Shown piece after piece: positions 1 to 63,947 of a DNA stretch of 63,947 nt (position 1 is the first letter of the stretch; each line of letters opens with the position of its first letter). Location: assembly GCA_021650775.1 (NCBI GenBank), contig JAHSRM010000060.1, positions 1 to 63,947 of the forward strand, given 5' to 3'. This DNA comes from Candidatus Benthortus lauensis (GTDB lineage: Archaea > Thermoproteota > Nitrososphaeria_A > Caldarchaeales > Wolframiiraptoraceae). The position numbers and the translations under genes were made by a program. Under the pieces are notes generated by a model. That model was not told the origin of the DNA and searched no databases. It saw only the letters and a program-made list of their open reading frames with translations.

Positions 1-558
1 TCCCTGGCATTCGGGATACCGACGGCCATAGCGATAGTCTATTCACGTTTCCTCCAGAACACCCTCTACCCCATACTGGTCGTCCTCCAGTCGGTTCCAA
101 AGGTCGCCCTCGCACCCCTGATAATGATGTGGTTCTTCAGGATACATCAGGTCCTCCCAGTCATCATAATAACCTTCCTAATCTCCTTCTTCCCCATAGT
201 GGTTGATACATCCACGGGTCTGATGACGATTAGCAGGGAGCTGATGGACCTTGCCAGGAGCCTTGGGGCACCCCAGTCCAGGATATTCTTCAAGCTTAGG
301 CTCCCGAACTCTCTACCCCACTTCTTCGCAGGCGTTAAGGTCGCCATAACCTTGGCGGTTGTCGGGGCGGTGGTCGGCGAGTTCGTGGGCGGGAACAAGG
401 GGCTGGGCTACCTCATACTCTTCGCAAGCAGCCAGCTCCTAACCAAGAGCGTCTTCGTCTCCCTCGCCCTGCTCTCGGCCATGGGGATAGCCCTCTTCGC
501 CCTAGTAGTCCTAATAGAACGCATCACGATACCTTGGGCATACTATCAGGAGGAGTAG
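1..558 (+). CDS. ABC transporter permease (NitT/TauT-like), 5'-partial
   Basis: Frame 1 is open from base 1 (SLAFGIPTAIAIVYSRF...) into the listed ORF. Multi-TM protein with LPNSLPHFFAGVKVAITLAVVGAVVGEF, typical of the conserved permease loop region. The start lies outside the window. Confidence 0.8.
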   Translation, partial: SLAFGIPTAIAIVYSRFLQNTLYPILVVLQSVPKVALAPLIMMWFFRIHQVLPVIIITFLISFFPIVVDTSTGLMTISRELMDLARSLGAPQSRIFFKLRLPNSLPHFFAGVKVAITLAVVGAVVGEFVGGNKGLGYLILFASSQLLTKSVFVSLALLSAMGIALFALVVLIERITIPWAYYQEE

Positions 559-560
559 CC

Positions 561-1040
561 TCAACGAGACCTAAGAATCCTCGCAGCCTCCAAGACCGCC
601 TCAACAATCCTGCCGTATCCTGTGCATCGGCATAGGTGTTCCGCCAGCATCCACCTAACCTCCTCGCCGCTGGGGTTCGGGTTCCTGTCCAGGAGCGATT
701 TAGCAGCCATTATTATCCCCGGGATACAGTAGCCGCATTGCGTTGCTGCGAGTTCGGCGAATGTTATCTGGAGGGGGTGGGGGTCTCCAGGCCTCCCTAT
801 GCCCTCAAGGGTCGTTATCTCCCTTCCGTTTGCCTGGGCTGTGAGGGTTATGCAGGAGTTAATTGGCTCGCCGTCCATTAGGACTGTGCAGGTTCCGCAG
901 TCTCCTGTGCTGCATCCCTCCTTCACGCTCTTGATGTTTAGGCGGTTTCGGAGGGTGTCTATGAGCCTCTCCCCACCCCCAACCTCCAGCTCATGCTCCA
1001 CGCCGTTTACCCTGAGCCTCACCCTAAGCCTCGGCAACAC
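561..1040 (-). CDS. [2Fe-2S]-binding small subunit of the xanthine dehydrogenase / CO dehydrogenase (CoxS-like) family
   Basis: Cysteine motifs CSTGDCGTCTV and CGYCIPG...CRCTGY. About 160 aa. Overlaps the upstream FAD-subunit gene by 17 nt. Confidence 0.85.
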   Translation of the reverse strand: MLPRLRVRLRVNGVEHELEVGGGERLIDTLRNRLNIKSVKEGCSTGDCGTCTVLMDGEPINSCITLTAQANGREITTLEGIGRPGDPHPLQITFAELAATQCGYCIPGIIMAAKSLLDRNPNPSGEEVRWMLAEHLCRCTGYGRIVEAVLEAARILRSR

Positions 1041-1941
1041 TCTCCACCCCGCCTAACACCATATCCCTCGAATGCCTCAAGGCTCTACGCAGGAAAACCT
1101 TGGCTACCTCGGTCCTATACAGGTAGGAGGCACGGTAATCGGAGGTTAGCCTCAGCTCGGACTCCAGGACCCGTTCAGCTCCACTTATCACCTCCTCGTC
1201 AATCCTCCTATCCCTCAAGAACTCCTCGGTTCTCCAAGCCCTCTCAGGAATCTTCCCCCTAACCCTGTTGAAGGCAAGCCTGACATCCTCTATTACTCCA
1301 TCAGGGCTTAGCCTTAGGTAGGATGCGAGGGAGACGAGGGCTATTATGTGGGTCCGACGCCTCCCAATCTTCTGGAAGTAACTCCACTCACCCTCCCCCA
1401 AGGACTTGAAGGAGACCTCCGCTATCACCTCATCACCCCTCCTAGAGGTCCTCCTCTTGGCCACCACGAGCTCATCAACCCTGAGAACCCTCTCACCCCC
1501 AAGGCTCAGCAACCTCACACGGGCGTCAAGGGCCAGGAAGATTGGTATGAGGTCCTCGGAGGAGGCAGCCGCCCCAAGGTTCCCTCCAACCGTCGCCCTA
1601 TTCCTTATCTCCCATGTGCCGAACATCCTCGAGAGGACGTGGAAGGCCTCGTATCTCGAGTGACTGAGCAGGTGCGACCCGGCCAGGTCGCTTATGGTCG
1701 TTAATGCACCTATCTTTATGACCCCGCCCTCCTCCCTGATGTATCTAAGCTCCCTGACGCCGGAGATGTCCACGAGCCTCCTCGGCCTAAGCTCCCCCCT
1801 CCTAATCCTCGGGAGAAGGTCCGTCCCATTAGCTATTATCGTGGCGTCCCTCCCATCGCCGTGAAGATACTCCAGTAAGTCACGCAGGCTTGAGGGCGAA
1901 TATATCTCGAAGTCCGGGAGCTCCCGCATCAAAATTATCAA
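1024..1941 (-). CDS. FAD-binding medium subunit of a molybdopterin dehydrogenase (CoxM-like)
   Basis: About 300 aa with ANGTDLLPRIRRG and ATVGGNL segments typical of the FAD-binding-5 fold. Translationally coupled to the 2Fe-2S subunit. Confidence 0.8.
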   Translation of the reverse strand: MIILMRELPDFEIYSPSSLRDLLEYLHGDGRDATIIANGTDLLPRIRRGELRPRRLVDISGVRELRYIREEGGVIKIGALTTISDLAGSHLLSHSRYEAFHVLSRMFGTWEIRNRATVGGNLGAAASSEDLIPIFLALDARVRLLSLGGERVLRVDELVVAKRRTSRRGDEVIAEVSFKSLGEGEWSYFQKIGRRRTHIIALVSLASYLRLSPDGVIEDVRLAFNRVRGKIPERAWRTEEFLRDRRIDEEVISGAERVLESELRLTSDYRASYLYRTEVAKVFLRRALRHSRDMVLGGVESVAEA

Positions 1942-1966
1942 CGGCCCTTGGGAAATAAAGATATTC

Positions 1967-2437
1967 TCAGGGTATCTTGGAGAGCTCCTTGACTATCTCG
2001 TCGTAGTCTGGCTCCTTGGTCGGGTCGTCGCTAACCCACTTGTATCTTATCACTCCCTCCTTGTCTAGTATGAAGACCGCCCTCTTGGCGGCTGTGTAGC
2101 CCTTGAGGCCGATGAAGTCCTCGTGATATACCCCATACTTCTTGATTACCTCCCTGTTGTAGTCCGAGAGTAGGGTGAAGTTGAGTTTGTTGGCCTCGGC
2201 GAAGGCCTTCTGGGTGAAGGGGTCGTTAACGCTTATCCCGAGGACTACTGCGTCAAGCTTGTTGAACCTGTTCATGGAGTCCCTCAGGGTGCACATCTCC
2301 TTCGTGCAGACCGACGTGAAGGCCCCTGGATAGAACGCTAGGACCACCTTCTTTCCACGGAACTCGCTCAGAGACCTGGGCTTCAAGTCCTGGTCAGGCA
2401 GGGTGAAGTCTGGAGCCTTCTCCCCAACCTCGGGCAA
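1967..2437 (-). CDS. peroxiredoxin (AhpC/TSA-Bcp family)
   Basis: [17 protein letters not shown] peroxidatic-Cys motif. 156 aa. Confidence 0.85.
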
Positions 2438-2588
2438 TTATATCACCTCAGCCCTCCCCAAAGACCCCAGAATATATCTATTCATCAATGTTCCAGCTGC
2501 TTGTATAGGTATTACCCTGGTTGTTGAAGGTTTATAGTGACCTCTGGTTCAAGGCTATCTTGGAGTCTCTTTGCTTGGAGTGGGCTTC

Positions 2589-3314
2589 ATGGATAGGCGG
2601 TTGAGGGATAACCCGCTATGGGGGGTGCTGGTTGAGGTCGTTAGGAGCCTCCCCCTCTATCCCCAGCACAAGGCATACGTTAGGGACAGGATACTTCCGA
2701 GGAACCCTGGAATCACCCCTGAGGAGCTGAGCAAGCGTCTCGGAATCCCCCTGGGCGAAGCCATGGTAATCCTGAGTGAGCTTAGGCTAAGCTGGGACGA
2801 GGTGGAGGAGGAGCTTGGGAAACCCCTCCCCAAGCCAAGATACAGGAAGGCCGCCATGGGCGGGACCTTCAACGAGGTCCATAGAGGCCACCTCGCATTA
2901 ATCCTAACGGGGCTGAGAACAGGGGAGAGGCTCATAATAGGCGTCACGACCGATGAGCTGGTCAAGAGGATGGGGAAGAAGCATGAGGTGAGGAGGTTCG
3001 AGGAACGGGTCAGGGAGCTGGAGGAGACCCTGAGGAGATACGGGTGGAGGGAGAGATGCGATATAGTGGCCCTGGAGGACCCCTACGGACCAGCCGCAAA
3101 GGACCCAGAGCTGGAGGCACTCGTGGCAAGCCCCTTCACATACGGCAGGGCCCTCGAGGTCAACAGGATGCGTAGGGAGCGGGGTCTCAGGGAGCTGGCC
3201 ATAGTCTTGGCCCCGATAGTCTTGGCCGAGGACGGAGGCATCATATCCAGCACAAGGATTGCCCGTGGAGAGATAACGCCCGAGGGCAGGGTAAGGGTTA
3301 GGCAACCCCCATAG
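2589..3314 (+). CDS. cytidylyltransferase-fold protein, probable archaeal phosphopantetheine adenylyltransferase with an extra N-terminal domain
   Basis: GGTFNEVHRGH nucleotidyltransferase motif (HxGH type) and C-terminal ISSTRI. First ATG is at 2589; the track ORF opens at a TTG at 2571. Confidence 0.6.
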   Translation: MDRRLRDNPLWGVLVEVVRSLPLYPQHKAYVRDRILPRNPGITPEELSKRLGIPLGEAMVILSELRLSWDEVEEELGKPLPKPRYRKAAMGGTFNEVHRGHLALILTGLRTGERLIIGVTTDELVKRMGKKHEVRRFEERVRELEETLRRYGWRERCDIVALEDPYGPAAKDPELEALVASPFTYGRALEVNRMRRERGLRELAIVLAPIVLAEDGGIISSTRIARGEITPEGRVRVRQPP

Positions 3315-4251
3315 CCACCAGGATAACCATGACCAGGACTCCCGCTATAATGGTTATCGGGGAGGAGACCTGGTAAAGCCGCTTAAACCCGAACATAACG
3401 TATAGGACCGTGAGGGCCCACGCTATCGGGGAGAGTGTGGAGAGGATGTTCTCCACGAGGCCTGGCTCAGGGGCGCCGAACCTTATCAAGCCACGTGAAA
3501 CCACGTCCCTATACTCGACCCTACTCCAATTCCCCTCGACCAGGTCCACCCTATCTAGGGACCCCCCGTCGCTTAAGGTGACCCCGGTCATGTTGATGAT
3601 GGTTGATGTCTCCTCCAAGGCTTTGGCGACATCTTCCTCGGACCTCATGGAGGCCCAGACAGGCTTGGAGAGGTTCTCCCTATATGCCCTATATACGCTG
3701 ACATACTCGGCGTTGATGGTTCCTCTCAGCGTTATGCTTCCATTCACGGCTATCCCCGTTATCTCTGCGTCATGGAAGGTGGCGTCGGCTAGCGTGGCGT
3801 CAACCACTATGAAGGGTATTCTGTGGGCTTGGGACATTATGGGGAGGGTTGCAAGGGAGATTATCGTGAAGACTAGGAATGCGTGGAAGACGAGTGTCAG
3901 AAGCGCCTTCCCCCTCCCCTCCTTGCCTGCGAAGAAGACTATGAGCCTGAAGCCGACGAAGATTATCATGAAGGCCAGGCCCATGTAGAGGAGCCTCGAC
4001 AAGGCTATCTCTCCTGGTGTTGGAAGCGGGGGGCGGGCTGACTCGAAGCCCTCCAAGGCGAAGCTCATATCAACCTTTGTATAAACCATGTAGAATGCCG
4101 TGAGTATCGCCGAGAACACGCCTATGATGAAGATGGCGGCACCCCTAAACATTCTCGGCTTAACGTTCTCCTCGTCCCTGAGCCTCTCACCCAGCCTCCC
4201 CGGAAAGAACGCCTCCTCCAGCACAGTCTCCCGAGAGATGAACAAACCCAC
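3298..4251 (-). CDS. membrane protein of unknown function
   Basis: Several predicted TM helices flank a large non-membrane segment. The ORF is open to 4344, but a GTG at 4251 sits 2 nt after the upstream gene's stop. The start is uncertain. Confidence 0.5.
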   Translation of the reverse strand: MGLFISRETVLEEAFFPGRLGERLRDEENVKPRMFRGAAIFIIGVFSAILTAFYMVYTKVDMSFALEGFESARPPLPTPGEIALSRLLYMGLAFMIIFVGFRLIVFFAGKEGRGKALLTLVFHAFLVFTIISLATLPIMSQAHRIPFIVVDATLADATFHDAEITGIAVNGSITLRGTINAEYVSVYRAYRENLSKPVWASMRSEEDVAKALEETSTIINMTGVTLSDGGSLDRVDLVEGNWSRVEYRDVVSRGLIRFGAPEPGLVENILSTLSPIAWALTVLYVMFGFKRLYQVSSPITIIAGVLVMVILVAMGVA

Positions 4252-4253
4252 TC

Positions 4254-4529
4254 TTATCTTTGTCGCATGGAGATTATCAGGGCCGCCGCCAACCCTAAAG
4301 CGAGAGACAGCCCCAGGTTTACGGCGAATAGATAGGGGCTCCACCTCTCTCCAGCCATGGCCCCGCCCTCCACCGTCATAGCCTCGGTCTCAGCCTTAGC
4401 AACCTGAGGCCCATCCCTCTGAGGCTCAAGCCTTTGAGCGGGTTGGGGTAGCTGGCTGACAGCGGAGTATAGGAGGAATGCCAGGAACACTGCGGCCAGG
4501 ATTCTCAGGGCGAGGCCACGCATCTCCAT
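4254..4529 (-). CDS. small secreted/membrane protein
   Basis: MEMRGLALRILAAVFLAFLLYSAV signal-like N-terminus and a C-terminal TM helix. A start at an internal Met avoids overlap with the upstream HTH gene. Confidence 0.35.
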   Translation of the reverse strand: MEMRGLALRILAAVFLAFLLYSAVSQLPQPAQRLEPQRDGPQVAKAETEAMTVEGGAMAGERWSPYLFAVNLGLSLALGLAAALIISMRQR

Positions 4530-4572
4530 CAGACATGGCCCCCCGCATAAGATATTTCTACTCTTCCGAACA

Positions 4573-4992
4573 TCACGTAACCCCCTTCCTCCACACGTTA
4601 ATCGTCTCATACCAGAGTATCGTTGAGGAGGTTATGGCGAAGGTTGCTGCGTAGGGGTCGGGGGAGAATATGTGCTGTAGGAGGTATAGTGCAGTGAGGG
4701 TGCTCATGAAGACTGCGTAGAAGAAGAATCGTGGTATCAGCCTCCCACCCAGCATGACGAACATCCTTAGAATATCCACGTCAATCTTCTCCGAAGCCCT
4801 GTATCTCCCCGAGTGGTCCTTCGAGACAACACCCATCTCCCTAAGCTTCTCGAGGTGGTAGTGGGCTATGCTGGGGCTCGAGAACCCCATCTCCCTCTGA
4901 AGCTCCCTCACCCCGACGGCCTCCCCCCTACCAAGCAAGTAAAGATAGACCTTAAGCGTCCTCCCCTTCAGCTCCGATAAGTCCCTAACCAT
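4573..4992 (-). CDS. winged-helix (ArsR-like) DNA-binding protein with C-terminal TM helices
   Basis: VRELQREMGFSSPSIAHYHLEKLREMGVV helix-turn-helix segment followed by two hydrophobic helices. Confidence 0.6.
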   Translation of the reverse strand: MVRDLSELKGRTLKVYLYLLGRGEAVGVRELQREMGFSSPSIAHYHLEKLREMGVVSKDHSGRYRASEKIDVDILRMFVMLGGRLIPRFFFYAVFMSTLTALYLLQHIFSPDPYAATFAITSSTILWYETINVWRKGVT

Positions 4993-5051
4993 CCAAGGGT
5001 AAATGAGCTAGGAGACTAAATAAATGAATCCCTGGGTGAACCTTAATTAGG

Positions 5052-5291
5052 TTGAGTCTAATGCTGCGGGATGGTATGCCGAGTTTCACCCAGATTCTGG
5101 GAGCAGCCGCCATATTCCTCTCGGTAACGTTCTCGGTCTTCTATGTCCTCTGGTTCTTCGGATACCTGCCCATAGACCCCGAGCTGGCAGTCAAGATACC
5201 TGTCCTCATCCTGGTCCTGGGATTCTTCGCGGTGGTAGGGTGGCTAGGATACGTGATGGTTACGGTTCCGGTTAAGCGGGGGCGCCGATGA
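5052..5291 (+). CDS. small membrane protein
   Basis: 79-aa ORF with two clear hydrophobic helices. No recognisable family. Confidence 0.4.
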   Translation: MSLMLRDGMPSFTQILGAAAIFLSVTFSVFYVLWFFGYLPIDPELAVKIPVLILVLGFFAVVGWLGYVMVTVPVKRGRR

Positions 5292-6582
5292 AGAGGAGGA
5301 AGTCTATAAGCCACTGCGGCTTAACCGGGAACCACACGATGAACCAGATTATCTGCGAGATTAGTAGAAGGAGTAGGATGGTCTCCGAGAAGCTCTCGCC
5401 CTCGAGTATCCTGGGCAGCCCTATCGCTATCGCGGGCAGGGTCATGTAGAAGTAGAATGGGTAGACCCATCGGCCGAGTATGTGTGCTATGGGGAAGTAT
5501 ACTATGTATGTGAATATGAACCATGAGAGGATGAACATCTCCACCTTGGGGAACCTCCCCCTCCTCAGCTCTCCATAGGCCATAATCGCCGACAAAGCAG
5601 CCACGAGCCACGTCATCCACCATAGGGGGGTCTGCATACCATAATAGGCGACGGGGTGATACTCCCGTCCATTAACCGTCACCGTTACAACGAAGTATGG
5701 TGTCCTCGGGTATGGGAAGATGGGGTTTGTCCAGCTTAGGGGTAGATACACCACGTCCCCCTCCTTATACCTGAGTGATGAATGGTAGTTGAGCATGTAG
5801 TCTATGTGCTCGAAGGGGGTGTTAAAGGCGTTCAGGCTGTAGTCGTATATCCCGAGGCTGACTATCAGGACTGCGAAGCTGATGAACCCGACCTTCTCAA
5901 ACACGCTCAGCCACCTCCTCAAGGCCTCCCTCAAGCTATCCCTCCAATATACCTCATGGAAGAACCTGAATGCTAGGAGAGATATGAGCACGAAGGCGCT
6001 GGACGTCTTGCTTGAAAGTGCGAGGCCCATGGCCAGCCCCGAGAGCATCAGCCTGTTCTCCAGGAATAGGTATGCGGCCAGCAGGCTGAAGAGCATGGCA
6101 GGGGCATCCAGCATAGCTATGGAGCTTAGGTTGAAGGCCGAGATATCGAATGCCAGGAACGCTGCAGCCATCAGGCCTGTCTTCCAGCTTCGTGTTAGGG
6201 AGTGGGCCACCCTGCCCATGAAGTATATGGAGAGAGCTCCGCATAGGGTTATGAGGAGACGCCAACCCCATGGATTGTCCCCGAATAATAGTATGCCTGC
6301 AAGTATCAGGGCCTTGGAGAGAGGAGGATGCTCATTATTCACCGCCTCACCCCTCATCATCTTCCTAACAGCGGGAACATAATGCGCCTCATCGAAGATT
6401 AGGCCGCAGTCCGTTTTTATCGGGGGCTCCGTGCACTCCTCTGGGGGGAGTTTGGGCCAAGGGTTGGGGAGTATGTAGAGCTTGAGGCCCAGTATCAGGG
6501 CTGTGAGTAGTATGAGTAGGGTGTGGGGGTTGCCGAGAAACCTCATCCTTCCTCTAAGCTCTTGGCTGAGAAGCACCTCCAC
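5272..6582 (-). CDS. integral-membrane glycosyltransferase (GT39/PMT-ArnT-like)
   Basis: Polytopic protein with an early loop FDEAHYVPAVRKM (DE-type motif of dolichyl/undecaprenyl-phosphate sugar transferases). Confidence 0.6.
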   Translation of the reverse strand: MEVLLSQELRGRMRFLGNPHTLLILLTALILGLKLYILPNPWPKLPPEECTEPPIKTDCGLIFDEAHYVPAVRKMMRGEAVNNEHPPLSKALILAGILLFGDNPWGWRLLITLCGALSIYFMGRVAHSLTRSWKTGLMAAAFLAFDISAFNLSSIAMLDAPAMLFSLLAAYLFLENRLMLSGLAMGLALSSKTSSAFVLISLLAFRFFHEVYWRDSLREALRRWLSVFEKVGFISFAVLIVSLGIYDYSLNAFNTPFEHIDYMLNYHSSLRYKEGDVVYLPLSWTNPIFPYPRTPYFVVTVTVNGREYHPVAYYGMQTPLWWMTWLVAALSAIMAYGELRRGRFPKVEMFILSWFIFTYIVYFPIAHILGRWVYPFYFYMTLPAIAIGLPRILEGESFSETILLLLLISQIIWFIVWFPVKPQWLIDFLLFIGAPA

Positions 6583-7678
6583 GATACACCTCCATCAGGA
6601 GGTAGAAGAGGGCTGAGGCCCTCAAAACCGCTAGATACTGTGGGAGGGAGCCCCACTTGGTCGGCTCAGGGCTCAGGAACCATGTTAGGATTATCCCCAC
6701 GTTGGCGACCTCCATGACGTAGTATGCTGGGGAGACCCTGCCCAAGACAGCGAGTAGCGGGAGCAGCCAGATAACCATCTGGGGCGTGAAGACGTATGAC
6801 GAGAGGAGGAGGACTGCGAAGGCCATGAAGACCCTTCTAAACAGCTCCATGTCGTCGATTAGATAAACCTTCAATAACCCGTAGCCTGCTAGGAAGAGGC
6901 TGAAGAGCCTGGCGGTATCCCACGACCCCTCGGATGGAAACAAGACTATGAACCAGGCGTTCTCAAGCCCCCACCTAACATGATATAGGTAGGTCTCGGA
7001 GAAGACCACGGGGTTTATCAGATACAGGGTGAGGTTGACAGCTGCGAAGGGAGCCAAGGCGTATAGAAGATAGGTTAGGCGTTTATTCCTCTCCACATGC
7101 ATCAGTATTATCGGGAGTAGGATTAGGTTGGAGAGTTTTGAGAGTGCTGCGAGGCTGAACGTTAAGGCTGAGGAAACAATTCTTCCCTTGATGAGTAGGA
7201 GGAGCGAGGTCATCAGGAAGGCCGTCAAGACTATGTCGAAGTTATACACGAGGTAGAAATACATGGAGGGTGAGAGAACGAGAAACATCAGCACATACTC
7301 CCATCCAACGCCTCTCCGACGTGAAATCAAGTATGTGGCTATGAGCGTTGCTATGTATGCTGAGAGGAGTATGAGGGAGAATGTTAGGTAGTAGCCGTTA
7401 AGATTTCTTCCTATGATTGATGACACGTAGAGTATTAGGCCCGAGATGGGTGGATACTCGAAGCTGCTCTCCACGTATGGTATCAGGGGGCCGTATGCGA
7501 GGGGCCTGCTCCAGAAGGATACTATGTCGGAGTAGATGCTGTTTGGGATGTCGGGGTGGTGGAGTATGAATGAGATTAGGAAGGTCGATAAACCCGCTGC
7601 GAGGATGATTGGTAGGGGGCCTCCCCCCTCATCTCTTGAGAAGCTTGCTGACATAGGGTCCCTCACGCCTATACCCAT
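6554..7678 (-). CDS. polytopic membrane protein, possible GT-C type glycosyltransferase
   Basis: More than 8 hydrophobic helices. Adjacent to and overlapping the GT39-like gene. No diagnostic motif recognised. Confidence 0.4.
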   Translation of the reverse strand: MGIGVRDPMSASFSRDEGGGPLPIILAAGLSTFLISFILHHPDIPNSIYSDIVSFWSRPLAYGPLIPYVESSFEYPPISGLILYVSSIIGRNLNGYYLTFSLILLSAYIATLIATYLISRRRGVGWEYVLMFLVLSPSMYFYLVYNFDIVLTAFLMTSLLLLIKGRIVSSALTFSLAALSKLSNLILLPIILMHVERNKRLTYLLYALAPFAAVNLTLYLINPVVFSETYLYHVRWGLENAWFIVLFPSEGSWDTARLFSLFLAGYGLLKVYLIDDMELFRRVFMAFAVLLLSSYVFTPQMVIWLLPLLAVLGRVSPAYYVMEVANVGIILTWFLSPEPTKWGSLPQYLAVLRASALFYLLMEVYRGGASQPRA

Positions 7679-9233
7679 GAGAGTAGTAGTATCTCCTCAC
7701 CCCGACCCCGCTTATGACCACAACCTTACGTGCATCCAGCTCCTCCACGGCTATCCTCTCGGCCTCCGAGAGAAGCCTCGAGCCATAGCTTCTATGCTGG
7801 TAGCTGGCGTTGCGTGGATGCTCTCCAACTGGGGTCATCACGCCGTAGACGTGTAGCTCCCTTATCAGGGCGGCTCCCCTTATCTCGGGCCTTAGAGTCT
7901 GTGAGGGGTCCCTAAGCCTTATGAATCCTACCAGCACGTCGTTCTCCACATCCTCGTATGATATGAAGAACTCCTCTCCCTCGGAGGCCCTATACCTAAT
8001 CACCTTGAGCCTCACTTTCTCCTCATCCACCCTGACCCCATCCCTCATGAGCCTATGGCCAGCCTCCCTACACCTAATACACCTACACCTGAGTCCCCGG
8101 GAGCGTAGGTAGTTCTCCACGACCTCCCTGAGGTTGGCGACCCTGTTGCCCGAGGAGGTTATCTCTAGGGGTATCTCTCTCTGAACTCTCTGTATCCTGA
8201 CGTATGGGGGCGTCATGAGAAACCACTCGGCCAGAAGCCTCACAAGCTCCTCATCACTATACACCCTGTGCCTCCCCCTCATCCACCACTCATGGAGAAC
8301 AGTTCCAGGCAGAACCAAGGTCGGGTAAATCTTCAGCATATCCGGCCTAAACCTCTCATCCTCCCACAGCATCCTATACATCTCGAGGTCCTTCTCGACC
8401 GTGGAGCCGGGGAGGTTTGGCATGAGGTGGTAGCAGACCTTGAAGGCCAGGTCCTTGAGGGTCCTCGTCGCCTCCACGACATCCTGCAGCGTGTGGCCCC
8501 TGTTATTCAGCCTATACAGCTCGTCGTCCAGGGCCTGGACACCAAGCTCAACCCTCGTTACACCCATCTCGAGGAGCCTGTTGGCTTGATGCGGCTTGAC
8601 CCAGTCCGGCTTGGTCTCCACAGTTATGCCCGAGATTCTCTTACCCACGCCCATCTCGGCAAGTTGGAGGGCCTCCTCCAGGCTACTTGAGTCCCTGCCG
8701 TTGAGTGCGTCTATGCATCTCTTGATGAACCATCTCTGGAACCCTGTGGGCATGGCGTTGAAGGTCCCGCCTATGAATATCAGCTCAACCTTATCGACCA
8801 CGTGGCCCATGGACTCAAGCCTCTCCACCTGCCTCGAGACCTGCAGGTATGGGTCATATGAGACCGACCTGGCCCTCCTGACAGCCTCCTCCGCACCCGT
8901 GTAGCTTCTAGGCGACCTACTCGAGGGGCCTCCTGGACAGTATATGCATCTCCCGTGGGGGCACTCATAGATGGGTGCGACGACGGTTACGACGGTTACT
9001 CCTGAGATGGTCTTCACGGGCTTCTTGGCCAGGACCCTTGCCACCCTATCCCTCACGCTGTCTGGGAGGCTGCCGAGTATCTCGAGGTTCGAGGGAACCC
9101 TGTTAAGCCCGTATCTCTCGGCCACCTCGAGCTTCAGCCTCTCAACGGCCTGACGGTCCGAGACCCCCTGCTCAACTATCCTCGCCGCAATCTCCTTACA
9201 GGCATCCCTAAGCCTCTCCTCAGCCTTAAGCAT
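7629..9233 (-). CDS. elp3: Elp3-type radical SAM / GNAT tRNA-modification enzyme
   Basis: CPHGRCIYCPGG radical-SAM cluster motif, a long Elp3-like core and a C-terminal GNAT segment (HRSYGSRLL). 534 aa. Confidence 0.9.
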   Translation of the reverse strand: MLKAEERLRDACKEIAARIVEQGVSDRQAVERLKLEVAERYGLNRVPSNLEILGSLPDSVRDRVARVLAKKPVKTISGVTVVTVVAPIYECPHGRCIYCPGGPSSRSPRSYTGAEEAVRRARSVSYDPYLQVSRQVERLESMGHVVDKVELIFIGGTFNAMPTGFQRWFIKRCIDALNGRDSSSLEEALQLAEMGVGKRISGITVETKPDWVKPHQANRLLEMGVTRVELGVQALDDELYRLNNRGHTLQDVVEATRTLKDLAFKVCYHLMPNLPGSTVEKDLEMYRMLWEDERFRPDMLKIYPTLVLPGTVLHEWWMRGRHRVYSDEELVRLLAEWFLMTPPYVRIQRVQREIPLEITSSGNRVANLREVVENYLRSRGLRCRCIRCREAGHRLMRDGVRVDEEKVRLKVIRYRASEGEEFFISYEDVENDVLVGFIRLRDPSQTLRPEIRGAALIRELHVYGVMTPVGEHPRNASYQHRSYGSRLLSEAERIAVEELDARKVVVISGVGVRRYYYSHGYRREGPYVSKLLKR

Positions 9234-9284
9234 GCCAGGCAGCCTGAGACAGACCCAGCATTATTAGGCTTTATAGTTTGGCGT

Positions 9285-9578
9285 TCACCCGAACCTGTAT
9301 TGGACTCCCCTGCCGCTTAGGGGGTAGTTCCAGTCCACGGCGTCCTTCGGGCAGACAATTCTACATGTCCCGCATTCCACGCATCCCTCGTAGCTGAAGA
9401 GGACCTCCTTGTCCAGGAGTGTGAAGCATCCGGCTGGGCAGAGCCTCACACATGGCTTGGTGTCGCATTCCACGCATTTGCTGAAGTCCACCTTTATGTG
9501 GGGTTCCTCGTCCACGTCCCAGACGTTTGCGTTAAGGGCCTCGTCCACCTTCAGTTTCTTGAGCTGCTGTATGGTCAT
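9285..9578 (-). CDS. fixX: ferredoxin-like protein FixX
   Basis: 97 aa with CPAGC...CVECGTCRIVCP and the ending WNYPLSGRGVQYRFG. Overlaps the fixC stop by 4 nt. Confidence 0.8.
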   Translation of the reverse strand: MTIQQLKKLKVDEALNANVWDVDEEPHIKVDFSKCVECDTKPCVRLCPAGCFTLLDKEVLFSYEGCVECGTCRIVCPKDAVDWNYPLSGRGVQYRFG

Positions 9579-10846
9579 GGCCCCCTCGCCACCTCCAGCA
9601 TGTCGAGTAATAGCCTTAGCTTAGATACTCTGCCCTTGGTTGTCTCCCTGAATGCTTCCAGGAATGTCGGCGAGGTCTCCTCGAACTCGAAGAGCCTGTG
9701 GGCTAATGCGAATGCGAGCTCGGGGTAGGTTGTGAAGAACCTCTCGTTCTCCATAAGCTTGCTGACCCTCACATGCCTCCTAAGCTCACGCATTATGAAG
9801 CTCTCCTCCAGCATGTCCTCGTAGATGGATAGGCTTCTCGCCGAGTAGTCTCCCCCAGCCTTCTCTATGGCCTGGGCTGCGAGGTATCCGCTGTATGCTG
9901 CGAAGTCCACGCCCCTTACCGTGTATCCCAGGTTTAGGAGTAATCCAGCCGCATCACCCACGATTAGGAACCCGTCCCCATATAGTCTCGGGGGCTTAAG
10001 CTTGAGTCCAAGCTCGGGTGTGAGGTGGGCTCCATACTCGACTAGGACGCCGTCCTTGAGTAGGTTGCTGAAGGGTGGGCTGAGCCTCAGCTCCTCCAGG
10101 TATTCGAAGATGTGTTGCTGGGCGTGTTCAACCGCCTTGTGCAGGAAGACTACTATCCCGAGTGCCACCGTGTTCTGGTAAGTGTAGAGGAACGCTCCTC
10201 CAGGTATGTTGCCAGTGGCCGAGCCTATCATGAACCACGCCATACCCTCCTTCTTGCCGAGGCCCAGTCGCTCCTCAATCTTCTCGGAGCCGAGCCTATA
10301 GGTCTCCTTAAGCCCCAGGGCCACCTGGCTCTTCTCCAGCTTGGGAACCCATCCCAGCCTCTCGAGTAGGAGTCTGTTCACGCCCTCGGCGTCTATCACC
10401 ACGCCTGCCCTGACCTCGTCTTGGCCAGCCCTGACACCCGTGATTCTCCCATCCTCCTTGAGGAAGCTATCCACCCTGACGTCGGTCACTATTACTGCTC
10501 CCGCCTCCTCGGCCTGAGAGGCCATCCACTCACTTAGCTTGGATAGGTATGCCGTGAAGCTTGTGCTGGTCTTGGAGCTGTATTCGAGGGTCAGGGAGCC
10601 TCCCTCCGCCATGAAGGTCATGCGCTCCTTCTTCACCCACCTCTCTATGGGAGCCTTCTTCTCAAACTCGGGGTAAATCTCCTTAAGGGGCTTGGCGTAG
10701 ACCCTCCCGCCATAAAGGGTCTTGGAGCCAGGCGACCTACCCCTCTCAACCACGAGGACATCGAACCCCTTCTTGGCGAGCGTGTAGGCGGCCGTGGAGC
10801 CTGCGGGGCCAGCGCCCACGACAATAACATCGAACCTTGATTTCAC
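9575..10846 (-). CDS. fixC: FAD-dependent oxidoreductase FixC (ETF:quinone oxidoreductase-like)
   Basis: N-terminal FDVIVVGAGPAGSTAA dinucleotide-binding motif, about 420 aa, followed by fixX. Confidence 0.8.
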   Translation of the reverse strand: MKSRFDVIVVGAGPAGSTAAYTLAKKGFDVLVVERGRSPGSKTLYGGRVYAKPLKEIYPEFEKKAPIERWVKKERMTFMAEGGSLTLEYSSKTSTSFTAYLSKLSEWMASQAEEAGAVIVTDVRVDSFLKEDGRITGVRAGQDEVRAGVVIDAEGVNRLLLERLGWVPKLEKSQVALGLKETYRLGSEKIEERLGLGKKEGMAWFMIGSATGNIPGGAFLYTYQNTVALGIVVFLHKAVEHAQQHIFEYLEELRLSPPFSNLLKDGVLVEYGAHLTPELGLKLKPPRLYGDGFLIVGDAAGLLLNLGYTVRGVDFAAYSGYLAAQAIEKAGGDYSARSLSIYEDMLEESFIMRELRRHVRVSKLMENERFFTTYPELAFALAHRLFEFEETSPTFLEAFRETTKGRVSKLRLLLDMLEVARGP

Positions 10847-10870
10847 AGCGGGTTAAGCTCGGCCTCCCCT

Positions 10871-12001
10871 CTATTTTAGTTTCTCAAGCTCTCCCACCAT
10901 GGCGCCCAGCATCCTCAAGGCCTTTCCCGTGTCGGGTCCGAGGGGGGCTCCGAAGACTATGTGCCTGTATCCCAGGGACCTTATCTCGGCGACTCTCTCC
11001 GAGACCTGCTTGGGCGTCCCCGTGATGGCTACATACTCGACGTATCTCGGCATGAGGTCCTGGAGCCTCCGCCAATCCCTTCTTAGCACAGCATCCCTGA
11101 TTGCCTGGAGGTCCCCCTCCCTGACCCCATACCGCTCCCTGAAAGACCGGCCTGAACCCAAGAGTATGTATGCTGCGTATGGTAGGGCAGACCTGAGGGC
11201 CCTCGATGGGTCGTCGTCTATGGATATGGTTAGGAAGGCGGCTGCGTCGAAGCCCTCCCAAGGCCTCCCCCTCTTCCCCAGCTCCTCACCCACCACCTGG
11301 AGCGCCCATCTAAGCTCCTCGACACGGGAGTAGTTCACCAGAACACCGTCGCCGAGCCTCGCTCCAAGCCTGAGCATCCCCCTGCCCTGCGCACCAACGT
11401 ATATTGGTGGAGGCTCACCTGGCCTGAAGTCGAGCCTAAGCCCGGCCTTCCCATGTTCATACACGCCTCTCTCCAGAAGCGCCTTGACTGCGGCCAGCAT
11501 CTCCCCAACCCTCTCAAGAGGCCTCTCCCTCACAACACCCATCGACTCCAAGGTAAGCCCATCACCCGCACCAACCAAGACCCTGACCCTCCCTGGAGCA
11601 ACCTCGCTTAGGGTGGCGGCTACCTGGGCGACCAGGGGCGGCTTGTGGAGATAGGGGTTGAAGAGCCCCGCTCCCACCCATATCCTTCTCAGGGACTCCA
11701 GGAGATGCGAGGCGGCAACGATGCTGCTCCTGTTATGCGGGTGCTCGCTCAGCCAGACCCCGTGGAAGCCGAGCTCCTCGACCATCTCTGCCAGCCCACG
11801 GAGCCTCTGGACAGGAAGCCTAGGAACAAGCTCGACCGAGTATATCCCCAGCCTCCTATCACCCCCAGGGCCTCCATACCACCCTGGCTCTACCTTAAAT
11901 AACTCACACGCCACCTGCGGGTGGAGGAGGCCTTGCCGGAGTATTGGTTCAGGTATGGTGTTACCGAGGTCTCGGTCGAGTTGTCCGAGGAGGTTAGGCA
12001 T
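10871..12001 (-). CDS. luciferase-like (LLM) flavin/F420-dependent oxidoreductase
   Basis: LGIYSVE...ELGFHGVWLSEHP N-terminal pattern and TIM-barrel-sized length. The true start is uncertain because the ORF top overlaps the divergent gene. Confidence 0.6.
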   Translation of the reverse strand: MPNLLGQLDRDLGNTIPEPILRQGLLHPQVACELFKVEPGWYGGPGGDRRLGIYSVELVPRLPVQRLRGLAEMVEELGFHGVWLSEHPHNRSSIVAASHLLESLRRIWVGAGLFNPYLHKPPLVAQVAATLSEVAPGRVRVLVGAGDGLTLESMGVVRERPLERVGEMLAAVKALLERGVYEHGKAGLRLDFRPGEPPPIYVGAQGRGMLRLGARLGDGVLVNYSRVEELRWALQVVGEELGKRGRPWEGFDAAAFLTISIDDDPSRALRSALPYAAYILLGSGRSFRERYGVREGDLQAIRDAVLRRDWRRLQDLMPRYVEYVAITGTPKQVSERVAEIRSLGYRHIVFGAPLGPDTGKALRMLGAMVGELEKLK

Positions 12002-12955
12002 TGGAGGGTTGGGGCTGGGCTGGGTGAGCCTGGGGGGCTTGAGGCCCTGAAGGATTTCGTGGAGGGTCTGGGCGGCGAGGTGACGGTTCTATACGACCAT
12101 TCTGGGGGGAGGGGTCTAAGGGTTCTCAGGACGCTTATAGCGGAGCTGGAGGCTGCGGGCAGGAGGTATGAGCTTGTAGCCTCTGCTTGGAGGCTGGATA
12201 GGAGGGCGGCCGAGGAGGAGCTGCCCAGGTCCCTTAGGGGCTTGGGCGGGTTCAAGGCGGCTTGGAGGCTTGGTGGTGAGGTGGAGAGGCTCTCCTCAAG
12301 GGAGCTTGTGGTGGTCTCGGAGGCCGAGCCTCATGGGGTCCTGGGCAGAGTGGCGGTTAGGGAAGTCTTCACGGAGTCTGGGCTGGGTCATCTATGGGAG
12401 AGGCTGGCAGGCTCAGGGTCGGTCAAGGCGGTCTGCCTAGTGGGACGGAGGCTCATGGTAGGCGAGGCCGTGAGGGTGGATGAGGAGGCTAAGCAGCTCG
12501 TGGAGAAAGAGTATGAGACACAGTTCAACGAGCAGGCCACGATAGTCATCGCAAGCGGAGGCGGGTGGCCGAGAGACGCAACACTAGAGTCCTGCATCCA
12601 CATCCTTCGTCTCCTGAGACCCTTGGTGGAGGACTCGGGCATGATCGGCCTGGTCGCCGAGTGTAGGCTGGGCCTCGGCTCCCCCAAGCTAATCGAGGCA
12701 CTGCTGGGCGAGTCCCGTGATGAGCGGTATTCTAGGCTGGGTGGAGTGGTTAGGGAGCTTAGGGAGGAGGGCGTGAGGCTTGCCCTGACCTCGACCCTCC
12801 CCAAGTCCCTGGCCGCCAAGCTCCTCTCCTCAAGAAGCTTCGACACGGTCCAGGAACTCCTATCTTACGGCCTCAGACTATACTCGAGGGAGGCGAGGGT
12901 GGCGTTGGTTGAGGAGCCTCTGAGGCTCTTCAAATCCAGAGGGGGACGAAGCTGA
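11921..12955 (+). CDS. hypothetical protein, weak LarA-N (DUF2088)-like resemblance
   Basis: Long ORF with coding-like composition. The N-terminus YGVTEVSVELSEEV resembles lactate-racemase-family N-termini only loosely. Confidence 0.3.
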   Translation: MEEALPEYWFRYGVTEVSVELSEEVRHWRVGAGLGEPGGLEALKDFVEGLGGEVTVLYDHSGGRGLRVLRTLIAELEAAGRRYELVASAWRLDRRAAEEELPRSLRGLGGFKAAWRLGGEVERLSSRELVVVSEAEPHGVLGRVAVREVFTESGLGHLWERLAGSGSVKAVCLVGRRLMVGEAVRVDEEAKQLVEKEYETQFNEQATIVIASGGGWPRDATLESCIHILRLLRPLVEDSGMIGLVAECRLGLGSPKLIEALLGESRDERYSRLGGVVRELREEGVRLALTSTLPKSLAAKLLSSRSFDTVQELLSYGLRLYSREARVALVEEPLRLFKSRGGRS

Positions 12956-14027
12956 CGACCATCATGAGGAAGACTGCTATGAATGTTAGCTTCCTTCCAC
13001 GTGAGAGGGGGGAGACCTGGTCGAGGGGGGCTATGTCAGGGGTCCTAGGCATCAGGATTAGGAGGAGGAGGGCGAAGAAGAAGTAGCCCGTGATTGCTAG
13101 GACCGCTATCGAGACGTAGCTAGCTATCCTGTGCTGTCTTGCGTTTAGTATGCTCCTGAAGATTCTCCCACCGTCCAGCTGCCAGACGGGGAAGAGGTTG
13201 AGGGCGGTTATCAGCATCCCCAGCCACGCGGCAAACCCGAGGGTCGTGAACATCGGTATCATCCCAGGATTCCCGAACAGTGGGCGGAGGATGACGAATA
13301 TGAGGGGTGAGGGAAGTGCCACGCCGCCCGCCCTCTCAATCTCCGAGACAACCGACATAAACTCCTCGGGGGTAAACCAGATGGCCCTCATATACGCTGC
13401 AACCGCAACCCCGAGGGCGACTATGAACCCTGTTATCGGCCCGCTGAACCCTGCGTCGAACATGTCGTCCCTGTTTATTATCGGCTCCTTCTGGAATATC
13501 ACGGCCCCGAAGGTTGGGAGGACTGTAGGTATCCCCGGTATGAAGTAGGGTGGGCTTGAATCAACCCCGTCAATCTTGGCCGATATCTTGTGCCCCAGCT
13601 CATGTATCCCTATTATCGCCATGAGGGCTGCCGTGAATAGCAGTCCCTCGATTATCGTGTCCCAGATTGTTACCCTCCCCATTATCAGCCTGTAGATTGG
13701 TGATGAGGCTCTCAGGAACCCGTCTACCCCTACTGTTCCGAGGGTTGCGGCGAAGAGTATTAGGGGGAGGGACTTAATCCTCGGCTCGAAGCTCCTCGCA
13801 CCCGTGTATGGATACACCTTTATCGTTATCCTGCCCTCATGGTCTCTCCCAGCCGTTGGGATGAGCTTTAGGGGCTTCAGCTCCCTGTAGAGCCTCTTGA
13901 ACCCATCCTTGATATCCTGCTCCTCCAGAACGAAGGTTAGGACCCCCGCGTCGAAGAACACATCCTCTACCCTGAAGTATCCCTCAACCCTCTCCCTCAC
14001 TTCATCCACGTTGGCGTAAAACTCCAA
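12930..14027 (-). CDS. site-2 protease family (M50) membrane metalloprotease
   Basis: HELGH zinc motif inside a TM helix (GIHELGHKISA), plus NLFPVWQLDGG. Confidence 0.8.
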   Translation of the reverse strand: MEFYANVDEVRERVEGYFRVEDVFFDAGVLTFVLEEQDIKDGFKRLYRELKPLKLIPTAGRDHEGRITIKVYPYTGARSFEPRIKSLPLILFAATLGTVGVDGFLRASSPIYRLIMGRVTIWDTIIEGLLFTAALMAIIGIHELGHKISAKIDGVDSSPPYFIPGIPTVLPTFGAVIFQKEPIINRDDMFDAGFSGPITGFIVALGVAVAAYMRAIWFTPEEFMSVVSEIERAGGVALPSPLIFVILRPLFGNPGMIPMFTTLGFAAWLGMLITALNLFPVWQLDGGRIFRSILNARQHRIASYVSIAVLAITGYFFFALLLLILMPRTPDIAPLDQVSPLSRGRKLTFIAVFLMMVVSFVPLWI

Positions 14028-14131
14028 GCCTCTCTAAGCCCACCTTCACCCGAGGAATACTTTAAGGTTTCCCAACAAACGTGGAGTTGATTAAGCTTTA
14101 TAGCCTCGGCAGGGAAGGCCCCTAATAAGGG

Positions 14132-14629
14132 ATGGAGACCGCCGAGGAGGTTAAAAGCGGGTTCACGGTCAGGGAGGCCACGGCGGAGGACGTCCTCCCC
14201 GTCATGAACATCAACCGCATCTGCCTTCCAGAAAACTATAGCTATGGGTTCTTTGAGAGTATTCTCCGCTCGTATCCGAGGTCTTTCCTCATAGCGGAGG
14301 TAGATGGCAGGATAGCTGGATATATTATGTGCCGTGTCGAGAGGGTCTTCTCGAGGTTCGAGAGGTTTAGGATAAGGAGGGCTGGGCACATAATCTCGAT
14401 TGCCGTCCTCCCTGAGTATAGGAGGAGGGGGATAGGTAGAACGCTCCTCCTCAAGGCCCTGGAGAATCTGAGAGAACACTACGAGTGCAGTGAGGCGTTC
14501 CTAGAGGTCAGGGTCTCGAACCATGAGGCAATAAAGCTATACGAGTCGATAGGCTTCACCAAGATAGAGGTATTGAAGAGATACTATATGGATGGGGAGG
14601 ACGCATACCTCATGGCCAAGAAACTCTAG
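14132..14629 (+). CDS. rimI: GNAT N-acetyltransferase (RimI / archaeal Ard1-like)
   Basis: HIISIAVLPEYRRRGIGRTLL acetyl-CoA binding motif. 165 aa. Confidence 0.8.
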   Translation: METAEEVKSGFTVREATAEDVLPVMNINRICLPENYSYGFFESILRSYPRSFLIAEVDGRIAGYIMCRVERVFSRFERFRIRRAGHIISIAVLPEYRRRGIGRTLLLKALENLREHYECSEAFLEVRVSNHEAIKLYESIGFTKIEVLKRYYMDGEDAYLMAKKL

Positions 14630-14943
14630 ATTAGGCCCTCAGACTTAACCTTAATCAAGGGTATGCTGACCTCGTTCGGCTCGGCTGAAATCTGGTCCCC
14701 GAACCTCAGCCTAGACGAAACCTTATCCAGGTGGACGTATCTCTCCTTCGGGACCTCCTCGAGCTTACAGTAGTATAGTATTGGCCTGAGGGTTGCTATC
14801 GGGGCGTAGAATAGGAATGCGATTTTTCTCCTGGGGTCTATGTTGATTATGGAGAGGTGGAGGGACGAGGAGAGGAGGACGAGTTGCTCAAAGTCTTCCA
14901 CCTCGATTCTCAGAGGCTCCCACGCCTCGTTCATGGGACGCAT
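14626..14943 (-). CDS. hypothetical protein
   Basis: 105-aa ORF filling the gap between neighbours. No motif recognised. Confidence 0.35.
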   Translation of the reverse strand: MRPMNEAWEPLRIEVEDFEQLVLLSSSLHLSIINIDPRRKIAFLFYAPIATLRPILYYCKLEEVPKERYVHLDKVSSRLRFGDQISAEPNEVSIPLIKVKSEGLI

Positions 14944-14967
14944 AAATTGGAGCCATAATAAAAGGCT

Positions 14968-15672
14968 TCATTCAGAGAAGATTCCGAGGCTTGGAACCCT
15001 CTTCCCAGCCTCCTCCAAGTCCTTGTGAGAGTCTATGCTCATCCAGAAGCTCTCCTCGAACAGTGTTGCGGATAACCTGCCCTCCTCAGCCAGGCGTGGA
15101 AGAGCAGTCCTCTCTATGTCACCCTTATCGGGGAGATACCCGAATATATCCCTCCTAAAGGCATAGACCCCTGCGTTTATCCAATACTCCTTTATCCTCG
15201 GTTTCTCGACGAATGATAGTATCTTGAGTGTCTGGGGGTCGAATCTTATCACGCCGTAAGGGGATGGAAGGGGAGTTAGGGCAATCGCCCCCACATCCTT
15301 CTCGCTGAGAGTCTCGAGTAACGTGTTGGGGTCCAGGTCGGTCAGTATGTCTCCATTAACCACTATGAACTCTTCATCGCCTTCAAGTATGTGGCCTGCA
15401 TTCTTCACCGCTCCACCCGTCCCCAGAGGCTCGTCCTCTATCACATAACCTATTCTCACACCATACTTCCTACCGCTCCCTACCTCCTCGATAATCTTCT
15501 CCTTCAGGTATCCAGCACATATTATTATGTCCCTGAACCCGTAGTGTTTGAGCCATCTTATCTGCCACTCGATTATGGGTTTCCCCGATATGGGGAGTAG
15601 GGGTTTCGGGGTCGTCTCCGTGTAGGGTCTGAGGCGTTTCCCGAATCCTCCAGCAAGTATGACGGCCTTCAT
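14968..15672 (-). CDS. sugar-1-phosphate nucleotidyltransferase
   Basis: MKAVILAGGFGKRLRPYTETTPKPLLPI signature N-terminus. Confidence 0.85.
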   Translation of the reverse strand: MKAVILAGGFGKRLRPYTETTPKPLLPISGKPIIEWQIRWLKHYGFRDIIICAGYLKEKIIEEVGSGRKYGVRIGYVIEDEPLGTGGAVKNAGHILEGDEEFIVVNGDILTDLDPNTLLETLSEKDVGAIALTPLPSPYGVIRFDPQTLKILSFVEKPRIKEYWINAGVYAFRRDIFGYLPDKGDIERTALPRLAEEGRLSATLFEESFWMSIDSHKDLEEAGKRVPSLGIFSE

Positions 15673-15704
15673 CCAAGCAAACAGGAAGGTCGAGGGAGAT
15701 AAAA

Positions 15705-17159
15705 TTATCTGCTATGCCTTCGGAACCTCACCTTAACCCCCGTCCTCGTGTCCTCAACTATTATCCCGATTTCAGCAAGCTTGCTCCTAATCCTATCACT
15801 AATCTCATAGATTCCCCTCCTCCTCAGCTCGCCCCTAACCTCAAGCAGTATGTCGAGAATCCTCCCAGCCTCACCCTCAACCCTATACCTGCCGGGAGCA
15901 TAGTCCTGGAGTAAGCCGAGGGCCCTGGACAGCTCTAAAATGGCGTCGTAATACATTTTGAGTGCGTCCCTGCTGTGCCTCGACCTGCTCGTCATGTAGT
16001 TGTTGGCGGACCTCACGAGGCTGTATATCGCTGAGAGCGCTTCAGGGGTGTTGAAGTCGTTCTCCATCGCCTCAACGAATCTTTTCCTCGCATCCATCAC
16101 CTCCCTCTCAGCCTCCCCGCCTCCCCCATCACCCGACTCCTGGATAAGGCTGTAGAGTTCATCAAGGGCCCCCCTTATCCTCTCGATGTTCTGCGTCGCT
16201 TGGAGTAGGGCCTCGTCGCTGTAGTCTATCGGGCTCCTGTAGTGGGCTGAGAGTATGAAGAGCCTTATTGAGTCTGCGTCATACTTCTTCAGGGCATCCT
16301 TTATCGAGATGAAGTTCCCCAGGCTCTTGCTCATCTTCTCGCCGTTGATGGTCAGGTAGCCTGTGTGGAGCCAGTATCTCACGAAGGGTTTCCTGCCCGT
16401 GTATGCCTCGGATTGAGCTATCTCGTTCTCGTGATGCGGTAGGATGAGTTCCTGGCCTCCTCCATGAATATCGAGCTGCTCCCCAAGATACTTCATCGAC
16501 ATGACGCTGCACTCTATATGCCATCCCGGGAACCCCTCCCCCCACGGGCTCGGCCACTTGAGGAGATAGCCCTTCTCAGCCTTCTTCCAGAGTGCGAAGT
16601 CGGCAGGGTTCCTCTTCCTGGGGTCCGGCTCAATCCTATGCTTCTCAAGCTCCTCGGGCTTGATTCCCGAAAGCTTACCATAGTCGGGGAAGGTTGAGAC
16701 ATCGAAGTAGACCGTTCCATCCACCACGTATGCATGCCCCTTCTCCAGCAAGACCTTAATCATCTCTATCATGTCGAGGATGTGCATGGAGGCCCGGGGC
16801 TGGATGTTCGGCCTCCTGACCCCCAGGGCATCCATGTCCTGGAAGAATGAGAACATGTATTTGTCCACGAGCTCCATGGGTTGGACGCCCTCCCTCCTCG
16901 CTCCCTCCACTATCCTGTCCTCCAGCGTGTCCTCACGTATATGCCCCACATCGGTTATGTTCCTGACATAGTAGACCTTGTAGCCATAGTATTCGAGGAA
17001 CCTTATGATGGCGTCGAATGCCACGTAGGTCCTCGCATGGCCAAGGTGGGCGACATCCTGGACCGTCGGGCCGCACACATACATCTTAACGAGGCCTGGC
17101 TCAAGGGTCCTAAACTCCTCCAGCCTCCTCCCCAAGGTATTGAAGACCCTAATCGCCAT
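15705..17159 (-). CDS. cysS: cysteine--tRNA ligase
   Basis: HLGHARTY (HIGH) and KMSKS motifs. Start placed at the ATG giving MAIRVFNTLGRR; the track ORF opens at a TTG at 17180. Confidence 0.95.
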   Translation of the reverse strand: MAIRVFNTLGRRLEEFRTLEPGLVKMYVCGPTVQDVAHLGHARTYVAFDAIIRFLEYYGYKVYYVRNITDVGHIREDTLEDRIVEGARREGVQPMELVDKYMFSFFQDMDALGVRRPNIQPRASMHILDMIEMIKVLLEKGHAYVVDGTVYFDVSTFPDYGKLSGIKPEELEKHRIEPDPRKRNPADFALWKKAEKGYLLKWPSPWGEGFPGWHIECSVMSMKYLGEQLDIHGGGQELILPHHENEIAQSEAYTGRKPFVRYWLHTGYLTINGEKMSKSLGNFISIKDALKKYDADSIRLFILSAHYRSPIDYSDEALLQATQNIERIRGALDELYSLIQESGDGGGGEAEREVMDARKRFVEAMENDFNTPEALSAIYSLVRSANNYMTSRSRHSRDALKMYYDAILELSRALGLLQDYAPGRYRVEGEAGRILDILLEVRGELRRRGIYEISDRIRSKLAEIGIIVEDTRTGVKVRFRRHSR

Positions 17160-17183
17160 GCCCACATGAAGCCTCCCCAAGCA

Positions 17184-17193
17184 GATATAAATA
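17184..17193 (-). promoter_or_regulatory. candidate TATA box for cysS
   Basis: The minus strand reads CTATTTATATCT about 30 nt upstream of the 17159 ATG, consistent with a leaderless archaeal transcript. Confidence 0.3.
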
Positions 17194-17277
17194 GGGCTCG
17201 CAGCCCCCGGGCGGCCGGTTTCTTTGGCTGGGTTTGGGAAATCTTTATATATCGCCTCTGCTTGCTGTAGAACGGAG

Positions 17278-17289
17278 GTATAAAAAATT
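17278..17289 (+). promoter_or_regulatory. candidate TATA box for tfb
   Basis: GTATAAAAAATT lies about 45-60 nt upstream of the candidate tfb ATGs. Confidence 0.35.
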
Positions 17290-17334
17290 TGCGATTAGGG
17301 GGTGTAAGATACGTCTAAGCCCGTGGGTCCGAGG

Positions 17335-18249
17335 ATGTGGAGGGAGGGGATGATATGCCCCGAGTGTGGGAACGATGTCTTGGTCCATGACCCCAGGACT
17401 GGTGAGGTTAGTTGCCCGAGCTGTGGTTATGTTGTTCAGGAGAGGGATGTGGATAGGGGGCCTGAGTGGAGGAGCCTGGACGATGAGGAGGAGAGTAGGA
17501 GTAGGGTTGGAGCCCCCCTCTCCATAATGTATAGGGACCACGGCCTCTCAACGGTCATAGACAGGATTGACGAGGACGCTTCTGGAAGGAGGCTCTCCAA
17601 GGAGGCACGTGAGAAGCTCCTCAGGCTCAAGAAGCTCGACGCAACCTCTCAGGTAAACGCCTCGGAGGCCAGGAACCTCCAGCAAGCCGTAAACATCCTC
17701 CAAATCTACGTGGACAAGCTCCACCTAAGCCAGGCAATAGCAGAGAAGGCCATGCTAATCTACCGTAAGGCCTTGAGGGCAGGGCTCGTGAGGGGTAGAA
17801 GCATCAGGAGTATAATGGCTGCTGCCGTCTATGCTGCCTGTAGGGCCATGAATGCTCCGAGGGACCTACGTGAGCTGGAGAAGGCTTACCCTGTCGTTAA
17901 GAGGAAGACCATAGCCCAGGGATACAGGCTCCTGCTCAAGCACCTTGACCTGAAGGTCCCCGTGGCAGACCCCTCAATCTACCTCAAGAAGATAGCATCC
18001 AAGGTGAACCTCGACCAGAAGACGATACAGGAGGCGCACAGGATACTCGAGGAGGCGGCGAAGAAGGGTGCGACCGTGGGTAAGGACCCGGTTGGAATAG
18101 CCGCCGCAGCGCTCTACATGGCCTGCCAGGAGACCACCCAGAACATCACCCAGAAGGACATAGCTAGGGCTGCGGGAGTAACCGAGGTTACTGTCCGGAA
18201 TAGGTTTAAGGGCTTGAAGGAGGCCCTCGAGGGTAAGGCGGCTGCCTAG
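17335..18249 (+). CDS. tfb: transcription initiation factor IIB (TFB)
   Basis: N-terminal Zn ribbon CPECG...CPSCG followed by two cyclin-like repeats. Start at ATG 17335 or 17350. Confidence 0.9.
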   Translation: MWREGMICPECGNDVLVHDPRTGEVSCPSCGYVVQERDVDRGPEWRSLDDEEESRSRVGAPLSIMYRDHGLSTVIDRIDEDASGRRLSKEAREKLLRLKKLDATSQVNASEARNLQQAVNILQIYVDKLHLSQAIAEKAMLIYRKALRAGLVRGRSIRSIMAAAVYAACRAMNAPRDLRELEKAYPVVKRKTIAQGYRLLLKHLDLKVPVADPSIYLKKIASKVNLDQKTIQEAHRILEEAAKKGATVGKDPVGIAAAALYMACQETTQNITQKDIARAAGVTEVTVRNRFKGLKEALEGKAAA

Positions 18250-18554
18250 ATTATCTCAATGTTCTCCTCGCTGTGGCCCATCGAGACGAGTATCTCCTTA
18301 ACCTTCAGCCTGTGGTCTCCCTGAAGGATTATCGTGTTGTTCTTCACGGTTCCGCCTGAGGCGCACGCCGACTTCAGCTTCTTAGCGAGTTCGTGGAGGT
18401 CCTCCCTCTCGCCGTTCAGCCCCTCGATTATAGTCACGGGTCTACCCCACTTCCTCGTCTCCAGCTTTATCTTGATTCTCTCCTGTTCCCTCTCAATCGT
18501 CTGGCAGACACATATCGGCTTCGGAAGCCCGCAAACGGAGCAGATCTCCGCCAT
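18246..18554 (-). CDS. translation initiation factor aSUI1 (eIF1 homologue)
   Basis: MAEICSVCGLPKPICVCQ...RKWGRPVTIIEGL...GGTVKNNTIILQGDHR, characteristic of the SUI1 family. Confidence 0.9.
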   Translation of the reverse strand: MAEICSVCGLPKPICVCQTIEREQERIKIKLETRKWGRPVTIIEGLNGEREDLHELAKKLKSACASGGTVKNNTIILQGDHRLKVKEILVSMGHSEENIEII

Positions 18555-18603
18555 TACCTACCTCCTTTCGCTGGATAATTTTGGTGTGGGGGTTATATAA
18601 GGC

Positions 18604-19308
18604 TTAACCGGGTTTGAGGCTGCTAGACTTATACTTCTCCTGTTTCTCGTCGTATTCTCTCCGGGTCATGTAGGGTTTTGCGGGAGCTCCCTTGACGACC
18701 TTGCCCTCGGGGACGTCCTCGGCTACTATCGAGCCTGCTGCGACCACCGAGCCTTCTCCTATGGTTACTCCAGGCAGGATTACCGCCCCTGCACCTATTA
18801 TGGCGTTTCTCTCTACCGTTGCTCCGAGGAGTTTTCCGCTTGGAGGGTAGGTGTCGTTGGTGAAGACCGTGTTAGGGCCTATGAATACCTCGTCCCCTAT
18901 CCTTGTCAGGCTTGGGAGATAGACCATGGACTGGATGCTCACGTTTCTCCCGACCTCGACCTCCCCATCCAATTGGGTGTAGCTCCCTATCCTTGAGCCA
19001 GCCCCTATTCTCGACCCGCTCCTTACCAGGACGCCGTGCCCCATCTCCACGTTATCCCCGACCTCCACGTCATCGTAGATTACTGTGAAGCATCTTATCA
19101 CGCATCCTGAGCCTATCCTTGAGCCGAGGCTCACCTTATCCATGTCCTCAAGGGTCTCTGCGCCCTTAAGCCTCTCCCTGGAAGGATAGCCCACGGCCAC
19201 CCACCTGTCAATCAGGGTTCCCTCACCTATGATGCTCGGCCCCAGCACAGCCGAGTCTCCCAGCACAACCCCCATAACCTTAGACCTGGCCGAGATGTAT
19301 CCACCCAT
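18604..19308 (-). CDS. left-handed beta-helix (hexapeptide repeat) acyltransferase
   Basis: Repeated [LIV]G-x4 hexapeptides throughout (IGAGSRIGSYT, IGAGAVILPGVTIGEGSVV). Confidence 0.75.
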   Translation of the reverse strand: MGGYISARSKVMGVVLGDSAVLGPSIIGEGTLIDRWVAVGYPSRERLKGAETLEDMDKVSLGSRIGSGCVIRCFTVIYDDVEVGDNVEMGHGVLVRSGSRIGAGSRIGSYTQLDGEVEVGRNVSIQSMVYLPSLTRIGDEVFIGPNTVFTNDTYPPSGKLLGATVERNAIIGAGAVILPGVTIGEGSVVAAGSIVAEDVPEGKVVKGAPAKPYMTRREYDEKQEKYKSSSLKPG

Positions 19309-19367
19309 CCCTCCGGGATAGTCTCAGGGGAGATATTTAACATGGTTTCAAGAGACTTTCTCTAGGT

Positions 19368-20735
19368 ATGCCTAGAATTATCAGGAATCTCGGGGAGCTG
19401 GTGGAGAGGCGTGGGAGCCCTCTCTCGGAGATGAGGCGTGATGCCTTGGAGGCCGTCGAGGCGGGTCTTCGTGCCGTCATGCCCGAGAATGCGTTGGCCA
19501 GGCGGGTGAAGAGGAGGGGGAGGAGGCTAATCGTGGACGGGCTCAGGATAGACTTGGAAGCATACGGGAGGATACTCCTCCTAGGGGTTGGGAAGGCCTC
19601 TATAGGGATGGCGTCATACATGGAGCGTGTTCTGGGAGACCGGGTCTCAGGAGGCCTCATAGTCGCACCCCGTGGAGGTCATGAGGGGCATGGGTTAAGG
19701 AGTGTGGAGGTCCTCCAATCTACCCACCCGATTCCCAGCATGCTGGGTGTCAGGGCCGCTGAGAGGATGCTCGAGTATGCCGAGACGGTTGATGAGGGAA
19801 CCCTCGTGGTCTTCCTATTATCGGGTGGAGCCTCGGCCATGCTCCCCCTCCCAGCCGAGCCATTAACCCTCGAAGACAAGGCCGAGACCACGAGGCTCCT
19901 GCTCGCAAGCGGGGCAACGATAGACGAGTTGAACACGGTGAGGAAGCATCTCTCGAGGGTTAAGGGTGGGTGGCTTGGGAAGCGTCTCTCAAGGGGCAGG
20001 GTAATCTCCCTCATAATCTCCGACGTTGTGGGAGACAAGCTCGAGACAATAGGCTCGGGGCCGACTGCACCCGACCCAACAACCTTCAAGGACGCCATGA
20101 ACATACTGAAGAGATACGGCCTATGGGACAAGGTGCCTCAGAGCGTTAGGAAGAGGATAGAGGATGGAGTTGCCGGAAAGGTTGAGGAGACACCCAAGCC
20201 CGGCGACCCAGCCTTCAAGAAGATAACAAACCTGATAGTGTCTGGGGTGATTGACGCATGCCAGGCCGCCCGGAGACATCTGAGGAGGCTTGGGTATAGG
20301 TCTGAGATACTGACGAGATACATGGAGGGCGAGGCCTCGGAGGTTGGGAGGCTCGTTGCAGGGATACTCAAGGAGGTTGAGGGAAAAGGCAGGGCCATAA
20401 TCATGGGAGGAGAGACAACCGTGACGGTCAGGGGACGGGGCAAGGGTGGAAGAAACCAGGAGCTTGCTCTCTCAGCCGCCATAAGCCTCCGGGGAGTCAA
20501 GGGATGCCTCGTAAGCGTGGGAACAGATGGAGTCGATGGCCCGACTGATGCGGCTGGAGCGATAGTGGATGGCGAGACCTACGATGAAGCGGTCTCAAGG
20601 GGGCTGAACCCCGTGGAGTTCCTCAGGGACAACGACTCATACGGGTTCTTCACAAGGATTGGTGATGCGGTTATGACGGGTCAGACGGGGACGAATGTAG
20701 GCGACATGCTCATACTTCTCTCCAAGAAGGGTTAA
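19368..20735 (+). CDS. glycerate 2-kinase (MOFRL family)
   Basis: LLSGGASAMLPLP, KHLSRVKGG, IISDVVGD and C-terminal GTDGVDGPTDAAGAIV / TGTNVGD motifs. Confidence 0.85.
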   Translation: MPRIIRNLGELVERRGSPLSEMRRDALEAVEAGLRAVMPENALARRVKRRGRRLIVDGLRIDLEAYGRILLLGVGKASIGMASYMERVLGDRVSGGLIVAPRGGHEGHGLRSVEVLQSTHPIPSMLGVRAAERMLEYAETVDEGTLVVFLLSGGASAMLPLPAEPLTLEDKAETTRLLLASGATIDELNTVRKHLSRVKGGWLGKRLSRGRVISLIISDVVGDKLETIGSGPTAPDPTTFKDAMNILKRYGLWDKVPQSVRKRIEDGVAGKVEETPKPGDPAFKKITNLIVSGVIDACQAARRHLRRLGYRSEILTRYMEGEASEVGRLVAGILKEVEGKGRAIIMGGETTVTVRGRGKGGRNQELALSAAISLRGVKGCLVSVGTDGVDGPTDAAGAIVDGETYDEAVSRGLNPVEFLRDNDSYGFFTRIGDAVMTGQTGTNVGDMLILLSKKG

Positions 20736-20788
20736 GCCTGGCCAAAGAGTGCGGAAACCCTTAAAGGCCGAGTCTACGAGGTATTCCC

Positions 20789-21289
20789 GTGTATCGGTTA
20801 AGGTTGGCGGCCTTGGCCTCGACCTACCTCGCCTCCCTGGCAATCCTGACTGCACCACACATACTCTTCGGCCCAGCAGAATGGATACTATCCACCACGG
20901 CATACGTGGTAGCGGTCTCCCTAATCTCCACAGCATTTACGGGGGAGGCGTGGGAGGGATTCACTTTGAGCCTCGTGGCAGGCGTGGCGGCCGCAGCCTC
21001 CTCCCTCATACTCACACTCACCCTCAAGCTCCCTCCGCTCCCAACCCCCCAGCTCCTAATCTCCGTGGGAGGCGCTCCACTACTCACACTCATCCTCCGC
21101 AGCACCCTTAAGGTCGAGGCACCCGTCCAGGAGGAGGTCTCGGAGAGTAGGGAGGCCGAGGTGGAGGAGAAGCCTGCTGAGGAGGCTGAGAAGCTCATCA
21201 CCTGCCCATCCTGCGGGAGACCCATACCACATGACTCCATCTACTGCCCCCTCTGCGGCTCGAGGGTGAAGTCCGGGCATGAGGGTTAG
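20789..21289 (+). CDS. membrane protein with C-terminal zinc ribbon
   Basis: Four hydrophobic helices, an acidic linker, then CPSCG...CPLCG. Confidence 0.45.
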   Translation: MYRLRLAALASTYLASLAILTAPHILFGPAEWILSTTAYVVAVSLISTAFTGEAWEGFTLSLVAGVAAAASSLILTLTLKLPPLPTPQLLISVGGAPLLTLILRSTLKVEAPVQEEVSESREAEVEEKPAEEAEKLITCPSCGRPIPHDSIYCPLCGSRVKSGHEG

Positions 21290-22145
21290 GCCGATAGCCT
21301 TCGACAGCATGGGGACACGGAGCATGTGCACGGTCGTGGAGACGGGGGAGGCAAAGATAATCATAGACCCTGGGGCAGCCCTCGGGCCGAGGAGGTATGG
21401 CCTCAAGCCCCATAGAATAGAGTTAGAGAGACTTAGGATGCATAAGGAGTTGATTAGGGAGGAGGCGGGGGACGCCGACATACTCGTCATAACGCATTAC
21501 CATTATGACCACTTCCCAAGACCCGATGAGGATGTCTCGTGGATGCGTGGAAAACATGTTTACTTGAAGGACCCGGGAAGCAGGATTAATCGGAGCCAGA
21601 GGGGTAGGTCGAGCATCTTCTTGGAGCAGCTTAAGAGGGTTGGCGTGAAGCCCGAGAGAGCGGATGGAAGGGAGGTCAGGATGAATAGCTGCAGGATAGT
21701 ATTCTCCGAGCCTGTCCAGCATGGGAACGACCCGAGGCTCGGATACGTCCTCGAGGTCTTGGTGGAGGAGGATGGGGAGAAGATTATACACACCTCGGAT
21801 GTCGAGGGGCTGGTGGCGTGGCCTCAAGTGGAGTTCATCCTGAAGCATAGGCCCCAGACCTTGATAGTAGACGGCCCCATGACCTACATGCTTGGGACAA
21901 AGTTCCCGGAAGAGGACCTGGAGACCTCGATTAGGAATCTATGCAAGGTCATGGAGGCGGGTCTGGAGAAGCTGGTGCTGGACCACCACCTCCTAAGGGA
22001 GCTTGAATGGAGGGACAGGGTCTCGGAGCTATTCAAGGAGGCTGAGGAGCTCGGGGTCGAGGTCATGAGTGCTGCCGAGTATGCGGGGCTGAGGGAGGAG
22101 CCCCTCGAGGCCATGAGGAAGAAACTATACGAGATGTATCCCTAG
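21279..22145 (+). CDS. metallo-beta-lactamase-fold protein (archaeal UPF0282-like)
   Basis: ILVITHYHYDH metal-binding motif. 288 aa. Confidence 0.7.
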   Translation: MRVRPIAFDSMGTRSMCTVVETGEAKIIIDPGAALGPRRYGLKPHRIELERLRMHKELIREEAGDADILVITHYHYDHFPRPDEDVSWMRGKHVYLKDPGSRINRSQRGRSSIFLEQLKRVGVKPERADGREVRMNSCRIVFSEPVQHGNDPRLGYVLEVLVEEDGEKIIHTSDVEGLVAWPQVEFILKHRPQTLIVDGPMTYMLGTKFPEEDLETSIRNLCKVMEAGLEKLVLDHHLLRELEWRDRVSELFKEAEELGVEVMSAAEYAGLREEPLEAMRKKLYEMYP

Positions 22146-22393
22146 GTCTTCTCTTCCTCGAGCTTCTCAAGCTCTGGGAGTGGCTCGGGAGGCGGGGTGG
22201 TGGCCAGGGTGTATCCAATCCATGCGAGAATCCCGAGGACGACGGCCACGCCTATGAACAAGGTTATCGACATAACTAGGAACGCCCACTGATTCAGAGG
22301 CGGGACGAACATCAGGAGGAAGTAGACGATTATTCCCACGATGCTTGCCGCAAAGACTATCCAGCCCAAGACCTGCTCCTTAGTCATACCCAT
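22142..22393 (-). CDS. small membrane protein
   Basis: 83 aa with two hydrophobic helices. Confidence 0.4.
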   Translation of the reverse strand: MGMTKEQVLGWIVFAASIVGIIVYFLLMFVPPLNQWAFLVMSITLFIGVAVVLGILAWIGYTLATTPPPEPLPELEKLEEEKT

Positions 22394-22437
22394 CCCTCAG
22401 CCCATAGACCAAAATCCAACTTAAATATTGTGCAGCC

Positions 22438-22725
22438 TCAACCCCGCCTCTTCAAGAGATACTCCGCCCTCGCCTCCCACTCCTCAAGGGTCTTGTCAAT
22501 CCAGCGGACTGCGAAGAGGTAATGCATTAGGACGCCCAGCCCCCATCCAGCCAAGGGAAATATGAACCAAACCTGCCCCGGATAATACATCAGGTTGATT
22601 ACGGCCAACAGTATATTGACGATGATGTAGGCCGCCAGATTCACCACGAAGCCCCTCTTATACTCCTCCTTGACTACCGTCCTATAAGCCCTCATGTAAT
22701 CTCGGAGGGATGCGTCCTCCGCCAT
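22438..22725 (-). CDS. 2TM-domain protein
   Basis: A basic amphipathic N-terminus followed by two TM helices (VNILLAVINL.., WFIFPLAGWGLGVLMHY). Confidence 0.5.
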   Translation of the reverse strand: MAEDASLRDYMRAYRTVVKEEYKRGFVVNLAAYIIVNILLAVINLMYYPGQVWFIFPLAGWGLGVLMHYLFAVRWIDKTLEEWEARAEYLLKRRG

Positions 22726-22818
22726 ACAGGTTAAAGAGAAATAAGGCGGGGTTTATTTTTTATGGCCTTGGGCTTACACTTAAGTTATCGTCTTGTGTAG
22801 GGGTGCTGGAGGAGGCTG

Positions 22819-25662
22819 ATGGAAGAGGAGTTTGTGCTGGGGCTTCTGGCCAAGCCTGTGGCTGAGGCGTTTAGGGAGAGGTTCGGGAGGCTTAGCGAGC
22901 CTCAGCTCCACGCCATACCACGGGTCCTCTCGGGTAAGAACCTCCTCCTCATGGCTCCCACAGGAACGGGGAAGACCGAGGCAGCCCTCCTACCCATACT
23001 CAGCAGGATGCTGGTGGAGGAGCATGGCCAGGGGATAAAGTTGCTATACATCACGCCCCTGAGGGCCCTTAACCGAGACCTCCTCGACAGGATTGACTGG
23101 TGGGCTCAGCGCCTCGACTTCAGGGTTGCTGTAAGGCATGGGGACACGGCGCAGAGGGAGAGGAGGATACAGAGCCTCAGCCCACCCGACATACTCATAA
23201 CAACCCCCGAGACCCTCCAGATAATCCTGACAGGCAAGACCCTCCGCAGCCACCTCAAGTCCGTTAGATGGGTGGTGGTGGACGAGGTCCACGAGCTTGC
23301 GACCGATAAGAGGGGTGAGCAGCTCGCAGTCGCACTCGAGAGGCTTCTCCTCATAACTGGGAGGGAGTTCCAGAGGATTGGGCTCTCGGCGACGATAGGT
23401 AGCCCTGGGAGGATAGCAGAGTTCCTTGTGGGTGTGGGTAGGGACTGCGAGATAGTCAGGGTCCCTGTAGCGAAGAACATGGAGCTTGACGTAATCTACC
23501 CTGAGCCTGGGCCTGAGGACAGGGAGCTGGCTGAGAGGATAGGCGTTCACCCGGAGGTTGCGGCGAGGCTTAGGGCCATCAGGAGGCTGGTGGACCAGCA
23601 TGAATCCACCCTAATCTTCACCAACACAAGGCCCCTCGCCGAGATACTGACCAACAGGTTCCGGGTCTGGGACCAGCAGCTCCAGGTAGCAATACACCAC
23701 GGCTCCCTCTCCAAGACCACCCGCATAGAGGCCGAGCATGGGCTGAAGGCCGGGAAGCTCGCAGGAATAATCTGCACATCCTCCCTGGAGCTCGGGATAG
23801 ACGTAGGCCGGATAGAGCTCTGCATACAATACAACTCTCCGAGGGAGGTTACACGGCTCATACAGAGGGTTGGGAGAAGCGGCCACAGGCTCGGAAGGAC
23901 GGCGAAAGGGGTGATAATAGTCATAGACTCTGACGATGCCTTGGAGTCGATAGTCATCTCGAGGAGGGCGAGGGGTGAGCAGCTCGAGGAACCCGAGATA
24001 CCTGAGGGGAGCCTGGACGTGCTGATGCATCAGGTTGCAGGCCTCTTAATCGAGTATGGGAGGATGAGGCTGGAGGAGATTCTCTCGATAGTTAGGAGGG
24101 CTTCATGCTTCAGGGGGCTTGAGCTGGATGAGTTGAGGAGGGTTGTGGAGCATATGGCGGAGATAGGTGTAGCCGACCTCAGGGGAGACGTGGTCTCCAA
24201 GCCGAGGAACACCCGTGAGCTCTATGGATACTACTTCAACAACCTATCCATGATTCCCGAGGAGAGGCAGTATCTCGTGGTGGATGAGGTGAAGGGCGAG
24301 CCTGTCGGGATTCTCGACGAGGAGTTCGTGGCCGAGTATGGCGAGCCTGGGACCAGGTTCATCCTCATGGGCCGTGCATGGGAGATACACTACACCCAGG
24401 GAGACAGGATATACGTGGCCCCCTTAACCGACTATGAGGGAGCAATCCCCAGCTGGGTCGGAGACGAGATACCCGTCCCATACGAGGTCGCCCAGGAGGT
24501 CGGGGCCCTCAGGAGGGAGTATGTGGAGAGGAGGCGGAGGGGCGAGCCGCCCGAGGAGATAGCAGGAGACATAGCTGGGAGATACAGGGTGGGATACGAC
24601 GTGGTGTGGAAGGCCTTCAGGGAGGTCGAGCAACACCTCAGGAAAGGGATACCCGTCCCAACCGATAGGGACGTGGTCCTCGAGTCGGCTGGAAGCTACG
24701 TCATCCTACACATACACGGTGGGCTCAAGGCGAATCGAACCATCCAGAAGGTCATAGCATACCATCTCTCAGAGAAGATAGGCGCGCCAATCCAGGGCCA
24801 GCAGGACCCCTACAGGGTGGTGTTCAGGTCCAAGCACATCTCAGGCGACATGGTCCTCCAAGCGGTTAGGGAGGTTCTCGAAGACTTTGAGGAGAGGGTT
24901 AGGTCGGCTGTCGAGGCCTCCACCCTCTTCAAGAGGAGGCTGGTCCACGCTGCCAGGAAGATGGGTGTTATCAAGGAGGATGCGAGCATATCCGAGATTA
25001 ACCTCAACCAGCTTGCCGAGACCCTCAAGGGGACGCCTGTCCACGACGAGGCCCTCAACTACAGCCTCTTCCACGACTTCGACCCAGAGACCTCCAGGAA
25101 GATTCTCCAAGACCTCGTGGACGGCAGGCTAAGGCTCCACAGATGGGTCTCATCAACAGGGGACCCCTCACCCCTCTCCCTCCTAACCCTGAACAGGTTC
25201 GAGACCGAGGGCGAGGTGGTCTCAGGAGAGGGCATGAGGAGGATAGTCTTGATGTCGGTTAGGGGGAGACTTCTAAGCGAGTCATGGTTCATGGTCTGCG
25301 TGGACTGCTTCGAACACTACGGCACGATAACGGTGAAGGACATGGCCGAGAGACCCGTCTGCCCGGTCTGCGGCTCAAACAAGATAGGGTTGACCAAGCA
25401 TCCCATGGAGGAGGTCTTGGGGCTTGTAGCGAGGAAGGGGAGGCCTGTGAACAGGAAGGAGAGGAGGATAGTGGCGGAGCTGAAGAGGAACGCAATCCTA
25501 GTCTCCAAGTATGGTAGAGCTGCGGCCATAGCCCTCTCGGCCCGTGGCCTGAAGCTCAAGGAGACCGTGGAGGTTCTGGAGAAGAGCGGCGGCGAGGGTA
25601 TGAGGCTGATAGAGTTAATAGTTGAGGCGGAGAAGAAGGCGCTCCAGAGAAGGTTCGCCTAA
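22819..25662 (+). CDS. lhr: Lhr-type ATP-dependent SF2 helicase
   Basis: MAPTGTGKTEAA (motif I), VVVDEVHE (motif II), SAT, and QRVGRSGH (motif VI). A long Lhr-like C-terminal extension ends in a CVDC...CPVCG ribbon. Confidence 0.9.
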   Translation: MEEEFVLGLLAKPVAEAFRERFGRLSEPQLHAIPRVLSGKNLLLMAPTGTGKTEAALLPILSRMLVEEHGQGIKLLYITPLRALNRDLLDRIDWWAQRLDFRVAVRHGDTAQRERRIQSLSPPDILITTPETLQIILTGKTLRSHLKSVRWVVVDEVHELATDKRGEQLAVALERLLLITGREFQRIGLSATIGSPGRIAEFLVGVGRDCEIVRVPVAKNMELDVIYPEPGPEDRELAERIGVHPEVAARLRAIRRLVDQHESTLIFTNTRPLAEILTNRFRVWDQQLQVAIHHGSLSKTTRIEAEHGLKAGKLAGIICTSSLELGIDVGRIELCIQYNSPREVTRLIQRVGRSGHRLGRTAKGVIIVIDSDDALESIVISRRARGEQLEEPEIPEGSLDVLMHQVAGLLIEYGRMRLEEILSIVRRASCFRGLELDELRRVVEHMAEIGVADLRGDVVSKPRNTRELYGYYFNNLSMIPEERQYLVVDEVKGEPVGILDEEFVAEYGEPGTRFILMGRAWEIHYTQGDRIYVAPLTDYEGAIPSWVGDEIPVPYEVAQEVGALRREYVERRRRGEPPEEIAGDIAGRYRVGYDVVWKAFREVEQHLRKGIPVPTDRDVVLESAGSYVILHIHGGLKANRTIQKVIAYHLSEKIGAPIQGQQDPYRVVFRSKHISGDMVLQAVREVLEDFEERVRSAVEASTLFKRRLVHAARKMGVIKEDASISEINLNQLAETLKGTPVHDEALNYSLFHDFDPETSRKILQDLVDGRLRLHRWVSSTGDPSPLSLLTLNRFETEGEVVSGEGMRRIVLMSVRGRLLSESWFMVCVDCFEHYGTITVKDMAERPVCPVCGSNKIGLTKHPMEEVLGLVARKGRPVNRKERRIVAELKRNAILVSKYGRAAAIALSARGLKLKETVEVLEKSGGEGMRLIELIVEAEKKALQRRFA

Positions 25663-25673
25663 GAGGGAGAAAC

Positions 25674-26876
25674 ATGATTGAGGTGAGGGTTAGGAGGCTC
25701 TCTATAACCGTCTCCATTCTCGCCACACTCCTCGCCTTCATAGGAGTCATATTAGGAGCCCTCTGGCTCGCATCACACTGGGGCCTCGCACCCTACATGG
25801 AGATATATCCAGTCCACCCAGACCTGATGATAAACGGGTTCCTGACCTTGTTTATCATGAGTGTGGCTTTCCTGCTAATCCCGAGGTTCAGGAACAGGAG
25901 GCTCGAGAGGATTGGGGAGTCGTATCTTGCCGCAGCCCTAATATTCTCCGGAAACCTGATGCTGCTTGCCTGGAGCATTACGGAGGTTCCCCTAATCCTC
26001 CCAGCCTTCATCCTAATACTCCTCGGCTCACTAATCTTCTCGGCCATGGTTGTCTCGATTCTCAGGTGGCCGAGCGGGGTTCTCGCCGTGGCCGACCCCT
26101 ACCTGCTCCTGAGCGTCGTCTTTCTCCCGTTATCGCTCCTCGTTAGGGTTGCCTCGGGAACCGGGTATGGGAACCCAGCCTACCTCGTCCTCAGCCTCCT
26201 CGGGTTCCCCACCCTCATGATATTCGGCGTGATGACCAGGACCGTTCACTTCAGGGTGGTGGTGCTTAGGAAGAGCCTCGTTAAGGCTGCGTTCCCCCTA
26301 ATCCTCGCATCCCTGGCCATCTCCACGGCAACCTCACTTAACTGGGACCCCAACCTCTTCACCCTCTCCTCAGCGTTGTATCTGGCCGGGGGAGTGTTCT
26401 TCGTTTTCGGCGTTGATGGGCTGAAGGTTGTTAGGTCTGGTGAGCAGTATAGCCGTATGAGGGAGAGGGATAGGGTGAGATACGACTACTTCTCCATCTG
26501 CTTTGCGGGTGCGGTGACCTGGCTCCTGGCAGGCCTGGTCCTCGGGCTCCTATACTCACTCACACTTTACTCTGGAAGCCCCGTGTTCAGCCTGAGGGAC
26601 GGCTTCATACACTCAGTAACGGTCGGGTTCATGGCCACCACGATAATGGCCTATGGGCCGATAATGCTCCCACCCCTCCTCTCCTCCCACACACCCTACA
26701 AGGGGTTGACGCTTATCCCCGTTATGCTTGTGTGGGCTGGGAACCTGTGGAGGGTGGCGGGCTTCCTCTTCAGGGACTTCCTCGGGTTATCCCTGGAGCT
26801 TAACGGCCTCTCAGGAATCCTCATCGTGGTCGGCCTCCTCTACTTCCTCTTCATGACCCATAGGCTTAGGGACTAG
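25674..26876 (+). CDS. polytopic membrane protein of unknown function
   Basis: About 12 hydrophobic helices across 400 aa. No diagnostic motif recognised. Confidence 0.5.
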   Translation: MIEVRVRRLSITVSILATLLAFIGVILGALWLASHWGLAPYMEIYPVHPDLMINGFLTLFIMSVAFLLIPRFRNRRLERIGESYLAAALIFSGNLMLLAWSITEVPLILPAFILILLGSLIFSAMVVSILRWPSGVLAVADPYLLLSVVFLPLSLLVRVASGTGYGNPAYLVLSLLGFPTLMIFGVMTRTVHFRVVVLRKSLVKAAFPLILASLAISTATSLNWDPNLFTLSSALYLAGGVFFVFGVDGLKVVRSGEQYSRMRERDRVRYDYFSICFAGAVTWLLAGLVLGLLYSLTLYSGSPVFSLRDGFIHSVTVGFMATTIMAYGPIMLPPLLSSHTPYKGLTLIPVMLVWAGNLWRVAGFLFRDFLGLSLELNGLSGILIVVGLLYFLFMTHRLRD

Positions 26877-27357
26877 CCCTCTCCACGAGTTCCCCGAGTT
26901 TTCTGAGAACCTCCTCCACGTGTCCCTTGACCTTCACGCCCCTCCACGCATAGGCAACCCTCCCCTCGGGGTCGATTATGAACGTGCTCCTTATGACGCC
27001 TTCATAGTTTCTGCCGCCTATCCTCTTCAGCCCCCATGCACCGTAAGCCTTGATTACCTTCTTCTCCGGGTCGCTTAGCAGCTTGACCTTGAGGCCGTGC
27101 TTGGCCATGAACCTCCTATGGCTCTCCAGGCTGTCGGGGCTGACTCCTAGAACAACCGCTCCAAGCCGATTAAACTCGTCGAGCATGCATGTGAAGTCCA
27201 CGGCCTCCCTCGTGCACCCGCTCGTGTTATCCTTGGGGTAGAAGTAGAGGACCACCCACCTCCCCCTAAGGCTATCCAGGCAGACCTCGCCTCCATCGAC
27301 GCTGGGTAAGCAGAACTTGGGAGCAGGGTCGCCAACCTCGGGCGGCATATCCTTCAT
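26866..27357 (-). CDS. bcp: thiol peroxidase Bcp (peroxiredoxin)
   Basis: WVVLYFYPKDNTSGCTREA motif. Confidence 0.9.
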   Translation of the reverse strand: MKDMPPEVGDPAPKFCLPSVDGGEVCLDSLRGRWVVLYFYPKDNTSGCTREAVDFTCMLDEFNRLGAVVLGVSPDSLESHRRFMAKHGLKVKLLSDPEKKVIKAYGAWGLKRIGGRNYEGVIRSTFIIDPEGRVAYAWRGVKVKGHVEEVLRKLGELVERASP

Positions 27358-27387
27358 CCGCCTGGATTGGGGGTAAATAACCCTTCC

Positions 27388-28326
27388 CTAGCTTATCCTC
27401 TCCATGAAGAGTTGGAGGAATCTTGGGCCATCGACCCAATACGCCACGTTCACGTTGGGTTTCTTCTCGCCCATGAGGGCCCTCGGCCTCCTATCAACAA
27501 TCGTCTGACCCCTTGTCACCCCCTCGCCCAACACAACGGTCACATGATACCTGCGGGTCTTGAGTAGGGATTTATCGAGTGCGTAGGCGACGGCCATGGG
27601 GTCGTGGAGGGCTACGGAGCCGAACAAGTCGATATGCCTCCTAGATATCTTTGCTGCGAACCTGGCGGTCTCGGAGCCTTTCTCCGATAATCTTTCATGG
27701 AGTTCTTTCGTGATTACCGCCTTGGGGTCTGTTGTCACGTCTAGTCCAACCGCCGTAAGGGGTGCTCCTGAGTCGAAGACTATCTTGGCTGCCTCCGGGT
27801 CGCAGTATATGTTGAACTCGGAGACGGGTGTGCTGTTCCCGAAGCCGTAGGGGGTTAGGCCGTATGCTCCACCCATTATGACGAGTTCCTGGAGCCTCTC
27901 CGCAACCCTGGGCTCGAGTATTAGGGCTGCCGCTATGTTGGTTAGGGGGCCTGTCGCCACGATGGTTACCTCCCCTGGACCTGAGTCCATAACCGTCTCG
28001 ACTATGAAGTCCACGGCCCTGCCCTCCTCAGGCTTCCCCGCAGGCTCAGGTATCCCGACATCTCCCAGACCGTCGGAGCCGTGAACCCACTCCTCGGGCT
28101 CATAGCTCCTAAGTAGAGGCTTTCTCTGGCCAACATACACGGGGACATCCCTCCTCCCGAGAACCTCAAGCGTCTTCAAGGCGTTAACCGCACCCCTCTC
28201 AGCATAGGTGTTGCCCGCAACCGTCGTTATCCCCAATACCTCAAGCTCGGGAGAGCGGCATGCCAGCAATATAGCCAAGGCATCGTCAATCCCAGGGTCC
28301 ATATCCAAGATAACCTTCCTAGCCAT
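27388..28326 (-). CDS. nucleoside hydrolase (IUNH family)
   Basis: N-terminal ILDMDPGIDDALAILLA aspartate cluster. Confidence 0.9.
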   Translation of the reverse strand: MARKVILDMDPGIDDALAILLACRSPELEVLGITTVAGNTYAERGAVNALKTLEVLGRRDVPVYVGQRKPLLRSYEPEEWVHGSDGLGDVGIPEPAGKPEEGRAVDFIVETVMDSGPGEVTIVATGPLTNIAAALILEPRVAERLQELVIMGGAYGLTPYGFGNSTPVSEFNIYCDPEAAKIVFDSGAPLTAVGLDVTTDPKAVITKELHERLSEKGSETARFAAKISRRHIDLFGSVALHDPMAVAYALDKSLLKTRRYHVTVVLGEGVTRGQTIVDRRPRALMGEKKPNVNVAYWVDGPRFLQLFMERIS

Positions 28327-28408
28327 GCCGCCACAGTGTTTCGAGACTCAATAAGTGTTCCCTCTTTTTCTGAAAGGATTATTAGTGATAGGTTGGGTGT
28401 TGTCGGAG

Positions 28409-29773
28409 ATGCCGGGTCTCTTGGTTAGGGATGTGGATGTTGTTCTGACGATGGATGAGGCTAGCAGGGTTCTGAGGAATGCCTCCATACTGGTTGAGGA
28501 TGGCGTGATTACGTGGGTTGGGGAGGGGAGGCCTAAGGAGGCTGCCGACAGGGTTGTGGAGGGGCGGAGGATGGTTGCGCTCCCAGGCCTAATAGACACC
28601 CACACGCATCTCAGCCAGACTATTCAGAGGGGACTGGTTGATGATGTCCCGCTGATGAAGTGGATGCGGGTTATGGCCGAGCTGAGCGGGAGGGTCTCGG
28701 AGGAGCTATGCTACATGGGGATACTCCTCTGCCTACTCGAGAAGCTCAAGAACGGCATAACAACGACCCTGGCCATGGCAGGCGAATACGGGAGATTCGA
28801 CGAGGTGGAGCTGGCCGCAAAAGCCGTGGAGGCCACGGGGATAAGGGCGGTGCTCGCATGCGTCCTAATCGACTATCAGGAACTCCCCTCACCTGGGGTT
28901 CCAGCAGGCTCGAGGATTAGTAGCCCGGAGGAGGAGGTGAGGAAGGCCGAGGAATGGTATAGGAGGTTTGACGGAGGCTTGGGCGGAAGGCTAAGGGTCT
29001 TCCTAGGCCCCCAGGGGTTCCCCGCAAGCTCTCCAGAGCTACTAAGAGAGGCGGCTTACAAGGCGAGGGAGCTTGGGACGAGGGTTCACGCCCACGTTGC
29101 CGAGGCAGAGGTCTCCCAGATACTCTGTAGGAGGAGGTATGGGAAGAGCGAGGTAGAGATGTTGGAGGACGTTGGGTTCCTGGGTGAGGACAGCATCCTG
29201 GCCCACTGCGTCCAGATAAGCGGGGATGACGCAAAGATAATCGCAAAGTATGGCTCACCCGTGGCCCACTGCCCCTCAAGCAACCTGAAGCTCGGGAACG
29301 GCATACCCCCAATACACACGCTCCTCAAGGAGGGTGGAACGGTGACCCTCGGGGTCGATGGCGCCGCCAGCAACAACGCCCAAGACCTATTCTACGAGAT
29401 GAGGCTCGCCTCACTCCTCCAGAAAGGAGTATGCAGGAACCCCTCAATCCTGCCCGCAGAGAAGGTCTTGGAGATGGCCACGAGGGACGCAGCCCAAGCC
29501 CTCGGGATACGAGACATAGGCTCCCTCAAGCCCGGCCACAGAGCCGACATAATCCTAATCGATAGGAGGGCGCCCCACCTAATCCCGCATCAGAGGATAA
29601 CCTCACACCTGGTCTACAATGCGAGGGGCTCCGACGTGAGGACGGTTATAGTCGATGGGAGGTTGATAGTCCATGAAGGAAGGTTCCTACCTTTCGACGA
29701 GCAGGGGTTCTTGGAGAAGTTCGAGGAGATGATGACCCAGTATCTCGGGGAGACCCGGGTGCGCCATGGATGA
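28409..29773 (+). CDS. amidohydrolase, MTA/SAH deaminase-like (MtaD family)
   Basis: LPGLIDTHTHL metal motif, HVAE and HC.. segments, and GSLKPGHRADIILID. ATG at 28409; the track ORF opens at a GTG at 28355. Confidence 0.8.
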   Translation: MPGLLVRDVDVVLTMDEASRVLRNASILVEDGVITWVGEGRPKEAADRVVEGRRMVALPGLIDTHTHLSQTIQRGLVDDVPLMKWMRVMAELSGRVSEELCYMGILLCLLEKLKNGITTTLAMAGEYGRFDEVELAAKAVEATGIRAVLACVLIDYQELPSPGVPAGSRISSPEEEVRKAEEWYRRFDGGLGGRLRVFLGPQGFPASSPELLREAAYKARELGTRVHAHVAEAEVSQILCRRRYGKSEVEMLEDVGFLGEDSILAHCVQISGDDAKIIAKYGSPVAHCPSSNLKLGNGIPPIHTLLKEGGTVTLGVDGAASNNAQDLFYEMRLASLLQKGVCRNPSILPAEKVLEMATRDAAQALGIRDIGSLKPGHRADIILIDRRAPHLIPHQRITSHLVYNARGSDVRTVIVDGRLIVHEGRFLPFDEQGFLEKFEEMMTQYLGETRVRHG

Positions 29774-30939
29774 AGAGATACGCTGTCATGGGCTTCCTCT
29801 GGCTTGGCTGGCTATGGATATGGGGATACTATGGAATCTACCCCTCAATCCTCCCCCTGATAAGCGGGGACCTGGAGCTGACGGCTGCGGAGTCGGGGCT
29901 CATACTAACATCCCTAATCATAGGCTCGGCGGTCTCCATGCTGCTGGTAGGAGCGGTAAACAGTTTGATGGGAAGGCGGGGCAGCCTCCTCCTCGGCCTA
30001 CTCCTCATCCTAGCCGGAAGCCTTGCAGCCTCATTCACACCCTCATACCCGATACTCCTCGCAGCCCTCCTGGCAACCGGCTGGGGTATAGGGGTCTACT
30101 TCCCGACAGCAGTCTCACTAACCTCCGACATATTCCCAACCCATAGGAGGGGCATCTCCATAGGATTGCTGGAGACAGCGGCACCCCTGGGCGCAACCAT
30201 AGGACCAATAGCCGCCTCAATCATACTAACCTTGAACTCTGGGTGGAGGATGACCGTCCTATCATGGAGCATGCTCTCACTAATAGTGCTGACGGGGTTG
30301 ATGATGCTGCCAACCATGTCCGGGCCCGAGGCTCCAGGCAGACGAGACTTAACCGCCTTCCTCAAGCCTCCCTCGACACCGCCTCCCAGAACCCTCGCCC
30401 TCATACTCGCCGCATCAAGCCTACACTCAGCGGGATTCACCCTCCTCTTCTTCCTACCACTCTACTGGAGCAGCAACAAGTGGGTCAGCGAGGCCATGAT
30501 ACCCATGGTCTTCGGAGCCGTGAGGGTCGCAGGAATCCTAGGCCACCTGGGGTTCGGATACCTGGCCGACAGGCTCGGAGCAGCCAAGACCCTCCTGATA
30601 ATCAAGACTGCTGGAACAATCCTGGCCGCAGCGGTCGCATACACGGGGTTCAGCCCCCTCCTAATAATCCTCCTACTAGCATGCTTCCCACTCTTCGACG
30701 CATACTACCCAGTCCTCTCAACCCTAATCACCAAACTAACCAAACAAGCCGAGAGAAGCCAAGCACTAGGAATAACCTACGCCCTCTCAGACACAACAGG
30801 AGCCCTCTCAACAACCATACTCGGCCACCTAATCGACACACAAGGATACACAACAGCATGGCTCTACCCAATAACAGCAAACATCCTAAGCCTAATCACA
30901 ACAACACCACTAACAAAACACAAACAAAAAATATTTTAA
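29770..30939 (+). CDS. MFS transporter
   Basis: About 12 TM helices and a loop-2/3 LMGRRGS motif. The last roughly 300 nt are strikingly A+C-rich. Confidence 0.8.
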   Translation: MKRYAVMGFLWLGWLWIWGYYGIYPSILPLISGDLELTAAESGLILTSLIIGSAVSMLLVGAVNSLMGRRGSLLLGLLLILAGSLAASFTPSYPILLAALLATGWGIGVYFPTAVSLTSDIFPTHRRGISIGLLETAAPLGATIGPIAASIILTLNSGWRMTVLSWSMLSLIVLTGLMMLPTMSGPEAPGRRDLTAFLKPPSTPPPRTLALILAASSLHSAGFTLLFFLPLYWSSNKWVSEAMIPMVFGAVRVAGILGHLGFGYLADRLGAAKTLLIIKTAGTILAAAVAYTGFSPLLIILLLACFPLFDAYYPVLSTLITKLTKQAERSQALGITYALSDTTGALSTTILGHLIDTQGYTTAWLYPITANILSLITTTPLTKHKQKIF

Positions 30940-30951
30940 TTCTAAGCAAAA

Positions 30952-31332
30952 TTAAAAATTGATTGAATATTTATCTAAAATTTCTTTTGCTATTTTACCT
31001 TCTACCTTACTGATAGTATTTCTTTTACTAAGGAAGGCTTGTGCTTGCGGTGAAAGAGATTCGTATCTTAATTGACTCGTTGTAAGCCATCTTACCTTTC
31101 TAAGATGAGCACATTTCTCTTCATCAAAATATGCGTTCCCTATTATCTTTGCTATACCATATACTCTTTTATTAGAATAGACGATAACTAAATCTCCTTT
31201 CTTTATTTCTTTATAAAACATACAGAACTGTTCTGCTACATAAGAGGTCTTCCAACGTTTATTCTGCCAACCATTTCTATAATTAGTTATTCTTCCTTTT
31301 TTTGAGCATATTCTATAAATCTCTTTATCCAT
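30952..31332 (-). CDS. hypothetical protein, probably the 3' part of a disrupted gene for a beta-barrel (PUA/EVE-like) domain protein
   Basis: The GDLVIVYS..RVYGIAKIIGNAYFDEE pattern fits such domains. Upstream out-of-frame segments (to about 31545) encode NRIWKIAPGEYGMYWDTW and ...QEWIKRFIEYAQKK, which join at an A7 run. Confidence 0.35.
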   Translation of the reverse strand: MDKEIYRICSKKGRITNYRNGWQNKRWKTSYVAEQFCMFYKEIKKGDLVIVYSNKRVYGIAKIIGNAYFDEEKCAHLRKVRWLTTSQLRYESLSPQAQAFLSKRNTISKVEGKIAKEILDKYSINF

Positions 31333-31604
31333 TCCTGCTTATCTTGAAGATCGTACCAGCTTTCTTTCTCAATATTCTTTATTCCTTTATTTATCTTAGT
31401 ATCCTACCCCGTTATCATCTACATCTTCCATCCAAGTATCCCAATACATTCCATATTCTCCAGGAGCAATTTTCCAAATTCTATTCTTAATCTTTTTATC
31501 TCTTTTATTAGAAATAGGAAAGTTTGAAATAATTGGAAGCTCATACTTTTTATTCTCTGTTTTTCTTGTTTTGTTTTCTTTTTTAACGCTTGATGCCTAT
31601 CATG

Positions 31605-32132
31605 CTAGAACTTTTTATATTTCTCTAAAATATCGTTAGTCAATTTTTGGGCATTACTACCATTATAACACAAATTAAACCAATTAATAATAGTATCATA
31701 ACTAGTTTCTTTTGGCAATATGTCTATTAAAACATTGGCCTCTAAATTACTCTTAAGAGCTGATTTAGTTAAATTCGATGATCCACATAAAACAGTTATT
31801 CTGTTCTTCTTCTTTGCTATGAAAACCTTTGCATGAAGACCGTCATTACGATAAACTTTGATATTTACTTTCTTAATATTCTTCAAAACTCTTAATGCAT
31901 CTGGCTCTGTAATAGGATTAGTAGTTTGCAATCCGACAATTAGTTTAACTAATGAATTTTTTCTTTTCAAATATCGATTTATCATCTCTTTTAAAAATTC
32001 CGCTCCTTCTCTTTTAACATACGCAATTATTCCATACACTTCTTCAGCATCTTTAAACAATTCATGAAATGCCTCATTAACAGATATAGCATCTTTTTTA
32101 AATTTTGAAGTAAATACCATTTCGTACAGCAA
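31605..32132 (-). CDS. single-HKD phospholipase D-family nuclease (Nuc/NgoFVII/BfiI-like)
   Basis: LHAKVFIAKKKNRITVLCGSSNLTKSAL matches HxK...GSxN. At 175 aa it has one HKD copy, so it would act as a dimer. Confidence 0.75.
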   Translation of the reverse strand: MLYEMVFTSKFKKDAISVNEAFHELFKDAEEVYGIIAYVKREGAEFLKEMINRYLKRKNSLVKLIVGLQTTNPITEPDALRVLKNIKKVNIKVYRNDGLHAKVFIAKKKNRITVLCGSSNLTKSALKSNLEANVLIDILPKETSYDTIINWFNLCYNGSNAQKLTNDILEKYKKF

Positions 32133-32187
32133 TTAAGCTTTTGTAAAATATCTTATAAAAACTTTGCAAAAAGAGTCCAATTTTTAT

Positions 32188-32205
32188 GGTGCGGGGGTGG
32201 GATTT
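32188..32205. repeat. candidate att site (copy of the tRNA-Leu 3' end)
   Basis: GGTGCGGGGGTGGGATTT matches TGTGCGGGGGGTGGGATTT at 44976-44996 (tRNA acceptor/T-arm 3' portion), apart from one G in the G-run. Same orientation. Confidence 0.45.
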
Positions 32206-32270
32206 CCGCCAAAATTTACCAGTATAAGAAGAATAAAATTTATAAATATGTCTGGAGTGGCAGCTACTCG

Positions 32271-33029
32271 TTGCCAATAAATGGTAAAATGCGAGCAGCA
32301 ATTGCAAAGAGATTATATGAACACTTTGCTTGGACAAATAGCTATGGTAAAGAATGGATAACACCGTTACCTTCTAAAATTGAAGAATATTTTGGAGAAC
32401 GATTAATAAGCTATTATCCTTTGCATCCTGAGAAAAAGATTAGAGATTTTGTTTTTGGATGCGAGGAAAAATCTTTACTTGGCTTTTTAGCATATCTCAC
32501 AAAAGATGATCAAAAACTTGAGGAAGAATTAAATGAAGAGCTACAGAAAATTGGGATAAGTCTTTCTCGTGGTCAAGTGATTTCTTCTACAGAGATTGAA
32601 CTTGGATTATTAGAGGAAGAACCTGAGTTACTAGTATATTGGAAAAACTGGGGCTAGGAGAACATGCAAGAATATTAATCAATGGTATATCTGATATGAG
32701 GGAAAAATAAAATATATGAAGCGAACAGTAAAATTTGTTTGTCGTTTGATGGTATACTGAAGAAATTACTTTTAAGGAAAGGGATATCCGTCCCAGATAG
32801 ATGTACGTTAGGTAAGTTAGTTAACCTAGGTCTGGAATCAGGTTTGATAGAACCCGAAATGCGTCCTATCTTTGAAAGTTATGTCTCTCTTAGGAATTTA
32901 CCTCCTCAACATTCCGGCCCCAAGGGAGATATATCAAATGTTTCAAAAACACTAACCTTTGCATTAGCGCACATTAGTAGAGCCCTAATAGGATATTTAA
33001 TTGAACGAATAAAAACAGAATTAGTTTAA
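32271..33029 (+). pseudogene. AbiJ-like protein with C-terminal HEPN domain, split over three reading frames
   Basis: ORFs 32271-32657 and 32739-33029 are bridged by a third-frame piece, ILEKLGLGEHARILINGISDM. The C-terminal piece carries SLRNLPPQH (Rx5H HEPN-type motif). Confidence 0.4.
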
Positions 33030-33149
33030 CAGGCTAGCATTAGCTCATTCAATCTAAGCACTTCTTCTGAGATGTTTTTCTAATCTCCATCTAAGATTCA
33101 ATTTCTTTGAGGAAGAATAAATATAAACGAGACTCTCTGTATTTCCAAT

Positions 33150-34091
33150 AATTTAATTACCTTAGAAGGTATACATCGTGCATGCTGAAGAGATATAATG
33201 TTCCCATAGTTCAAACTATACATAGTCCCCCTCCTATAGATGAAAAATTTTGGCTTGATAATGCAAAGAATTTCGTTGACTTAAATATAGTTCTCAGTAA
33301 TGCGATGAAAAAATGGCTCAAATCAGTAGGTTATCCTGATAATAGAATAATTAAAATACCTGGATTTATAGATTTTGAGTTATTTAATCCAAATATAAAA
33401 ATAAATTTTGAAAAGTTTAACATGATAGGACTGGACATAAATAAAAATAATGATAATTATATTATTTTTTGCCCAGCAAGATTTTCTCCTTCTAAAGGAG
33501 TAGATGTATTACTCAAGGCATTTCGTTTATTGAATATTCAAGATTCAAGTAATGTTAAATTATTGTTAACTGGTAGATTTGCTGGAAGAGAGTTCTTACT
33601 CCCACATTCGCAATATCATATTTCAAAGTATATTGACTATATAAAGCATCTTGTTAAAAAATATAATTTGCAAAAAGTAATTATTAACTACAAAACAGTT
33701 TTTTCCGATAAAGTTAATTTTATTCAGAGAATTCCATATGACATAATGCCTTATCTATATAAAATTTCCGATGTTCTAACGTATCCTTCTCTTCTTAAAC
33801 CACATTTTGAAGCATTTGGATTAGCTTTAATTGAAGCTATGAGAATGGAAATTCCTATTGTTGCAACTAGAAACGGTGGAATGCGTGAGATATTAATAAG
33901 ATGGCATTACCGGTTTACTAGTAAATCCAGGAGATCCTGTTCATTTAGCGAATAAGATCAATCAACTGCTAGAAGATGAATCTTTAAGGAAAAAATTAAT
34001 TTTAAATGCAAAAAGAGAGGTTTTTAAATATGAGGCATCAAGGACTATAAATAACATAATAAACTTATACTATCAACTTAAAGAATTTTAG
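33150..34091 (+). pseudogene. GT4-family glycosyltransferase, N-terminally truncated and frameshifted
   Basis: EAFGLALIEAMRMEIPIVATRNGGMREIL continues in another frame as DGITGLLVNPGDPVHLANKINQLLEDESLRKKL... to the stop at 34089-34091. Most of the N-terminal Rossmann domain is missing. Confidence 0.7.
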
Positions 34092-34687
34092 AGAATTAAC
34101 AACTCATCCATTAAAAATTTCTTCATTGATCTTTTTATTTCCATCTTCTCACTTATCTTTACCTGAAAAACGCGCCAGAACCCGTTACCGATATTTTAAA
34201 TAATATAATATGTTTTAAAAATAGAACATACACTCGAAGCCGATGGATGGACCACGAGTGACTTAAAAATAAATTGACTTTGTTGAAATGGTTATAACTT
34301 AAACCTATAATAAATTTGTTTAACCAAGTTAAAATCAATGATGTCATCATAGGCAGGACAAACAAACTTTCCTATTCTGAAAGGTATATTAATTCTTAAC
34401 GAATGTATCAGCGCTCCACCATAACATTTGAAGCGATTAATGTTAGGTTGGAGTTCCTTTTTGAATTCTTGACTTTTAAGCCGAAAGCCTATAGCTAAGC
34501 TGCTTAACCCGCTTTCTTCAACTCATCTCCCGAAAGGAAGTATGAATATTCTCCAGTTATCTGAAACTCACTCACCAACCACTCATAGAACTGGTCGTCC
34601 TCACTTGACGTGACGACCTGCTCCACAAATTCTTCGATTGGTTTCTCAACTTCAGGCTTAGCCTCCGTTACCGTGAGTTCTTTCTCA

Positions 34688-34810
<123 letters not shown>

Positions 34811-35116
34811 CTACCTGACTTATTAAAAGCAGGAAGCTGATAAAATAGAGTCTCTGACAATAAGATAGGTCAGGACTATGTCTAAAGACCAGCCCGTTTA
34901 CTGTTGCTGGAAGCAAAGTTAAGACGATAGGGGCGTAATCTCGTTTTCAAATAATTTAAAATATAAATGTCATACGAAAAGGTAATGAACAATTATTCTT
35001 CTAATGCTCAATTAGAAGAATTTACAAGAAAACTATCATAGGAAAAGTTTTGGAAATGTTTGGGTTTACTAAGATGTTCTAGGAGATTTTGTATTTGGGG
35101 CGAATTTTTACGTTAC

Positions 35117-35190
35117 GATTACCATAGTATGGTCGTCAAGTATGGATTACCATATGGCAATAACCTATGGTGTTACCATATGGTAACGAT
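35117..35190. repeat. three iteron-like TTACCATA(T)GG repeats, including a perfect 16-bp palindrome
   Basis: GATTACCATAGTATGG (35117-35132), GATTACCATATGG (35145-35157) and the palindrome GTTACCATATGGTAAC (35172-35187). Spacing is 26-28 bp. Confidence 0.6.
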
Positions 35191-35226
35191 ATAGGGCTTT
35201 AGGTGAATAAAAGAATTGCTAAGTAG

Positions 35227-35863
35227 CTACCTCGAGAGTTTTTCACTAATGATTGTTAAGATAATACTAAGTTTGAGGAATTCATGTTTTATTATTGCTG
35301 TGAGCATGGAGAGTATGAAATCTTCCTTTAAAGATCGTTCAATCTCATTTCTATTCTTTATATTTAACAGTGTCTCAGTGAACATCTGTATATACTTTTC
35401 TCCCTCTCTAAAAATGCTTATGGCCTTTTTAGGGTTCTCTCCTACTATAGATGCAATGAATTGTATAGGCGAGACAAACACCAAGTGGTAAAGAAGTTCC
35501 ATCATCTAATCTCACCTTAACACCAAGACCAAATTGAGTGAGTGAACTTACATTCGAGATTTTTAGCTTTAAAATATTTTCAAACTTACTAATAGGAATG
35601 CGATAATACTTCATTAATGTCCCTACAGCAAGTTCTAAGAAAAATCTCTTTCTCTCTACATACCAAGTAAGAAATTGGCTTAACGTAGATCTACGGCGCC
35701 TTAACTCCCTCCTCAATTTATCACGAATTGAAGCCCGAAGCCTGGCTGATATCAAAGGATGCGTGCGTTCATATTTCACTCGAGACGGTGGCTTATGTTT
35801 AGATTTGCGACTCGCAGTTGATCGACGGGAATCTGATTTTGTTTGAAAGACGACATTTTTCAA
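35227..35863 (-). pseudogene. RHH-like DNA-binding protein of unknown function, apparently frameshifted
   Basis: A basic N-terminus with ISARLRASIRDKLRRELRRRRSTLSQFL (RHH-like). ORFs 35429-35863 and 35227-35505 overlap in different frames, as expected for one disrupted gene. Confidence 0.3.
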
Positions 35864-36096
35864 TATATGTCACCTCTATTTGATAAATGATGTCCTTCAA
35901 TAATATGCCAGTGGATTCTATCACCAAAAATTAAGACTCTTACATTCTTTCCTTTAAGCTTCTTCAATTTATTTAGTGTTTTAGGATCTATTTTCACCGT
36001 CAATTTTTCAGTCTTTTTAGCTAACAATAGTATTCCATCACTATCTACCGACAATATAATACCTCTGCCCTCCACAATCTCATTTCTTTCCATCAT
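35860..36096 (-). CDS. hypothetical protein
   Basis: 78-aa ORF. Its stop overlaps the next ORF's TTG start (TTGA). No family recognised. Confidence 0.35.
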   Translation of the reverse strand: MMERNEIVEGRGIILSVDSDGILLLAKKTEKLTVKIDPKTLNKLKKLKGKNVRVLIFGDRIHWHIIEGHHLSNRGDIY

Positions 36097-36144
36097 AAAA
36101 AGATAGAATATTTTACCTATATGAATTCTTTAAGAACAATACAG

Positions 36145-36168
36145 TTCCGGAACTAGTATGTTCCGGAA
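36145..36168. promoter_or_regulatory. twin TTCCGGAA palindromes (candidate operator) in a divergent promoter region
   Basis: GTTCCGGAA at 36144-36152 and 36160-36168, 16 bp centre to centre. They lie between the minus-strand operon (ends at 36096) and the plus-strand gene at 36208. Confidence 0.35.
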
Positions 36169-36207
36169 TAGGTAGTTAACATAAGATATAAAAATAAGAA
36201 CAAATTC

Positions 36208-36624
36208 ATGAAAAATATGCAAAAGCCTAAGTATGTCAGGACAAATATTTTAAGATCGTTGTACGGATATCCTGAAGGACGCAGCTATTCTTCAGTAATT
36301 AGCGAAGTGATAGAAAGATCTAATGTAAGTGAACGGTATATAAGGAAAAGCAAGTCAACATTAATTAGATATGATTATATCGAAGAGTTTTCCAAGAAAA
36401 GAAGAAAGTATCTCAAATTGAAAATGCTTGGTACAGAATTTACTGAATCGACAATGAATCTTGATATAGACCAAGAAATTCATCCTTCGGAGATTAATCT
36501 ATCTAAAGAGGAGATAATCAGAGCTATTAAGGCCGGTCTTCTGAAGATTTCAAAGGATTTGAAGTTGCTGCTTGGTACAATCAATTTTGGAAGGAGACGA
36601 AGAATTTTAAGAAGAACCTCATAA
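36208..36624 (+). CDS. hypothetical protein, possible winged-helix DNA-binding protein
   Basis: ILRSLYGYPEGRSYSSVISEVIERSNVSERYIRKSKSTLIRYDYIE resembles a wHTH. Low certainty. Confidence 0.4.
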   Translation: MKNMQKPKYVRTNILRSLYGYPEGRSYSSVISEVIERSNVSERYIRKSKSTLIRYDYIEEFSKKRRKYLKLKMLGTEFTESTMNLDIDQEIHPSEINLSKEEIIRAIKAGLLKISKDLKLLLGTINFGRRRRILRRTS

Positions 36625-36805
36625 ACCTCTTAATAAATTAAAACATGTATGTGACATTTAGAATACTATACCTGTTCTCGTCACAACAAGGAACATATAA
36701 AGGAGGTTGAATTATGATACATGGGACTCTTCACGAAGTAGCATCAGCATTTAGGATAGTAAGTATAGAGAAAATGAAGGTGAAATTCTTGTGAGGGAAT
36801 GATAT

Positions 36806-37015
36806 TCATCTTGAATTTAGTAGTCTTCTTTTGAATGATGTTATTGTTATTCCTGCGGGTTCTCCCTTACTGTCCAAGTCTACTATGATGCCTTCCTCTA
36901 TCTCTACTCCCTCGGCTGCTTCCCGGTCTCCGAAGTGTATGTATAGTGTGTCTGCTTCCTCGTCGTAGTGGATGTACGCGCCGCTTATCCTAAGCTTTCT
37001 CAGGGCTTCCTCCAA
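36806..37015 (-). CDS. DUF2283-family protein (putative antitoxin)
   Basis: YIHYDEEADTLYIHFGD...GIIVDLDSKGEPAGITI is the characteristic DUF2283 pattern. Confidence 0.7.
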   Translation of the reverse strand: MEEALRKLRISGAYIHYDEEADTLYIHFGDREAAEGVEIEEGIIVDLDSKGEPAGITITSFKRRLLNSR

Positions 37016-37338
37016 ACCACCCTCCTCCTCTTCTCCAACTTTTCTACGTCTTTTGTGGGGTACGCGGTGATTATAAATCCTTCCCTGTTAAGCGGCCTGT
37101 ACACGACAACGAGGTATGCTCCTCCGAGAAGGTCTTTAAACCATCGTATGGTCAGCAGCTCTCCGAGGCGGCCCTCCAAGACCATCTCAGGCTCCTCCAA
37201 AGTTTCCACTATCTTAGGACGATGCTCATGAAGCCAGGGTCTCTTGGCGAGGATATGTCTCCAGCTGCCTAGACCAAGCCTGATACGCCTCCCACGGAAA
37301 TCATAGGCCTCGAGAACTACACCCGACCCATTGCTCAA
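37000..37338 (-). CDS. DUF4258-like putative toxin
   Basis: WRHILAKRPWLHEHRPKIVETLEEPEMV...YLVVVY...GFIITAYP. Overlaps the DUF2283 gene by 16 nt. The only plausible start is a TTG at 37338, which overlaps the recombinase remnant's stop. The upstream part of the track ORF is an alternate frame of that remnant. Confidence 0.4.
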   Translation of the reverse strand: MSNGSGVVLEAYDFRGRRIRLGLGSWRHILAKRPWLHEHRPKIVETLEEPEMVLEGRLGELLTIRWFKDLLGGAYLVVVYRPLNREGFIITAYPTKDVEKLEKRRRVVWRKP

Positions 37339-38100
37339 ACTATCCCCAGCTTCGGGATGTATGCTTGATAAGCTTTCCTCAGCTCCTCCGGATCTATGTG
37401 GTCGTAGATGTCTATCGCCTCCCCCCTCCTGCCCCCTCTTAGTTCTTTTATGAACTCCCGTGGCATTCCATTCCTCCTGAGCCAGGTTGTGAACCAATGC
37501 CGGAGACCATGTGGCTAATCCTTAATCCAAGTTTTGACGAGTGCTTCACAATAACATTAATATCATGTTTCTGTTTATTCGCTTCTTGCTCTCATAATTT
37601 GTGAACAGCGCTTTAGTTCGCGGTCTCAGTTGCTCTCTGATCTAAGCACCTTTCAAGAACTAACGCAGCTTCATCGTCAAAAACCCTCGATTACTTCTCT
37701 TTTGCGTCTTCTCAAGATATTTTGCAGCTCTCCCAATCAATATTATCTATATCAAGTCTAATGAGCTTGCTTCTTCTAATTTCCGTTTTCCCAGCAAGAC
37801 TATTATCACCCATTCTCTAGGATCCAACGTCGAGCTAACCATCCTAGCAGGCTCTTCAATCTACTCTTCTTCGCTCTTACATCTCCTAGATAGCACGTTG
37901 TTCATTGGAACTTTCTCCTCATAGGCTAGGTAATCGTAAAACGTGGACAGCGCCGAAAATAATTCTCAAGAGTCTTATGCCTCACCTTCTTCTCAGAAGC
38001 TCTATCAGCTCATGATTAAACCTCATAACATCCTCGAAGCGAGGTTCTGGAAATCGCTGAGCCCTATACCTCTGAAGAAGCTTTTCCCAAGACTATCGAC
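37335..38100 (-). pseudogene. tyrosine recombinase (XerC/D-like integrase) remnant A
   Basis: Multiple stops and frameshifts. Recognisable pieces are LENYFSALSTFYDYLAYEEKVP, IIVLLGKTEIRRSKLIRLDIDNIDWE and an in-frame C-terminus HGLRHWFTTWLRRNGMPREFIKELRGGRRGEAIDIYDH. Clear nucleotide similarity to 43475-44406. Confidence 0.7.
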
Positions 38101-38102
38101 TA

Positions 38103-41100
38103 TTAACGTGATTTTAATATTCTTTCTTTAGCTAAATGTTCAATTTCTTGACTATCTATACTTCCATCAGGTCTCTCTTTGGATACTATTAATTGTTTAT
38201 AATAGCCGTTTTCTTTATACCATCGCTCTTTTCTTTTCCAGTCTTTAATATAATCTGGATCATTTAACATGCCAAGATGTTCCCAGTAAAACGTTTTTCC
38301 TTGATACTTTATAGTAAAATCTGGTAACCGATAATCCAACGGATCATTTTTAGAATAAAGTGGTTTCTCATATTCATAACTTATGCCTAAATCAGCTAAA
38401 ATGTTTGCTATAATTACCTCCGATTTAGATCTAACCAATTCTCCTTTCCTTGTTACATGTTTTAATTGTTCTGGTTTGAACGGCTCTTTACAAATTTTCA
38501 ATTTAAATAGATTTGTATTTCTCTTAAGAGTTTGAGAATATTGTAGATTTCTATATGTCAGTAAAGGAAGTATATCTTTTTCAATAAGTAGAATTATTTT
38601 TCTTCTGAACCTAGTTAATCCCGTATATAGTAGTTCTGTTGATAGCGTTGATGTTTTCTGTGGTACGATAAAAATTACTACATCAAAATCACTTCCTTGT
38701 GATTTATGGACTGTAATAGCATATGCTAATTCGAGGTTTTCGTCTATCACATTTTTCCCATAATATCTAAATCTTATGTTCGGATGCGTTGAAAATTCTA
38801 CTTCTAAGAATTTTTTCTCTTTATTAAGTTTAACTACTCTGCCAATTTCTCCATTCGCTACATAGTCAGAATATTGTCCATTTCCATTTATTATCTGAAC
38901 CTGTTTTTCTTTTCCTTTGGTTCTCTTGTTAATAATTTGTATAACTTTATCAGTATACATTATTTGTTGTTCTCCTAAATATTTTCTCTGCATAAATAAT
39001 CCTCTATTATACTTTTCTTGAATAATACGGTTTATTTCTGTTGTTCCAAAGAAATGTAATCTTGTAGGTGAAATAATCTGCCAATTTTCAGGATTCTTAA
39101 GTGATTCATTAAATCTTTGATATAAGGGTTCACCGTTTTTCTTTTCATATAAGATGTTCATTATATTCTTTTCTAATATTTCATAAAGTTCTTTTTCATC
39201 ATTCCAAAAATATACTTCTAACTCTTTAGATGTAGACCTTTTTGCAATTTTGGAAAGTATCTCATCATCTCCAGGAGAACCCTTTTCCCTTAAGAAGAAA
39301 TCAGCTAATTTTAGAGCATCGGAACCCTCATGACGAACACGCTGGGTTAAGCAAATAACATGTTCTTTCCCATTTTCTTCTAGATAATCTATAATATCTA
39401 TAAAGGGTCTGCCAGGCCCTATCGGAGGTAGTTGATTAGGATCTCCTACAAGGACCAGTCGTTTAATATAATTAAAGTCAAGAGCTCTAAATAATGTGGC
39501 TAGAAGATCTATGGGAATCATGGAAGCCTCATCTATAATTACATTTTCATATACTCCTTTACTTCCGCCCTCATTCTTTAGAGAGTATGTTTCTTCTCTT
39601 ATCCATCCTTGTTTCATTAAGAATTCATGAATAGTTAATGCTTTTCTTCCTGTAATAGATTGTAATCTGACTCTTGCTTTTCCAGTAGGAGCTAACAGTA
39701 ATAATGAAGTTTTCCCCTCTAATTCTTCAAGCCCCTTTATGAATGGTTTGAGAACAGTGGTCTTTCCAGTACCTGCTCTTCCCATTATTACAGATAAACG
39801 ATTTGAGAAAAGCGCTCTTAATGCTTCTATTTTTTCTTGACGCGCTTTATCTTCTAATGATTTATTTTCCAGCCTCTTAACATTCCTCAGTTCATTTTCT
39901 ATTAATTTTTTAAGTGTATGGTCAGAAGGTTCATCGTATTTCCCTTTAAGAAGATTCTTAATACGACCTTCAACCTCTTTTTCCATATCATAAAGAGATT
40001 TTAATGCGATAAACTTTGGATTATTTCTAGGGATAAAAACCAATTGCTCTTCATAAAATTTACGATTATGTAAAATAATATCTAAATCAAGCTCAAATAA
40101 TCGATTTTTAGGTAATCTTCTTTTTATTCTTTTAAAAGCTTCATAAACTGATATACAAGTATGTCCTTCTGTTGATGCTTCTTTTAATATTTGAACTAAT
40201 AACGCTCTTACTCTGCGCTCATCATCTTTGTCTATATACTCAAAATCAATTTTTTTAAAATTAGAAGCCAGTTTTTCATTTAATATCATACCCCTATCAA
40301 TGGTCTCGAAGTCTGTAGGAGGGGAATCACTATCTCCATCATCTAACTCTGAAATTATGTAGGGGTTTTCTATTAATTCCCTTTCTGTAGCATCTATGAA
40401 TGCTTCTTTACGTTTTTCTCGGTTAGACACCCTCTTTATTTGTTCAGGCGACAATGCAAAGCGGCATAATATCTTTAGTAGTTCTTTTCTTATTTTTGGA
40501 AGCTTCTTCCATTTTCTCATAGCTTTCTTATAATTTTCATAATACTTTTTTGGGATTCTTTTTCTCTTTCCATCAAGGATTGAGAAAACATAATGATGAA
40601 TATTCATTCCTTTAGATTCTAAGCTAGTTAGTTCCATACGATGATAAATAACGCCATTCTCAAAGCCTAAGGCTTCTAAAACACTACCAACTCCAGGGAA
40701 AACGCCACGATTCTTCCATACTTCCTCCAATACTTTATTTAACCACTTCAATCTATATTGCCACGATTTGCCATAAGGCTCTTTTATCTTATTATCTTTT
40801 ACTATAGTTTCTATAGACTGAATTGCTCTTTCAATTATTCCAACAGCAGTATCATCTGTCACATGTTCTGCAACATACGAAAACTGCCTTTTAGCTGAAG
40901 CTGGAATATAACAAATTATTTCTGATACATCATATCCATTTTTAATGTATTCTTGATATGGTAAACGAACTCCCTGTTCAGGAAAGCTATGAGTTATACA
41001 CCTAGACCATACAGGATAATTTTCTTTATATCCGGATTTCTTCCCAAAAAATTTTTGTCTACCTATATGAGATACGCGGCTTATTCCAATTAATATTCTC

Positions 41101-41576
41101 TTTTTTCTATCTTCTTCTAAAGGATTAGCGTAATTAACATAAAAGAATATGAGTGACTTGCTTGGAACTATCTCCTGCCAAAAATTTTTTAGTTTCTCTA
41201 ATTGAATTTTTGGATCACTTATCCAAGTTTCTCCTTGGTCCTCGCTAAGCATCCTCTCATATGGAGCTGTACAAAATGAATAAGGAGGGAGTTCTTCTTC
41301 AACTGGTGGTAAATTCCTCCATTCCAAAGGATCTTTATGAAGTATTGTAAAACCTTTAGAAGAGAATGTTGCTATATCTCTTGAACAAGGAGGAAGCTCA
41401 TTGAGTTTAAGCTTACTTACATGTTTTTTGGAATTCGTACATTCTACATCCTCATTCCTTTCTTCCCTTATATGTTCATGCATTACACAAGAAACATTTA
41501 ACTTAGGATTATCACAGATGCATCCGTCCCATCCCCGGTCATGCCATACAAGACGCGCTGATAGGTGGAGCGGCAT
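38103..41576 (-). CDS. 1157-aa fusion protein: unassigned Cys/His-rich N-terminal domain, RecD-like SF1B helicase and C-terminal PD-(D/E)xK-like nuclease
   Basis: Helicase motifs: GRAGTGKTT (aa 599-607, about nt 39756-39782), VIIDEASM, LVLVGDPNQLPP, AYAITVHKSQGSDFD and LLYTGLTRFRRK. C-terminal nuclease-like segment: RSKSEVIIANIL..YEYE..RLPDF...YWEHLG. N-terminus: LVWHDRGWDGCICDNPKLNVSCVMHEH. Confidence 0.85.
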   Translation of the reverse strand: MPLHLSARLVWHDRGWDGCICDNPKLNVSCVMHEHIREERNEDVECTNSKKHVSKLKLNELPPCSRDIATFSSKGFTILHKDPLEWRNLPPVEEELPPYSFCTAPYERMLSEDQGETWISDPKIQLEKLKNFWQEIVPSKSLIFFYVNYANPLEEDRKKRILIGISRVSHIGRQKFFGKKSGYKENYPVWSRCITHSFPEQGVRLPYQEYIKNGYDVSEIICYIPASAKRQFSYVAEHVTDDTAVGIIERAIQSIETIVKDNKIKEPYGKSWQYRLKWLNKVLEEVWKNRGVFPGVGSVLEALGFENGVIYHRMELTSLESKGMNIHHYVFSILDGKRKRIPKKYYENYKKAMRKWKKLPKIRKELLKILCRFALSPEQIKRVSNREKRKEAFIDATERELIENPYIISELDDGDSDSPPTDFETIDRGMILNEKLASNFKKIDFEYIDKDDERRVRALLVQILKEASTEGHTCISVYEAFKRIKRRLPKNRLFELDLDIILHNRKFYEEQLVFIPRNNPKFIALKSLYDMEKEVEGRIKNLLKGKYDEPSDHTLKKLIENELRNVKRLENKSLEDKARQEKIEALRALFSNRLSVIMGRAGTGKTTVLKPFIKGLEELEGKTSLLLLAPTGKARVRLQSITGRKALTIHEFLMKQGWIREETYSLKNEGGSKGVYENVIIDEASMIPIDLLATLFRALDFNYIKRLVLVGDPNQLPPIGPGRPFIDIIDYLEENGKEHVICLTQRVRHEGSDALKLADFFLREKGSPGDDEILSKIAKRSTSKELEVYFWNDEKELYEILEKNIMNILYEKKNGEPLYQRFNESLKNPENWQIISPTRLHFFGTTEINRIIQEKYNRGLFMQRKYLGEQQIMYTDKVIQIINKRTKGKEKQVQIINGNGQYSDYVANGEIGRVVKLNKEKKFLEVEFSTHPNIRFRYYGKNVIDENLELAYAITVHKSQGSDFDVVIFIVPQKTSTLSTELLYTGLTRFRRKIILLIEKDILPLLTYRNLQYSQTLKRNTNLFKLKICKEPFKPEQLKHVTRKGELVRSKSEVIIANILADLGISYEYEKPLYSKNDPLDYRLPDFTIKYQGKTFYWEHLGMLNDPDYIKDWKRKERWYKENGYYKQLIVSKERPDGSIDSQEIEHLAKERILKSR

Positions 41577-41587
41577 TATATTGTTTT

Positions 41588-41593
41588 ACCTCC
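41588..41593 (-). promoter_or_regulatory. Shine-Dalgarno-like GGAGGT upstream of the 1157-aa gene
   Basis: The minus strand reads TTAGGAGGTAAAACAATATA-ATG. An A/T-rich TTAAAAAC lies about 25 nt further upstream. Confidence 0.35.
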
Positions 41594-41813
41594 TAATAGT
41601 TTTTAAGGCTTTCTTTGTACAACCGCTTCTAAGAAAGATAAACACATGAAATAAGCTGAGCTACGGATACATGAAACATTCCATAAGGTGGCATTAGCGT
41701 TTAGGATAGTGGATATAAAGAAAATCTTAAAGTTCTATGAACATAAGAAGCAGGTAAAAGGTGTGGATGTTGTCAGACATCAACTTTATTAATCATTAGT
41801 TGGGTTCCTTATT

Positions 41814-42002
41814 TTGATGGGTGAGGTTTCGGAGATACTTGGTGAGATTCGGGAGGAGCTGAGGGAGCTTAGACTACTCTATAAAGAGCTTGTTGAGAGG
41901 CTTATTCCCGTCGAGGAGCCCGAACCAGATGAAAAGAAAGCAATAAAGGAGGAAGACGAAATCGTCGGCGAAGAAGAGTTGTTCAGGGTTTTGGGCGACT
42001 AG
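41814..42002 (+). CDS. putative antitoxin (acidic small protein) of the RelE module
   Basis: 62-aa acidic ORF ending 3 nt before the RelE-family gene. Confidence 0.5.
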   Translation: MMGEVSEILGEIREELRELRLLYKELVERLIPVEEPEPDEKKAIKEEDEIVGEEELFRVLGD

Positions 42003-42005
42003 GAT

Positions 42006-42266
42006 TTGTTTAGGCTTGAGATCAATCGTAAGGCCCTGAAAGCCCTCGAGAAGCTGGATGAGAAGAGGAGGAAGAGGTTTACCGATGTCTTCTCTATATT
42101 GAAGGAGGATCCCGTCCCCTTCAGGAAGCTTAATGTGGCTAAACTTCGTGGATATGAGAGCACCTATCGTATAAGGATCGGCGACCTAAGACTCGTATAT
42201 ACTGTTTATTGGGCTGAGAGAAGAATACTAATACACTTCATAGGAACAAGAAGAAAAGCGTATTGA
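42006..42266 (+). CDS. relE: type II toxin, RelE/ParE family
   Basis: KLRGYESTYRIRIGDLRLVYTVYWAERRILIHFIGTRRKAY, a typical RelE C-terminal core. Confidence 0.85.
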   Translation: MFRLEINRKALKALEKLDEKRRKRFTDVFSILKEDPVPFRKLNVAKLRGYESTYRIRIGDLRLVYTVYWAERRILIHFIGTRRKAY

Positions 42267-42316
42267 TTTTATGACAATAATGGTATAGCTATAAATTGTT
42301 ATGCTTGCCAAAAATA

Positions 42317-42916
42317 TTATTCTTCACCCATTGTTGCGCTAACCCGACATATATACTCCATCTTTTTCCTGAACCTTTCACGTAGATCACTATTTGTTGG
42401 ACATCTAAGACTAGATACATAATTTTCAAATTCTTTAACTAGCTGACTATGAAACAATCTACGGTTTATAATGAGCCCTTTTCCGTCTTCAGTAAAGCTG
42501 ACAAGTGGGGTTCCTTCCCGTATAATTACACGAGAACTTCCTTTAACCTCAGCTTGATGCAGAATACCGCATCGGATTTGGTCATAAAAAATTTTGGCTT
42601 TCTTTTCATCGAAAAATTCTTTAAAAGAGCTCTCCGTTAAGAAGCGGACAAAATATTCTTTTGATCTTCCGTGCGGAGTTTGTTCTACTCCTTCTCGAAA
42701 CTGTTGAAGTGTCTCAATAAGCAAACAGTCAAGTGCTAAGACTGCAAAGCCAGAATATGTCTGATTTTGAATGCGGTCTATAATATCTAAGAAGCGCCCT
42801 CTAATACGATCCTCGAAAATATCTATTGCCTTCTGCCACCCCTCTTCTTTTGAAAAGTCTATTCTTCGCCAATCCTCCGTTGTATAATGAGGTGAAATAC
42901 GCATCACATTTATCAC
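42317..42916 (-). CDS. hypothetical protein with a possible HEPN-type Rx4H motif
   Basis: Predicted mostly helical. FYDQIRCGILHQAE places R115-x4-H120 (nt 42557-42574). No other family motif recognised. Confidence 0.35.
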   Translation of the reverse strand: MINVMRISPHYTTEDWRRIDFSKEEGWQKAIDIFEDRIRGRFLDIIDRIQNQTYSGFAVLALDCLLIETLQQFREGVEQTPHGRSKEYFVRFLTESSFKEFFDEKKAKIFYDQIRCGILHQAEVKGSSRVIIREGTPLVSFTEDGKGLIINRRLFHSQLVKEFENYVSSLRCPTNSDLRERFRKKMEYICRVSATMGEE

Positions 42917-42977
42917 ATCTTTAGGATATAAATATTATTAAGCTAATAAGCTTTTCTATAGAAGTGGAGCTGTGGGT

Positions 42978-43445
42978 ATGGGCCGGATTTGGTATTTTTC
43001 CTATGGTAGGAATATGAATTCTAGTAAATTGTATGAAAGAATAAAAAGAAAACCTTTCAGTATATATAGAGGAAGATTGCTGAATTATAAACTCATCTTT
43101 GGCAAGGTTCCGGGTCCTAAACTAGGTACAGGATACGCAACTATTGTTCCAAGTCCAAAAGAATCGGTAGAAGGAGTATTATACTTACTTAACGGTCAGG
43201 ACTTAGAAGTATTGGATAAATATGAAGGCGTGGAAACGGGTAACTACATCAGATGTAAAGTAGAGGTTCTAAATTTAGATTTAAACATTATTGTAAAAGC
43301 TTACACATACATAGCTGTTAAAGTGGACGAAAATCTGAAACCTCCAAGAGAATATTTAGCCGAGTTAATAGAGTCTTCTAAGAGGATGTCTCTAACTAAT
43401 GACTGGATAATTAAACTAGAAAATCTAATGAAAGATTCCTTATAA
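42978..43445 (+). CDS. gamma-glutamylcyclotransferase (GGCT/AIG2-like) family protein
   Basis: The YFSYGRNMNSSKL N-terminal motif (YGSNL-type), VEGVLYLL and LDKYEGVETGNYIR (catalytic Glu context). Confidence 0.75.
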   Translation: MGRIWYFSYGRNMNSSKLYERIKRKPFSIYRGRLLNYKLIFGKVPGPKLGTGYATIVPSPKESVEGVLYLLNGQDLEVLDKYEGVETGNYIRCKVEVLNLDLNIIVKAYTYIAVKVDENLKPPREYLAELIESSKRMSLTNDWIIKLENLMKDSL

Positions 43446-43474
43446 AATCCTTTTCTCCACCAGTCTGGAGAATA

Positions 43475-44406
43475 TTATTCTATTCTTAGTTTTGGTATTG
43501 ATGCTAAGTATGCTTTTCTTAGCTCTTCTTCGTCTATGTGGTCGTAGATGCCTACCGCCTCTTTTTTCGGCCTCCTCTTAGCTCTTTAATGAATTCTCGG
43601 GGCATCTTATTTCTCCTAAGCCATGTAGTGAACCAGTGCCTCAGATCGTGGGGGACTTATTCTCAGACCAAGCCTGGATGAGTGCTTGACAACCACATTG
43701 AAGATTGTGTTTCTGTCTATTCGCTTCTTGCTTGCATAGTTTATGAAAAGGGCTTTGGTTTCTGGTTTGAGTATTGCTCTTGCTTTGAGCCATCTTCTGA
43801 GAACTATTGCTGTCTCGTCGTCGAAGAATACTATTCGGTTGCTCCGCTTCGGCTTCTTCAGGATGATCCTATATTTTCCCAGTCGATGTCATCTACGTCG
43901 AGTCTTATCAGCTCACCCCTCCTTATCCCTGTCTTTGCCAATAGGACTATTATCGCCCTATCCCACGGCTCTAGAACCGAGTTAACTATCCTGCTAAGCT
44001 CCTCAACGCTTAGAAGCCTCCTAACATGCTGCTCCTCATCACCCTTATACCTCCTGAGATAACGTTTCCTAAATGGTAAGATATAATTTGCTGGAACTAT
44101 CCCCTCATAGGCAAGATAATCATAGAATGTTGATAGTGCTGAGAAATAATTCTCTAAGGTCTTGTGACTAATCCTCCTCTTAAATCTAAGATATCTCAAG
44201 AAATTTCTAAGAACTTCCTTATCTACATTAAGCAGGCTTAATCCATCGGCTTTCAGGTATTCTATAAAGATTCTAATCGCCGATATATACTTCCTTATGC
44301 TCTCCCCGTTCATCTCCTTGAGTACGCAGTCCTTCCTGAAGTCTTGTATAATCCTCTCAGAATCAATCTTCCTGATCCTCAGCTGCTTTAGCCTCTCCAT
44401 CTCCAA
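43475..44406 (-). pseudogene. tyrosine recombinase (XerC/D-like integrase) B, at least three frameshifts
   Basis: The N-terminal 182 aa are intact (SAM-like domain, AKTGIRRGEL). The rest continues in other frames as RIILKKPKRSNRIVFFDDETAIVLRRWL..., then HDLRHWFTTWLRRNKMPREFIKELRGGRKK, then EAVGIYDHIDEEELRKAY... to the stop at 43475-43477. Confidence 0.75.
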
Positions 44407-44926
44407 CCCTTCCTAGGAAACTCGATCAGTCCGTAGTCCTCGAGAATCTCGAATCTCGAGCTGCCTTGAGATCGCCTTCACGTATTCCGTCTCGGATGGA
44501 TCGACACCAAGCCTGTCGAGGATTTCCTCTTCGCTGAACGATTCACCTGTCTTCAGAAGTTCTATTAGTTCTCTATCGAATCTTCGAATGCCCTCAAAGT
44601 GTGGCTCTAGAAATGGTTGAGCTCTGTATCTTCTGAGTTCGCGTTCAAGATTCTCGACAAGTTTTTCTTAGCATCCTGTTTTCTTCACGAAGTCTTTTAA
44701 CCTCATCATCGAATTCTTTCAACTTCTTAATCAATTCAAGTCTACTCTCGAATCTGTGGTTTTCGCTCTTCCTGATATAATCCTCAACAATCTCAAAGAC
44801 AAACTTCGATAATGATTTCTTCGCTAACGCCGCATGCCTCCTCCATTCCTCAACAAACTCCTCACTCGGAAGATAAACGTAGACGGTTCTCTCCTTGATG
44901 GTCTCAGTCTTCCTCCGCCCAACCAT
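44388..44926 (-). pseudogene. RHH / coiled-coil / wHTH regulator, frameshifted
   Basis: VYVYLPSEEFVEEWRRHAALAKKSLSKFV (RHH). The frame breaks at an A5 run (...NRMLRK|LVENLERELRRY...) and again at a 7-bp tandem duplication, GAATCTC x2 (44444-44457), before ...LEILEDYGLIEFPRKGW. Confidence 0.5.
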
Positions 44927-44970
44927 CCCAACGGTATCAAAAGGTATTACCCTTTACATAGTTTACCGGT

Positions 44971-44975
44971 AAAAA
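44971..44975 (-). terminator. T5 tract immediately 3' of tRNA-Leu
   Basis: The minus strand reads ...GCA-CA-TTTTT-ACC directly after the discriminator base. Oligo-T is the usual archaeal termination signal. Confidence 0.3.
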
Positions 44976-44977
44976 TG

Positions 44978-45084
44978 TGCGGGGGGTGGGATTTGAACCC
45001 ACGAACCCCTATGGGACAGGGGTTCTCATCCCTTTTTTTGGGATCCTGAGCCCTGCGCCTTTGGCCAGGCTTGGCTACCCCCGC
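44978..45084 (-). tRNA. tRNA-Leu(CAG) with a 22-nt intron
   Basis: Hand-folded. Acceptor stem GCGGGGG/CCCCCGC, A73, anticodon stem CAGGG/CCCTG, loop CUCAGG, long variable arm UCCCAUAGGGGUUC, and T-arm GUGGG-UUCAAAU-CCCAC. The intron ATCCCAAAAAAAGGGATGAGAA (45023-45044) follows position 37. Confidence 0.85.
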
Positions 45085-45155
45085 TTTTTGTTCTGTTTTT
45101 GTTTCTTGTGGGGCTGGTTTTTAAGTTTAAGGGTTGGGGTTCCGTGGTTTGGGTT

Positions 45156-45740
45156 ATGCTTGCGAGGTCGGTGGCTTGGCTGGTCTTCTTGGTGGCCGCC
45201 TTCGTGGCTGTGTCGGCTTCGGTCCAGTTCCTGTTCGAGGGCGTCTTGTCGGAGTTGTTTCCCGGCGCCCTGAATTATAAGAGGTATGTGGATGTCCTGG
45301 TGGCTATTGGGTTCGGGTATGGGATTGTCTCGGCCTTCGCAGGCTCGGTCTACTGGTTCATGAGGCTCACCTACGAGCATCCTCCCGCCGCCGCGGTGAG
45401 GAACGTGGTTAAGATAGTGGGGATAGGCGCCCTGGTTGCGGGTATAGCTGGCTCCATGTCGGACCCCACGGCCGGCGTGGCCATCGGCGGGTTCATAGGC
45501 ATGGTGGTTGGGTTTGCGTCGCAGCAGGTCTTGGGTCAGGCTCTCTCAGGCCTGCTCCTCCTGATTACCCGGCCCTTCATGATTGGTGATAGGGTTGATG
45601 CGGGTGGGGAGAAGGGGGTGGTGGAGGACGTGAGGGTGCTCTTCACGGTTATCAGGAGGGAGGACGGGAACCTGGCTCTGATACCGAACAACAAGCTGAT
45701 AGGCTCAAAGATAATCAAGATGGCTGGTGGAGGGGAATAA
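45156..45740 (+). CDS. small-conductance mechanosensitive channel (MscS family)
   Basis: LLLITRPFMIGDRVDAGGEKGVVEDVRVLFTVIRREDGNLALIPNNKL beta-domain signature, preceded by TM helices. First ATG is at 45156. Confidence 0.8.
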   Translation: MLARSVAWLVFLVAAFVAVSASVQFLFEGVLSELFPGALNYKRYVDVLVAIGFGYGIVSAFAGSVYWFMRLTYEHPPAAAVRNVVKIVGIGALVAGIAGSMSDPTAGVAIGGFIGMVVGFASQQVLGQALSGLLLLITRPFMIGDRVDAGGEKGVVEDVRVLFTVIRREDGNLALIPNNKLIGSKIIKMAGGGE

Positions 45741-45753
45741 GGTATATAGGTGA

Positions 45754-47811
45754 TTGGGTTCCGGGTCTCATGGACGGGGAGAAGCCGTGAGCATATACAA
45801 CTTCATGCCGCTAATCATATCCTTCGTAGCAGTGGCCACGGCAGGAGGACTATACGCATGGCTTAGGGGCAAGTCGCCTGGAAACGAGAAGATGCTGAGC
45901 ATCTCGTCTGCCATCAGGGAGGGAGCCACAGCCTTCCTCATGAGGGAATACAAGACCATCACACCCATAGGGATAATACTCGGAGTGGTCATAGCCCTGA
46001 CCTCGGGTATCCCGGCGGCAGTCTCCTTCGCTGTCGGCGCAACCCTATCGGCGATAGCGGGCATAGTCTCCATGATGACGACCATAGGCGCCGCGCCCAG
46101 GGCTGCCCAGGCCACGGAGAAGGGCATAGGAGCCACCCTGCTCACTTCCTTCCGTGGAGGGGCCACAGCCGGGCTGATAATCACCGCCATGGCCCTGCTC
46201 GCAATCACGGTCCTCTACCTAATCTACCCGGACCCTGTCTCGGTTGCTGGAGCCGGGTTCGGCGCGAGCCTCGTGGCCTTATTCATTAGGGCTGGGGGCG
46301 GAATCTACACGAAGGCGGCTGACCTTGGGGCTGACTTGGTTGGGAAGATTGAGGCCGGGATACCTGAGGATGACCCGAGGAACCCTGCCACGATAGCCGA
46401 CAACGTGGGGGACAACGTGGGAGACGCAGCGGGGATGGGGGCAGACATCTACGAGTCCTATGTTGTAACGCTTCTTGCGGCCATGCTTCTCGGAGGGATA
46501 ATAGGCGAGATACCTCTGGTAATCTACCCACTCCTGATAGGCGGCTCAGGGCTCATAGCATCCATCATAGGTGTCTTCACGGTCGGTGGAAGGAACGTTG
46601 AGAACCCCATGAGGCCTCTTACAACGGCCTTCCTCGTCTCGGCAGCCCTCGCAGTAATCATCAACGCATTCATAACCCTGCAGATATTCGGGGCAAGCCA
46701 GGTCGCATACTCCCTCCTCGCAGCCACGATACTAGGAGTGATACTCGTCCCCATAATCCAGAGGATAACCGACTACTACACCAACTACGTCTATGGCCCC
46801 GTCAAGGAGGTGGCCGAGGCAACCAAGATAGGGCATAGCGCCAACATACTCGAGGGAATCAGCCAGGGCCTCAAGTCCACCCTCCCCCTAGCCGCCTCAC
46901 TGATAATCGCTATTGCTGCGAGCTACTACCTGGCATACTCGGCGACCGGGGAGAGCCTCTACGGAATCTATGCGACCGCTATAACGACCATGGCGATGCT
47001 GAGCCTCTCGGGCATAGTCCTCTCCATAGACAGCTTCGGCCCCGTGAGCGACAACGCAGGCGGGATAGTCGAGATGGCTGGGCTGAGCGAGGAGAACCGC
47101 ATGGTAACCGACAAGCTCGACGCAGTCGGGAACACCGCCAAGGCCACCACGAAAGGCTTCGCAATAGCGAGCGCCGCCCTCGCAGCCCTGGCCATGATAC
47201 AGGCATTCCTCCACGAGGCCCAGAAGTTCTTCCCAGGCAAAGCCTTCGAGTATAGCTTGACCAACCCGGCGGTGATAATCGGCCTCATGGTCGGCGCCCT
47301 ACTTCCATTCTACATTAGCAGCAGGCTGATTAAGGCGGTTGGGGCAACGGCCTCGAGGATAGTCGAGGAGGTTAGGAGGCAGTTTAGGGAGAAGCCCGGG
47401 ATACTCGAGTGGAGGGAGAAGCCCGACTATGCAAGAGTAGTGGACCTGGCGACCAACGGCGCCTTAAGGGAGCTCCTAACGCCGGCGGCCATAGTAATCC
47501 TCACACCGATAATCGTGGGAGTGCTCCTGGGTCCAGAGGCGGTGGTGGGAGTGCTGACAGGAGCGGTTCTAAGCGGGCTATACCTGGCATACCACATGGC
47601 GAACAGCGGGGCGGCGTGGGACAACGCCAAGAAGTATCTCGAGGTCCTGGGTAAGAAGAAGACGCCTGAGCACGCCATAGCGGTCTCGGGAGACCTGGTA
47701 GGAGACCCCTACAAGGACACGGCCGGCCCAGCCCTCAACACAGTAATCAAGGTCCTCAACACCGTGGCCATAGTCTTCGCCCCAATCTTCATAGGCCTGA
47801 TAGCCCTCTAA
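45754..47811 (+). CDS. hppA: membrane-bound H+-translocating pyrophosphatase
   Basis: ADNVGDNVGDAAGMGADIYESY and DAVGNTAKATTKGFAI / GDLVGDPYKDTAGPALN signature motifs. The start codon is uncertain (an alternative is about 45805). Confidence 0.95.
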   Translation: MGSGSHGRGEAVSIYNFMPLIISFVAVATAGGLYAWLRGKSPGNEKMLSISSAIREGATAFLMREYKTITPIGIILGVVIALTSGIPAAVSFAVGATLSAIAGIVSMMTTIGAAPRAAQATEKGIGATLLTSFRGGATAGLIITAMALLAITVLYLIYPDPVSVAGAGFGASLVALFIRAGGGIYTKAADLGADLVGKIEAGIPEDDPRNPATIADNVGDNVGDAAGMGADIYESYVVTLLAAMLLGGIIGEIPLVIYPLLIGGSGLIASIIGVFTVGGRNVENPMRPLTTAFLVSAALAVIINAFITLQIFGASQVAYSLLAATILGVILVPIIQRITDYYTNYVYGPVKEVAEATKIGHSANILEGISQGLKSTLPLAASLIIAIAASYYLAYSATGESLYGIYATAITTMAMLSLSGIVLSIDSFGPVSDNAGGIVEMAGLSEENRMVTDKLDAVGNTAKATTKGFAIASAALAALAMIQAFLHEAQKFFPGKAFEYSLTNPAVIIGLMVGALLPFYISSRLIKAVGATASRIVEEVRRQFREKPGILEWREKPDYARVVDLATNGALRELLTPAAIVILTPIIVGVLLGPEAVVGVLTGAVLSGLYLAYHMANSGAAWDNAKKYLEVLGKKKTPEHAIAVSGDLVGDPYKDTAGPALNTVIKVLNTVAIVFAPIFIGLIAL

Positions 47812-47870
47812 CCCATTTTCGCCCACCCCTCCAAAAAGGTTAAGTCGCCGGCCCCCAACAACCCTAATGG

Positions 47871-48980
47871 ATGCGGGCCTCAGGGGTAGCCGACCTACCG
47901 CTCCACAGCGGGCCAGTCCCACCATGGCTGATGCCTAGGATGAGGGCCCTCGCATCTAGGATAGTGAGGGTCATAGTCGATGAGTATGGGGTGGGGGAGC
48001 TTCTGAGAAGGATGGGGGACCCATTCTGGTTCCAGTCCCTCGGATGCGTCCTGGGCTTCGACTGGCACTCAAGCGGCCTGACAACCGTTGTCTCGGGTGC
48101 GTTGAGGGAGGCCCTGAGGCTTGAGGAGCATGGGGTTGCGGTTGCAGGCGGCAAGGGGCTTATGGGGAGACGGGTTCCCGAGATGGTTAGGGCGGCTGGC
48201 CTGGGCGAGGAGGTCTCCGAGAGGGTCATACACGCCAGCAGGATGGCCGCCAAGGTCGATAACTCCGTCCTCCAAGACGGCTACACAATCTACCACCACG
48301 TAATCCTCTTCACCGAGCGTGGCGAGTGGGCGGTAATCCAGCAGGGAATGAACCCGGAGATAGGGTATGCGAGGAGATACCACTGGGTCGGGGAGCGGGT
48401 CAAGAGCTTCGTCGAGGAACCACACTCAGGAATAGCAGGCCAGAGGAGGGAGCAGATGGTCCTCAACATGGTGTCGAGGAGGAGCGAGGAGGCCAGGAAG
48501 GCCTCGGTGGACATGGCCTCGGAGAGGCCTGAGAGGATTGTGAGGACGCTAAACCAGCTCATGAGGAGGCAGGAGACCCTGGCCAGATGGATGGGGGAGA
48601 AAGGCGATGTCAAGGCGCCCAGCCACCTCTATATGCCGAGGAGAATCGACTGGAAGACCCTGAGAAGAATCTACGAGGTTAGGCCTAGGAACTATGAGGA
48701 GCTTGTAGGCATAAGGGGGGTCGGCCCAACGACCATAAGAGCCCTGGCCCTGGTCGCGGCAATAATACATGGGGCCGAGCCTGACTGGAGGGACCCGGTC
48801 AAGTTTACCTTCGCTGTGGGCGGGAAGGACGGTGTCCCCAGACCCATCTCACGTAGGACCTATGACAAGGTTATAGGCTTCATGAGGGAGGTTGTGGAGG
48901 CCTCGGGGGTAGGTGCTGAGGAGAGGAGGGCTGCCCTAAGAAGGCTCTTCACCCTCGAGAGGATGCTCTACGGCCCCTGA
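47871..48980 (+). CDS. DUF763-family protein
   Basis: ADLPLHSGPVPPWL...DPFWFQSLGCVLGFDWHSSGLTT matches my recollection of the DUF763 N-terminal signature. Confidence 0.6.
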   Translation: MRASGVADLPLHSGPVPPWLMPRMRALASRIVRVIVDEYGVGELLRRMGDPFWFQSLGCVLGFDWHSSGLTTVVSGALREALRLEEHGVAVAGGKGLMGRRVPEMVRAAGLGEEVSERVIHASRMAAKVDNSVLQDGYTIYHHVILFTERGEWAVIQQGMNPEIGYARRYHWVGERVKSFVEEPHSGIAGQRREQMVLNMVSRRSEEARKASVDMASERPERIVRTLNQLMRRQETLARWMGEKGDVKAPSHLYMPRRIDWKTLRRIYEVRPRNYEELVGIRGVGPTTIRALALVAAIIHGAEPDWRDPVKFTFAVGGKDGVPRPISRRTYDKVIGFMREVVEASGVGAEERRAALRRLFTLERMLYGP

Positions 48981-49958
48981 ACCCATCTCCCACACAGCCC
49001 AGACCAGGAACACCCCCGAGACAACCAGGGGAACATGGTAGCTGGCAATCCTCCAAGCGACTACGGCGGGCCAAGGAGCATCACCATAGACGGCCATAGC
49101 CGAGAGGGCTGCCCCAAGCTCGCTTAAACCCGAGCCACCTATGGTTACCGGTATGGTCGAGAGGGCGACGGCTGCATAAGATATCATCAAGGCCTCGTAG
49201 AGCGTTGTTGGGAGACCTGCCGAGGATAGGGCTGCCTGCAGGGATGCGGCCCACAGGATTGCCGACATGGCGGTGAATCCGAGGCCTGCCGCCACAACCC
49301 TCCTTGACCCGCTCTCCATGATGCTCCTCGAGACCCTTGAGAACTCCTCCAAGGCCTCGTTCACCCGCCCTATGATTCCCGAGCCCCTCTCGCCGAGCAG
49401 TCTAACCACCAAGTCCGAGAGAATCCTGGGAACCCTCAGGCCACGCCTCACAGAGTATAGTATCAGGAGTATGTGCCCGAGGAGAACCGTGGCCGAGATA
49501 GCCGCAACTATAATGCCTAGTATCAGGGCGTTGTGGAGGAGTAGGTAGACGGCTGCCGCAAGGGATAGTATCGTCCCAACCGAGACGTCGAAGAATATCT
49601 CGATGTATGACATCCAGGCCGCCTTACCCGGCTCCACGCCCTTCCTCGCAAGCCACCCAAATCTGAAGGCCTCGTCGCCCACGTAGGCGAATGAGAGGAG
49701 GGCCACGAACTCGCTTGCAATCCTCACGGGTATGGCCTTGAGGAAGCCCAGCTCACCTGAGTAGCGTTCCACTATGAATGCGAAGCGTATGCTCCTCATG
49801 AGGAGTGAGCCGAGGGAGAGGAGGGAGGAGGCCACGAATGCCTGGAGGCTTACCTTGGCGAGGTCATCCAAACCCACGCCCGAGAAGACCGATATGACGG
49901 CGAGTATAATGACGCTGACAGAGACTCCTACGAGAATCCTCCTAAGTATTCCCCGCAA
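48936..49958 (-). CDS. flippase-like / lysyl-PG synthase TM-region (UPF0104-like) membrane protein
   Basis: Polytopic membrane protein divergent from a GT2 gene. The top of the ORF (to 50117) is antisense to that GT2 gene, so a TTG at 49958 is the proposed start. Confidence 0.45.
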   Translation of the reverse strand: MRGILRRILVGVSVSVIILAVISVFSGVGLDDLAKVSLQAFVASSLLSLGSLLMRSIRFAFIVERYSGELGFLKAIPVRIASEFVALLSFAYVGDEAFRFGWLARKGVEPGKAAWMSYIEIFFDVSVGTILSLAAAVYLLLHNALILGIIVAAISATVLLGHILLILYSVRRGLRVPRILSDLVVRLLGERGSGIIGRVNEALEEFSRVSRSIMESGSRRVVAAGLGFTAMSAILWAASLQAALSSAGLPTTLYEALMISYAAVALSTIPVTIGGSGLSELGAALSAMAVYGDAPWPAVVAWRIASYHVPLVVSGVFLVWAVWEMGSGAVEHPLEGEEPS

Positions 49959-50021
49959 CCCCAGAGGGCTAAACCCTCCCCATAAATTTATAGTGTAATC
50001 AGGGAGACAACCCCATGAGAC

Positions 50022-50906
50022 GTGTTGAGGATTACGGTCGGCATCCCATCCTACAATGAGGGGATGGGCCTCGTCCACCTCCTCCATCAACTCTCCAAGC
50101 AGAGGCTCGGCAACCACAGGATAATCGAGGTAATAGTCTCGGATGACAGCGACGACGGGACACCCGAGCTTGTCCGGAGGCTTGTCAGGGACACGCCCTA
50201 TAACCTGAGGTTAATCCATCATGGGGAGAGGCGGGGCGTGGCCGAGGCCTGGAACGAGATATTCGGTGAGGCGGAGGGAGACGTGATAGCCCTCTACGAC
50301 GCCGACGTAATCCTAGAACACGACACAACCCTCAACCTCGTGAAACACCTAAGGGACCGAGTAGGGATAACGGCCTCCAACACCCTCCCACTAAAAGCCA
50401 AGACAATAGCTGGAAGAGCATCCGAGGCAGTGGCGAGGTGGCTGAGAAGGATGAGGCTGAGAAACCCTGAGGCACAGTTCACGGTCATGGGCAGAGGACT
50501 AGCATTAAGAAGGGAGCTCGCAGAGGCGGTCCACATACCCCGGAACGTGATAGCGGTAGACCTATACCTCCAGCTCTCCGCCGAGAAGCTTGGATGGAGC
50601 GTCAGGTATGTGGATGAAGCCCGTGTGTGGTTTAGGCCTGTGGAGAGCTTCAGGGACTTCGCATCACAGGTTATTCGAGCCTATCTGGGTCATAGGCAGT
50701 TGAGGAGGCTTGGGGCAGGCTCGGCGGGATGGGTGGGGCTTAGGGAGCAGATGCGGGTCTTCCTAGAGATACTTGGGGAGGACCTGGGGCTAATCATGCC
50801 TACACTCGCATCCTACATCCTCACGTTCATCCTCGCACCACGCCTCCTCCCACGCTCAGGAACCCACAGATGGGAGATTGCCATGACATCGAAGGACAGG
50901 GAGTAA
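50022..50906 (+). CDS. family 2 glycosyltransferase
   Basis: ITVGIPSYNEG N-terminus, VSDDSDDGT, and ALYDADV (DxD). Confidence 0.8.
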   Translation: MLRITVGIPSYNEGMGLVHLLHQLSKQRLGNHRIIEVIVSDDSDDGTPELVRRLVRDTPYNLRLIHHGERRGVAEAWNEIFGEAEGDVIALYDADVILEHDTTLNLVKHLRDRVGITASNTLPLKAKTIAGRASEAVARWLRRMRLRNPEAQFTVMGRGLALRRELAEAVHIPRNVIAVDLYLQLSAEKLGWSVRYVDEARVWFRPVESFRDFASQVIRAYLGHRQLRRLGAGSAGWVGLREQMRVFLEILGEDLGLIMPTLASYILTFILAPRLLPRSGTHRWEIAMTSKDRE

Positions 50907-51042
50907 TATAGCCGATGATTGAAGCCTCTCAACGGCATACAATCCACCCAATCCGGGTAAATCTTTTAAACAATCCACCTGCCTAAAGAATGCGGTAACC
51001 TCAAGTTTCTCGAGATGATTTGGAAAGAGGTAGAGCCTGCTC

Positions 51043-51657
51043 ATGGAGGAGGTTGTAGAGGCGCTGAAGAGGGGAGTCCATGTAGGCGGGCTGAGAGTCT
51101 ATGCGGGCCGGGTCTTCCCAGGCAGGTTCCCCGAGGAGATTAACCTGGAGGTCTATGTGGAGGATGGTGGGAGGCTCCTCAACATTAAGGTGTTTAAGGG
51201 CCGGGGCTTCTACCGCCCATGGGCCGAGATATTCGGCATAGTTCCAAGGGTAAGGGTGGGTCGGAGGGAGCTCCATTACTTCGGCTCGGAGGTCGAGGAC
51301 GCTGTCCTCAGGCTCTTCCCAATCCCGCCTGGGGGGAGGCTCTTCGTCGAGTATTATGAGGATGAGGAGACCTGGAGGGAGATGAGGCACGGCGTCCCCC
51401 CGCCTGCCACCAGGCTGGGATACAAGCTCCTCAAGCTCGGATACACGTGGTTCAAGGACTGGTATTATCCGGAGGGGTTCATGGAGGGTGGGATAAAGCT
51501 CCAGGCCGAGAGGCCGCTTGGCCCCGAGGCTGAGAGGAGGCATCTAAGGGAGATTAGGGAGGAGTTGGAGAGGTTCCTGGAGAGGGGGAGCATCTTCCCA
51601 GATGCGTTGAGGCGTGCTGAGAAAATATTGGGGGAGATTGGGGGGAGGCTGGGGTAG
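51043..51657 (+). CDS. conserved hypothetical protein
   Basis: 204-aa ORF with coding-like composition. No motif confidently recognised. Confidence 0.45.
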   Translation: MEEVVEALKRGVHVGGLRVYAGRVFPGRFPEEINLEVYVEDGGRLLNIKVFKGRGFYRPWAEIFGIVPRVRVGRRELHYFGSEVEDAVLRLFPIPPGGRLFVEYYEDEETWREMRHGVPPPATRLGYKLLKLGYTWFKDWYYPEGFMEGGIKLQAERPLGPEAERRHLREIREELERFLERGSIFPDALRRAEKILGEIGGRLG

Positions 51658-51659
51658 CC

Positions 51660-52106
51660 CTACTTCTTCCTCATGCACTCCAGCATAGCCTTCATGGCCC
51701 TCATCATTCCATAGAACTCGGGGCTCCTCATTAGGTCGAGTAGCTCGAAGAACCCCGCCTTTTTTTCAGGCGTCTTCTTAAACTCCTCCCAGGCCTTCTC
51801 TATGCATGGCGGCGTGTTCTCCGCGACCTCGTATATCATGGGGTGGTTTAGCTTGCTGATGAAGTAGATTAGCATCATCATGTTCCCCATGGCTCCCATC
51901 AGCTCAGGCCTCATCAGGTAGTTGAATCCCTCCTCGAAGCTCTCCGCCAGAGCCGACACGCCTGCCAGGAGGCCCGTGTCCTTCATCTTCTCAAGGGTGT
52001 CCAGCAGCTGCTCGAGTGCATCTGCGTTGTCTGCAAGTTTCTCGAGTAGTTTTGCGAGCTTCTCGGCCTTCTCCTCAGGTAGACCCGAGATACTTATCGA
52101 CGCCAT
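51660..52106 (-). CDS. DUF1641-family protein
   Basis: A helical acidic protein immediately downstream of the SQR-like gene, which is the usual DUF1641 context. Start placed at MASISISG, 4 nt after the upstream stop. Confidence 0.6.
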   Translation of the reverse strand: MASISISGLPEEKAEKLAKLLEKLADNADALEQLLDTLEKMKDTGLLAGVSALAESFEEGFNYLMRPELMGAMGNMMMLIYFISKLNHPMIYEVAENTPPCIEKAWEEFKKTPEKKAGFFELLDLMRSPEFYGMMRAMKAMLECMRKK

Positions 52107-52110
52107 GCCC

Positions 52111-53271
52111 TCACCTCCCGAATATCTCTGCGAACCACATCTTCTCGAACATGACCTTCGCACCCCTGAAGGCCTTCATCCCGCCTAGGACCCAGCACTC
52201 AGGATACTCAGATACGCCGTCTATGACTCCTGAGAAGTCGCAGAAGACCGCTGCCCCAAGGTATCCCACATCCATTACGCAGACCCCTGTCTTGTTGTAG
52301 GTCATGGCCATGTAGGTTCCCTTGACCTCGTCTATTATCTGAGAGGCCACGAAGTCTCCCTCGAAGTGGGCGAAGACTCCCGCCATGCCCAGGTTCAGGG
52401 TTGAGGCAACTATGTCCCCTACCCCGAAGACGTCATCATACTTGGGGTTCCTGAGCGTCTTCCTGCTTACGTTCATGTATCCCGTGTCCTTGCTTATCAG
52501 CTCGGTTCCCTCGATTGGTCTAGCCGGCCTATGGGGTGGGATAACCACAGCCAAGTCATACTCGAGTTCATCGCCCTTCTTCGAGACAATCCTCTTCTTC
52601 TCGCCGTCAATCCTCTCGGTCTCCCACGAGCCTATGAACTCCACGTTAAATTGCTCCAGGAATCCCTTGAACATGTTCTGCATGAAGGGGCCGAATGGCT
52701 CCATGGGAACCCTCCATGGGTGGAAGACTGTTATCTCGGTTTTCTCGGAGACACCCCTCTGCTCGGAGAGGTATCGGAGCATTAGGGCGAGCTCGAAGGG
52801 TGCTGGGGAGCATCGGTAGGGAACGGAGGCGGGGCCGACGAGAATCTTTCCTCCCCTGAACCTTGCGACGGCCTCCCTGAGCTTGAGTGCGTCATTAAGC
52901 TCCCATGCATGGTATGCTTTGTCTGCCCCTGGGAGGAGGTCTGGCCTCAGCTCGGCTCCCAGAGCAACTATCAGGTAATCGTAGTCCAGCGTCCTCTTGC
53001 TCGTCTTGACCTTACGCTCCGCAGGGTTTATGTCCGTTACCTCCTCGTTGAGTATCTTGACGCCCCTCTCGCCCAGAAGGCTGAGCGGCCTCCTAACGTC
53101 ATCAGGCTCCCTAATCCCCATAGTTACCCAGAGGTATGATGGCCGGAACTCGTGGTATGGATTCTTATCCACAAGAGTTATCTCGACAGAGTCCTTGAGA
53201 CGCTTAGCGAGCCTGGAGGCAACAACTACGCCCCCGGCTCCACCCCCTAAAATCAGCACCTTTTTCATCAA
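52111..53271 (-). CDS. FAD-dependent pyridine nucleotide-disulfide oxidoreductase, sulfide:quinone oxidoreductase-like
   Basis: KKVLILGGGAGGVVVASRL dinucleotide fold, a CSPAPFE cysteine region and GVGD. Paired with a DUF1641 gene. Confidence 0.75.
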   Translation of the reverse strand: MMKKVLILGGGAGGVVVASRLAKRLKDSVEITLVDKNPYHEFRPSYLWVTMGIREPDDVRRPLSLLGERGVKILNEEVTDINPAERKVKTSKRTLDYDYLIVALGAELRPDLLPGADKAYHAWELNDALKLREAVARFRGGKILVGPASVPYRCSPAPFELALMLRYLSEQRGVSEKTEITVFHPWRVPMEPFGPFMQNMFKGFLEQFNVEFIGSWETERIDGEKKRIVSKKGDELEYDLAVVIPPHRPARPIEGTELISKDTGYMNVSRKTLRNPKYDDVFGVGDIVASTLNLGMAGVFAHFEGDFVASQIIDEVKGTYMAMTYNKTGVCVMDVGYLGAAVFCDFSGVIDGVSEYPECWVLGGMKAFRGAKVMFEKMWFAEIFGR

Positions 53272-53440
53272 ATGTAATTCTCCTAATGCTCATAAAAACC
53301 TTGACCAGGCATTAACATTTGACTAACCTATCATAGCCTCTTGTTATGTTTAGTCAGGACGGGTATCAGACTTCATCACCCTGTTTTGGGCTCCGTTTTA
53401 CCCGCTCTCATCATCCCCCAAAATTGTGGGCTGGAGGTTG

Positions 53441-54226
53441 TTAAAGGGTTTTCGGCGTTATATGGAATTCGCAGTGGGTGTCTCCTTTACAGATGCATTG
53501 TATCTCCCTTGACTCCATCTCCCTGTTGAATAGTGATTCTATGAAGCCTTGGAAGAATCCCCTGAGGTAGTGGCATTGAGGCTCGTCGTATCCCCCACCT
53601 ATATACTCCGACTCCCAGCTGTTCCTCACGACTACTACTGTCTCACCCGTCTTCTCATCCATCTTCTTTAGCTCGGCATCGTATTGGCCGAATGCCTTGC
53701 CGCTGTATAGGAATCTTAGGAACAGCTCCCTCGGGCTTAGCTCCCCCCTCTCGCCCACGGCCTCCCTACCCCTATCCAGCCCACCCGAGTATCCTGCGTA
53801 ATACATTATGACGTTAGCCGCCGAGACCCCCAGCCTCTTCCTATATCCCTTTATCATGCTTCCGAGGACGGGGGCTGAGAAGATTACCGCCCTTCTCCCG
53901 AAGACCTTCAGGGGGAAGAAGGTGCTGACGGCGAAGCCCTCAATCTCGTAGTCTACCCAGATTATGCTCTCGGCCCTTATGCTCCTCCTAAGCTCCTCAA
54001 CCACGCCGTTCTTATCGAAGTCCTCGGAGGGCAGCCTGACGCAGACATACACATCCACCTTATCGTCGCTCAGGTTCCCGGATATAAGGGCCCTAATCGA
54101 CAGCCTCCTCTCCCTCAGAATCTTCGAGAGCTGGTAGAGCATCTCGGGACTATTCTCGGCACCTCTGACCTCTATGCCCGCCAGCAGGGCTCCGGGCTCG
54201 TCTATGACGAGGGGTAGTTCGAACAT
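53441..54226 (-). CDS. V4R-domain protein
   Basis: C-terminal CHYLRGFFQGFIESL...CICKGDTHCEFHI, typical of the V4R (4-vinyl reductase) small-molecule-binding domain. Confidence 0.55.
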   Translation of the reverse strand: MFELPLVIDEPGALLAGIEVRGAENSPEMLYQLSKILRERRLSIRALISGNLSDDKVDVYVCVRLPSEDFDKNGVVEELRRSIRAESIIWVDYEIEGFAVSTFFPLKVFGRRAVIFSAPVLGSMIKGYRKRLGVSAANVIMYYAGYSGGLDRGREAVGERGELSPRELFLRFLYSGKAFGQYDAELKKMDEKTGETVVVVRNSWESEYIGGGYDEPQCHYLRGFFQGFIESLFNREMESREIQCICKGDTHCEFHITPKTL

Positions 54227-54273
54227 AATTTCGTAAAATTTTTTGCAATAATGTTATATAGGTGTTTAGCCCC

Positions 54274-54768
54274 CTAAAACTTATACCCTATCTTTCGCAG
54301 GAACTCCCGCCTCTCCTTTATGTGCTGGTCCCCCTCCACGCCCTTCGGCTTATACCCGTCTATCACGCCTATCACGCCCCTTCCTTGGCCACTCTCGAGG
54401 ACTATCACTTGGAGGGGGTTGGCGGTTGCGGCTAGTATGGTGCAGACCTCGGGGACGGACTTTATCCTCTGGGTTACGTTGATTGGGTAGAGGTTCCGGA
54501 GGTAGATGAGGAATGTGTGGCCGCATCCAATCCTGAGGAGGGTCTCGGCGGCCAGCCTCCTAAGCTCCTCGTCGGTTCCTTCATGACGGATAAGGCAGGG
54601 GCCGCTCGCCTCTGCGAAGGCTAGGCCGAACTTCGCTCCGGGGACGGTGTTCACTATCGCCTCATAGAGGTCCTCGACGGTCTTGATGAAGTGGCTTATC
54701 CCGAAGATGACGTTACATCCCTCGGGAATCTTAACATCAACTATCTCTATCTTGAACTCGCCGCTCAT
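54274..54768 (-). CDS. adenosine-specific kinase family (PF04008-like) protein
   Basis: [48 protein letters not shown] and [20 protein letters not shown] match my recollection of this family. Confidence 0.65.
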
Positions 54769-54803
54769 ACATACAAGCTGGAGGAATGGGAAATTAACCT
54801 TTT

Positions 54804-55868
54804 CTAATACTCCCTCTTAATCAGGAACTCCGTCAACGCCTTGAGCTTCTCCTTCGCATGCGACTCCTCTAGGGACTCGTCGAGTAGCTTCAGGGCCCTC
54901 TCTATGTGTTGGCGGCAGACCTTCCTCGCATACTCGACTGAGCCGGCCTTCTTGATTAGCTCTATCGCCTCTCTAATCAGCTCGGGGTTATTCGTCCTCA
55001 TGTTTAGTATCTCTTTCAGCCTCTGGGCCTCTGCTGGGGGCAGGTTCTTGAGTGCGTGGATTACCATAAGGGTTCTCTTCCCCTCCTTTATGTCCCCTCC
55101 AATCTCCTTTCCATACTTCTCCTCCTCCCCAACTATGTTGAGTATGTCATCCTGTATCTGGAATCCAACCGCCATAACCTCTGCGTATCTCTCGAGCCTT
55201 AGCCTGACTTCGGGATGCGTTCCGGCAAGTATTGAGGCTATGTTTGTTGCGAATCGTGCTAATGCCCCTGCCTTGAAGAGCGTCATCTGAAGGTATTGCT
55301 CCTCGTCTATCTTCTCCACCATCCCCCTGTGCCACGCTATGTCCATGGCCTGGCCTATGCTCAGCTCCGTCATCGTCCTAACATAGTCCTCTAGTATTGC
55401 GAGCTTCTTCCCCTCGGGTATCTCGAGTTGGTTGAGGATTAGGAGTGGGAGGAAATACATGGTGTTGCCCATGTTTATCGCTATGTCCACGCCGTATATC
55501 TTGTGGATGCATGGCTTCCCCCTCCTGAAGTCGCTCTCATCTTCCACGTCATCCACCGCCAGGGTTCCGTTGTGTATCGCCTCTGGGATTACTGCGAGGG
55601 GGGCTATCTCCTCAGCCTCTCCGCCCAGGGCCTCATACATCATCATGGTAAGGGCTGGACGCCACCTTTTCCCACCCCTATCCATGAGGTCCCAGAAGGG
55701 TTGGAGGACCCCCTTATTCACAGACTCGGCCTCGTATCTGTATGCTGGCTCGCCTAAGATTTTCTTTAAGCCCTCCTCGTCTATTCTCCTTGGGATGTAT
55801 CTCTCGGCAGCCGCCTCGACGAGCTTGGAGTATCTTGACAGCTCTGAGGGTATGTCTATCTCGGGCAT
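54804..55868 (-). CDS. polyprenyl (geranylgeranyl) diphosphate synthase
   Basis: First Asp-rich motif [16 protein letters not shown] and second FQIQDDILN. Confidence 0.9.
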
Positions 55869-55908
55869 CTGCGGGTAGGTGGATAAGCCATGTTAAATCC
55901 CTTTCCTC

Positions 55909-56649
55909 CTAGAGTTTCATTAGATTCTCCTTCAGGAACTTGGCCACCGAGTCGCTTATCTTCTTGTTCTCCTCGCTTAGCTCGGTCTTAAGCTTCAGAT
56001 ACTCTGTATAACGCATATCCATTCCAGCATACTTCCTCACATAGTTCTCAGACTCCATGTGCTTCTCAAGGGTCTTAAGGTAGCCCTCCAGCTCCTCATC
56101 CCTTGGCTCGACATACTCATCCCTGTGGAACACCATGTTGAGGGGTAGCCTCGGCCTCAGGGGCGGCACCTCCCCCCGCTCCCCTATGCAGAGCAGTATG
56201 AGGGGCGTTACACCTCTAGGCAGATTGAACATCTCGGCAATCCTCCTGGCCTCTAGTAGGGGGCAGTCGAGTATGACGCTTCCCAGCCCTAGTGCCTCTG
56301 CGGCCAGAATCATGTTCTCCACCATTAGGGCTGCCTCGAAGACCGAGTATATGGCCTCGACCGGGTGCTTATCGACCTGGAGTATGTGGGGATGGCCCAG
56401 AATGTCCAGCAGCCTCTTGGGTCTGTGGAGGTCCGAGCATACTAGGAGCACGGCCCCAGCCTTCTCGACGGCCTCAACCCCGCATAGCTTGGCCAGCTCC
56501 TCCCTCTTCCCCCTATCCCTAACCTGGATTACCGTGTAGGACTGTAGGTAGATGGGTGCACGGACCCCCGCCTCGACTATGAGCTCGAGGACATCGTCGG
56601 GTATCTCCCCCTCCCTGAAGAGCCTAATCGTCCTCCTACCCATAATCAT
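55909..56649 (-). CDS. nitroreductase-family protein
   Basis: GRRTIRLFREGEIPDD N-terminus and a core typical of the nitroreductase fold. An internal ATG start is preferred over the ORF top at 56718. Confidence 0.7.
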   Translation of the reverse strand: MIMGRRTIRLFREGEIPDDVLELIVEAGVRAPIYLQSYTVIQVRDRGKREELAKLCGVEAVEKAGAVLLVCSDLHRPKRLLDILGHPHILQVDKHPVEAIYSVFEAALMVENMILAAEALGLGSVILDCPLLEARRIAEMFNLPRGVTPLILLCIGERGEVPPLRPRLPLNMVFHRDEYVEPRDEELEGYLKTLEKHMESENYVRKYAGMDMRYTEYLKLKTELSEENKKISDSVAKFLKENLMKL

Positions 56650-56813
56650 CTTAAGAATGCTCCGCCTCCTGGCAGCCAGCACCCCTTCTCCACCAACCCC
56701 ACATCCACCCACCCACATTTAACACCTACCAAAACAACCCGTGTAGAAAACTCTCCAAGTAATAACGAAGCCCCTAAACCCTAAATAACGAGTCTGAGAA
56801 AAGATGGAGATGG

Positions 56814-56885
56814 GCCCGGGTGGCCGAGCGGTTAGGCGGCGGGCTGCAGACCCGCTCTACAGGGGTTCAAATCCCCTCCCGGGCT
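56814..56885 (+). tRNA. tRNA-Cys(GCA)
   Basis: Hand-folded. Acceptor stem GCCCGGG/CCCGGGC, U73, anticodon stem GCGGG/CCCGC with loop CUGCAGA, and T-arm AGGGG-UUCAAAU-CCCCU. Confidence 0.85.
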
Positions 56886-56911
56886 CCTAGCAATCGGCTC
56901 TAATCCCTTTC

Positions 56912-58012
56912 CTATATGACTGCCTTCCCTGTCTTCTTGTCGAAGATGTGTATCTTGTCAAGGTCTACCTTTAGCCAGACTTTGTCCCCTGGGTTTAGGT
57001 TTACGCCGGGCTTGGTTAGGGCCTTTATCATGTAGTCGTTCACCTTAACGTTCACGATTAGGTCTCTTCCCAGGGGCTCTAGGACGTATACGGTTCCCTC
57101 TATCGTGTTGTCCTCAGCCGCCTCAACTATCTCCATGTTCTCCGGCCTTGCTCCAAAGATTATCTCCTGGCCTGTCAGATTATTCTTGACCACCTCGCCC
57201 ATGCCTGGCTCGAGTCTAAGCTTGAATGAACCCGCATCCACCAGGTATCCTCCCGAGTCTTCCCTGAAGGTTGCGTCGATTAGGTTCATGGGCGGCGAGC
57301 CTATGAACCCTGCCACGAATATGTTGGCCGGCTTGTCGTATAGCTCGTCTGGGGTGGAGTATTGCTGAAGCCTGCCCTCATTCATGACCGCTATCCTATC
57401 CGCCATCGACATGGCCTCGACCTGGTCATGCGTAACATATATCGTGGTTACCTCAAGCTCCTTCTGGAGCTTCTTCAACTCGGCCCTCATAAGTATCCTT
57501 AGCTTGGCGTCCAGGTTGCTTAGAGGCTCATCCATCAGTAGGACGTATGCGTCTTTTACCAGGGCTCTTGCGAGGGCTACTCTCTGCTGCTGGCCTCCCG
57601 AGAGCTGGCGTGGATACCTGTCGAGCAGGTGGTCTATCTGCATGAGCTTCGCAACCTGTTTAACCTTCCTGTCTATCTCGTTTTTTGGGAGCTTCTTCAG
57701 TTTCAGCGGGAAGGCTATGTTGTCGTAGACCTTCATGTGGGGGTAGAGTGCGTAGCTCTGGAAGACCATGCCCACGTTCCTGTCCTTTGGAGCTATGTTC
57801 GTGATGTCCATGTCGTCGAAGTATATCCTCCCCTTCGTCGGCCTGTAGATACCCGCTATCATCAGCAGCGTGGTGGTTTTCCCGCATCCTGATGGGCCTA
57901 GGAACGCCACGAACTCCCCGTCCTTTATCGATAGGTTAAGGTTGTCCACGGCTTTAACCTCGCCGAAATATTTTGAGAGGCCGTCGAGCTTAACCCTCAC
58001 CATAGCCGCCAC
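56912..58012 (-). CDS. sugar ABC transporter ATP-binding protein (MalK/UgpC-like)
   Basis: GPSGCGKTT (Walker A), LSGGQQQRVALARAL, LLMDEPLSNLD and a C-terminal TOBE-like domain. Confidence 0.9.
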   Translation of the reverse strand: MAAMVRVKLDGLSKYFGEVKAVDNLNLSIKDGEFVAFLGPSGCGKTTTLLMIAGIYRPTKGRIYFDDMDITNIAPKDRNVGMVFQSYALYPHMKVYDNIAFPLKLKKLPKNEIDRKVKQVAKLMQIDHLLDRYPRQLSGGQQQRVALARALVKDAYVLLMDEPLSNLDAKLRILMRAELKKLQKELEVTTIYVTHDQVEAMSMADRIAVMNEGRLQQYSTPDELYDKPANIFVAGFIGSPPMNLIDATFREDSGGYLVDAGSFKLRLEPGMGEVVKNNLTGQEIIFGARPENMEIVEAAEDNTIEGTVYVLEPLGRDLIVNVKVNDYMIKALTKPGVNLNPGDKVWLKVDLDKIHIFDKKTGKAVI

Positions 58013-58064
58013 CTTCGCGGCCTACGGATAGTTCCCCCGTAATTCTTATAAGGATTTGCCATGA

Positions 58065-58952
58065 TTAGGCCCCCTTCATGCCCACCAGCGGGACTTTCAT
58101 GAATGCTTTCTGCGTTATGACGAAGAAGACGAGGGGCGGTATCGAGTAGAATAGGGCTGTGGCTGCCAGGAGGGTGTAATCAACGTATCTGAACTCTCCT
58201 ATGAGTCCTATTATGTGGATTGAGAGTGGGTAGAGGTTGGGGTCGAAGATGAATGTTAGGGCGTAGATGAACTCGTTCCATCCTGCGAGGAATGCGAATA
58301 TCGCCACCGCCGCCACCCCGGGCTTCACCAGAGGGAGGATGACTTTATACCATGCCTGAAGCCTGCTGCATCCATCCACCAGAGCGCTTGCCTCCACGTC
58401 CCATGGAACTGCGTCGAAGAATCCCTTGATAAGCCAGGTGGCCATCGGTATCTCCAAGGCCGCCTTAGCTATTATCACGCTCAGCAGGGTGTTGATTAAG
58501 CCCATCACGTTTAGGAGGTAGAAGATTGCTATGAGCAGTGTTATTCCCGGGAAAGCGTGTAGGATGATGATTAGTATGAGGAAGCTGTCCCTGAAGGGGA
58601 CCCTCAGCCTGGATAACGCATACCCCGCCATAAGGGCTATGCTCACCTCTATCCCTGTTACTCCAAGGGCTATGATGAGCGAGTTCAGCGTTATGGGCCA
58701 GATGGGTGGAAGTAGGACCTCCCCGAACTTTACGGGCCCCCAGAGGAACCTCCATCCATCGGCGGTGAACCCTGAGGGTATAAACCCTATCAGGACCTTC
58801 TCGCTGACGGACTGCATGAAAAGCCAGAGATACATTATGATTATGGGCAGGGTCATGGCCGTCACAACACCATATAGAACAGCCTTGCCCAGTATTCTGT
58901 TAATGTTCCCGAAGCGTGGAGCCCTTATGTAGATTTCCTGGCTCCTCCCCAT
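58065..58952 (-). CDS. sugar ABC transporter permease (MalG-like)
   Basis: Six TM helices and the EAA loop region EASALVDGCSRLQAWYKVILPLVKP. Confidence 0.85.
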   Translation of the reverse strand: MGRSQEIYIRAPRFGNINRILGKAVLYGVVTAMTLPIIIMYLWLFMQSVSEKVLIGFIPSGFTADGWRFLWGPVKFGEVLLPPIWPITLNSLIIALGVTGIEVSIALMAGYALSRLRVPFRDSFLILIIILHAFPGITLLIAIFYLLNVMGLINTLLSVIIAKAALEIPMATWLIKGFFDAVPWDVEASALVDGCSRLQAWYKVILPLVKPGVAAVAIFAFLAGWNEFIYALTFIFDPNLYPLSIHIIGLIGEFRYVDYTLLAATALFYSIPPLVFFVITQKAFMKVPLVGMKGA

Positions 58953-58962
58953 TTACATCACC

Positions 58963-59877
58963 TCACGTATGCTCTATCTTTACGGGCGTTATCATCTCCC
59001 TGAACCTGAAGAGCTTCATCTGGATTAGGACCGCTATCAAAGCTATTATCACTAGTATCATGGCGAGGGCTGCACCGAACCCGAGTTCAAGGTGCTGGAA
59101 CGCCTGATGGTATGCGAAGAGGGACCATACCTCCGTCTCGAAGAATGGGCCTCCATCGGTTACTATTAGGATGTATTCGTAGGATGCGAGGAGGCTTAGG
59201 GTCTGCCACGCCGTGACGAACATTATAGGCCACTTCATCAGGGGCAGGATTACGTCCTTGACTATCCTGAGCTCCGAGGCCCCATCAACCCTGGCGGCCA
59301 TGAGGTAGTCTGGGGGAATCGCCTTGAGGGCGGATGAGAAGACTATCAGGCTGAACGACGCACCTATAAACCCATTTATCACGATTATGCCGGGCATAGC
59401 GTAGTTCACCAGCCATGGCACAGGCTTACCGTATATTGGTGCGAGGAGCTGGTTTAGGAGGCCGTATTCCGAGGAGTCGAGGACCCACAGCCAGAGGAGA
59501 CCATACACTACTGGCGGTGATGCCCTGGGCAGGAGCCATAAAGCCCTATAGACAAGGCTCGTCCTATCATCCATGTAGAATGTTAGAATAGCGAGTAGAA
59601 GCCCTATCAACACGTTAAACGCCAGGGTCGCACCTACATAAACCAGAGTATTAATCGCCACCTTCTGGGAGAATGGGTGGGCTCCGACGAACATGTAGTT
59701 CTTTAGGTAAACCCACTCCCAGTTAGGCTTCCTCATGCCCATGTTCGTGAAGGATAGGAATATCGTTGAGAAGACGGGGAGTATCCAGAAGAATAGTATT
59801 AGGAAAAGCGCTGGACCGAGGAAGATTATCATGTAGATATAGGACCTTACGCTGGGGTTATTTGAGATGAGTCCCAA
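58963..59877 (-). CDS. sugar ABC transporter permease (MalF-like)
   Basis: The EAA loop MAARVDGASELRIVKDVILPLM and six TM helices. Confidence 0.85.
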   Translation of the reverse strand: MGLISNNPSVRSYIYMIIFLGPALFLILFFWILPVFSTIFLSFTNMGMRKPNWEWVYLKNYMFVGAHPFSQKVAINTLVYVGATLAFNVLIGLLLAILTFYMDDRTSLVYRALWLLPRASPPVVYGLLWLWVLDSSEYGLLNQLLAPIYGKPVPWLVNYAMPGIIVINGFIGASFSLIVFSSALKAIPPDYLMAARVDGASELRIVKDVILPLMKWPIMFVTAWQTLSLLASYEYILIVTDGGPFFETEVWSLFAYHQAFQHLELGFGAALAMILVIIALIAVLIQMKLFRFREMITPVKIEHT

Positions 59878-59928
59878 GGTTTTTCACCTGAATATTAAAA
59901 ATTTGGGGGAAAATAATTAAGGATTTCT

Positions 59929-61476
59929 TTAGACTATCTCGACTACCGTTGATAACTCTGGGTCGGCCTTGATTGAGTCCTCTATGAACTTTAATGCATC
60001 GGCCGGGGCCATCTTGCCAAGCTCCACGGCCGCTATGGCGTCATAGATTATCTTTCTATATTTGCCCCAGAGTGGGTGCATGGGTAGGAAGGTCGCATAG
60101 TCCAGCATGTATGCCACATCGCTTAGGAACTTGGAGGCCTTCATGGCTGGATGCTCCAAGCTCGACTTTCTCACGGGTATGTGGGCGCTTCCAACTGCGT
60201 GGGCGACATCGAATTCGGGCTGGGATGCGACTGCCAGGACTAGAGCCGCTCCCTCAGGGTTCTCAGACTGGGAGGTAACCACGTAGACGAATGGGTGGCT
60301 CAGGGTTACCGGTTTTCCTCCCTGGAAGCCCGATGGAACCAAGGCGAATATGAAGTTCTCCCATAGATATGACTCTGGAACGGCTCCGAGCTCGGGGTGA
60401 TACTCTACCTTCTGCCACTCGGCCCAGTGCCATGTTCCTCCGAACCAGAAGAGCGTCTCACCTGAGACGACTGCTGTGTGTATGGACCTCCATGACCAGG
60501 TTGTCATGTCTTGTGGAAGGACTTGCAGCTCCCTCGACGCCCTATAGAACCACTCTAGGGCCCTCTGCATAGCCTCCTTATCGAGCACCATGTTGCCGGT
60601 GTCTGGGTTCCATAGCTTTCCGCCGTATGCGAATATTACCTGCCATAGCTCGCCGCCTGGGGTGGGTCTGTGGAGGACTCCATACTTCACCAGACCTGCA
60701 TCTACCGCCTGCTTGGCAACCTCCAGCATGTCGTCGAGGGTAAACTCACCGTTCTTTATCTTCTCGGGGAGGGCCGCTATCTCCTCGTCGCTCCATCCAA
60801 GACCCTTGAGGGCTGGCTTCCAGATGTATAGTGGCCTGGCCTCCGTGTCCTGCGGGATAGCCCACAGCTTACCCTTGTATCTCACGGCATTCCAAAGAGT
60901 TTCAGGGACATCGAAGAATGCGAAGTCCCAATACTTGTTGATGTATTCATCTAGGGGGACTATCATGCCCTTGTCGGCTAGAACAGGTATCCATTCATGT
61001 CCCACTGCGATTATGTCCGGTAGCTCGCCTGCTTCAAACGCCAGGAATATCTTCTTCTCGTAGTCCTCCCAGCCTCCACGGTGGTAGTATGTCTCCTCTA
61101 TTGTGCAGGTGTATGGCGCCCCCAGGGTCCCTGCGAATTTGACCAACCTATTACAAGCATTCACGATGTTATCAACCCTTGTTACGGAGGCTGGGTCTCC
61201 CGCGGCCCACACACTTATCGCCAGCTCAACAGGCTGCATAGCGGCTGTAACAGTCTGAGTCCTCGTAACTGTCTGCGTCTGGATTATGGTTGTCCCGGCG
61301 GCTGTCTCGGTAACTGTTATAGTCTGACCGCCAACGGTCTCAGTCTTGGTCTGGGTTATGGTCTCGGTTACCGTGGCTGGAGCCGCTGTCCCCCAGATTC
61401 CATAGCCGATGCCAACTCCAACGAGGAGAAGAATTATGCTTATTGCAGCCCATTTTGTCTGCGCCATATTTATCAC
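59929..61476 (-). CDS. extracellular solute-binding protein of the sugar ABC transporter
   Basis: An N-terminal TM/signal anchor, a Thr-rich linker (TVTETITQTKTETV...) and a roughly 400-aa SBP-like body. First gene of the operon. Confidence 0.8.
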   Translation of the reverse strand: MINMAQTKWAAISIILLLVGVGIGYGIWGTAAPATVTETITQTKTETVGGQTITVTETAAGTTIIQTQTVTRTQTVTAAMQPVELAISVWAAGDPASVTRVDNIVNACNRLVKFAGTLGAPYTCTIEETYYHRGGWEDYEKKIFLAFEAGELPDIIAVGHEWIPVLADKGMIVPLDEYINKYWDFAFFDVPETLWNAVRYKGKLWAIPQDTEARPLYIWKPALKGLGWSDEEIAALPEKIKNGEFTLDDMLEVAKQAVDAGLVKYGVLHRPTPGGELWQVIFAYGGKLWNPDTGNMVLDKEAMQRALEWFYRASRELQVLPQDMTTWSWRSIHTAVVSGETLFWFGGTWHWAEWQKVEYHPELGAVPESYLWENFIFALVPSGFQGGKPVTLSHPFVYVVTSQSENPEGAALVLAVASQPEFDVAHAVGSAHIPVRKSSLEHPAMKASKFLSDVAYMLDYATFLPMHPLWGKYRKIIYDAIAAVELGKMAPADALKFIEDSIKADPELSTVVEIV

Positions 61477-61549
61477 CCTTATAAGTTATGGGTATCGAAA
61501 CTGCCTATATATTTTTTCCCTGTGTTTTACGTAGATGAAATATAGGTTT

Positions 61550-62269
61550 CTATGTTATTGAGGGACCGACCATTGGGTGTATGTTTCTGATTAGCTGGGG
61601 GTCGTCAATTATTATTCCATCCACTCCCATGTAGATTAGCTTCTGGATTATCGAGGGGTCGTTGGTTCCCCACGAGGTTACCCTTACGCCTAGCTTATGC
61701 ATTGTTTCTATCAGTTTCCGGGTTATGAGGTCGAAGCGGATGCTGGCCATGAAGAGGTTGAGTCTCCTCGCTATCTCTACTAGGTTGTCCTGGATTGAGG
61801 GCGAGTAGGAGAGCCGAGCCTCAGGCTCCAATTCCCTAATCCTCTCCAGGGTCTCCAAGTCAGATGTATTGAAAACTATTTGCTCCAGCATATTCTTCTC
61901 CTTTGCTAGGTTCAGGGCTTCTAGGGCTGCGTCAGGGTCCTTTATGTCTAGGAGCAGGGCTGCCTTCCCCCTCGTTATCTCCATTATGTCTCTTAGGAGG
62001 GCGACCTTCTCTCTGCCCTTCACCTTAAGCCGCCGTATCTCCTCCAACCCAAGAGACCTGACCTCGCCCTTGCCATCAGTGACCCTATCAACCCTAGAGT
62101 CATGCATGAGGACCACTTCACCGTCCTTGGAAAGCCGTATATCCACCTCTATCATGTCGAATCCAAGCTCTATAGCCTTCCTGACAGCGCTGATAGTGTT
62201 CTCGGGTTCAAGGGCGGATGCTCCTCGATGGGCAACCACAAACGGTTTCCTCAACTCTTCTACCCTCAT
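61550..62269 (-). CDS. glycerophosphodiester phosphodiesterase
   Basis: FVVAHRGASALEPENT and IEVDIRLSKDGEVVLMHD motifs. Start placed at MRVEEL. Confidence 0.85.
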   Translation of the reverse strand: MRVEELRKPFVVAHRGASALEPENTISAVRKAIELGFDMIEVDIRLSKDGEVVLMHDSRVDRVTDGKGEVRSLGLEEIRRLKVKGREKVALLRDIMEITRGKAALLLDIKDPDAALEALNLAKEKNMLEQIVFNTSDLETLERIRELEPEARLSYSPSIQDNLVEIARRLNLFMASIRFDLITRKLIETMHKLGVRVTSWGTNDPSIIQKLIYMGVDGIIIDDPQLIRNIHPMVGPSIT

Positions 62270-62479
62270 CCAGCCCGTTGAAGCGGGGCATACAGCTTGT
62301 ATAAATACTATTGCCCAACGAACTCTTTTATACAATTTTTTCTCGGAAAATTTCCCCAAAATGAGGTGAGGCGAGTAATCTTTTCATATATGTGAAATAC
62401 CCTGACCATATTGACGCATGGCTTCGAATATTATGTGAAAAGGGTAATGTTTAGGCTTGCCGTTACAGTCTTGTTGGGT

Positions 62480-63226
62480 ATGGATTTGGTGGAAGCGGGT
62501 GAGAAGGTTAGGGCTGGGCTGCGGGGAAGGGAGGTTGTAGTGGTGGCAGGCTCCATGGAGGTCTTCTATGAGGGCCGTGCATCATCATATCTGGGTGAGG
62601 GGGAGAGGCTGCTCATCATCAAGGGTGATGGAAGCGTCCTGATTCATAGACCGCATGGATACGAGCCTGTTAATTGGCAGCCTCCAGGCTCCAAGATAGA
62701 CGTGAAGATTGATGGGGATAAACTGTTGATTGAGGCTAGGAGGGTTTCTCCCAGAGAGGTTCTCAGGATAATCTTCCACAGGGTTCTCGACGTGAGGCTG
62801 TATAGGCTTGTGGATGAGGCCGAGTTCGCCATGCATGCAACCGAGGAGGAGATGAAGAGGGCGATACTCATGGAGCCGTCCCTGATAGAGGATGGGTTCA
62901 AGCCCATGGAGGATGAGAGGCGTGCAGGCGACTCGGGGTTCATAGACGTATTCGGCGTGGACTCACGTGGAAACATGGTGGTCGTGGAGATAAAGCGTAG
63001 GAACGCAACCACCGAGGACATAAAGCAGCTCGTGAGATACGTTGAGAGCGTTGAGAGGGAGTTTGGGAAGAGGCCTAGGGCGATAATAGCCGCCCCGGGA
63101 ATCCAGAAGGCCGCCGTCAGGGAGCTCGCCCTACATGGGGTCGAGTTTAAGTGCCTTACGCCCAAGAGGTGTGCCGAGGTGTTGAGGAGGGGTAGGGGGC
63201 TTGATAGGTTTATCCAAGGCCCTTAG
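62480..63226 (+). CDS. nucS: endonuclease NucS (EndoMS)
   Basis: FYEGRASSYLGEGERLLIIKGDGSVLIHRP N-domain and GFIDVFGVDSRGNMVVVEIKRR PD-(D/E)xK C-domain. ATG at 62480. Confidence 0.85.
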   Translation: MDLVEAGEKVRAGLRGREVVVVAGSMEVFYEGRASSYLGEGERLLIIKGDGSVLIHRPHGYEPVNWQPPGSKIDVKIDGDKLLIEARRVSPREVLRIIFHRVLDVRLYRLVDEAEFAMHATEEEMKRAILMEPSLIEDGFKPMEDERRAGDSGFIDVFGVDSRGNMVVVEIKRRNATTEDIKQLVRYVESVEREFGKRPRAIIAAPGIQKAAVRELALHGVEFKCLTPKRCAEVLRRGRGLDRFIQGP

Positions 63227-63947
63227 AACAGGTCTACCTTACCCTCGAGAACGAGGCCCTGTATCTTCGTTATGTTCTCCAGCTCGTCCTTGGCTATCTC
63301 TGCAGCCTCATAGGCTATTGAGTGGGAGTCCGCTCCATCCATGGGTATGAACTGTATCGAGGTTATCAGGGGGCGGTTTATCGGCCTCCCTATCTGGCTC
63401 AGAAGCCTTACATAGACCTCCTCAATCTTCCCGACCTCCCTGTGTATCCGCTCAGCAATCATCTTGGCCGCAACGTTGTATATCTTCCCCACATGGCTCT
63501 TAGCATTCTTTCCAGCCGTTGCCTCGAGGGACATCTGCCTGTTGGGGGTTATGAGGCCGTTCACCCTGTTCCCCCTCCCCGTGTTTCCGTCATCCCCGCT
63601 CTCTGCCGAGGTCCCCGTAACCGTTAGATACACGAGGCCCTCCCCGGGTATGTCCGCCGTGTTCACGTGAACCTCTATCTCGCCCTCTCCTCCTAGGATT
63701 CTGTCGGCCAGTTTTAGTATCTCCTCCTTTATCTGCTCCTTTACGGAGAGGTAGTGGTCGAGGTCGGGTGTAAGCGTCGATATCACGCTGTCGGCTACCG
63801 TGATGACATACCTGTTCTCTATTCTTAGGCCCATGACCTTGCAGTCCTCCCCGCTCTCAGGTATCCTCTGCTTGAACTCGGGCGAGTTTACGAGCCTCTC
63901 CGACTCGTAGACTAGTTGTTCGAGGGGTGTTAGGGGGGCGTATCCCA
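63223..63947 (-). CDS. archaeal-type S-adenosylmethionine synthetase, 5'-partial (start outside window)
   Basis: SGDDGNTGRGNRVNGLITPNRQMSLEATAGKNAKSHVGKIYN signature. The frame stays open to the window end. Confidence 0.9.
   Translation of the reverse strand, partial: GYAPLTPLEQLVYESERLVNSPEFKQRIPESGEDCKVMGLRIENRYVITVADSVISTLTPDLDHYLSVKEQIKEEILKLADRILGGEGEIEVHVNTADIPGEGLVYLTVTGTSAESGDDGNTGRGNRVNGLITPNRQMSLEATAGKNAKSHVGKIYNVAAKMIAERIHREVGKIEEVYVRLLSQIGRPINRPLITSIQFIPMDGADSHSIAYEAAEIAKDELENITKIQGLVLEGKVDLF

Follow-up and report, generated by a model that had tools for sequence, protein, structure and literature searches.

Several phage defences, among them Nhi, Hhe and Hna, unite a helicase and a nuclease in one polypeptide, and some of these single-protein systems (Hna, Nhi) have been reported to be abortive or to target replication intermediates. 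SauUSI combines a nuclease, a helicase/NTPase and a PUA-superfamily-like reader within one protein (PMC6765204), and the modification-dependent enzyme BrxU is found embedded in BREX (bioRxiv 10.1101/2024.01.29.577857). Such embedding was exploited systematically in a "guilt-by-embedding" study that nominated 145 candidate systems, the PDCs, from genes that lie within BREX, DISARM, type I restriction-modification (RM) and Hma loci (Payne et al. 2024; bioRxiv 10.1101/2024.01.29.577857). Later PDC validation sets do not contain the candidate S68 discussed below, and protection was conferred by only about half of the candidates tested. Archaea are comparatively poor in validated defence systems (PMC12988326).

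The stretch of DNA analysed here (the window; 63,947 nucleotides from Candidatus Benthortus lauensis) encodes a protein of 1157 aa on the minus strand at 38103..41576, in an open reading frame that is indeed uninterrupted, as the preliminary description had claimed, and that has a GC content of 32.4%. Three full-length HMMs of PADLOC-DB v2.0.0, all named PDC-S68, match this helicase-nuclease from end to end, the best of them (PDLC05065) with E = 0 and 1084.8 bits over aa 4-1152 and profile positions 7-1218 of 1221, and the other two with E values of 4e-284 and 4e-197. By sequence, we therefore assign the protein to PDC-S68, a known candidate family whose N-terminal module, helix-hairpin-helix (HhH) linker, RecD-like motor and C-terminal nuclease it shares over their entire length and without any difference at the family level. 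The preliminary description had regarded this architecture as undescribed, but the whole of it is already catalogued under the name PDC-S68 and thus is not a new kind of system. No mention of that name was found in the literature searched. The window copy is of the archaeal type, without the insertion of ~20 aa that most bacterial members carry, and it stands alone in an integrated element, unlike those homologues that are embedded in other systems. Nhi, Hhe and Hna differ from it by their helicase clade, their domain order and their lack of the N-terminal module, and they are not among the 17 PADLOC families that match at E <= 1. The PADLOC models typeIV_RecD (CRISPR type IV) and RecD_like cover only aa 385-1003, while Mokosh MkoA, PDC-M16A and others (e.g., NERD+UvrD) cover only short P-loop segments.

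The central part of the protein (aa ~576-1004; 38565..39851, minus strand) is an SF1B motor that most resembles RecD2, with D. radiodurans RecD2 (3e1s; E 8e-22) as the best match among PDB sequences and RecD matched as well. All helicase motifs quoted in the preliminary description are present and invariant in a 24-sequence family alignment, including Walker A (G599-A-G-T-G-K605-T606, with the K605 codon at nt 39762-39764 on the minus strand), Walker B (D682-E683), G711-D-x-N-Q-L-P-P, H957-K-x-Q-G-S and Y984-T...T988-R989. Pfam AAA_19/AAA_30 (aa 584-751) and UvrD_C_2 (aa 950-996) score above their cutoffs and SH3_13 (aa 848-928) below threshold. With Walker A/B, motifs III, V and VI and the 1A/2A domains in place, the sequence supports the earlier claim of a complete motor, here specified as a RecD2-like SF1B helicase. 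Upstream of it lies a helical HhH linker (aa ~291-575; 39852..40706, minus strand) resembling the N-terminal region of RecD2, in which Pfam HHH_RecD2 matches aa 440-474 below its cutoff (E 3e-4) in the window protein but above it (31.6 bits) in the relative P0149, and the PADLOC model "RecD/Tra ATPase fused to N-terminal HHH domain" matches aa 385-772. The likeness to RecD2 (3e1s) and to the RecD of RecBCD thus comprises the SF1B motifs, the HhH-type N-terminal region and an SH3-like insert, and 5'->3' translocation as in RecD2 is presumed from what is known of the family. RecD2, however, has neither an N-terminal module of 290 aa nor a fused nuclease, and the NCBIfam scores for RecD2 (TIGR01448; 279.4 bits over aa 448-1004) and RecD (169 bits) fall below the equivalog cutoffs of 500 and 310, respectively. 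Parts of the TraA/TraI helicases give weak NCBIfam matches.

The C-terminal ~118 aa (aa ~1040-1157; 38106..38459, minus strand) form, by predicted fold, a PD-(D/E)xK nuclease whose nearest relatives are T7 endonuclease I and Bax1. An AF2 model with a core pLDDT above 90 shows the order helix-strand-strand-strand-helix, and the top Foldseek matches are all PD-(D/E)xK nucleases (Bax1 as the top match, R2 endonuclease, MGME1, DrdV, Hjc and Can2 among them; prob up to 1.0, E about 2e-3). A profile match to T7 endonuclease I places E...PD...E-x-x-G in register with T7 E20, D55 and E65, although the matches to T7 endonuclease I and Bax1 are marginal (E 0.002-0.03). The acidic residues E1053, D1086 and E1099 are conserved in the family and, together with H1100 and possibly K1051, are candidate catalytic residues. 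The canonical (D/E)xK lysine is absent: where T7 endonuclease I has K67, the motif E1099-H1100-L1101-G1102 has a leucine, next to which H1100 is invariant, so that the domain need not be an active nuclease. K/R1051 on alpha1 might stand in for the missing lysine. Bax1, the archaeal partner of the XPB helicase, likewise pairs a nuclease of structure-specific type with a helicase, but it acts in trans with an SF2 motor, whereas here the nuclease and an SF1B motor share one polypeptide. The preliminary description had labelled this segment as a Vsr/DUF559-type PD-(D/E)xK nuclease; the fold stands, whereas the label was dropped, since neither Pfam family matches the C-terminal segment of the window protein at E <= 10 and, among 23 family members, Vsr was found in one (E 0.04) and DUF559 in none. 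Other sub-threshold Pfam matches to this segment were DUF7200 (7/23 members) and EcoRII-C (3/23).

For the N-terminus, the earlier statement that no family could be assigned holds in Pfam, NCBIfam and PDB sequences, none of which match the first ~290 aa, but the conserved module is longer than the ~230 aa proposed and spans aa 1-290 (40707..41576, minus strand) according to an AF2 model (pLDDT 91.4, pTM 0.90) and conservation. In an alignment of 27 sequences with 27-60% identity, a Cys3(+His) knuckle (H12, C21, C30, C64) is invariant and a set of aromatic residues (W11, W16, Y146, Y207, Y234) is conserved. Among 27 diverse members, no Pfam match to EVE, ASCH, SRA or YTH was obtained at E <= 10, and a profile of the module matched no PDB sequence. 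When the model was compared by Foldseek to PDB and viral libraries, EVE proteins ranked first in both, albeit weakly: PH1033 (1wmm/2hd9) with E 0.014-0.026, prob 0.54-0.69 and TMt 0.36-0.40, and a Bodo saltans virus EVE protein with E 0.029 and prob 0.47. The EVE/PUA matches as a whole (E 0.014-0.03, prob 0.47-0.69, TM 0.2-0.4) all lie below usual significance, as does the SRA-like domain of LpnPI at rank 11. The module is possibly a divergent EVE/PUA-like reader. It is always accompanied by the RecD-like motor, and a search for other domain partners with its profile returned only the PDC-S68 family and short unannotated pieces.

The family is large and widespread. The window protein aligns over its full length (100% coverage) to more than 100 homologue clusters with 45-60% identity in which all three modules are kept, full-length relatives with 27-47% identity occur in 80 genomes of different species, and the N-terminal module was found in 892 clusters at 50% identity, which span most bacterial phyla and several archaeal lineages. 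Nor is the architecture specific to archaea, since full-length relatives are spread over most bacterial phyla, with a patchy distribution. Conservation of the three modules at full length suggests that selection acts on the whole protein. The nuclease is present in 60 of 66 long representatives and absent from six, and P0155 carries an extra Schlafen/AlbA_2 domain; such variability of the C-terminus is a common pattern of defence families. Homologues, which the sources label as "exodeoxyribonuclease V alpha subunit" or "RecD-like helicase", are also present on 24 of 72,556 plasmids and about 22 of 2.9 million viral contigs, and these copies are rare compared with chromosomal ones.

Defence-type neighbours (counted as type I RM HsdR/M/S, BrxC/PglX/PglZ, or PLD-SNF2 helicase, methyltransferase or ATPase) were found within 10 kb at 45 of 88 homologue loci, and at 34 of the 60 loci where each flank extends over 5 kb or more. 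These neighbours are almost always encoded on the same strand, often within 50 bp, and at no fewer than 11 loci they flank the homologue from either side. The gene thereby adjoins or sits inside type I RM, BREX-related or DISARM-like operons; by RefSeq annotation, one homologue adjoins DISARM DrmA and another has an SNF2 protein on one side and a DNA methyltransferase on the other. This survey backs and strengthens the earlier proposal of a single-gene helicase-nuclease defence candidate. About half of the homologue loci have no recognisable defence neighbour. Stand-alone copies include homologues flanked by transposases, one that splits a Ppx/GppA gene and others among housekeeping genes. No partner gene is conserved across the 88 loci, and no neighbour family occurs in more than 20 of them. 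Recurrent embedding is a property of the PDC-S68 family and not of the stand-alone copy in the window, which has no surrounding RM- or BREX-like system.

The window copy instead lies in a horizontally acquired island (30950..44977) that was delineated by its composition profile and contents and that has ~32-41% GC over ~30.9-45.0 kb, with sharp borders to flanks of 55-60%; the GC content of the gene itself is 25 points below that of the host. The likely integration target is a tRNA gene at the edge of the island (44978..45084, minus strand; Rfam RF00005, 45.9 bits, missed by ARAGORN), whose anticodon loop contains 25 inserted nt and whose variable arm is long. No att repeats of the tRNA 3' end were found inside the island, whether as exact words of at least 12 nt between the borders or as 18-mers with up to 2 mismatches. 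The broken mobility genes noted in the preliminary description are two paralogous tyrosine integrase remnants on the minus strand, each split over several frames. The one adjoining the tRNA (43400..44406) has Pfam Phage_int_SAM_4 and the start of Phage_integrase on ORF 43858-44406, with the HDLRHWFTT motif and the C-terminal part in other frames. In the one directly downstream of the PDC-S68 gene (37300..38100), three-frame translation places KTLENYF...STFYDYLAYEE and HGLRHWFTTWLRRNGMPREFIKELRGG in different frames, and at this remnant a second decayed element adjoins. The gene would thus have been carried in by an integrative element that targeted the tRNA and later decayed, and it may itself be an inactive passenger of the decaying island.

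From the domain identities, the conserved architecture and the association of the family with restriction loci and mobile elements, we infer that the PDC-S68 protein is probably an autonomous, ATP-driven single-polypeptide defence effector that acts against invading DNA of viruses or plasmids. Its N-terminal module of ~290 aa, which we take to be a beta-rich domain stabilised by the metal knuckle, with a conserved aromatic surface and a weak resemblance to EVE/PUA-type readers, would serve as the specificity or sensor domain that recognises a feature of foreign nucleic acids, with a modified base as our leading guess. The HhH linker and RecD2-like motor would then bind DNA and move along one strand in the 5'->3' direction at the expense of ATP (K605), and the T7-endonuclease-I/Bax1-like domain (E1053, D1086, E1099-H1100) would cut unwound or branched DNA and thereby destroy the invader. 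The ATP-dependent type IV enzyme SauUSI and the BREX-embedded BrxU/GmrSD would share this logic and are a model for how PDC-S68 might work rather than a group to which it belongs, since they use PLD or HNH nucleases with SF2 motors, whereas the protein described here has a PD-(D/E)xK nuclease and an SF1B motor in reversed domain order. A bolder version of the proposal, to which we give little weight, is that the PDC-S68 proteins are type IV-like restriction enzymes of a new class, both ATP-dependent and modification-sensing, in which a very divergent EVE/PUA-like reader with a zinc knuckle detects hypermodified phage DNA and thereby licenses a RecD2-type motor and a lysine-less T7-endonuclease-I-like nuclease. 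A modification-sensing backstop of this kind, comparable to BrxU, would explain the frequent insertion of the gene into systems that attack only unmodified DNA (type I RM, BREX-related, DISARM). If PDC-S68 is a defence system, a RecD-type single-protein helicase-nuclease joins the known repertoire and archaea gain another candidate, from a large and mobile family that is repeatedly wired into restriction-type loci and has a conserved 290-aa module that is not assigned to any family. What our analysis adds is a map of the domains with residues suited to mutagenesis (K605; D1086/E1099/H1100; C21/C30/C64; W11/W16/Y146) and a sensor hypothesis that is open to experiment.

The same domains could also act by abortive infection, with the N-terminal module sensing a phage protein, a DNA end or a replication intermediate and the nuclease degrading DNA indiscriminately so that the cell is killed or arrested. 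Hna and Nhi offer a reported precedent, T7 endonuclease I, Bax1 and Hjc are structure-specific for branched DNA, and the EVE likeness of the N-terminal module is weak; we nevertheless consider this reading rather doubtful, given that embedding in restriction-type loci instead of Abi- or TA-type loci fits direct targeting of DNA slightly better. Alternatively, the protein could be an accessory part of methylation-based systems (type I RM, BREX-related, DISARM/Hma) that processes marked DNA or modulates these systems, with the window copy as an orphan. This would account for its tight, same-strand and often overlapping placement inside such operons at many loci, and BREX-related systems do use dedicated helicase-nuclease effectors such as MANTIS MtsD (bioRxiv 10.64898/2026.09.23.753747). 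An accessory role is unlikely all the same: the gene is found in host systems of three or more unrelated kinds, each with an effector of its own, no neighbour family is shared widely among the loci, and many copies stand alone, in the window as well as between transposases, in a split gene or in housekeeping surroundings. Moreover, a Gabija-like OLD+UvrD pair is embedded in the same slot of such operons as PDC-S68 homologues, as is typical of an insertion hotspot and not of a partnership.

A selfish function for mobile elements, be it to replicate or process the element, to exclude competitors or to counter defences, is suggested by the copies on plasmids, viral contigs and integrated elements, by the service of RecD/TraA-type helicases to conjugative elements and by the weak matches to TraA and TraI. 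We judge it very unlikely in view of the rarity of plasmid and viral copies next to chromosomal ones, the lack of relaxase, primase or replication-initiator domains in Pfam and NCBIfam searches and the lack of any link to transfer genes in the analysis of recurrent neighbours; competitor exclusion would, in practice, amount to defence. Least plausible of all is a housekeeping helicase-nuclease of DNA repair or recombination, akin to RecD2 or AddAB, despite the RecD-type annotations of homologues and the RecD2-like motor. This reading was dropped on the grounds of cutoffs (RecD2 279 vs 500, RecD 169 vs 310), composition and context: the gene resides in a mobile island of foreign GC content, its taxonomic distribution is patchy and not that of a core gene, transposases or restriction genes flank its homologues elsewhere, and the additional N- and C-terminal modules are absent from RecD2.

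As for the other contents of the island, an EVE-like ORF was also observed there, from which a homologue search returned only the query itself. A ParE toxin and a PLD nuclease are encoded in the island as well.

The gene at 38103..41576 (-) forms a single ORF of 1157 codons without interruption when ORFs are called across the window, and its GC content is 32.4%. The preliminary description had divided its product into an N-terminal module, a RecD-like motor and a C-terminal nuclease, and this three-part account is accurate by ORF calling, Pfam, NCBIfam, PDB and alignment. In Pfam, AAA_19/AAA_30 cover aa 584-751 and UvrD_C_2 covers aa 950-996, SH3_13 (848-928) and HHH_RecD2 (440-474) match below threshold, and there is no match N-terminal to aa 440 or beyond aa 1004. 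The RecD2 equivalog of NCBIfam aligned over aa 448-1004 with 279 bits versus a cutoff of 500, the top PDB sequence was D. radiodurans RecD2 (3e1s, E 8e-22), and all helicase motifs quoted previously, including Walker A K605, are invariant in an alignment of 24 sequences.

The architecture had also been presented as undescribed, a claim that we no longer uphold since three PDC-S68 HMMs of PADLOC-DB v2.0.0 match the protein end to end (best HMM: E = 0, 1084.8 bits, aa 4-1152 versus profile positions 7-1218 of 1221), so that the whole arrangement falls into an already named family; matches to the remaining PADLOC defence families were restricted to the helicase core or P-loop. PDC stands for "phage defence candidate", and the authors who proposed these candidates explicitly call them untested (bioRxiv 10.1101/2024.01.29.577857). 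According to a 2026 archaeal survey, PDCs are mostly still unvalidated (PMC12988326), and a cold-seep study assayed eight candidates other than S68, four of which protected. The term "PDC-S68" itself was absent from the literature that we searched. What is catalogued is thus an architecture with a predicted function, and the gene in the window adds a new member to this candidate family, archaeal-type and stand-alone. Its remaining interest is that PDC-S68 is large and uncharacterised, with a conserved N-terminal module of no assigned family.

In a database of 5.8 billion proteins, more than 120 full-length clusters share 45-60% identity with the helicase-nuclease; these were found in Bathyarchaeia, Heimdallarchaeaceae, archaeon HR01 and Methanolobus/Methanosalsum, and additionally in Nannocystaceae and Rubinisphaera. 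The N-terminal 290 aa as query retrieved 892 clusters at 50% identity (414 of them at E <= 1e-10), mostly 1150-1300 aa in length. Scanning a single genome for each species yielded 80 near-full-length loci (27-47% identity) in Proteobacteria, Acidobacteriota, Planctomycetota, Bacillota, Bacteroidota, Actinomycetota, Chloroflexota, Spirochaetes and Nitrospirota as well as in Methanosarcinaceae, Nitrosopumilus and further groups. Hence the architecture is not a rare one, nor is it confined to archaea. Full-length copies are also found on around 22 IMG/VR contigs and 24 plasmids. Among the mesophilic homologs are the Bacillus cereus plasmid protein WP_074585669.1 and copies in Variovorax/Azospirillum (L088, L014).

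The C-terminal segment was modeled with AlphaFold2 (aa 1000-1157, 60 sequences), which gave a core with pLDDT > 90 from aa ~1040 and the order helix-strand-strand-strand-helix. Foldseek against the PDB matched this model to PD-(D/E)xK nucleases throughout, with Bax1 at E 1.7e-3 (prob 1.0) and further matches to R2 retrotransposon endonuclease, MGME1, DrdV, Hjc, Can2, XisH and TnsA. For a profile of 23 diverse C-termini (25-67% identity), the best PDB sequence was phage T7 endonuclease I (E 0.028), and the motifs fall into register as RSxSE/E20, PDF/D55 and WEHxG/VETKG (E65, K67), where E20, D55, E65 and K67 are catalytic residues of the phage enzyme. The structural matches and this register together confirm the proposed nuclease fold at the level of predicted structure. 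The family retains the acidic triad E1053, D1086 and E1099; whereas T7 endonuclease I carries K67 at the canonical lysine site, PDC-S68 nucleases have a leucine there, and an invariant histidine (H1100) adjoins the glutamate. The earlier label "Vsr/DUF559" is not confirmed, given that Pfam matches on the C-termini were scattered and sub-threshold, with Vsr in only 1 of 23 members; from motifs and model, the domain is better described as T7 endonuclease I/Bax1-like. It is present in 60 of 66 long representatives, while the other 6 (P0163, P0191, P0193, P0197, P0204 and P0206) stop after the helicase, and a single representative, P0155, has an extra C-terminal Schlafen/AlbA_2 domain.

As stated previously, the N-terminal module can be assigned to no family: neither Pfam nor the PDB sequences gave a match, even in a profile search. 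Residues 1-300 were modeled with confidence (pLDDT 91.4, pTM 0.90) as a beta-rich structure that has a long helical hairpin at its C-terminal end. Across 27 sequences (27-60% identity), W11, H12, W16, G18, C21, P24, N27, C30, C64, Y146, P152, G164 and P206 are invariant and H4, E45, Y207 and Y234 nearly so, a residue pattern that suggests a Cys3(+His) metal knuckle with a conserved aromatic surface rather than a hydrolase active site; should C21, C30, C64 and H12 indeed build such a knuckle, zinc would be the expected metal. The first-ranked PDB structure in Foldseek was the EVE/PUA-like PH1033 (1wmm/2hd9; E 0.014-0.026, prob 0.54-0.69), the SRA-like domain of LpnPI ranked 11th, and a viral library was headed by an EVE-domain protein of Bodo saltans virus (E 0.029, prob 0.47), all of them below normal significance. 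The agreement of two fold libraries on EVE-type proteins is suggestive although each match is sub-significant, and we treat a divergent PUA/EVE-like reader as a lead and not as a finding. Among family representatives and in the N-module profile search, the only partner ever seen with this module was the RecD-like motor. Several proteins of 350-500 aa on long contigs (P0297-P0304) consist of the module alone and may be products of split genes or free-standing sensors.

The best-supported reading, which we consider probable, is that this protein is an autonomous helicase-nuclease defence effector of the PDC-S68 family. Judging from the parts, the N-terminal module would confer specificity, the HhH region and RecD2-type motor would work 5'->3', and together with the T7-endonuclease-I/Bax1-like nuclease they would cut unwound or branched DNA. 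The previous suggestion of a single-gene defence candidate was reasonable, and the genomic context of homologs now backs it better. When ORFs from 88 loci were called and clustered and recurrent clusters annotated, the top neighbour was a PLD-SNF2 helicase (20/88), followed by HsdS, HsdM and HsdR (14, 13 and 12 loci), a Sacsin-like ATPase (7), N6_N4 methyltransferases (6 and 5), BrxF, BrxC and a YgjP peptidase (5 each), and UvrD (4). At least one such neighbour occurs in 45 of 88 loci; among the 60 loci whose two flanks both reach 5 kb or more, the number is 34. Such genes nearly always share the strand of the homolog and are often less than 50 bp away, and system genes bracket the homolog in at least 11 loci. 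The PLD-helicase, methyltransferase and ATPase sets correspond to MANTIS, BREX-related systems that were recently dissected (bioRxiv 10.64898/2026.09.23.753747). In RefSeq annotation, a copy on a B. cereus megaplasmid has an integrase on one side and DISARM DrmA/DUF1998 on the other, and one on a Hymenobacter plasmid is flanked by an SNF2 protein and a DNA methyltransferase. Among eight hand-picked contexts, three copies lie within BREX-type operons (BrxC, homolog, then PglX-like methyltransferases, SNF2 helicase and PglZ). Of these three, one adjoins a Pycsar system and another shares its slot with a Gabija-like OLD+UvrD pair. The pair (OLD-type TOPRIM ATPase and UvrD helicase) belongs to a Methanolobus BREX-type locus (L005, 16438-20114) and occupies the same operon as the homolog, which suggests a common insertion hotspot between methyltransferase and SNF2 helicase. 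A fourth copy overlaps a BrxE/DUF4268 gene at its end.

Such embedding might also be expected of an accessory to host RM or BREX systems, which we consider unlikely; no neighbour was universal among the loci surveyed, and a self-contained single-gene cassette inserting preferentially in restriction-type loci therefore fits. A selfish mobile-element function we judge improbable. Of the other inspected copies, one is flanked on both sides by DDE transposase genes in a composite-transposon-like manner (L004, 8731-14984), one adjoins a DDE transposase fragment, and one has split the housekeeping gene Ppx/GppA by insertion, the homolog and two small ORFs lying between its halves (L006, 8034-13985). 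The last inspected copy is surrounded by housekeeping genes. The motor resembles RecD2, yet a housekeeping repair enzyme appears very improbable. Within defence, we hold it possible, with low confidence, that the N-terminal module is a divergent EVE/PUA-type reader; this would make the protein type IV-like by analogy to SauUSI (PMC6765204) and, as for BREX-embedded BrxU, a backup of systems that attack only unmodified DNA. Type IV enzymes are known to avoid cognate methylases. Abortive infection with a trigger other than base modification is a similarly tentative alternative.

In the window, the defence candidate stands alone in a low-GC island from ~30.9 to ~45.0 kb (about 32-41% GC versus 55-60% on both flanks) with sharp borders. 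A tRNA gene of 107 nt (44978-45084, -), with a 25-nt anticodon-loop insertion and a long variable arm, marks the island boundary; it was found by Rfam (45.9 bits) but missed by ARAGORN. A tyrosine integrase remnant (43400-44406, -) adjoins this tRNA and a paralogous one (37300-38100, -) lies directly downstream of the helicase-nuclease, both broken over several frames, so that the island resembles a tandem pair of decayed integrated elements, in which the member closer to the tRNA would carry the gene as cargo; a search within the island found no surviving att-like repeat of the tRNA 3' end. The gene is indeed intact amid frameshifted mobility genes, as had been noted, and is the sole large intact gene of the island, which fits either ongoing selection or recent arrival. 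Near the second remnant lies a DUF2283 ORF (36806-37015, -), and an overlapping 165-aa ORF (37000-37497) starts as an out-of-frame read of that remnant. Just upstream of the helicase-nuclease, an 86-aa ParE-type toxin follows a small ORF that might encode its antitoxin (41814-42266, +). A 126-aa ORF (30952-31332, -; precomputed Pfam entry PF28530.1) with a partial PADLOC PDC-S02 match (1e-8) and a weak Pfam EVE match (6e-4) looks like the truncated remainder of a further candidate defence gene, and a homolog search with it returned nothing beyond the query. A 175-aa PLD-family nuclease (31605-32132, -; Pfam PLDc_2 and RE_NgoFVII, PADLOC DrmC at 2e-12 and a type IV methyl-directed REase model) may be a further defence remnant or a small nuclease at the island's far end. 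The island also holds a GT4 glycosyltransferase ORF (33182-33955, +), N-terminally truncated as its Glyco_transf_4 match covers only the domain end, and a gamma-glutamyl cyclotransferase/AIG2-like (GGACT-like) gene (42972-43445, +).

What the first reader, a model, noticed from the sequence alone, without database searches (positions are those of the whole stretch)
42317..43445. Divergent pair: possible HEPN (Rx4H) protein and a gamma-glutamylcyclotransferase-family protein
Two intact genes share a 55-60 bp AT-rich divergent promoter region inside the island. The 199-aa protein looks helical and carries IRCGILHQ (R115-x4-H120), a HEPN-RNase-like motif. The 155-aa partner has the GGCT/AIG2 hallmarks (YFSYGRNM..., LDKYEGVETGNY). 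GGCT-fold enzymes cleave gamma-glutamyl or related amide linkages. I do not know of an established toxin-antitoxin or defence module that pairs this fold with a putative RNase. The pair sits between a RelE module and a dead integrase, which is typical defence-island context.
Basis: partly seen in the sequence, partly recalled or inferred. Interest (0 to 1): 0.7.

Follow-up and report, generated by a model that had tools for sequence, protein, structure and literature searches.

The report
Unknown protein partnered with glutamyl cyclotransferase
A highly conserved protein family absent from the domain and structure databases searched is repeatedly found next to, or fused with, a gamma-glutamyl cyclotransferase enzyme in mobile and defence-rich DNA of bacteria and archaea, which points to an undescribed two-part module; its function is not established and the suggested HEPN RNase identity could not be confirmed.

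Summary
Both genes are real and intact. "X" is at 42317..42904/42916 (-), 195-199 aa. The GGCT gene is at 42972/42978..43445 (+), 155-157 aa. They diverge from a 55-73 bp, 70-75% A+T spacer inside a low-GC island, between a RelE/ParE pair and a frameshifted integrase.

The partner is a C7orf24-type gamma-glutamyl cyclotransferase with its catalytic Glu intact. X has no hit in Pfam, NCBIfam, PADLOC or PDB sequences, yet the family is large (2429 clusters at 50% identity).

The pairing is not chance. Of 71 assessable distinct loci, 34 carry a GGCT-fold gene adjacent to or fused with X. Fusions occur in both domain orders. Three partner types were seen: canonical, window-type divergent, and ChaC-like. 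ChaC-like pairs sit inside BREX or split-pglX loci.

The HEPN fold is not supported. A confident AF2 model (pLDDT 90.5) has no significant Foldseek match, and the best HEPN hit has E=7.3.

Best reading: a new, horizontally mobile module, probably conflict-related, with X as the constant part and the GGCT-fold enzyme as the catalytic output. The mechanism is inferred.

The parts
42317..42916 (-). Gene X: an uncharacterised alpha+beta protein. It is 199 aa from GTG 42916, and most likely 195 aa from ATG 42904.
   Evidence: ORF. There are 587 homologues at 56-77% identity, and P0001 is the 195-aa form. The family has 2429 clusters at 50% identity. No Pfam, NCBIfam or PADLOC hit. AF2 model has pLDDT 90.5.
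42557..42574 (-). Codons for R115-C-G-I-L-H120 (R111..H116 in the 195-aa form), the invariant R-x4-H motif of family X.
   Evidence: Sequence read. R111 and H116 are invariant in 108/108 diverse members. The residue after R is C in 84, N in 23 and D in 1.
42905..42977 (.). Divergent intergenic spacer. It is 73 bp between the likely ATG starts and 55 bp (42917..42971) between the maximal ORFs. It contains TATA-like ATATAAATATT and a block (TAAG...ATAAGCTTT) shared with the two closest relatives.
   Evidence: A+T is 70-75%. Its function as a promoter is inferred, not shown.
42972..43445 (+). C7orf24/AIG2_2-type gamma-glutamyl cyclotransferase gene. It is 157 aa from GTG 42972, and most likely 155 aa from ATG 42978.
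   Evidence: Pfam AIG2_2 4.8e-13 and GGACT 5e-12. P0268 is 155 aa. The partner-family profile, which includes this sequence, matches human GGCT 2pn7 at E=8e-29.
43224..43226 (+). Codon of the predicted catalytic Glu (E83 of the 155-aa form, in LDKYE).
   Evidence: This Glu is invariant in the partner alignment A3. It aligns with the Glu of human GGCT's LDEQE; that this is E98, the catalytic residue, is from my knowledge of Oakley et al. 2008.
43453..43472 (+). Terminator-like hairpin followed by a T-rich tail, just after the GGCT stop codon.
   Evidence: Consensus scan only. The count is not above shuffles (2 found against a mean of 0.9, sd 1.1), so this is weak evidence.

Best explanation
X and the GGCT gene form a conserved, horizontally mobile two-component module. 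In other organisms the same module is made as one fused protein.

Shown:
(1) The GGCT partner is a C7orf24-type gamma-glutamyl cyclotransferase that keeps its catalytic Glu.
(2) X belongs to a large family with no database annotation. Its only invariant residues are R37, R115 and H120 in 199-aa numbering. R41, E68, W27, K185 and M186 are nearly invariant.
(3) About half of X genes have a GGCT-fold gene directly adjacent or fused. At least three partner types were seen.
(4) Many loci lie in integrated elements, plasmids, defence islands or BREX operons.

Inferred mechanism: X is the constant component. Its Arg/Arg/His(+Glu) site probably binds, or cleaves, a phosphate-bearing ligand such as nucleic acid or a nucleotide. 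X works in physical contact with the GGCT-fold enzyme, which is the interchangeable catalytic output. That enzyme destroys a gamma-glutamyl-linked molecule by cyclising it to 5-oxoproline. Candidate substrates are a gamma-glutamyl thiol or peptide, or a gamma-glutamyl-tagged signal.

The module most likely serves in genetic conflict, as phage or mobile-element defence of the abortive-infection or metabolite-depletion type, rather than in core metabolism. It is not a classical type II toxin-antitoxin pair, and X is not demonstrably a HEPN domain.
For: Co-occurrence:
- Among 81 distinct X sequences from the fetched loci, 25 have a canonical or window-type GGCT and 9 have a ChaC-like protein, adjacent or fused. 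34 have none and 10 could not be assessed.
- The usual arrangement is X then GGCT on the same strand, with gaps from -4 to about 40 nt.

Fusions:
- X-N/GGCT-C: P0117, P0123, P0125, P0138, P0147, P0163, P0185 and P0193 (Pfam AIG2_2/GGACT), plus P0247 (by sequence inspection only).
- GGCT-N/X-C: P0211 (by sequence inspection only).
- X fused to the ChaC-like domain: P0124, P0132, P0190.

Three partner types:
- The window GGCT is only 27-36% identical to the canonical partners.
- The divergent arrangement recurs in the two nearest relatives, L010 and L099.
- The 'ILAYGSL' partner model (pLDDT 95.9) has human ChaC2 as its top five Foldseek hits, though weakly: E 0.08-0.5, probability 0.21-0.72. 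Two homologues are named ChaC by JGI.

Active enzyme: the partner profile matches human GGCT at E=8e-29, including the YGSN and LD..E motifs.

X conservation.

Conflict context:
- The window island also carries a PDC-S68 helicase, RelE/ParE and a PLD nuclease.
- L062: BrxC | X | ChaC-like | PglXI.
- L045/L025/L055/L022 (and L048, where only PglX-N was scored): PglX-N | wHTH | X | ChaC-like | PglX-C.
- L100: integrase | X | ChaC-like | type III MTase | ResIII.
- L074: X | GGCT | HmaC.
- L077/80/81: GmrSD-SLFN | X | SIR2_2 (L080/81; a 251-aa unscanned ORF in L077). L084: nSTAND3-Mrr.
- Plasmid pAoF64/95: QueC-like, XRE and a Lit-family exclusion protein nearby.
- L093: EVE | X | GGCT.

Host side rather than phage side: no hit in 50,697 phage records and only 2 in IMG/VR.
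Against: - No function has been tested for either protein.
- Most neighbours of X are housekeeping genes. Some insertions are tightly embedded in metabolic or repair operons: etfB|X|GGCT|etfA with 3-nt and overlapping junctions, and recR|X|recO. That looks more like a resident accessory enzyme than a defence cassette.
- About half of X genes have no GGCT-fold neighbour. All plasmid homologues examined are solo. X must therefore be able to act alone, or with a partner encoded elsewhere.
- X is much more conserved across phyla (55-77% identity) than defence sensors usually are.
- Neither protein hits PADLOC, including its candidate PDC models.
- In the window the genes are divergent, so co-regulation is assumed rather than shown.
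- In two of the three members of the window's own clade the GGCT is a pseudogene.
Confidence: 0.5

Rival explanations
1. X is a HEPN-superfamily, metal-independent RNase that acts as toxin or effector through R115-x4-H120. The GGCT-fold protein is its regulator or antitoxin, analogous to MNT in HEPN-MNT pairs.
For: - R-x4-H is invariant in 108/108 members. In 23/108 the motif reads R-N-x3-H, the classical HEPN form.
- Invariant or near-invariant Arg and Glu residues on the first two long helices would suit a metal-independent RNase site.
- X is largely helical.
- X is found in defence islands.
Against: - No Pfam HEPN family is hit by any of 108 members. PDB profile searches are empty.
- Foldseek on a pLDDT-90 model gives no HEPN hit better than E=7.3 with TM 0.21-0.25.
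- In the model, R sits at the end of one helix and H in a six-residue helix that is followed by a beta-hairpin. A HEPN motif would be expected at the start of a long fourth helix.
- X is solo and intact in about half of loci, and it survives decay of the GGCT gene. That is hard to reconcile with a constitutive toxin neutralised by GGCT.
Confidence: 0.2
2. A toxin-immunity pair with the roles reversed. The GGCT-fold enzyme is the toxin, depleting an essential gamma-glutamyl compound. X is its antitoxin or immunity protein.
For: - X is the upstream gene in the canonical operons, which is the usual antitoxin position.
- Orphan X genes are common. In L010 and L099 the GGCT has decayed while X is intact, the usual pattern of toxin loss with antitoxin retention.
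- From my own knowledge, GGCT-fold enzymes are used as toxic effectors elsewhere. An example is the ChaC-like RipAY of Ralstonia, which degrades glutathione.
Against: - Fusions of the two domains in both orders are atypical for toxin-antitoxin pairs.
- X is more conserved than its partner and has an enzyme-like invariant R/R/H set. Antitoxins usually evolve faster than toxins.
- No DNA-binding domain was detected in X.
- Partner-type proteins also occur without X: P0269 and L103.
Confidence: 0.12
3. An accessory metabolic or damage-control pathway. X and GGCT catalyse consecutive steps on a gamma-glutamyl-containing metabolite or xenobiotic. The gene pair spreads by horizontal transfer because it is useful, not because it is a weapon.
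For: - Fusion in both orders is typical of consecutive enzymes.
- The cassette is tightly embedded in an acyl-CoA dehydrogenase/ETF operon in several related contigs. A second, unrelated X lies next to an ETF-alpha gene in L059.
- Most neighbours are housekeeping genes.
- A subclade has X adjacent to a PEP-synthase-regulator-like kinase/pyrophosphorylase.
Against: - No conserved third metabolic gene, transporter or regulator accompanies the pair.
- The only recurrent wider association is with BREX/pglX and other restriction or defence genes.
- The family is found in integrated elements and plasmids and has a patchy phylogenetic distribution.
Confidence: 0.15
4. Chance adjacency of two unrelated island genes in this window.
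For: - In the window the genes are divergent, and this GGCT is only 27-36% identical to the usual partners.
- Its one close intact homologue, P0269, has no X upstream.
Against: - The same divergent arrangement occurs in L010 and L099.
- 34 of 71 assessable loci have a GGCT-fold partner, and there are many fusions.
Confidence: 0.02

Closest known systems
HEPN-MNT (type VII) toxin-antitoxin pairs and single-protein HEPN abortive-infection RNases
   Same: - A small, mostly helical protein with an invariant R-x4-H, read as R-N-x3-H in about a fifth of members.
- It is paired with an enzyme rather than a DNA-binding antitoxin.
- It occurs in defence islands.
   Different: - No sequence-profile or structural match to any HEPN family or structure.
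- The motif sits at a helix-break-short-helix junction before a beta-hairpin.
- The partner is a GGCT-fold cyclotransferase, not a nucleotidyltransferase.
- The two domains are frequently fused, and X is often solo.
C7orf24-type gamma-glutamyl cyclotransferase (human GGCT, PDB 2pn7) and ChaC-family glutathione-specific cyclotransferases (human ChaC2, 6k95)
   Same: - The window's partner protein and the canonical partners match human GGCT over the full length (E=8e-29), with the YG.N and LD..E motifs.
- The alternative 'ILAYGSL' partner has ChaC2 as its closest fold, weakly.
   Different: - The known enzymes are stand-alone housekeeping or stress enzymes of the gamma-glutamyl cycle.
- Here the enzyme is tied to, or fused with, an unknown domain, lies in mobile DNA, and occurs in lineages in which (from my own knowledge) many members are not known to make glutathione.
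- The window copy has YGR instead of YGS.
- The ChaC-like partner carries an extra C-terminal helical domain of about 100 aa.
Accessory modules embedded in BREX loci (for example the GmrSD-type BrxU), cited from my own knowledge
   Same: X plus ChaC-like pairs sit between brxC and pglXI (L062), or between the two halves of a split pglX (L045, L025, L055, L022, and L048 for the N-half). This is the kind of position where extra defence genes are found in BREX islands.
   Different: - Neither protein resembles a known BREX accessory.
- The window itself has no BREX genes.
- A role in BREX has not been shown.
Metabolite-depleting defence effectors (SIR2/TIR NAD+ depletion in Thoeris and DSR; dCTP deaminase and dGTPase), cited from my own knowledge
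   Same: The proposed logic is the same: a constant partner controls an enzyme that destroys an essential small molecule. One X subclade is followed by a SIR2_2 gene instead of GGCT (L080/81).
   Different: The substrate class (gamma-glutamyl amides) and the enzyme fold have not been reported for any defence system I know of or could find. Depletion has not been demonstrated.

Membership tests
HEPN superfamily | Conserved R-x4-6-H motif | tested here: met
   R115-x4-H120 is invariant in 108/108 diverse members. The second residue is C (84), N (23) or D (1).
HEPN superfamily | Sequence-profile relationship to a described HEPN family | tested here: not met
   The window protein has no Pfam, NCBIfam or PADLOC hit at E<=1. 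None of 108 members hits a HEPN Pfam model. PDB profile searches return only spurious hits.
HEPN superfamily | Four-helix up-down bundle with the motif at the start of helix 4, and structural similarity to solved HEPN domains | tested here: inconclusive
   The AF2 model has pLDDT 90.5 and pTM 0.86. Foldseek against PDB gives nothing at E<0.9. The HEPN toxin 7ae8_D is at rank 45 (E=7.3, TM 0.21/0.25) and 1ylm at rank 50 (TM 0.29/0.34). Coordinates could not be inspected, and Foldseek is weak on helical bundles, so the fold is unsupported rather than excluded.
HEPN superfamily | Metal-independent RNase activity | not testable with these tools
   Needs biochemistry.
GGCT / AIG2_2 (C7orf24-like gamma-glutamyl cyclotransferase) | Profile match above the curated threshold | tested here: met
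   AIG2_2 scores 49.8 bits against a cut-off of 27. GGACT scores 46.9 bits against 22.8. The partner-family profile matches human GGCT 2pn7 at E=8e-29 over residues 17-164.
GGCT / AIG2_2 (C7orf24-like gamma-glutamyl cyclotransferase) | N-terminal YGS(N) substrate-binding motif and catalytic Glu (human E98) | tested here: met
   The Glu (E83, LDKYE) is invariant in A3 and aligns with the Glu of human LDEQE. The motif in the window is Y-G-R-N, with S changed to R. This position also varies in other partners, for example A in L003.
GGCT / AIG2_2 (C7orf24-like gamma-glutamyl cyclotransferase) | Gamma-glutamyl cyclotransferase activity, and substrate identity | not testable with these tools
   Needs enzyme assays.
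Type II toxin-antitoxin system | Two small co-transcribed genes with a short gap or overlap | tested here: not met
   In the window the genes are divergent. In most relatives they are co-directional with gaps from -4 to about 40 nt, so the feature is met in relatives only.
Type II toxin-antitoxin system | Antitoxin with a DNA-binding domain, or a match to a known toxin or antitoxin family | tested here: not met
   Neither protein has an HTH, RHH or AbrB domain, and neither hits a TA model.
Type II toxin-antitoxin system | Toxicity of one gene that is neutralised by the other | not testable with these tools
   Needs expression assays.
Catalogued anti-phage defence systems (PADLOC-DB 2.0.0, including PDC candidates) | Match of either protein to a system model | tested here: not met
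   No families for X or GGCT at E<=1. The neighbouring 1157-aa helicase hits PDC-S68 at E=0.
BREX-associated accessory genes | Location within a BREX operon | tested here: not met
   There are no BREX genes near the window pair. The feature is met for the ChaC-like subclade in L062, L045, L025, L055 and L022.

The most novel reading that the evidence does not exclude
X plus a GGCT-fold enzyme is a previously unrecognised class of prokaryotic immune or conflict module whose output chemistry is cleavage of a gamma-glutamyl bond. The target could be gamma-glutamyl thiols or peptides, or a gamma-glutamyl-linked signal or tag. X would be a new fold that senses or cuts nucleic acid through an invariant Arg/Arg/His site. 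In one lineage the module has become an integral insert of BREX, splitting pglX into two genes.
Probability: 0.3. Interest if true: 0.85.

Novelty: categorically new. Interest (0 to 1): 0.68.

Why it matters
- X is a large family (more than 2400 clusters at 50% identity) found in bacteria and archaea. It has no hit in Pfam, NCBIfam, PADLOC or PDB sequences, and no significant fold match.
- Gene fusion, gene neighbourhood and repeated partner replacement all tie X to gamma-glutamyl cyclotransferase chemistry. I could not find that enzyme class reported in any toxin-antitoxin or anti-phage system.
- If the module is defensive, it would add a new effector chemistry and a new domain to prokaryotic immunity. 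It might also explain the extra genes inside some BREX and pglX loci.
- If the module is metabolic, it would define an unknown step upstream or downstream of 5-oxoproline formation.
- Either way the hypothesis is directly testable with two small soluble proteins and a handful of point mutants.

Tried and rejected
- **Family scans of X.** Pfam, NCBIfam and PADLOC scans of the window protein, and a Pfam scan of 108 family members, gave nothing consistent.
- **PDB sequence-profile searches.** Two alignments returned only spurious hits: a cytochrome c555 'CG..HQA' motif and a lethal factor fragment.
- **Foldseek on the X model.** Nothing significant against PDB or BFVD. Scattered low-probability hits to minigluzincin, SprT and IrrE metallopeptidases were considered. 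I rejected them because X has no HExxH, and its H..E/H152 positions are not invariant. An HNH reading (H120...N151...H156 in 199-aa numbering; H116/N147/H152 in the 195-aa form) was rejected for the same reason and because the spacing is wrong.
- **Genome-contig scan.** The metagenome scan with an alignment made up for this.
- **hhalign, canonical GGCT partners against 'ILAYGSL' partners.** No similarity was detected. The link to the GGCT fold rests on weak Foldseek ChaC2 hits, motif resemblance and two JGI names.
- **Homologue search with the window GGCT.** It found only one relative, and that one has no X beside it.
- **att repeat search.** No repeat of 14 nt or more was found between the tRNA end and the rest of the island.
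- **Promoter and terminator scans.** Counts were no better than shuffles.
- **Host identification.** Cluster look-up returned no names.
- **Literature.** Ten searches found no description of the pair. One archaeal island paper mentions a GGCT, but in a different gene context.
Full report
**1. What is in the window**

The two ORFs exist as described. X is at 42317..42916 (-), 199 aa from a GTG. The protein database holds the 195-aa form starting at ATG 42904 (P0001). The partner is at 42972..43445 (+), 157 aa from a GTG, or 155 aa from ATG 42978 (P0268).

The spacer is 55 bp at 75% A+T between the maximal ORFs, or 73 bp at 70% A+T between the ATGs. The motif R-C-G-I-L-H is encoded at 42557..42574 on the minus strand.

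The pair lies in a 14-kb stretch of 30-43% GC (about 30.9-45.0 kb), in a sequence that is otherwise 52-62% GC. The island's other contents are:
- a weak EVE-like ORF and a PLD/NgoFVII-type nuclease;
- a glycosyltransferase fragment;
- a 1157-aa RecD-like helicase that matches PADLOC candidate PDC-S68 at E=0;
- a ParE/RelE-family toxin with a small upstream gene;
- an integrase broken by several frameshifts and stops;
- an intron-containing tRNA at 44978..45084 (-).

**2. The GGCT partner**

Pfam AIG2_2 (4.8e-13) and GGACT (5e-12) both score above their gathering cut-offs. I aligned the window protein with twelve X-linked partners from other loci. A profile of that alignment matches human gamma-glutamyl cyclotransferase (C7orf24, PDB 2pn7) at E=8e-29 over residues 17-164. 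The match includes the YFAYGSN motif and the LD..E motif.

The Glu of LD..E is the catalytic E98 of the human enzyme (my knowledge of Oakley et al. 2008). It is invariant in the alignment and corresponds to window E83, codon 43224..43226. The window copy reads YGRN rather than YGSN, but that Ser position also varies in other partners. The partner is therefore very probably an active cyclotransferase of the C7orf24 type.

**3. Protein X**

X has no hit in Pfam, NCBIfam or PADLOC at E<=1. A word-indexed search found 587 homologues, nearly all 190-210 aa and unnamed. They are 56-77% identical to X, and the few that carry source names come from Deltaproteobacteria, Zixibacteria, Acidobacteriota and Promethearchaeota MAGs. 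An exhaustive profile search found 2429 clusters at 50% identity with E<=1e-3, of which 1291 had E<=1e-10.

In 108 diverse representatives only R33, R111 and H116 are invariant. Nearly invariant are W23, R37, G52, F53, E64, G72, Y162, K181 and M182 (195-aa numbering). The motif is [IFV]-R-[CN]-G-[IL]-L-H-Q-A-[EQ]-T-K, with N after the Arg in 23 of 108.

None of the 108 members hits a HEPN model or any other consistent Pfam family. PDB sequence-profile searches are empty.

AlphaFold2 with 37 sequences gives a confident model (pLDDT 90.5, pTM 0.86). Its elements, in order, are:
- two long helices (20-45 and 52-71);
- helices 81-96 and 100-111, then a short helix 114-119;
- a three-stranded hairpin region (125-147);
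- two long helices (148-167 and 172-192).

R111 ends one helix and H116 lies in the six-residue helix that precedes the beta element. Foldseek finds nothing significant in the PDB: the best hit has E=0.97 and every TM score is below 0.35. The best HEPN chain, 7ae8_D, is at rank 45 with E=7.3. In BFVD the best hit is an unnamed 170-aa viral protein at E=0.21, probability 0.77.

I conclude that the HEPN motif is present but the HEPN fold is unsupported. Without coordinates I cannot exclude a HEPN core interrupted by a hairpin.

**4. The pairing is real**

The first hint was P0117, a 349-aa protein with X at the N-terminus and AIG2_2/GGACT at the C-terminus.

Fusion evidence from the profile search, taking ten long representatives:
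- seven are X-GGCT fusions by Pfam;
- three carry X fused to a 220-aa 'ILAYGSL' domain;
- separately, P0211 has the reverse order, GGCT then X, by sequence inspection only.

I fetched 80 metagenomic loci with an alignment query, plus loci from other look-ups, and scored neighbours by tblastn and blastp. Among 81 distinct X sequences:

| Partner status | Count |
|---|---|
| C7orf24-type GGCT adjacent or fused | 25 |
| 'ILAYGSL' protein adjacent or fused | 9 |
| Kinase/pyrophosphorylase (PF03618) directly downstream | 3 |
| No partner found (4 of these with short upstream flank) | 34 |
| Contig too short to assess | 10 |

So 34 of 71 assessable loci (48%) have a GGCT-fold partner. GGCT-fold genes are a tiny fraction of any genome (my knowledge), so chance cannot explain this.

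The usual layout is X then GGCT on one strand, with gaps from -4 to about 40 nt. All-against-all clustering of 148 neighbouring proteins found no further universally conserved gene.

**5. Three partner types**

On a neighbour-joining tree of X, partner-bearing and solo leaves are interleaved.

- *Window clade.* The window groups with L010 and L099 (76-77% identical X). All three have the divergent arrangement and the same distinct GGCT type, which is only 27-36% identical to the canonical partners. Their sister is L093, where the order is EVE-domain gene | X | GGCT, all co-directional.
- *Decay in the window clade.* In L010 and L099 the GGCT is frameshifted or truncated to about 55-66 codons while X remains intact. 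The only close intact homologue of the window GGCT (P0269, 59%) has no X upstream.
- *'ILAYGSL' partners.* These form one region of the X tree. The family has 583 homologues, two of which JGI names ChaC. Its AF2 model (pLDDT 95.9) has human ChaC2 as its five best Foldseek hits, though weakly: E 0.08-0.5, probability 0.21-0.72, TM 0.31-0.48. It shares the YGSL and L..RE motifs of the fold. A profile-profile comparison with the canonical partners was negative.

The repeated appearance of different GGCT-fold proteins next to the same X family is the strongest argument that the cyclotransferase chemistry itself is what X needs.

**6. Genomic contexts**

Contexts with mobile or defence character:
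- P0057: X next to an integrase and HTH genes.
- L100-102: integrase | X-like (hhalign probability 100%) | ChaC-like | type III methyltransferase | ResIII helicase.
- L062: BrxC/PglY | X | ChaC-like | PglXI.
- L045, with the same in L025, L055 and L022 (and the N-half only in L048): a protein matching PglX profile positions 7-684 of 1332, then a wHTH protein, X, ChaC-like, and a protein matching PglX positions 694-1290. The cassette therefore sits inside a split pglX.
- L074: X | GGCT | HmaC/DUF499.
- L077/80/81: GmrSD-Schlafen | X | SIR2_2 (L080/81; a 251-aa unscanned ORF in L077). L084: nSTAND3-Mrr.
- Plasmids of Rhizobium, Agrobacterium, the Bacillus cereus group and Synechocystis carry solo X at 26-41% identity. 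On pAoF64/95 it lies beside QueC-like, XRE and Lit-family exclusion genes.

X is absent from 50,697 phage records and almost absent from IMG/VR, with 2 loci.

Contexts that argue the other way:
- etfB | X | GGCT | etfA with 3-nt and overlapping junctions.
- recR | X | recO.
- Most neighbours in the 148-protein census are housekeeping genes. The census shows 7 PglX/type IIG methylases, 3 SIR2 (PADLOC), 3 Schlafen and 2 GmrSD.

**7. How it most likely works**

Shown: the module exists. The partner keeps a cyclotransferase active site. X keeps an Arg/Arg/His (+Glu) set.

Inferred:
- Fusion in both orders means the two domains act together on one target or in one complex.
- X is the constant element and the GGCT-fold enzyme the replaceable catalytic output.
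- The invariant basic and His residues suggest a phosphate-bearing ligand, nucleic acid or nucleotide, that is bound or cleaved.
- The context suggests genetic conflict rather than core metabolism.

I put this at about 0.5. The rivals are:
- a reversed toxin-immunity pair, with GGCT as toxin and X as antitoxin, which fits the orphan X genes and GGCT decay but not the fusions or X's enzyme-like conservation (0.12);
- an accessory two-step metabolic pathway, which fits the ETF-operon insertion (0.15);
- chance (0.02).

**8. Comparison with known systems and novelty**

X fails the sequence and structure tests for HEPN membership while meeting the motif test. The partner passes the GGCT tests.

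The pair fails the type II TA architecture test in the window, where the genes are divergent and there is no DNA-binding antitoxin. It matches no PADLOC model. Ten literature searches found no description of a GGCT-fold enzyme in a TA or anti-phage system, or of this pairing.

I therefore rate the module as categorically new in composition. The caveat is that its biological role is unproven.

Noticed in passing
L045 1258-7256 (also L025, L055, L022; N-half only in L048): A pglX (BREX/type IIG methyltransferase) gene is split at about profile position 690 of 1332 into two intact ORFs. Three co-directional genes lie between the halves: a wHTH protein with a possible PD-(D/E)xK domain, X, and the ChaC-like protein. 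The arrangement is conserved across loci whose ChaC-like proteins are only 43-55% identical.
   Followed up: partly
L062 181-7937; L100-L102 3336-8648: X plus ChaC-like pairs lie between BrxC/PglY (DUF6079) and PglXI, which resembles type 3 BREX. They also lie between an integrase and a type III methyltransferase plus ResIII helicase.
   Followed up: partly
window 38103-41576 (-): A 1157-aa RecD2-like SF1 helicase with long N- and C-terminal extensions matches the PADLOC candidate defence family PDC-S68 at E=0. It is the largest gene of the island.
   Followed up: no
window 30900-45100: A 14-kb low-GC island (30-43% against 52-62%) ends at an intron-containing tRNA (44978..45084, -), which ARAGORN missed but Rfam found. 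Next to it is a multiply frameshifted tyrosine integrase (about 43460-44406, -). No att direct repeat of 14 nt or more was found.
   Followed up: partly
window 30952-31332 (-) and 31605-32132 (-): The left end of the island carries a weak EVE-like ORF (E=5.9e-4, below the Pfam cut-off) and a PLD/NgoFVII-type nuclease domain protein. An EVE-domain gene also directly precedes X-GGCT in L093.
   Followed up: no
L010 3662-3921 (-); L099 1622-1819 (-): In the two closest relatives of the window pair, the divergent GGCT gene is frameshifted or truncated to about 55-66 codons while X stays full length.
   Followed up: yes
L003-L006, L014 (X 5001-5615 and GGCT 5629-6093 in L003): The X-GGCT cassette lies between etfB and a ferredoxin-fused etfA inside an acyl-CoA dehydrogenase operon. 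The junctions are 3 nt and overlapping, so the cassette appears to be co-transcribed with metabolic genes. An unrelated solo X (L059) also lies next to an ETF-alpha gene.
   Followed up: partly
L001 6618-7469; L002 2514-3365; L064 4595-5461: In one X subclade (C-terminus ...TACEII) the gene directly downstream is a PF03618 kinase/pyrophosphorylase, similar to the PEP synthase regulatory protein, instead of GGCT. I could not tell whether this is functional or inherited synteny.
   Followed up: no
L080 4631-6292; L081 2726-4387: X is followed 76 nt downstream on the same strand by a SIR2_2-domain protein and preceded by a GmrSD_N + Schlafen/AlbA_2 protein. This may be another effector pairing for X.
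   Followed up: no
X model against BFVD: The best structural neighbour of X anywhere is an unnamed 170-aa viral protein, UniProt A0A0H4TI24 (E=0.21, probability 0.77, TM 0.39/0.44). Its identity could not be looked up.
   Followed up: no
window 37000-37497 (-): A 165-aa ORF lies in the one 1-kb bin of the island core with raised GC (47% in 37001-38000, against 29-36% in the neighbouring bins). It has no Pfam hit and may be a remnant of different origin.
   Followed up: no
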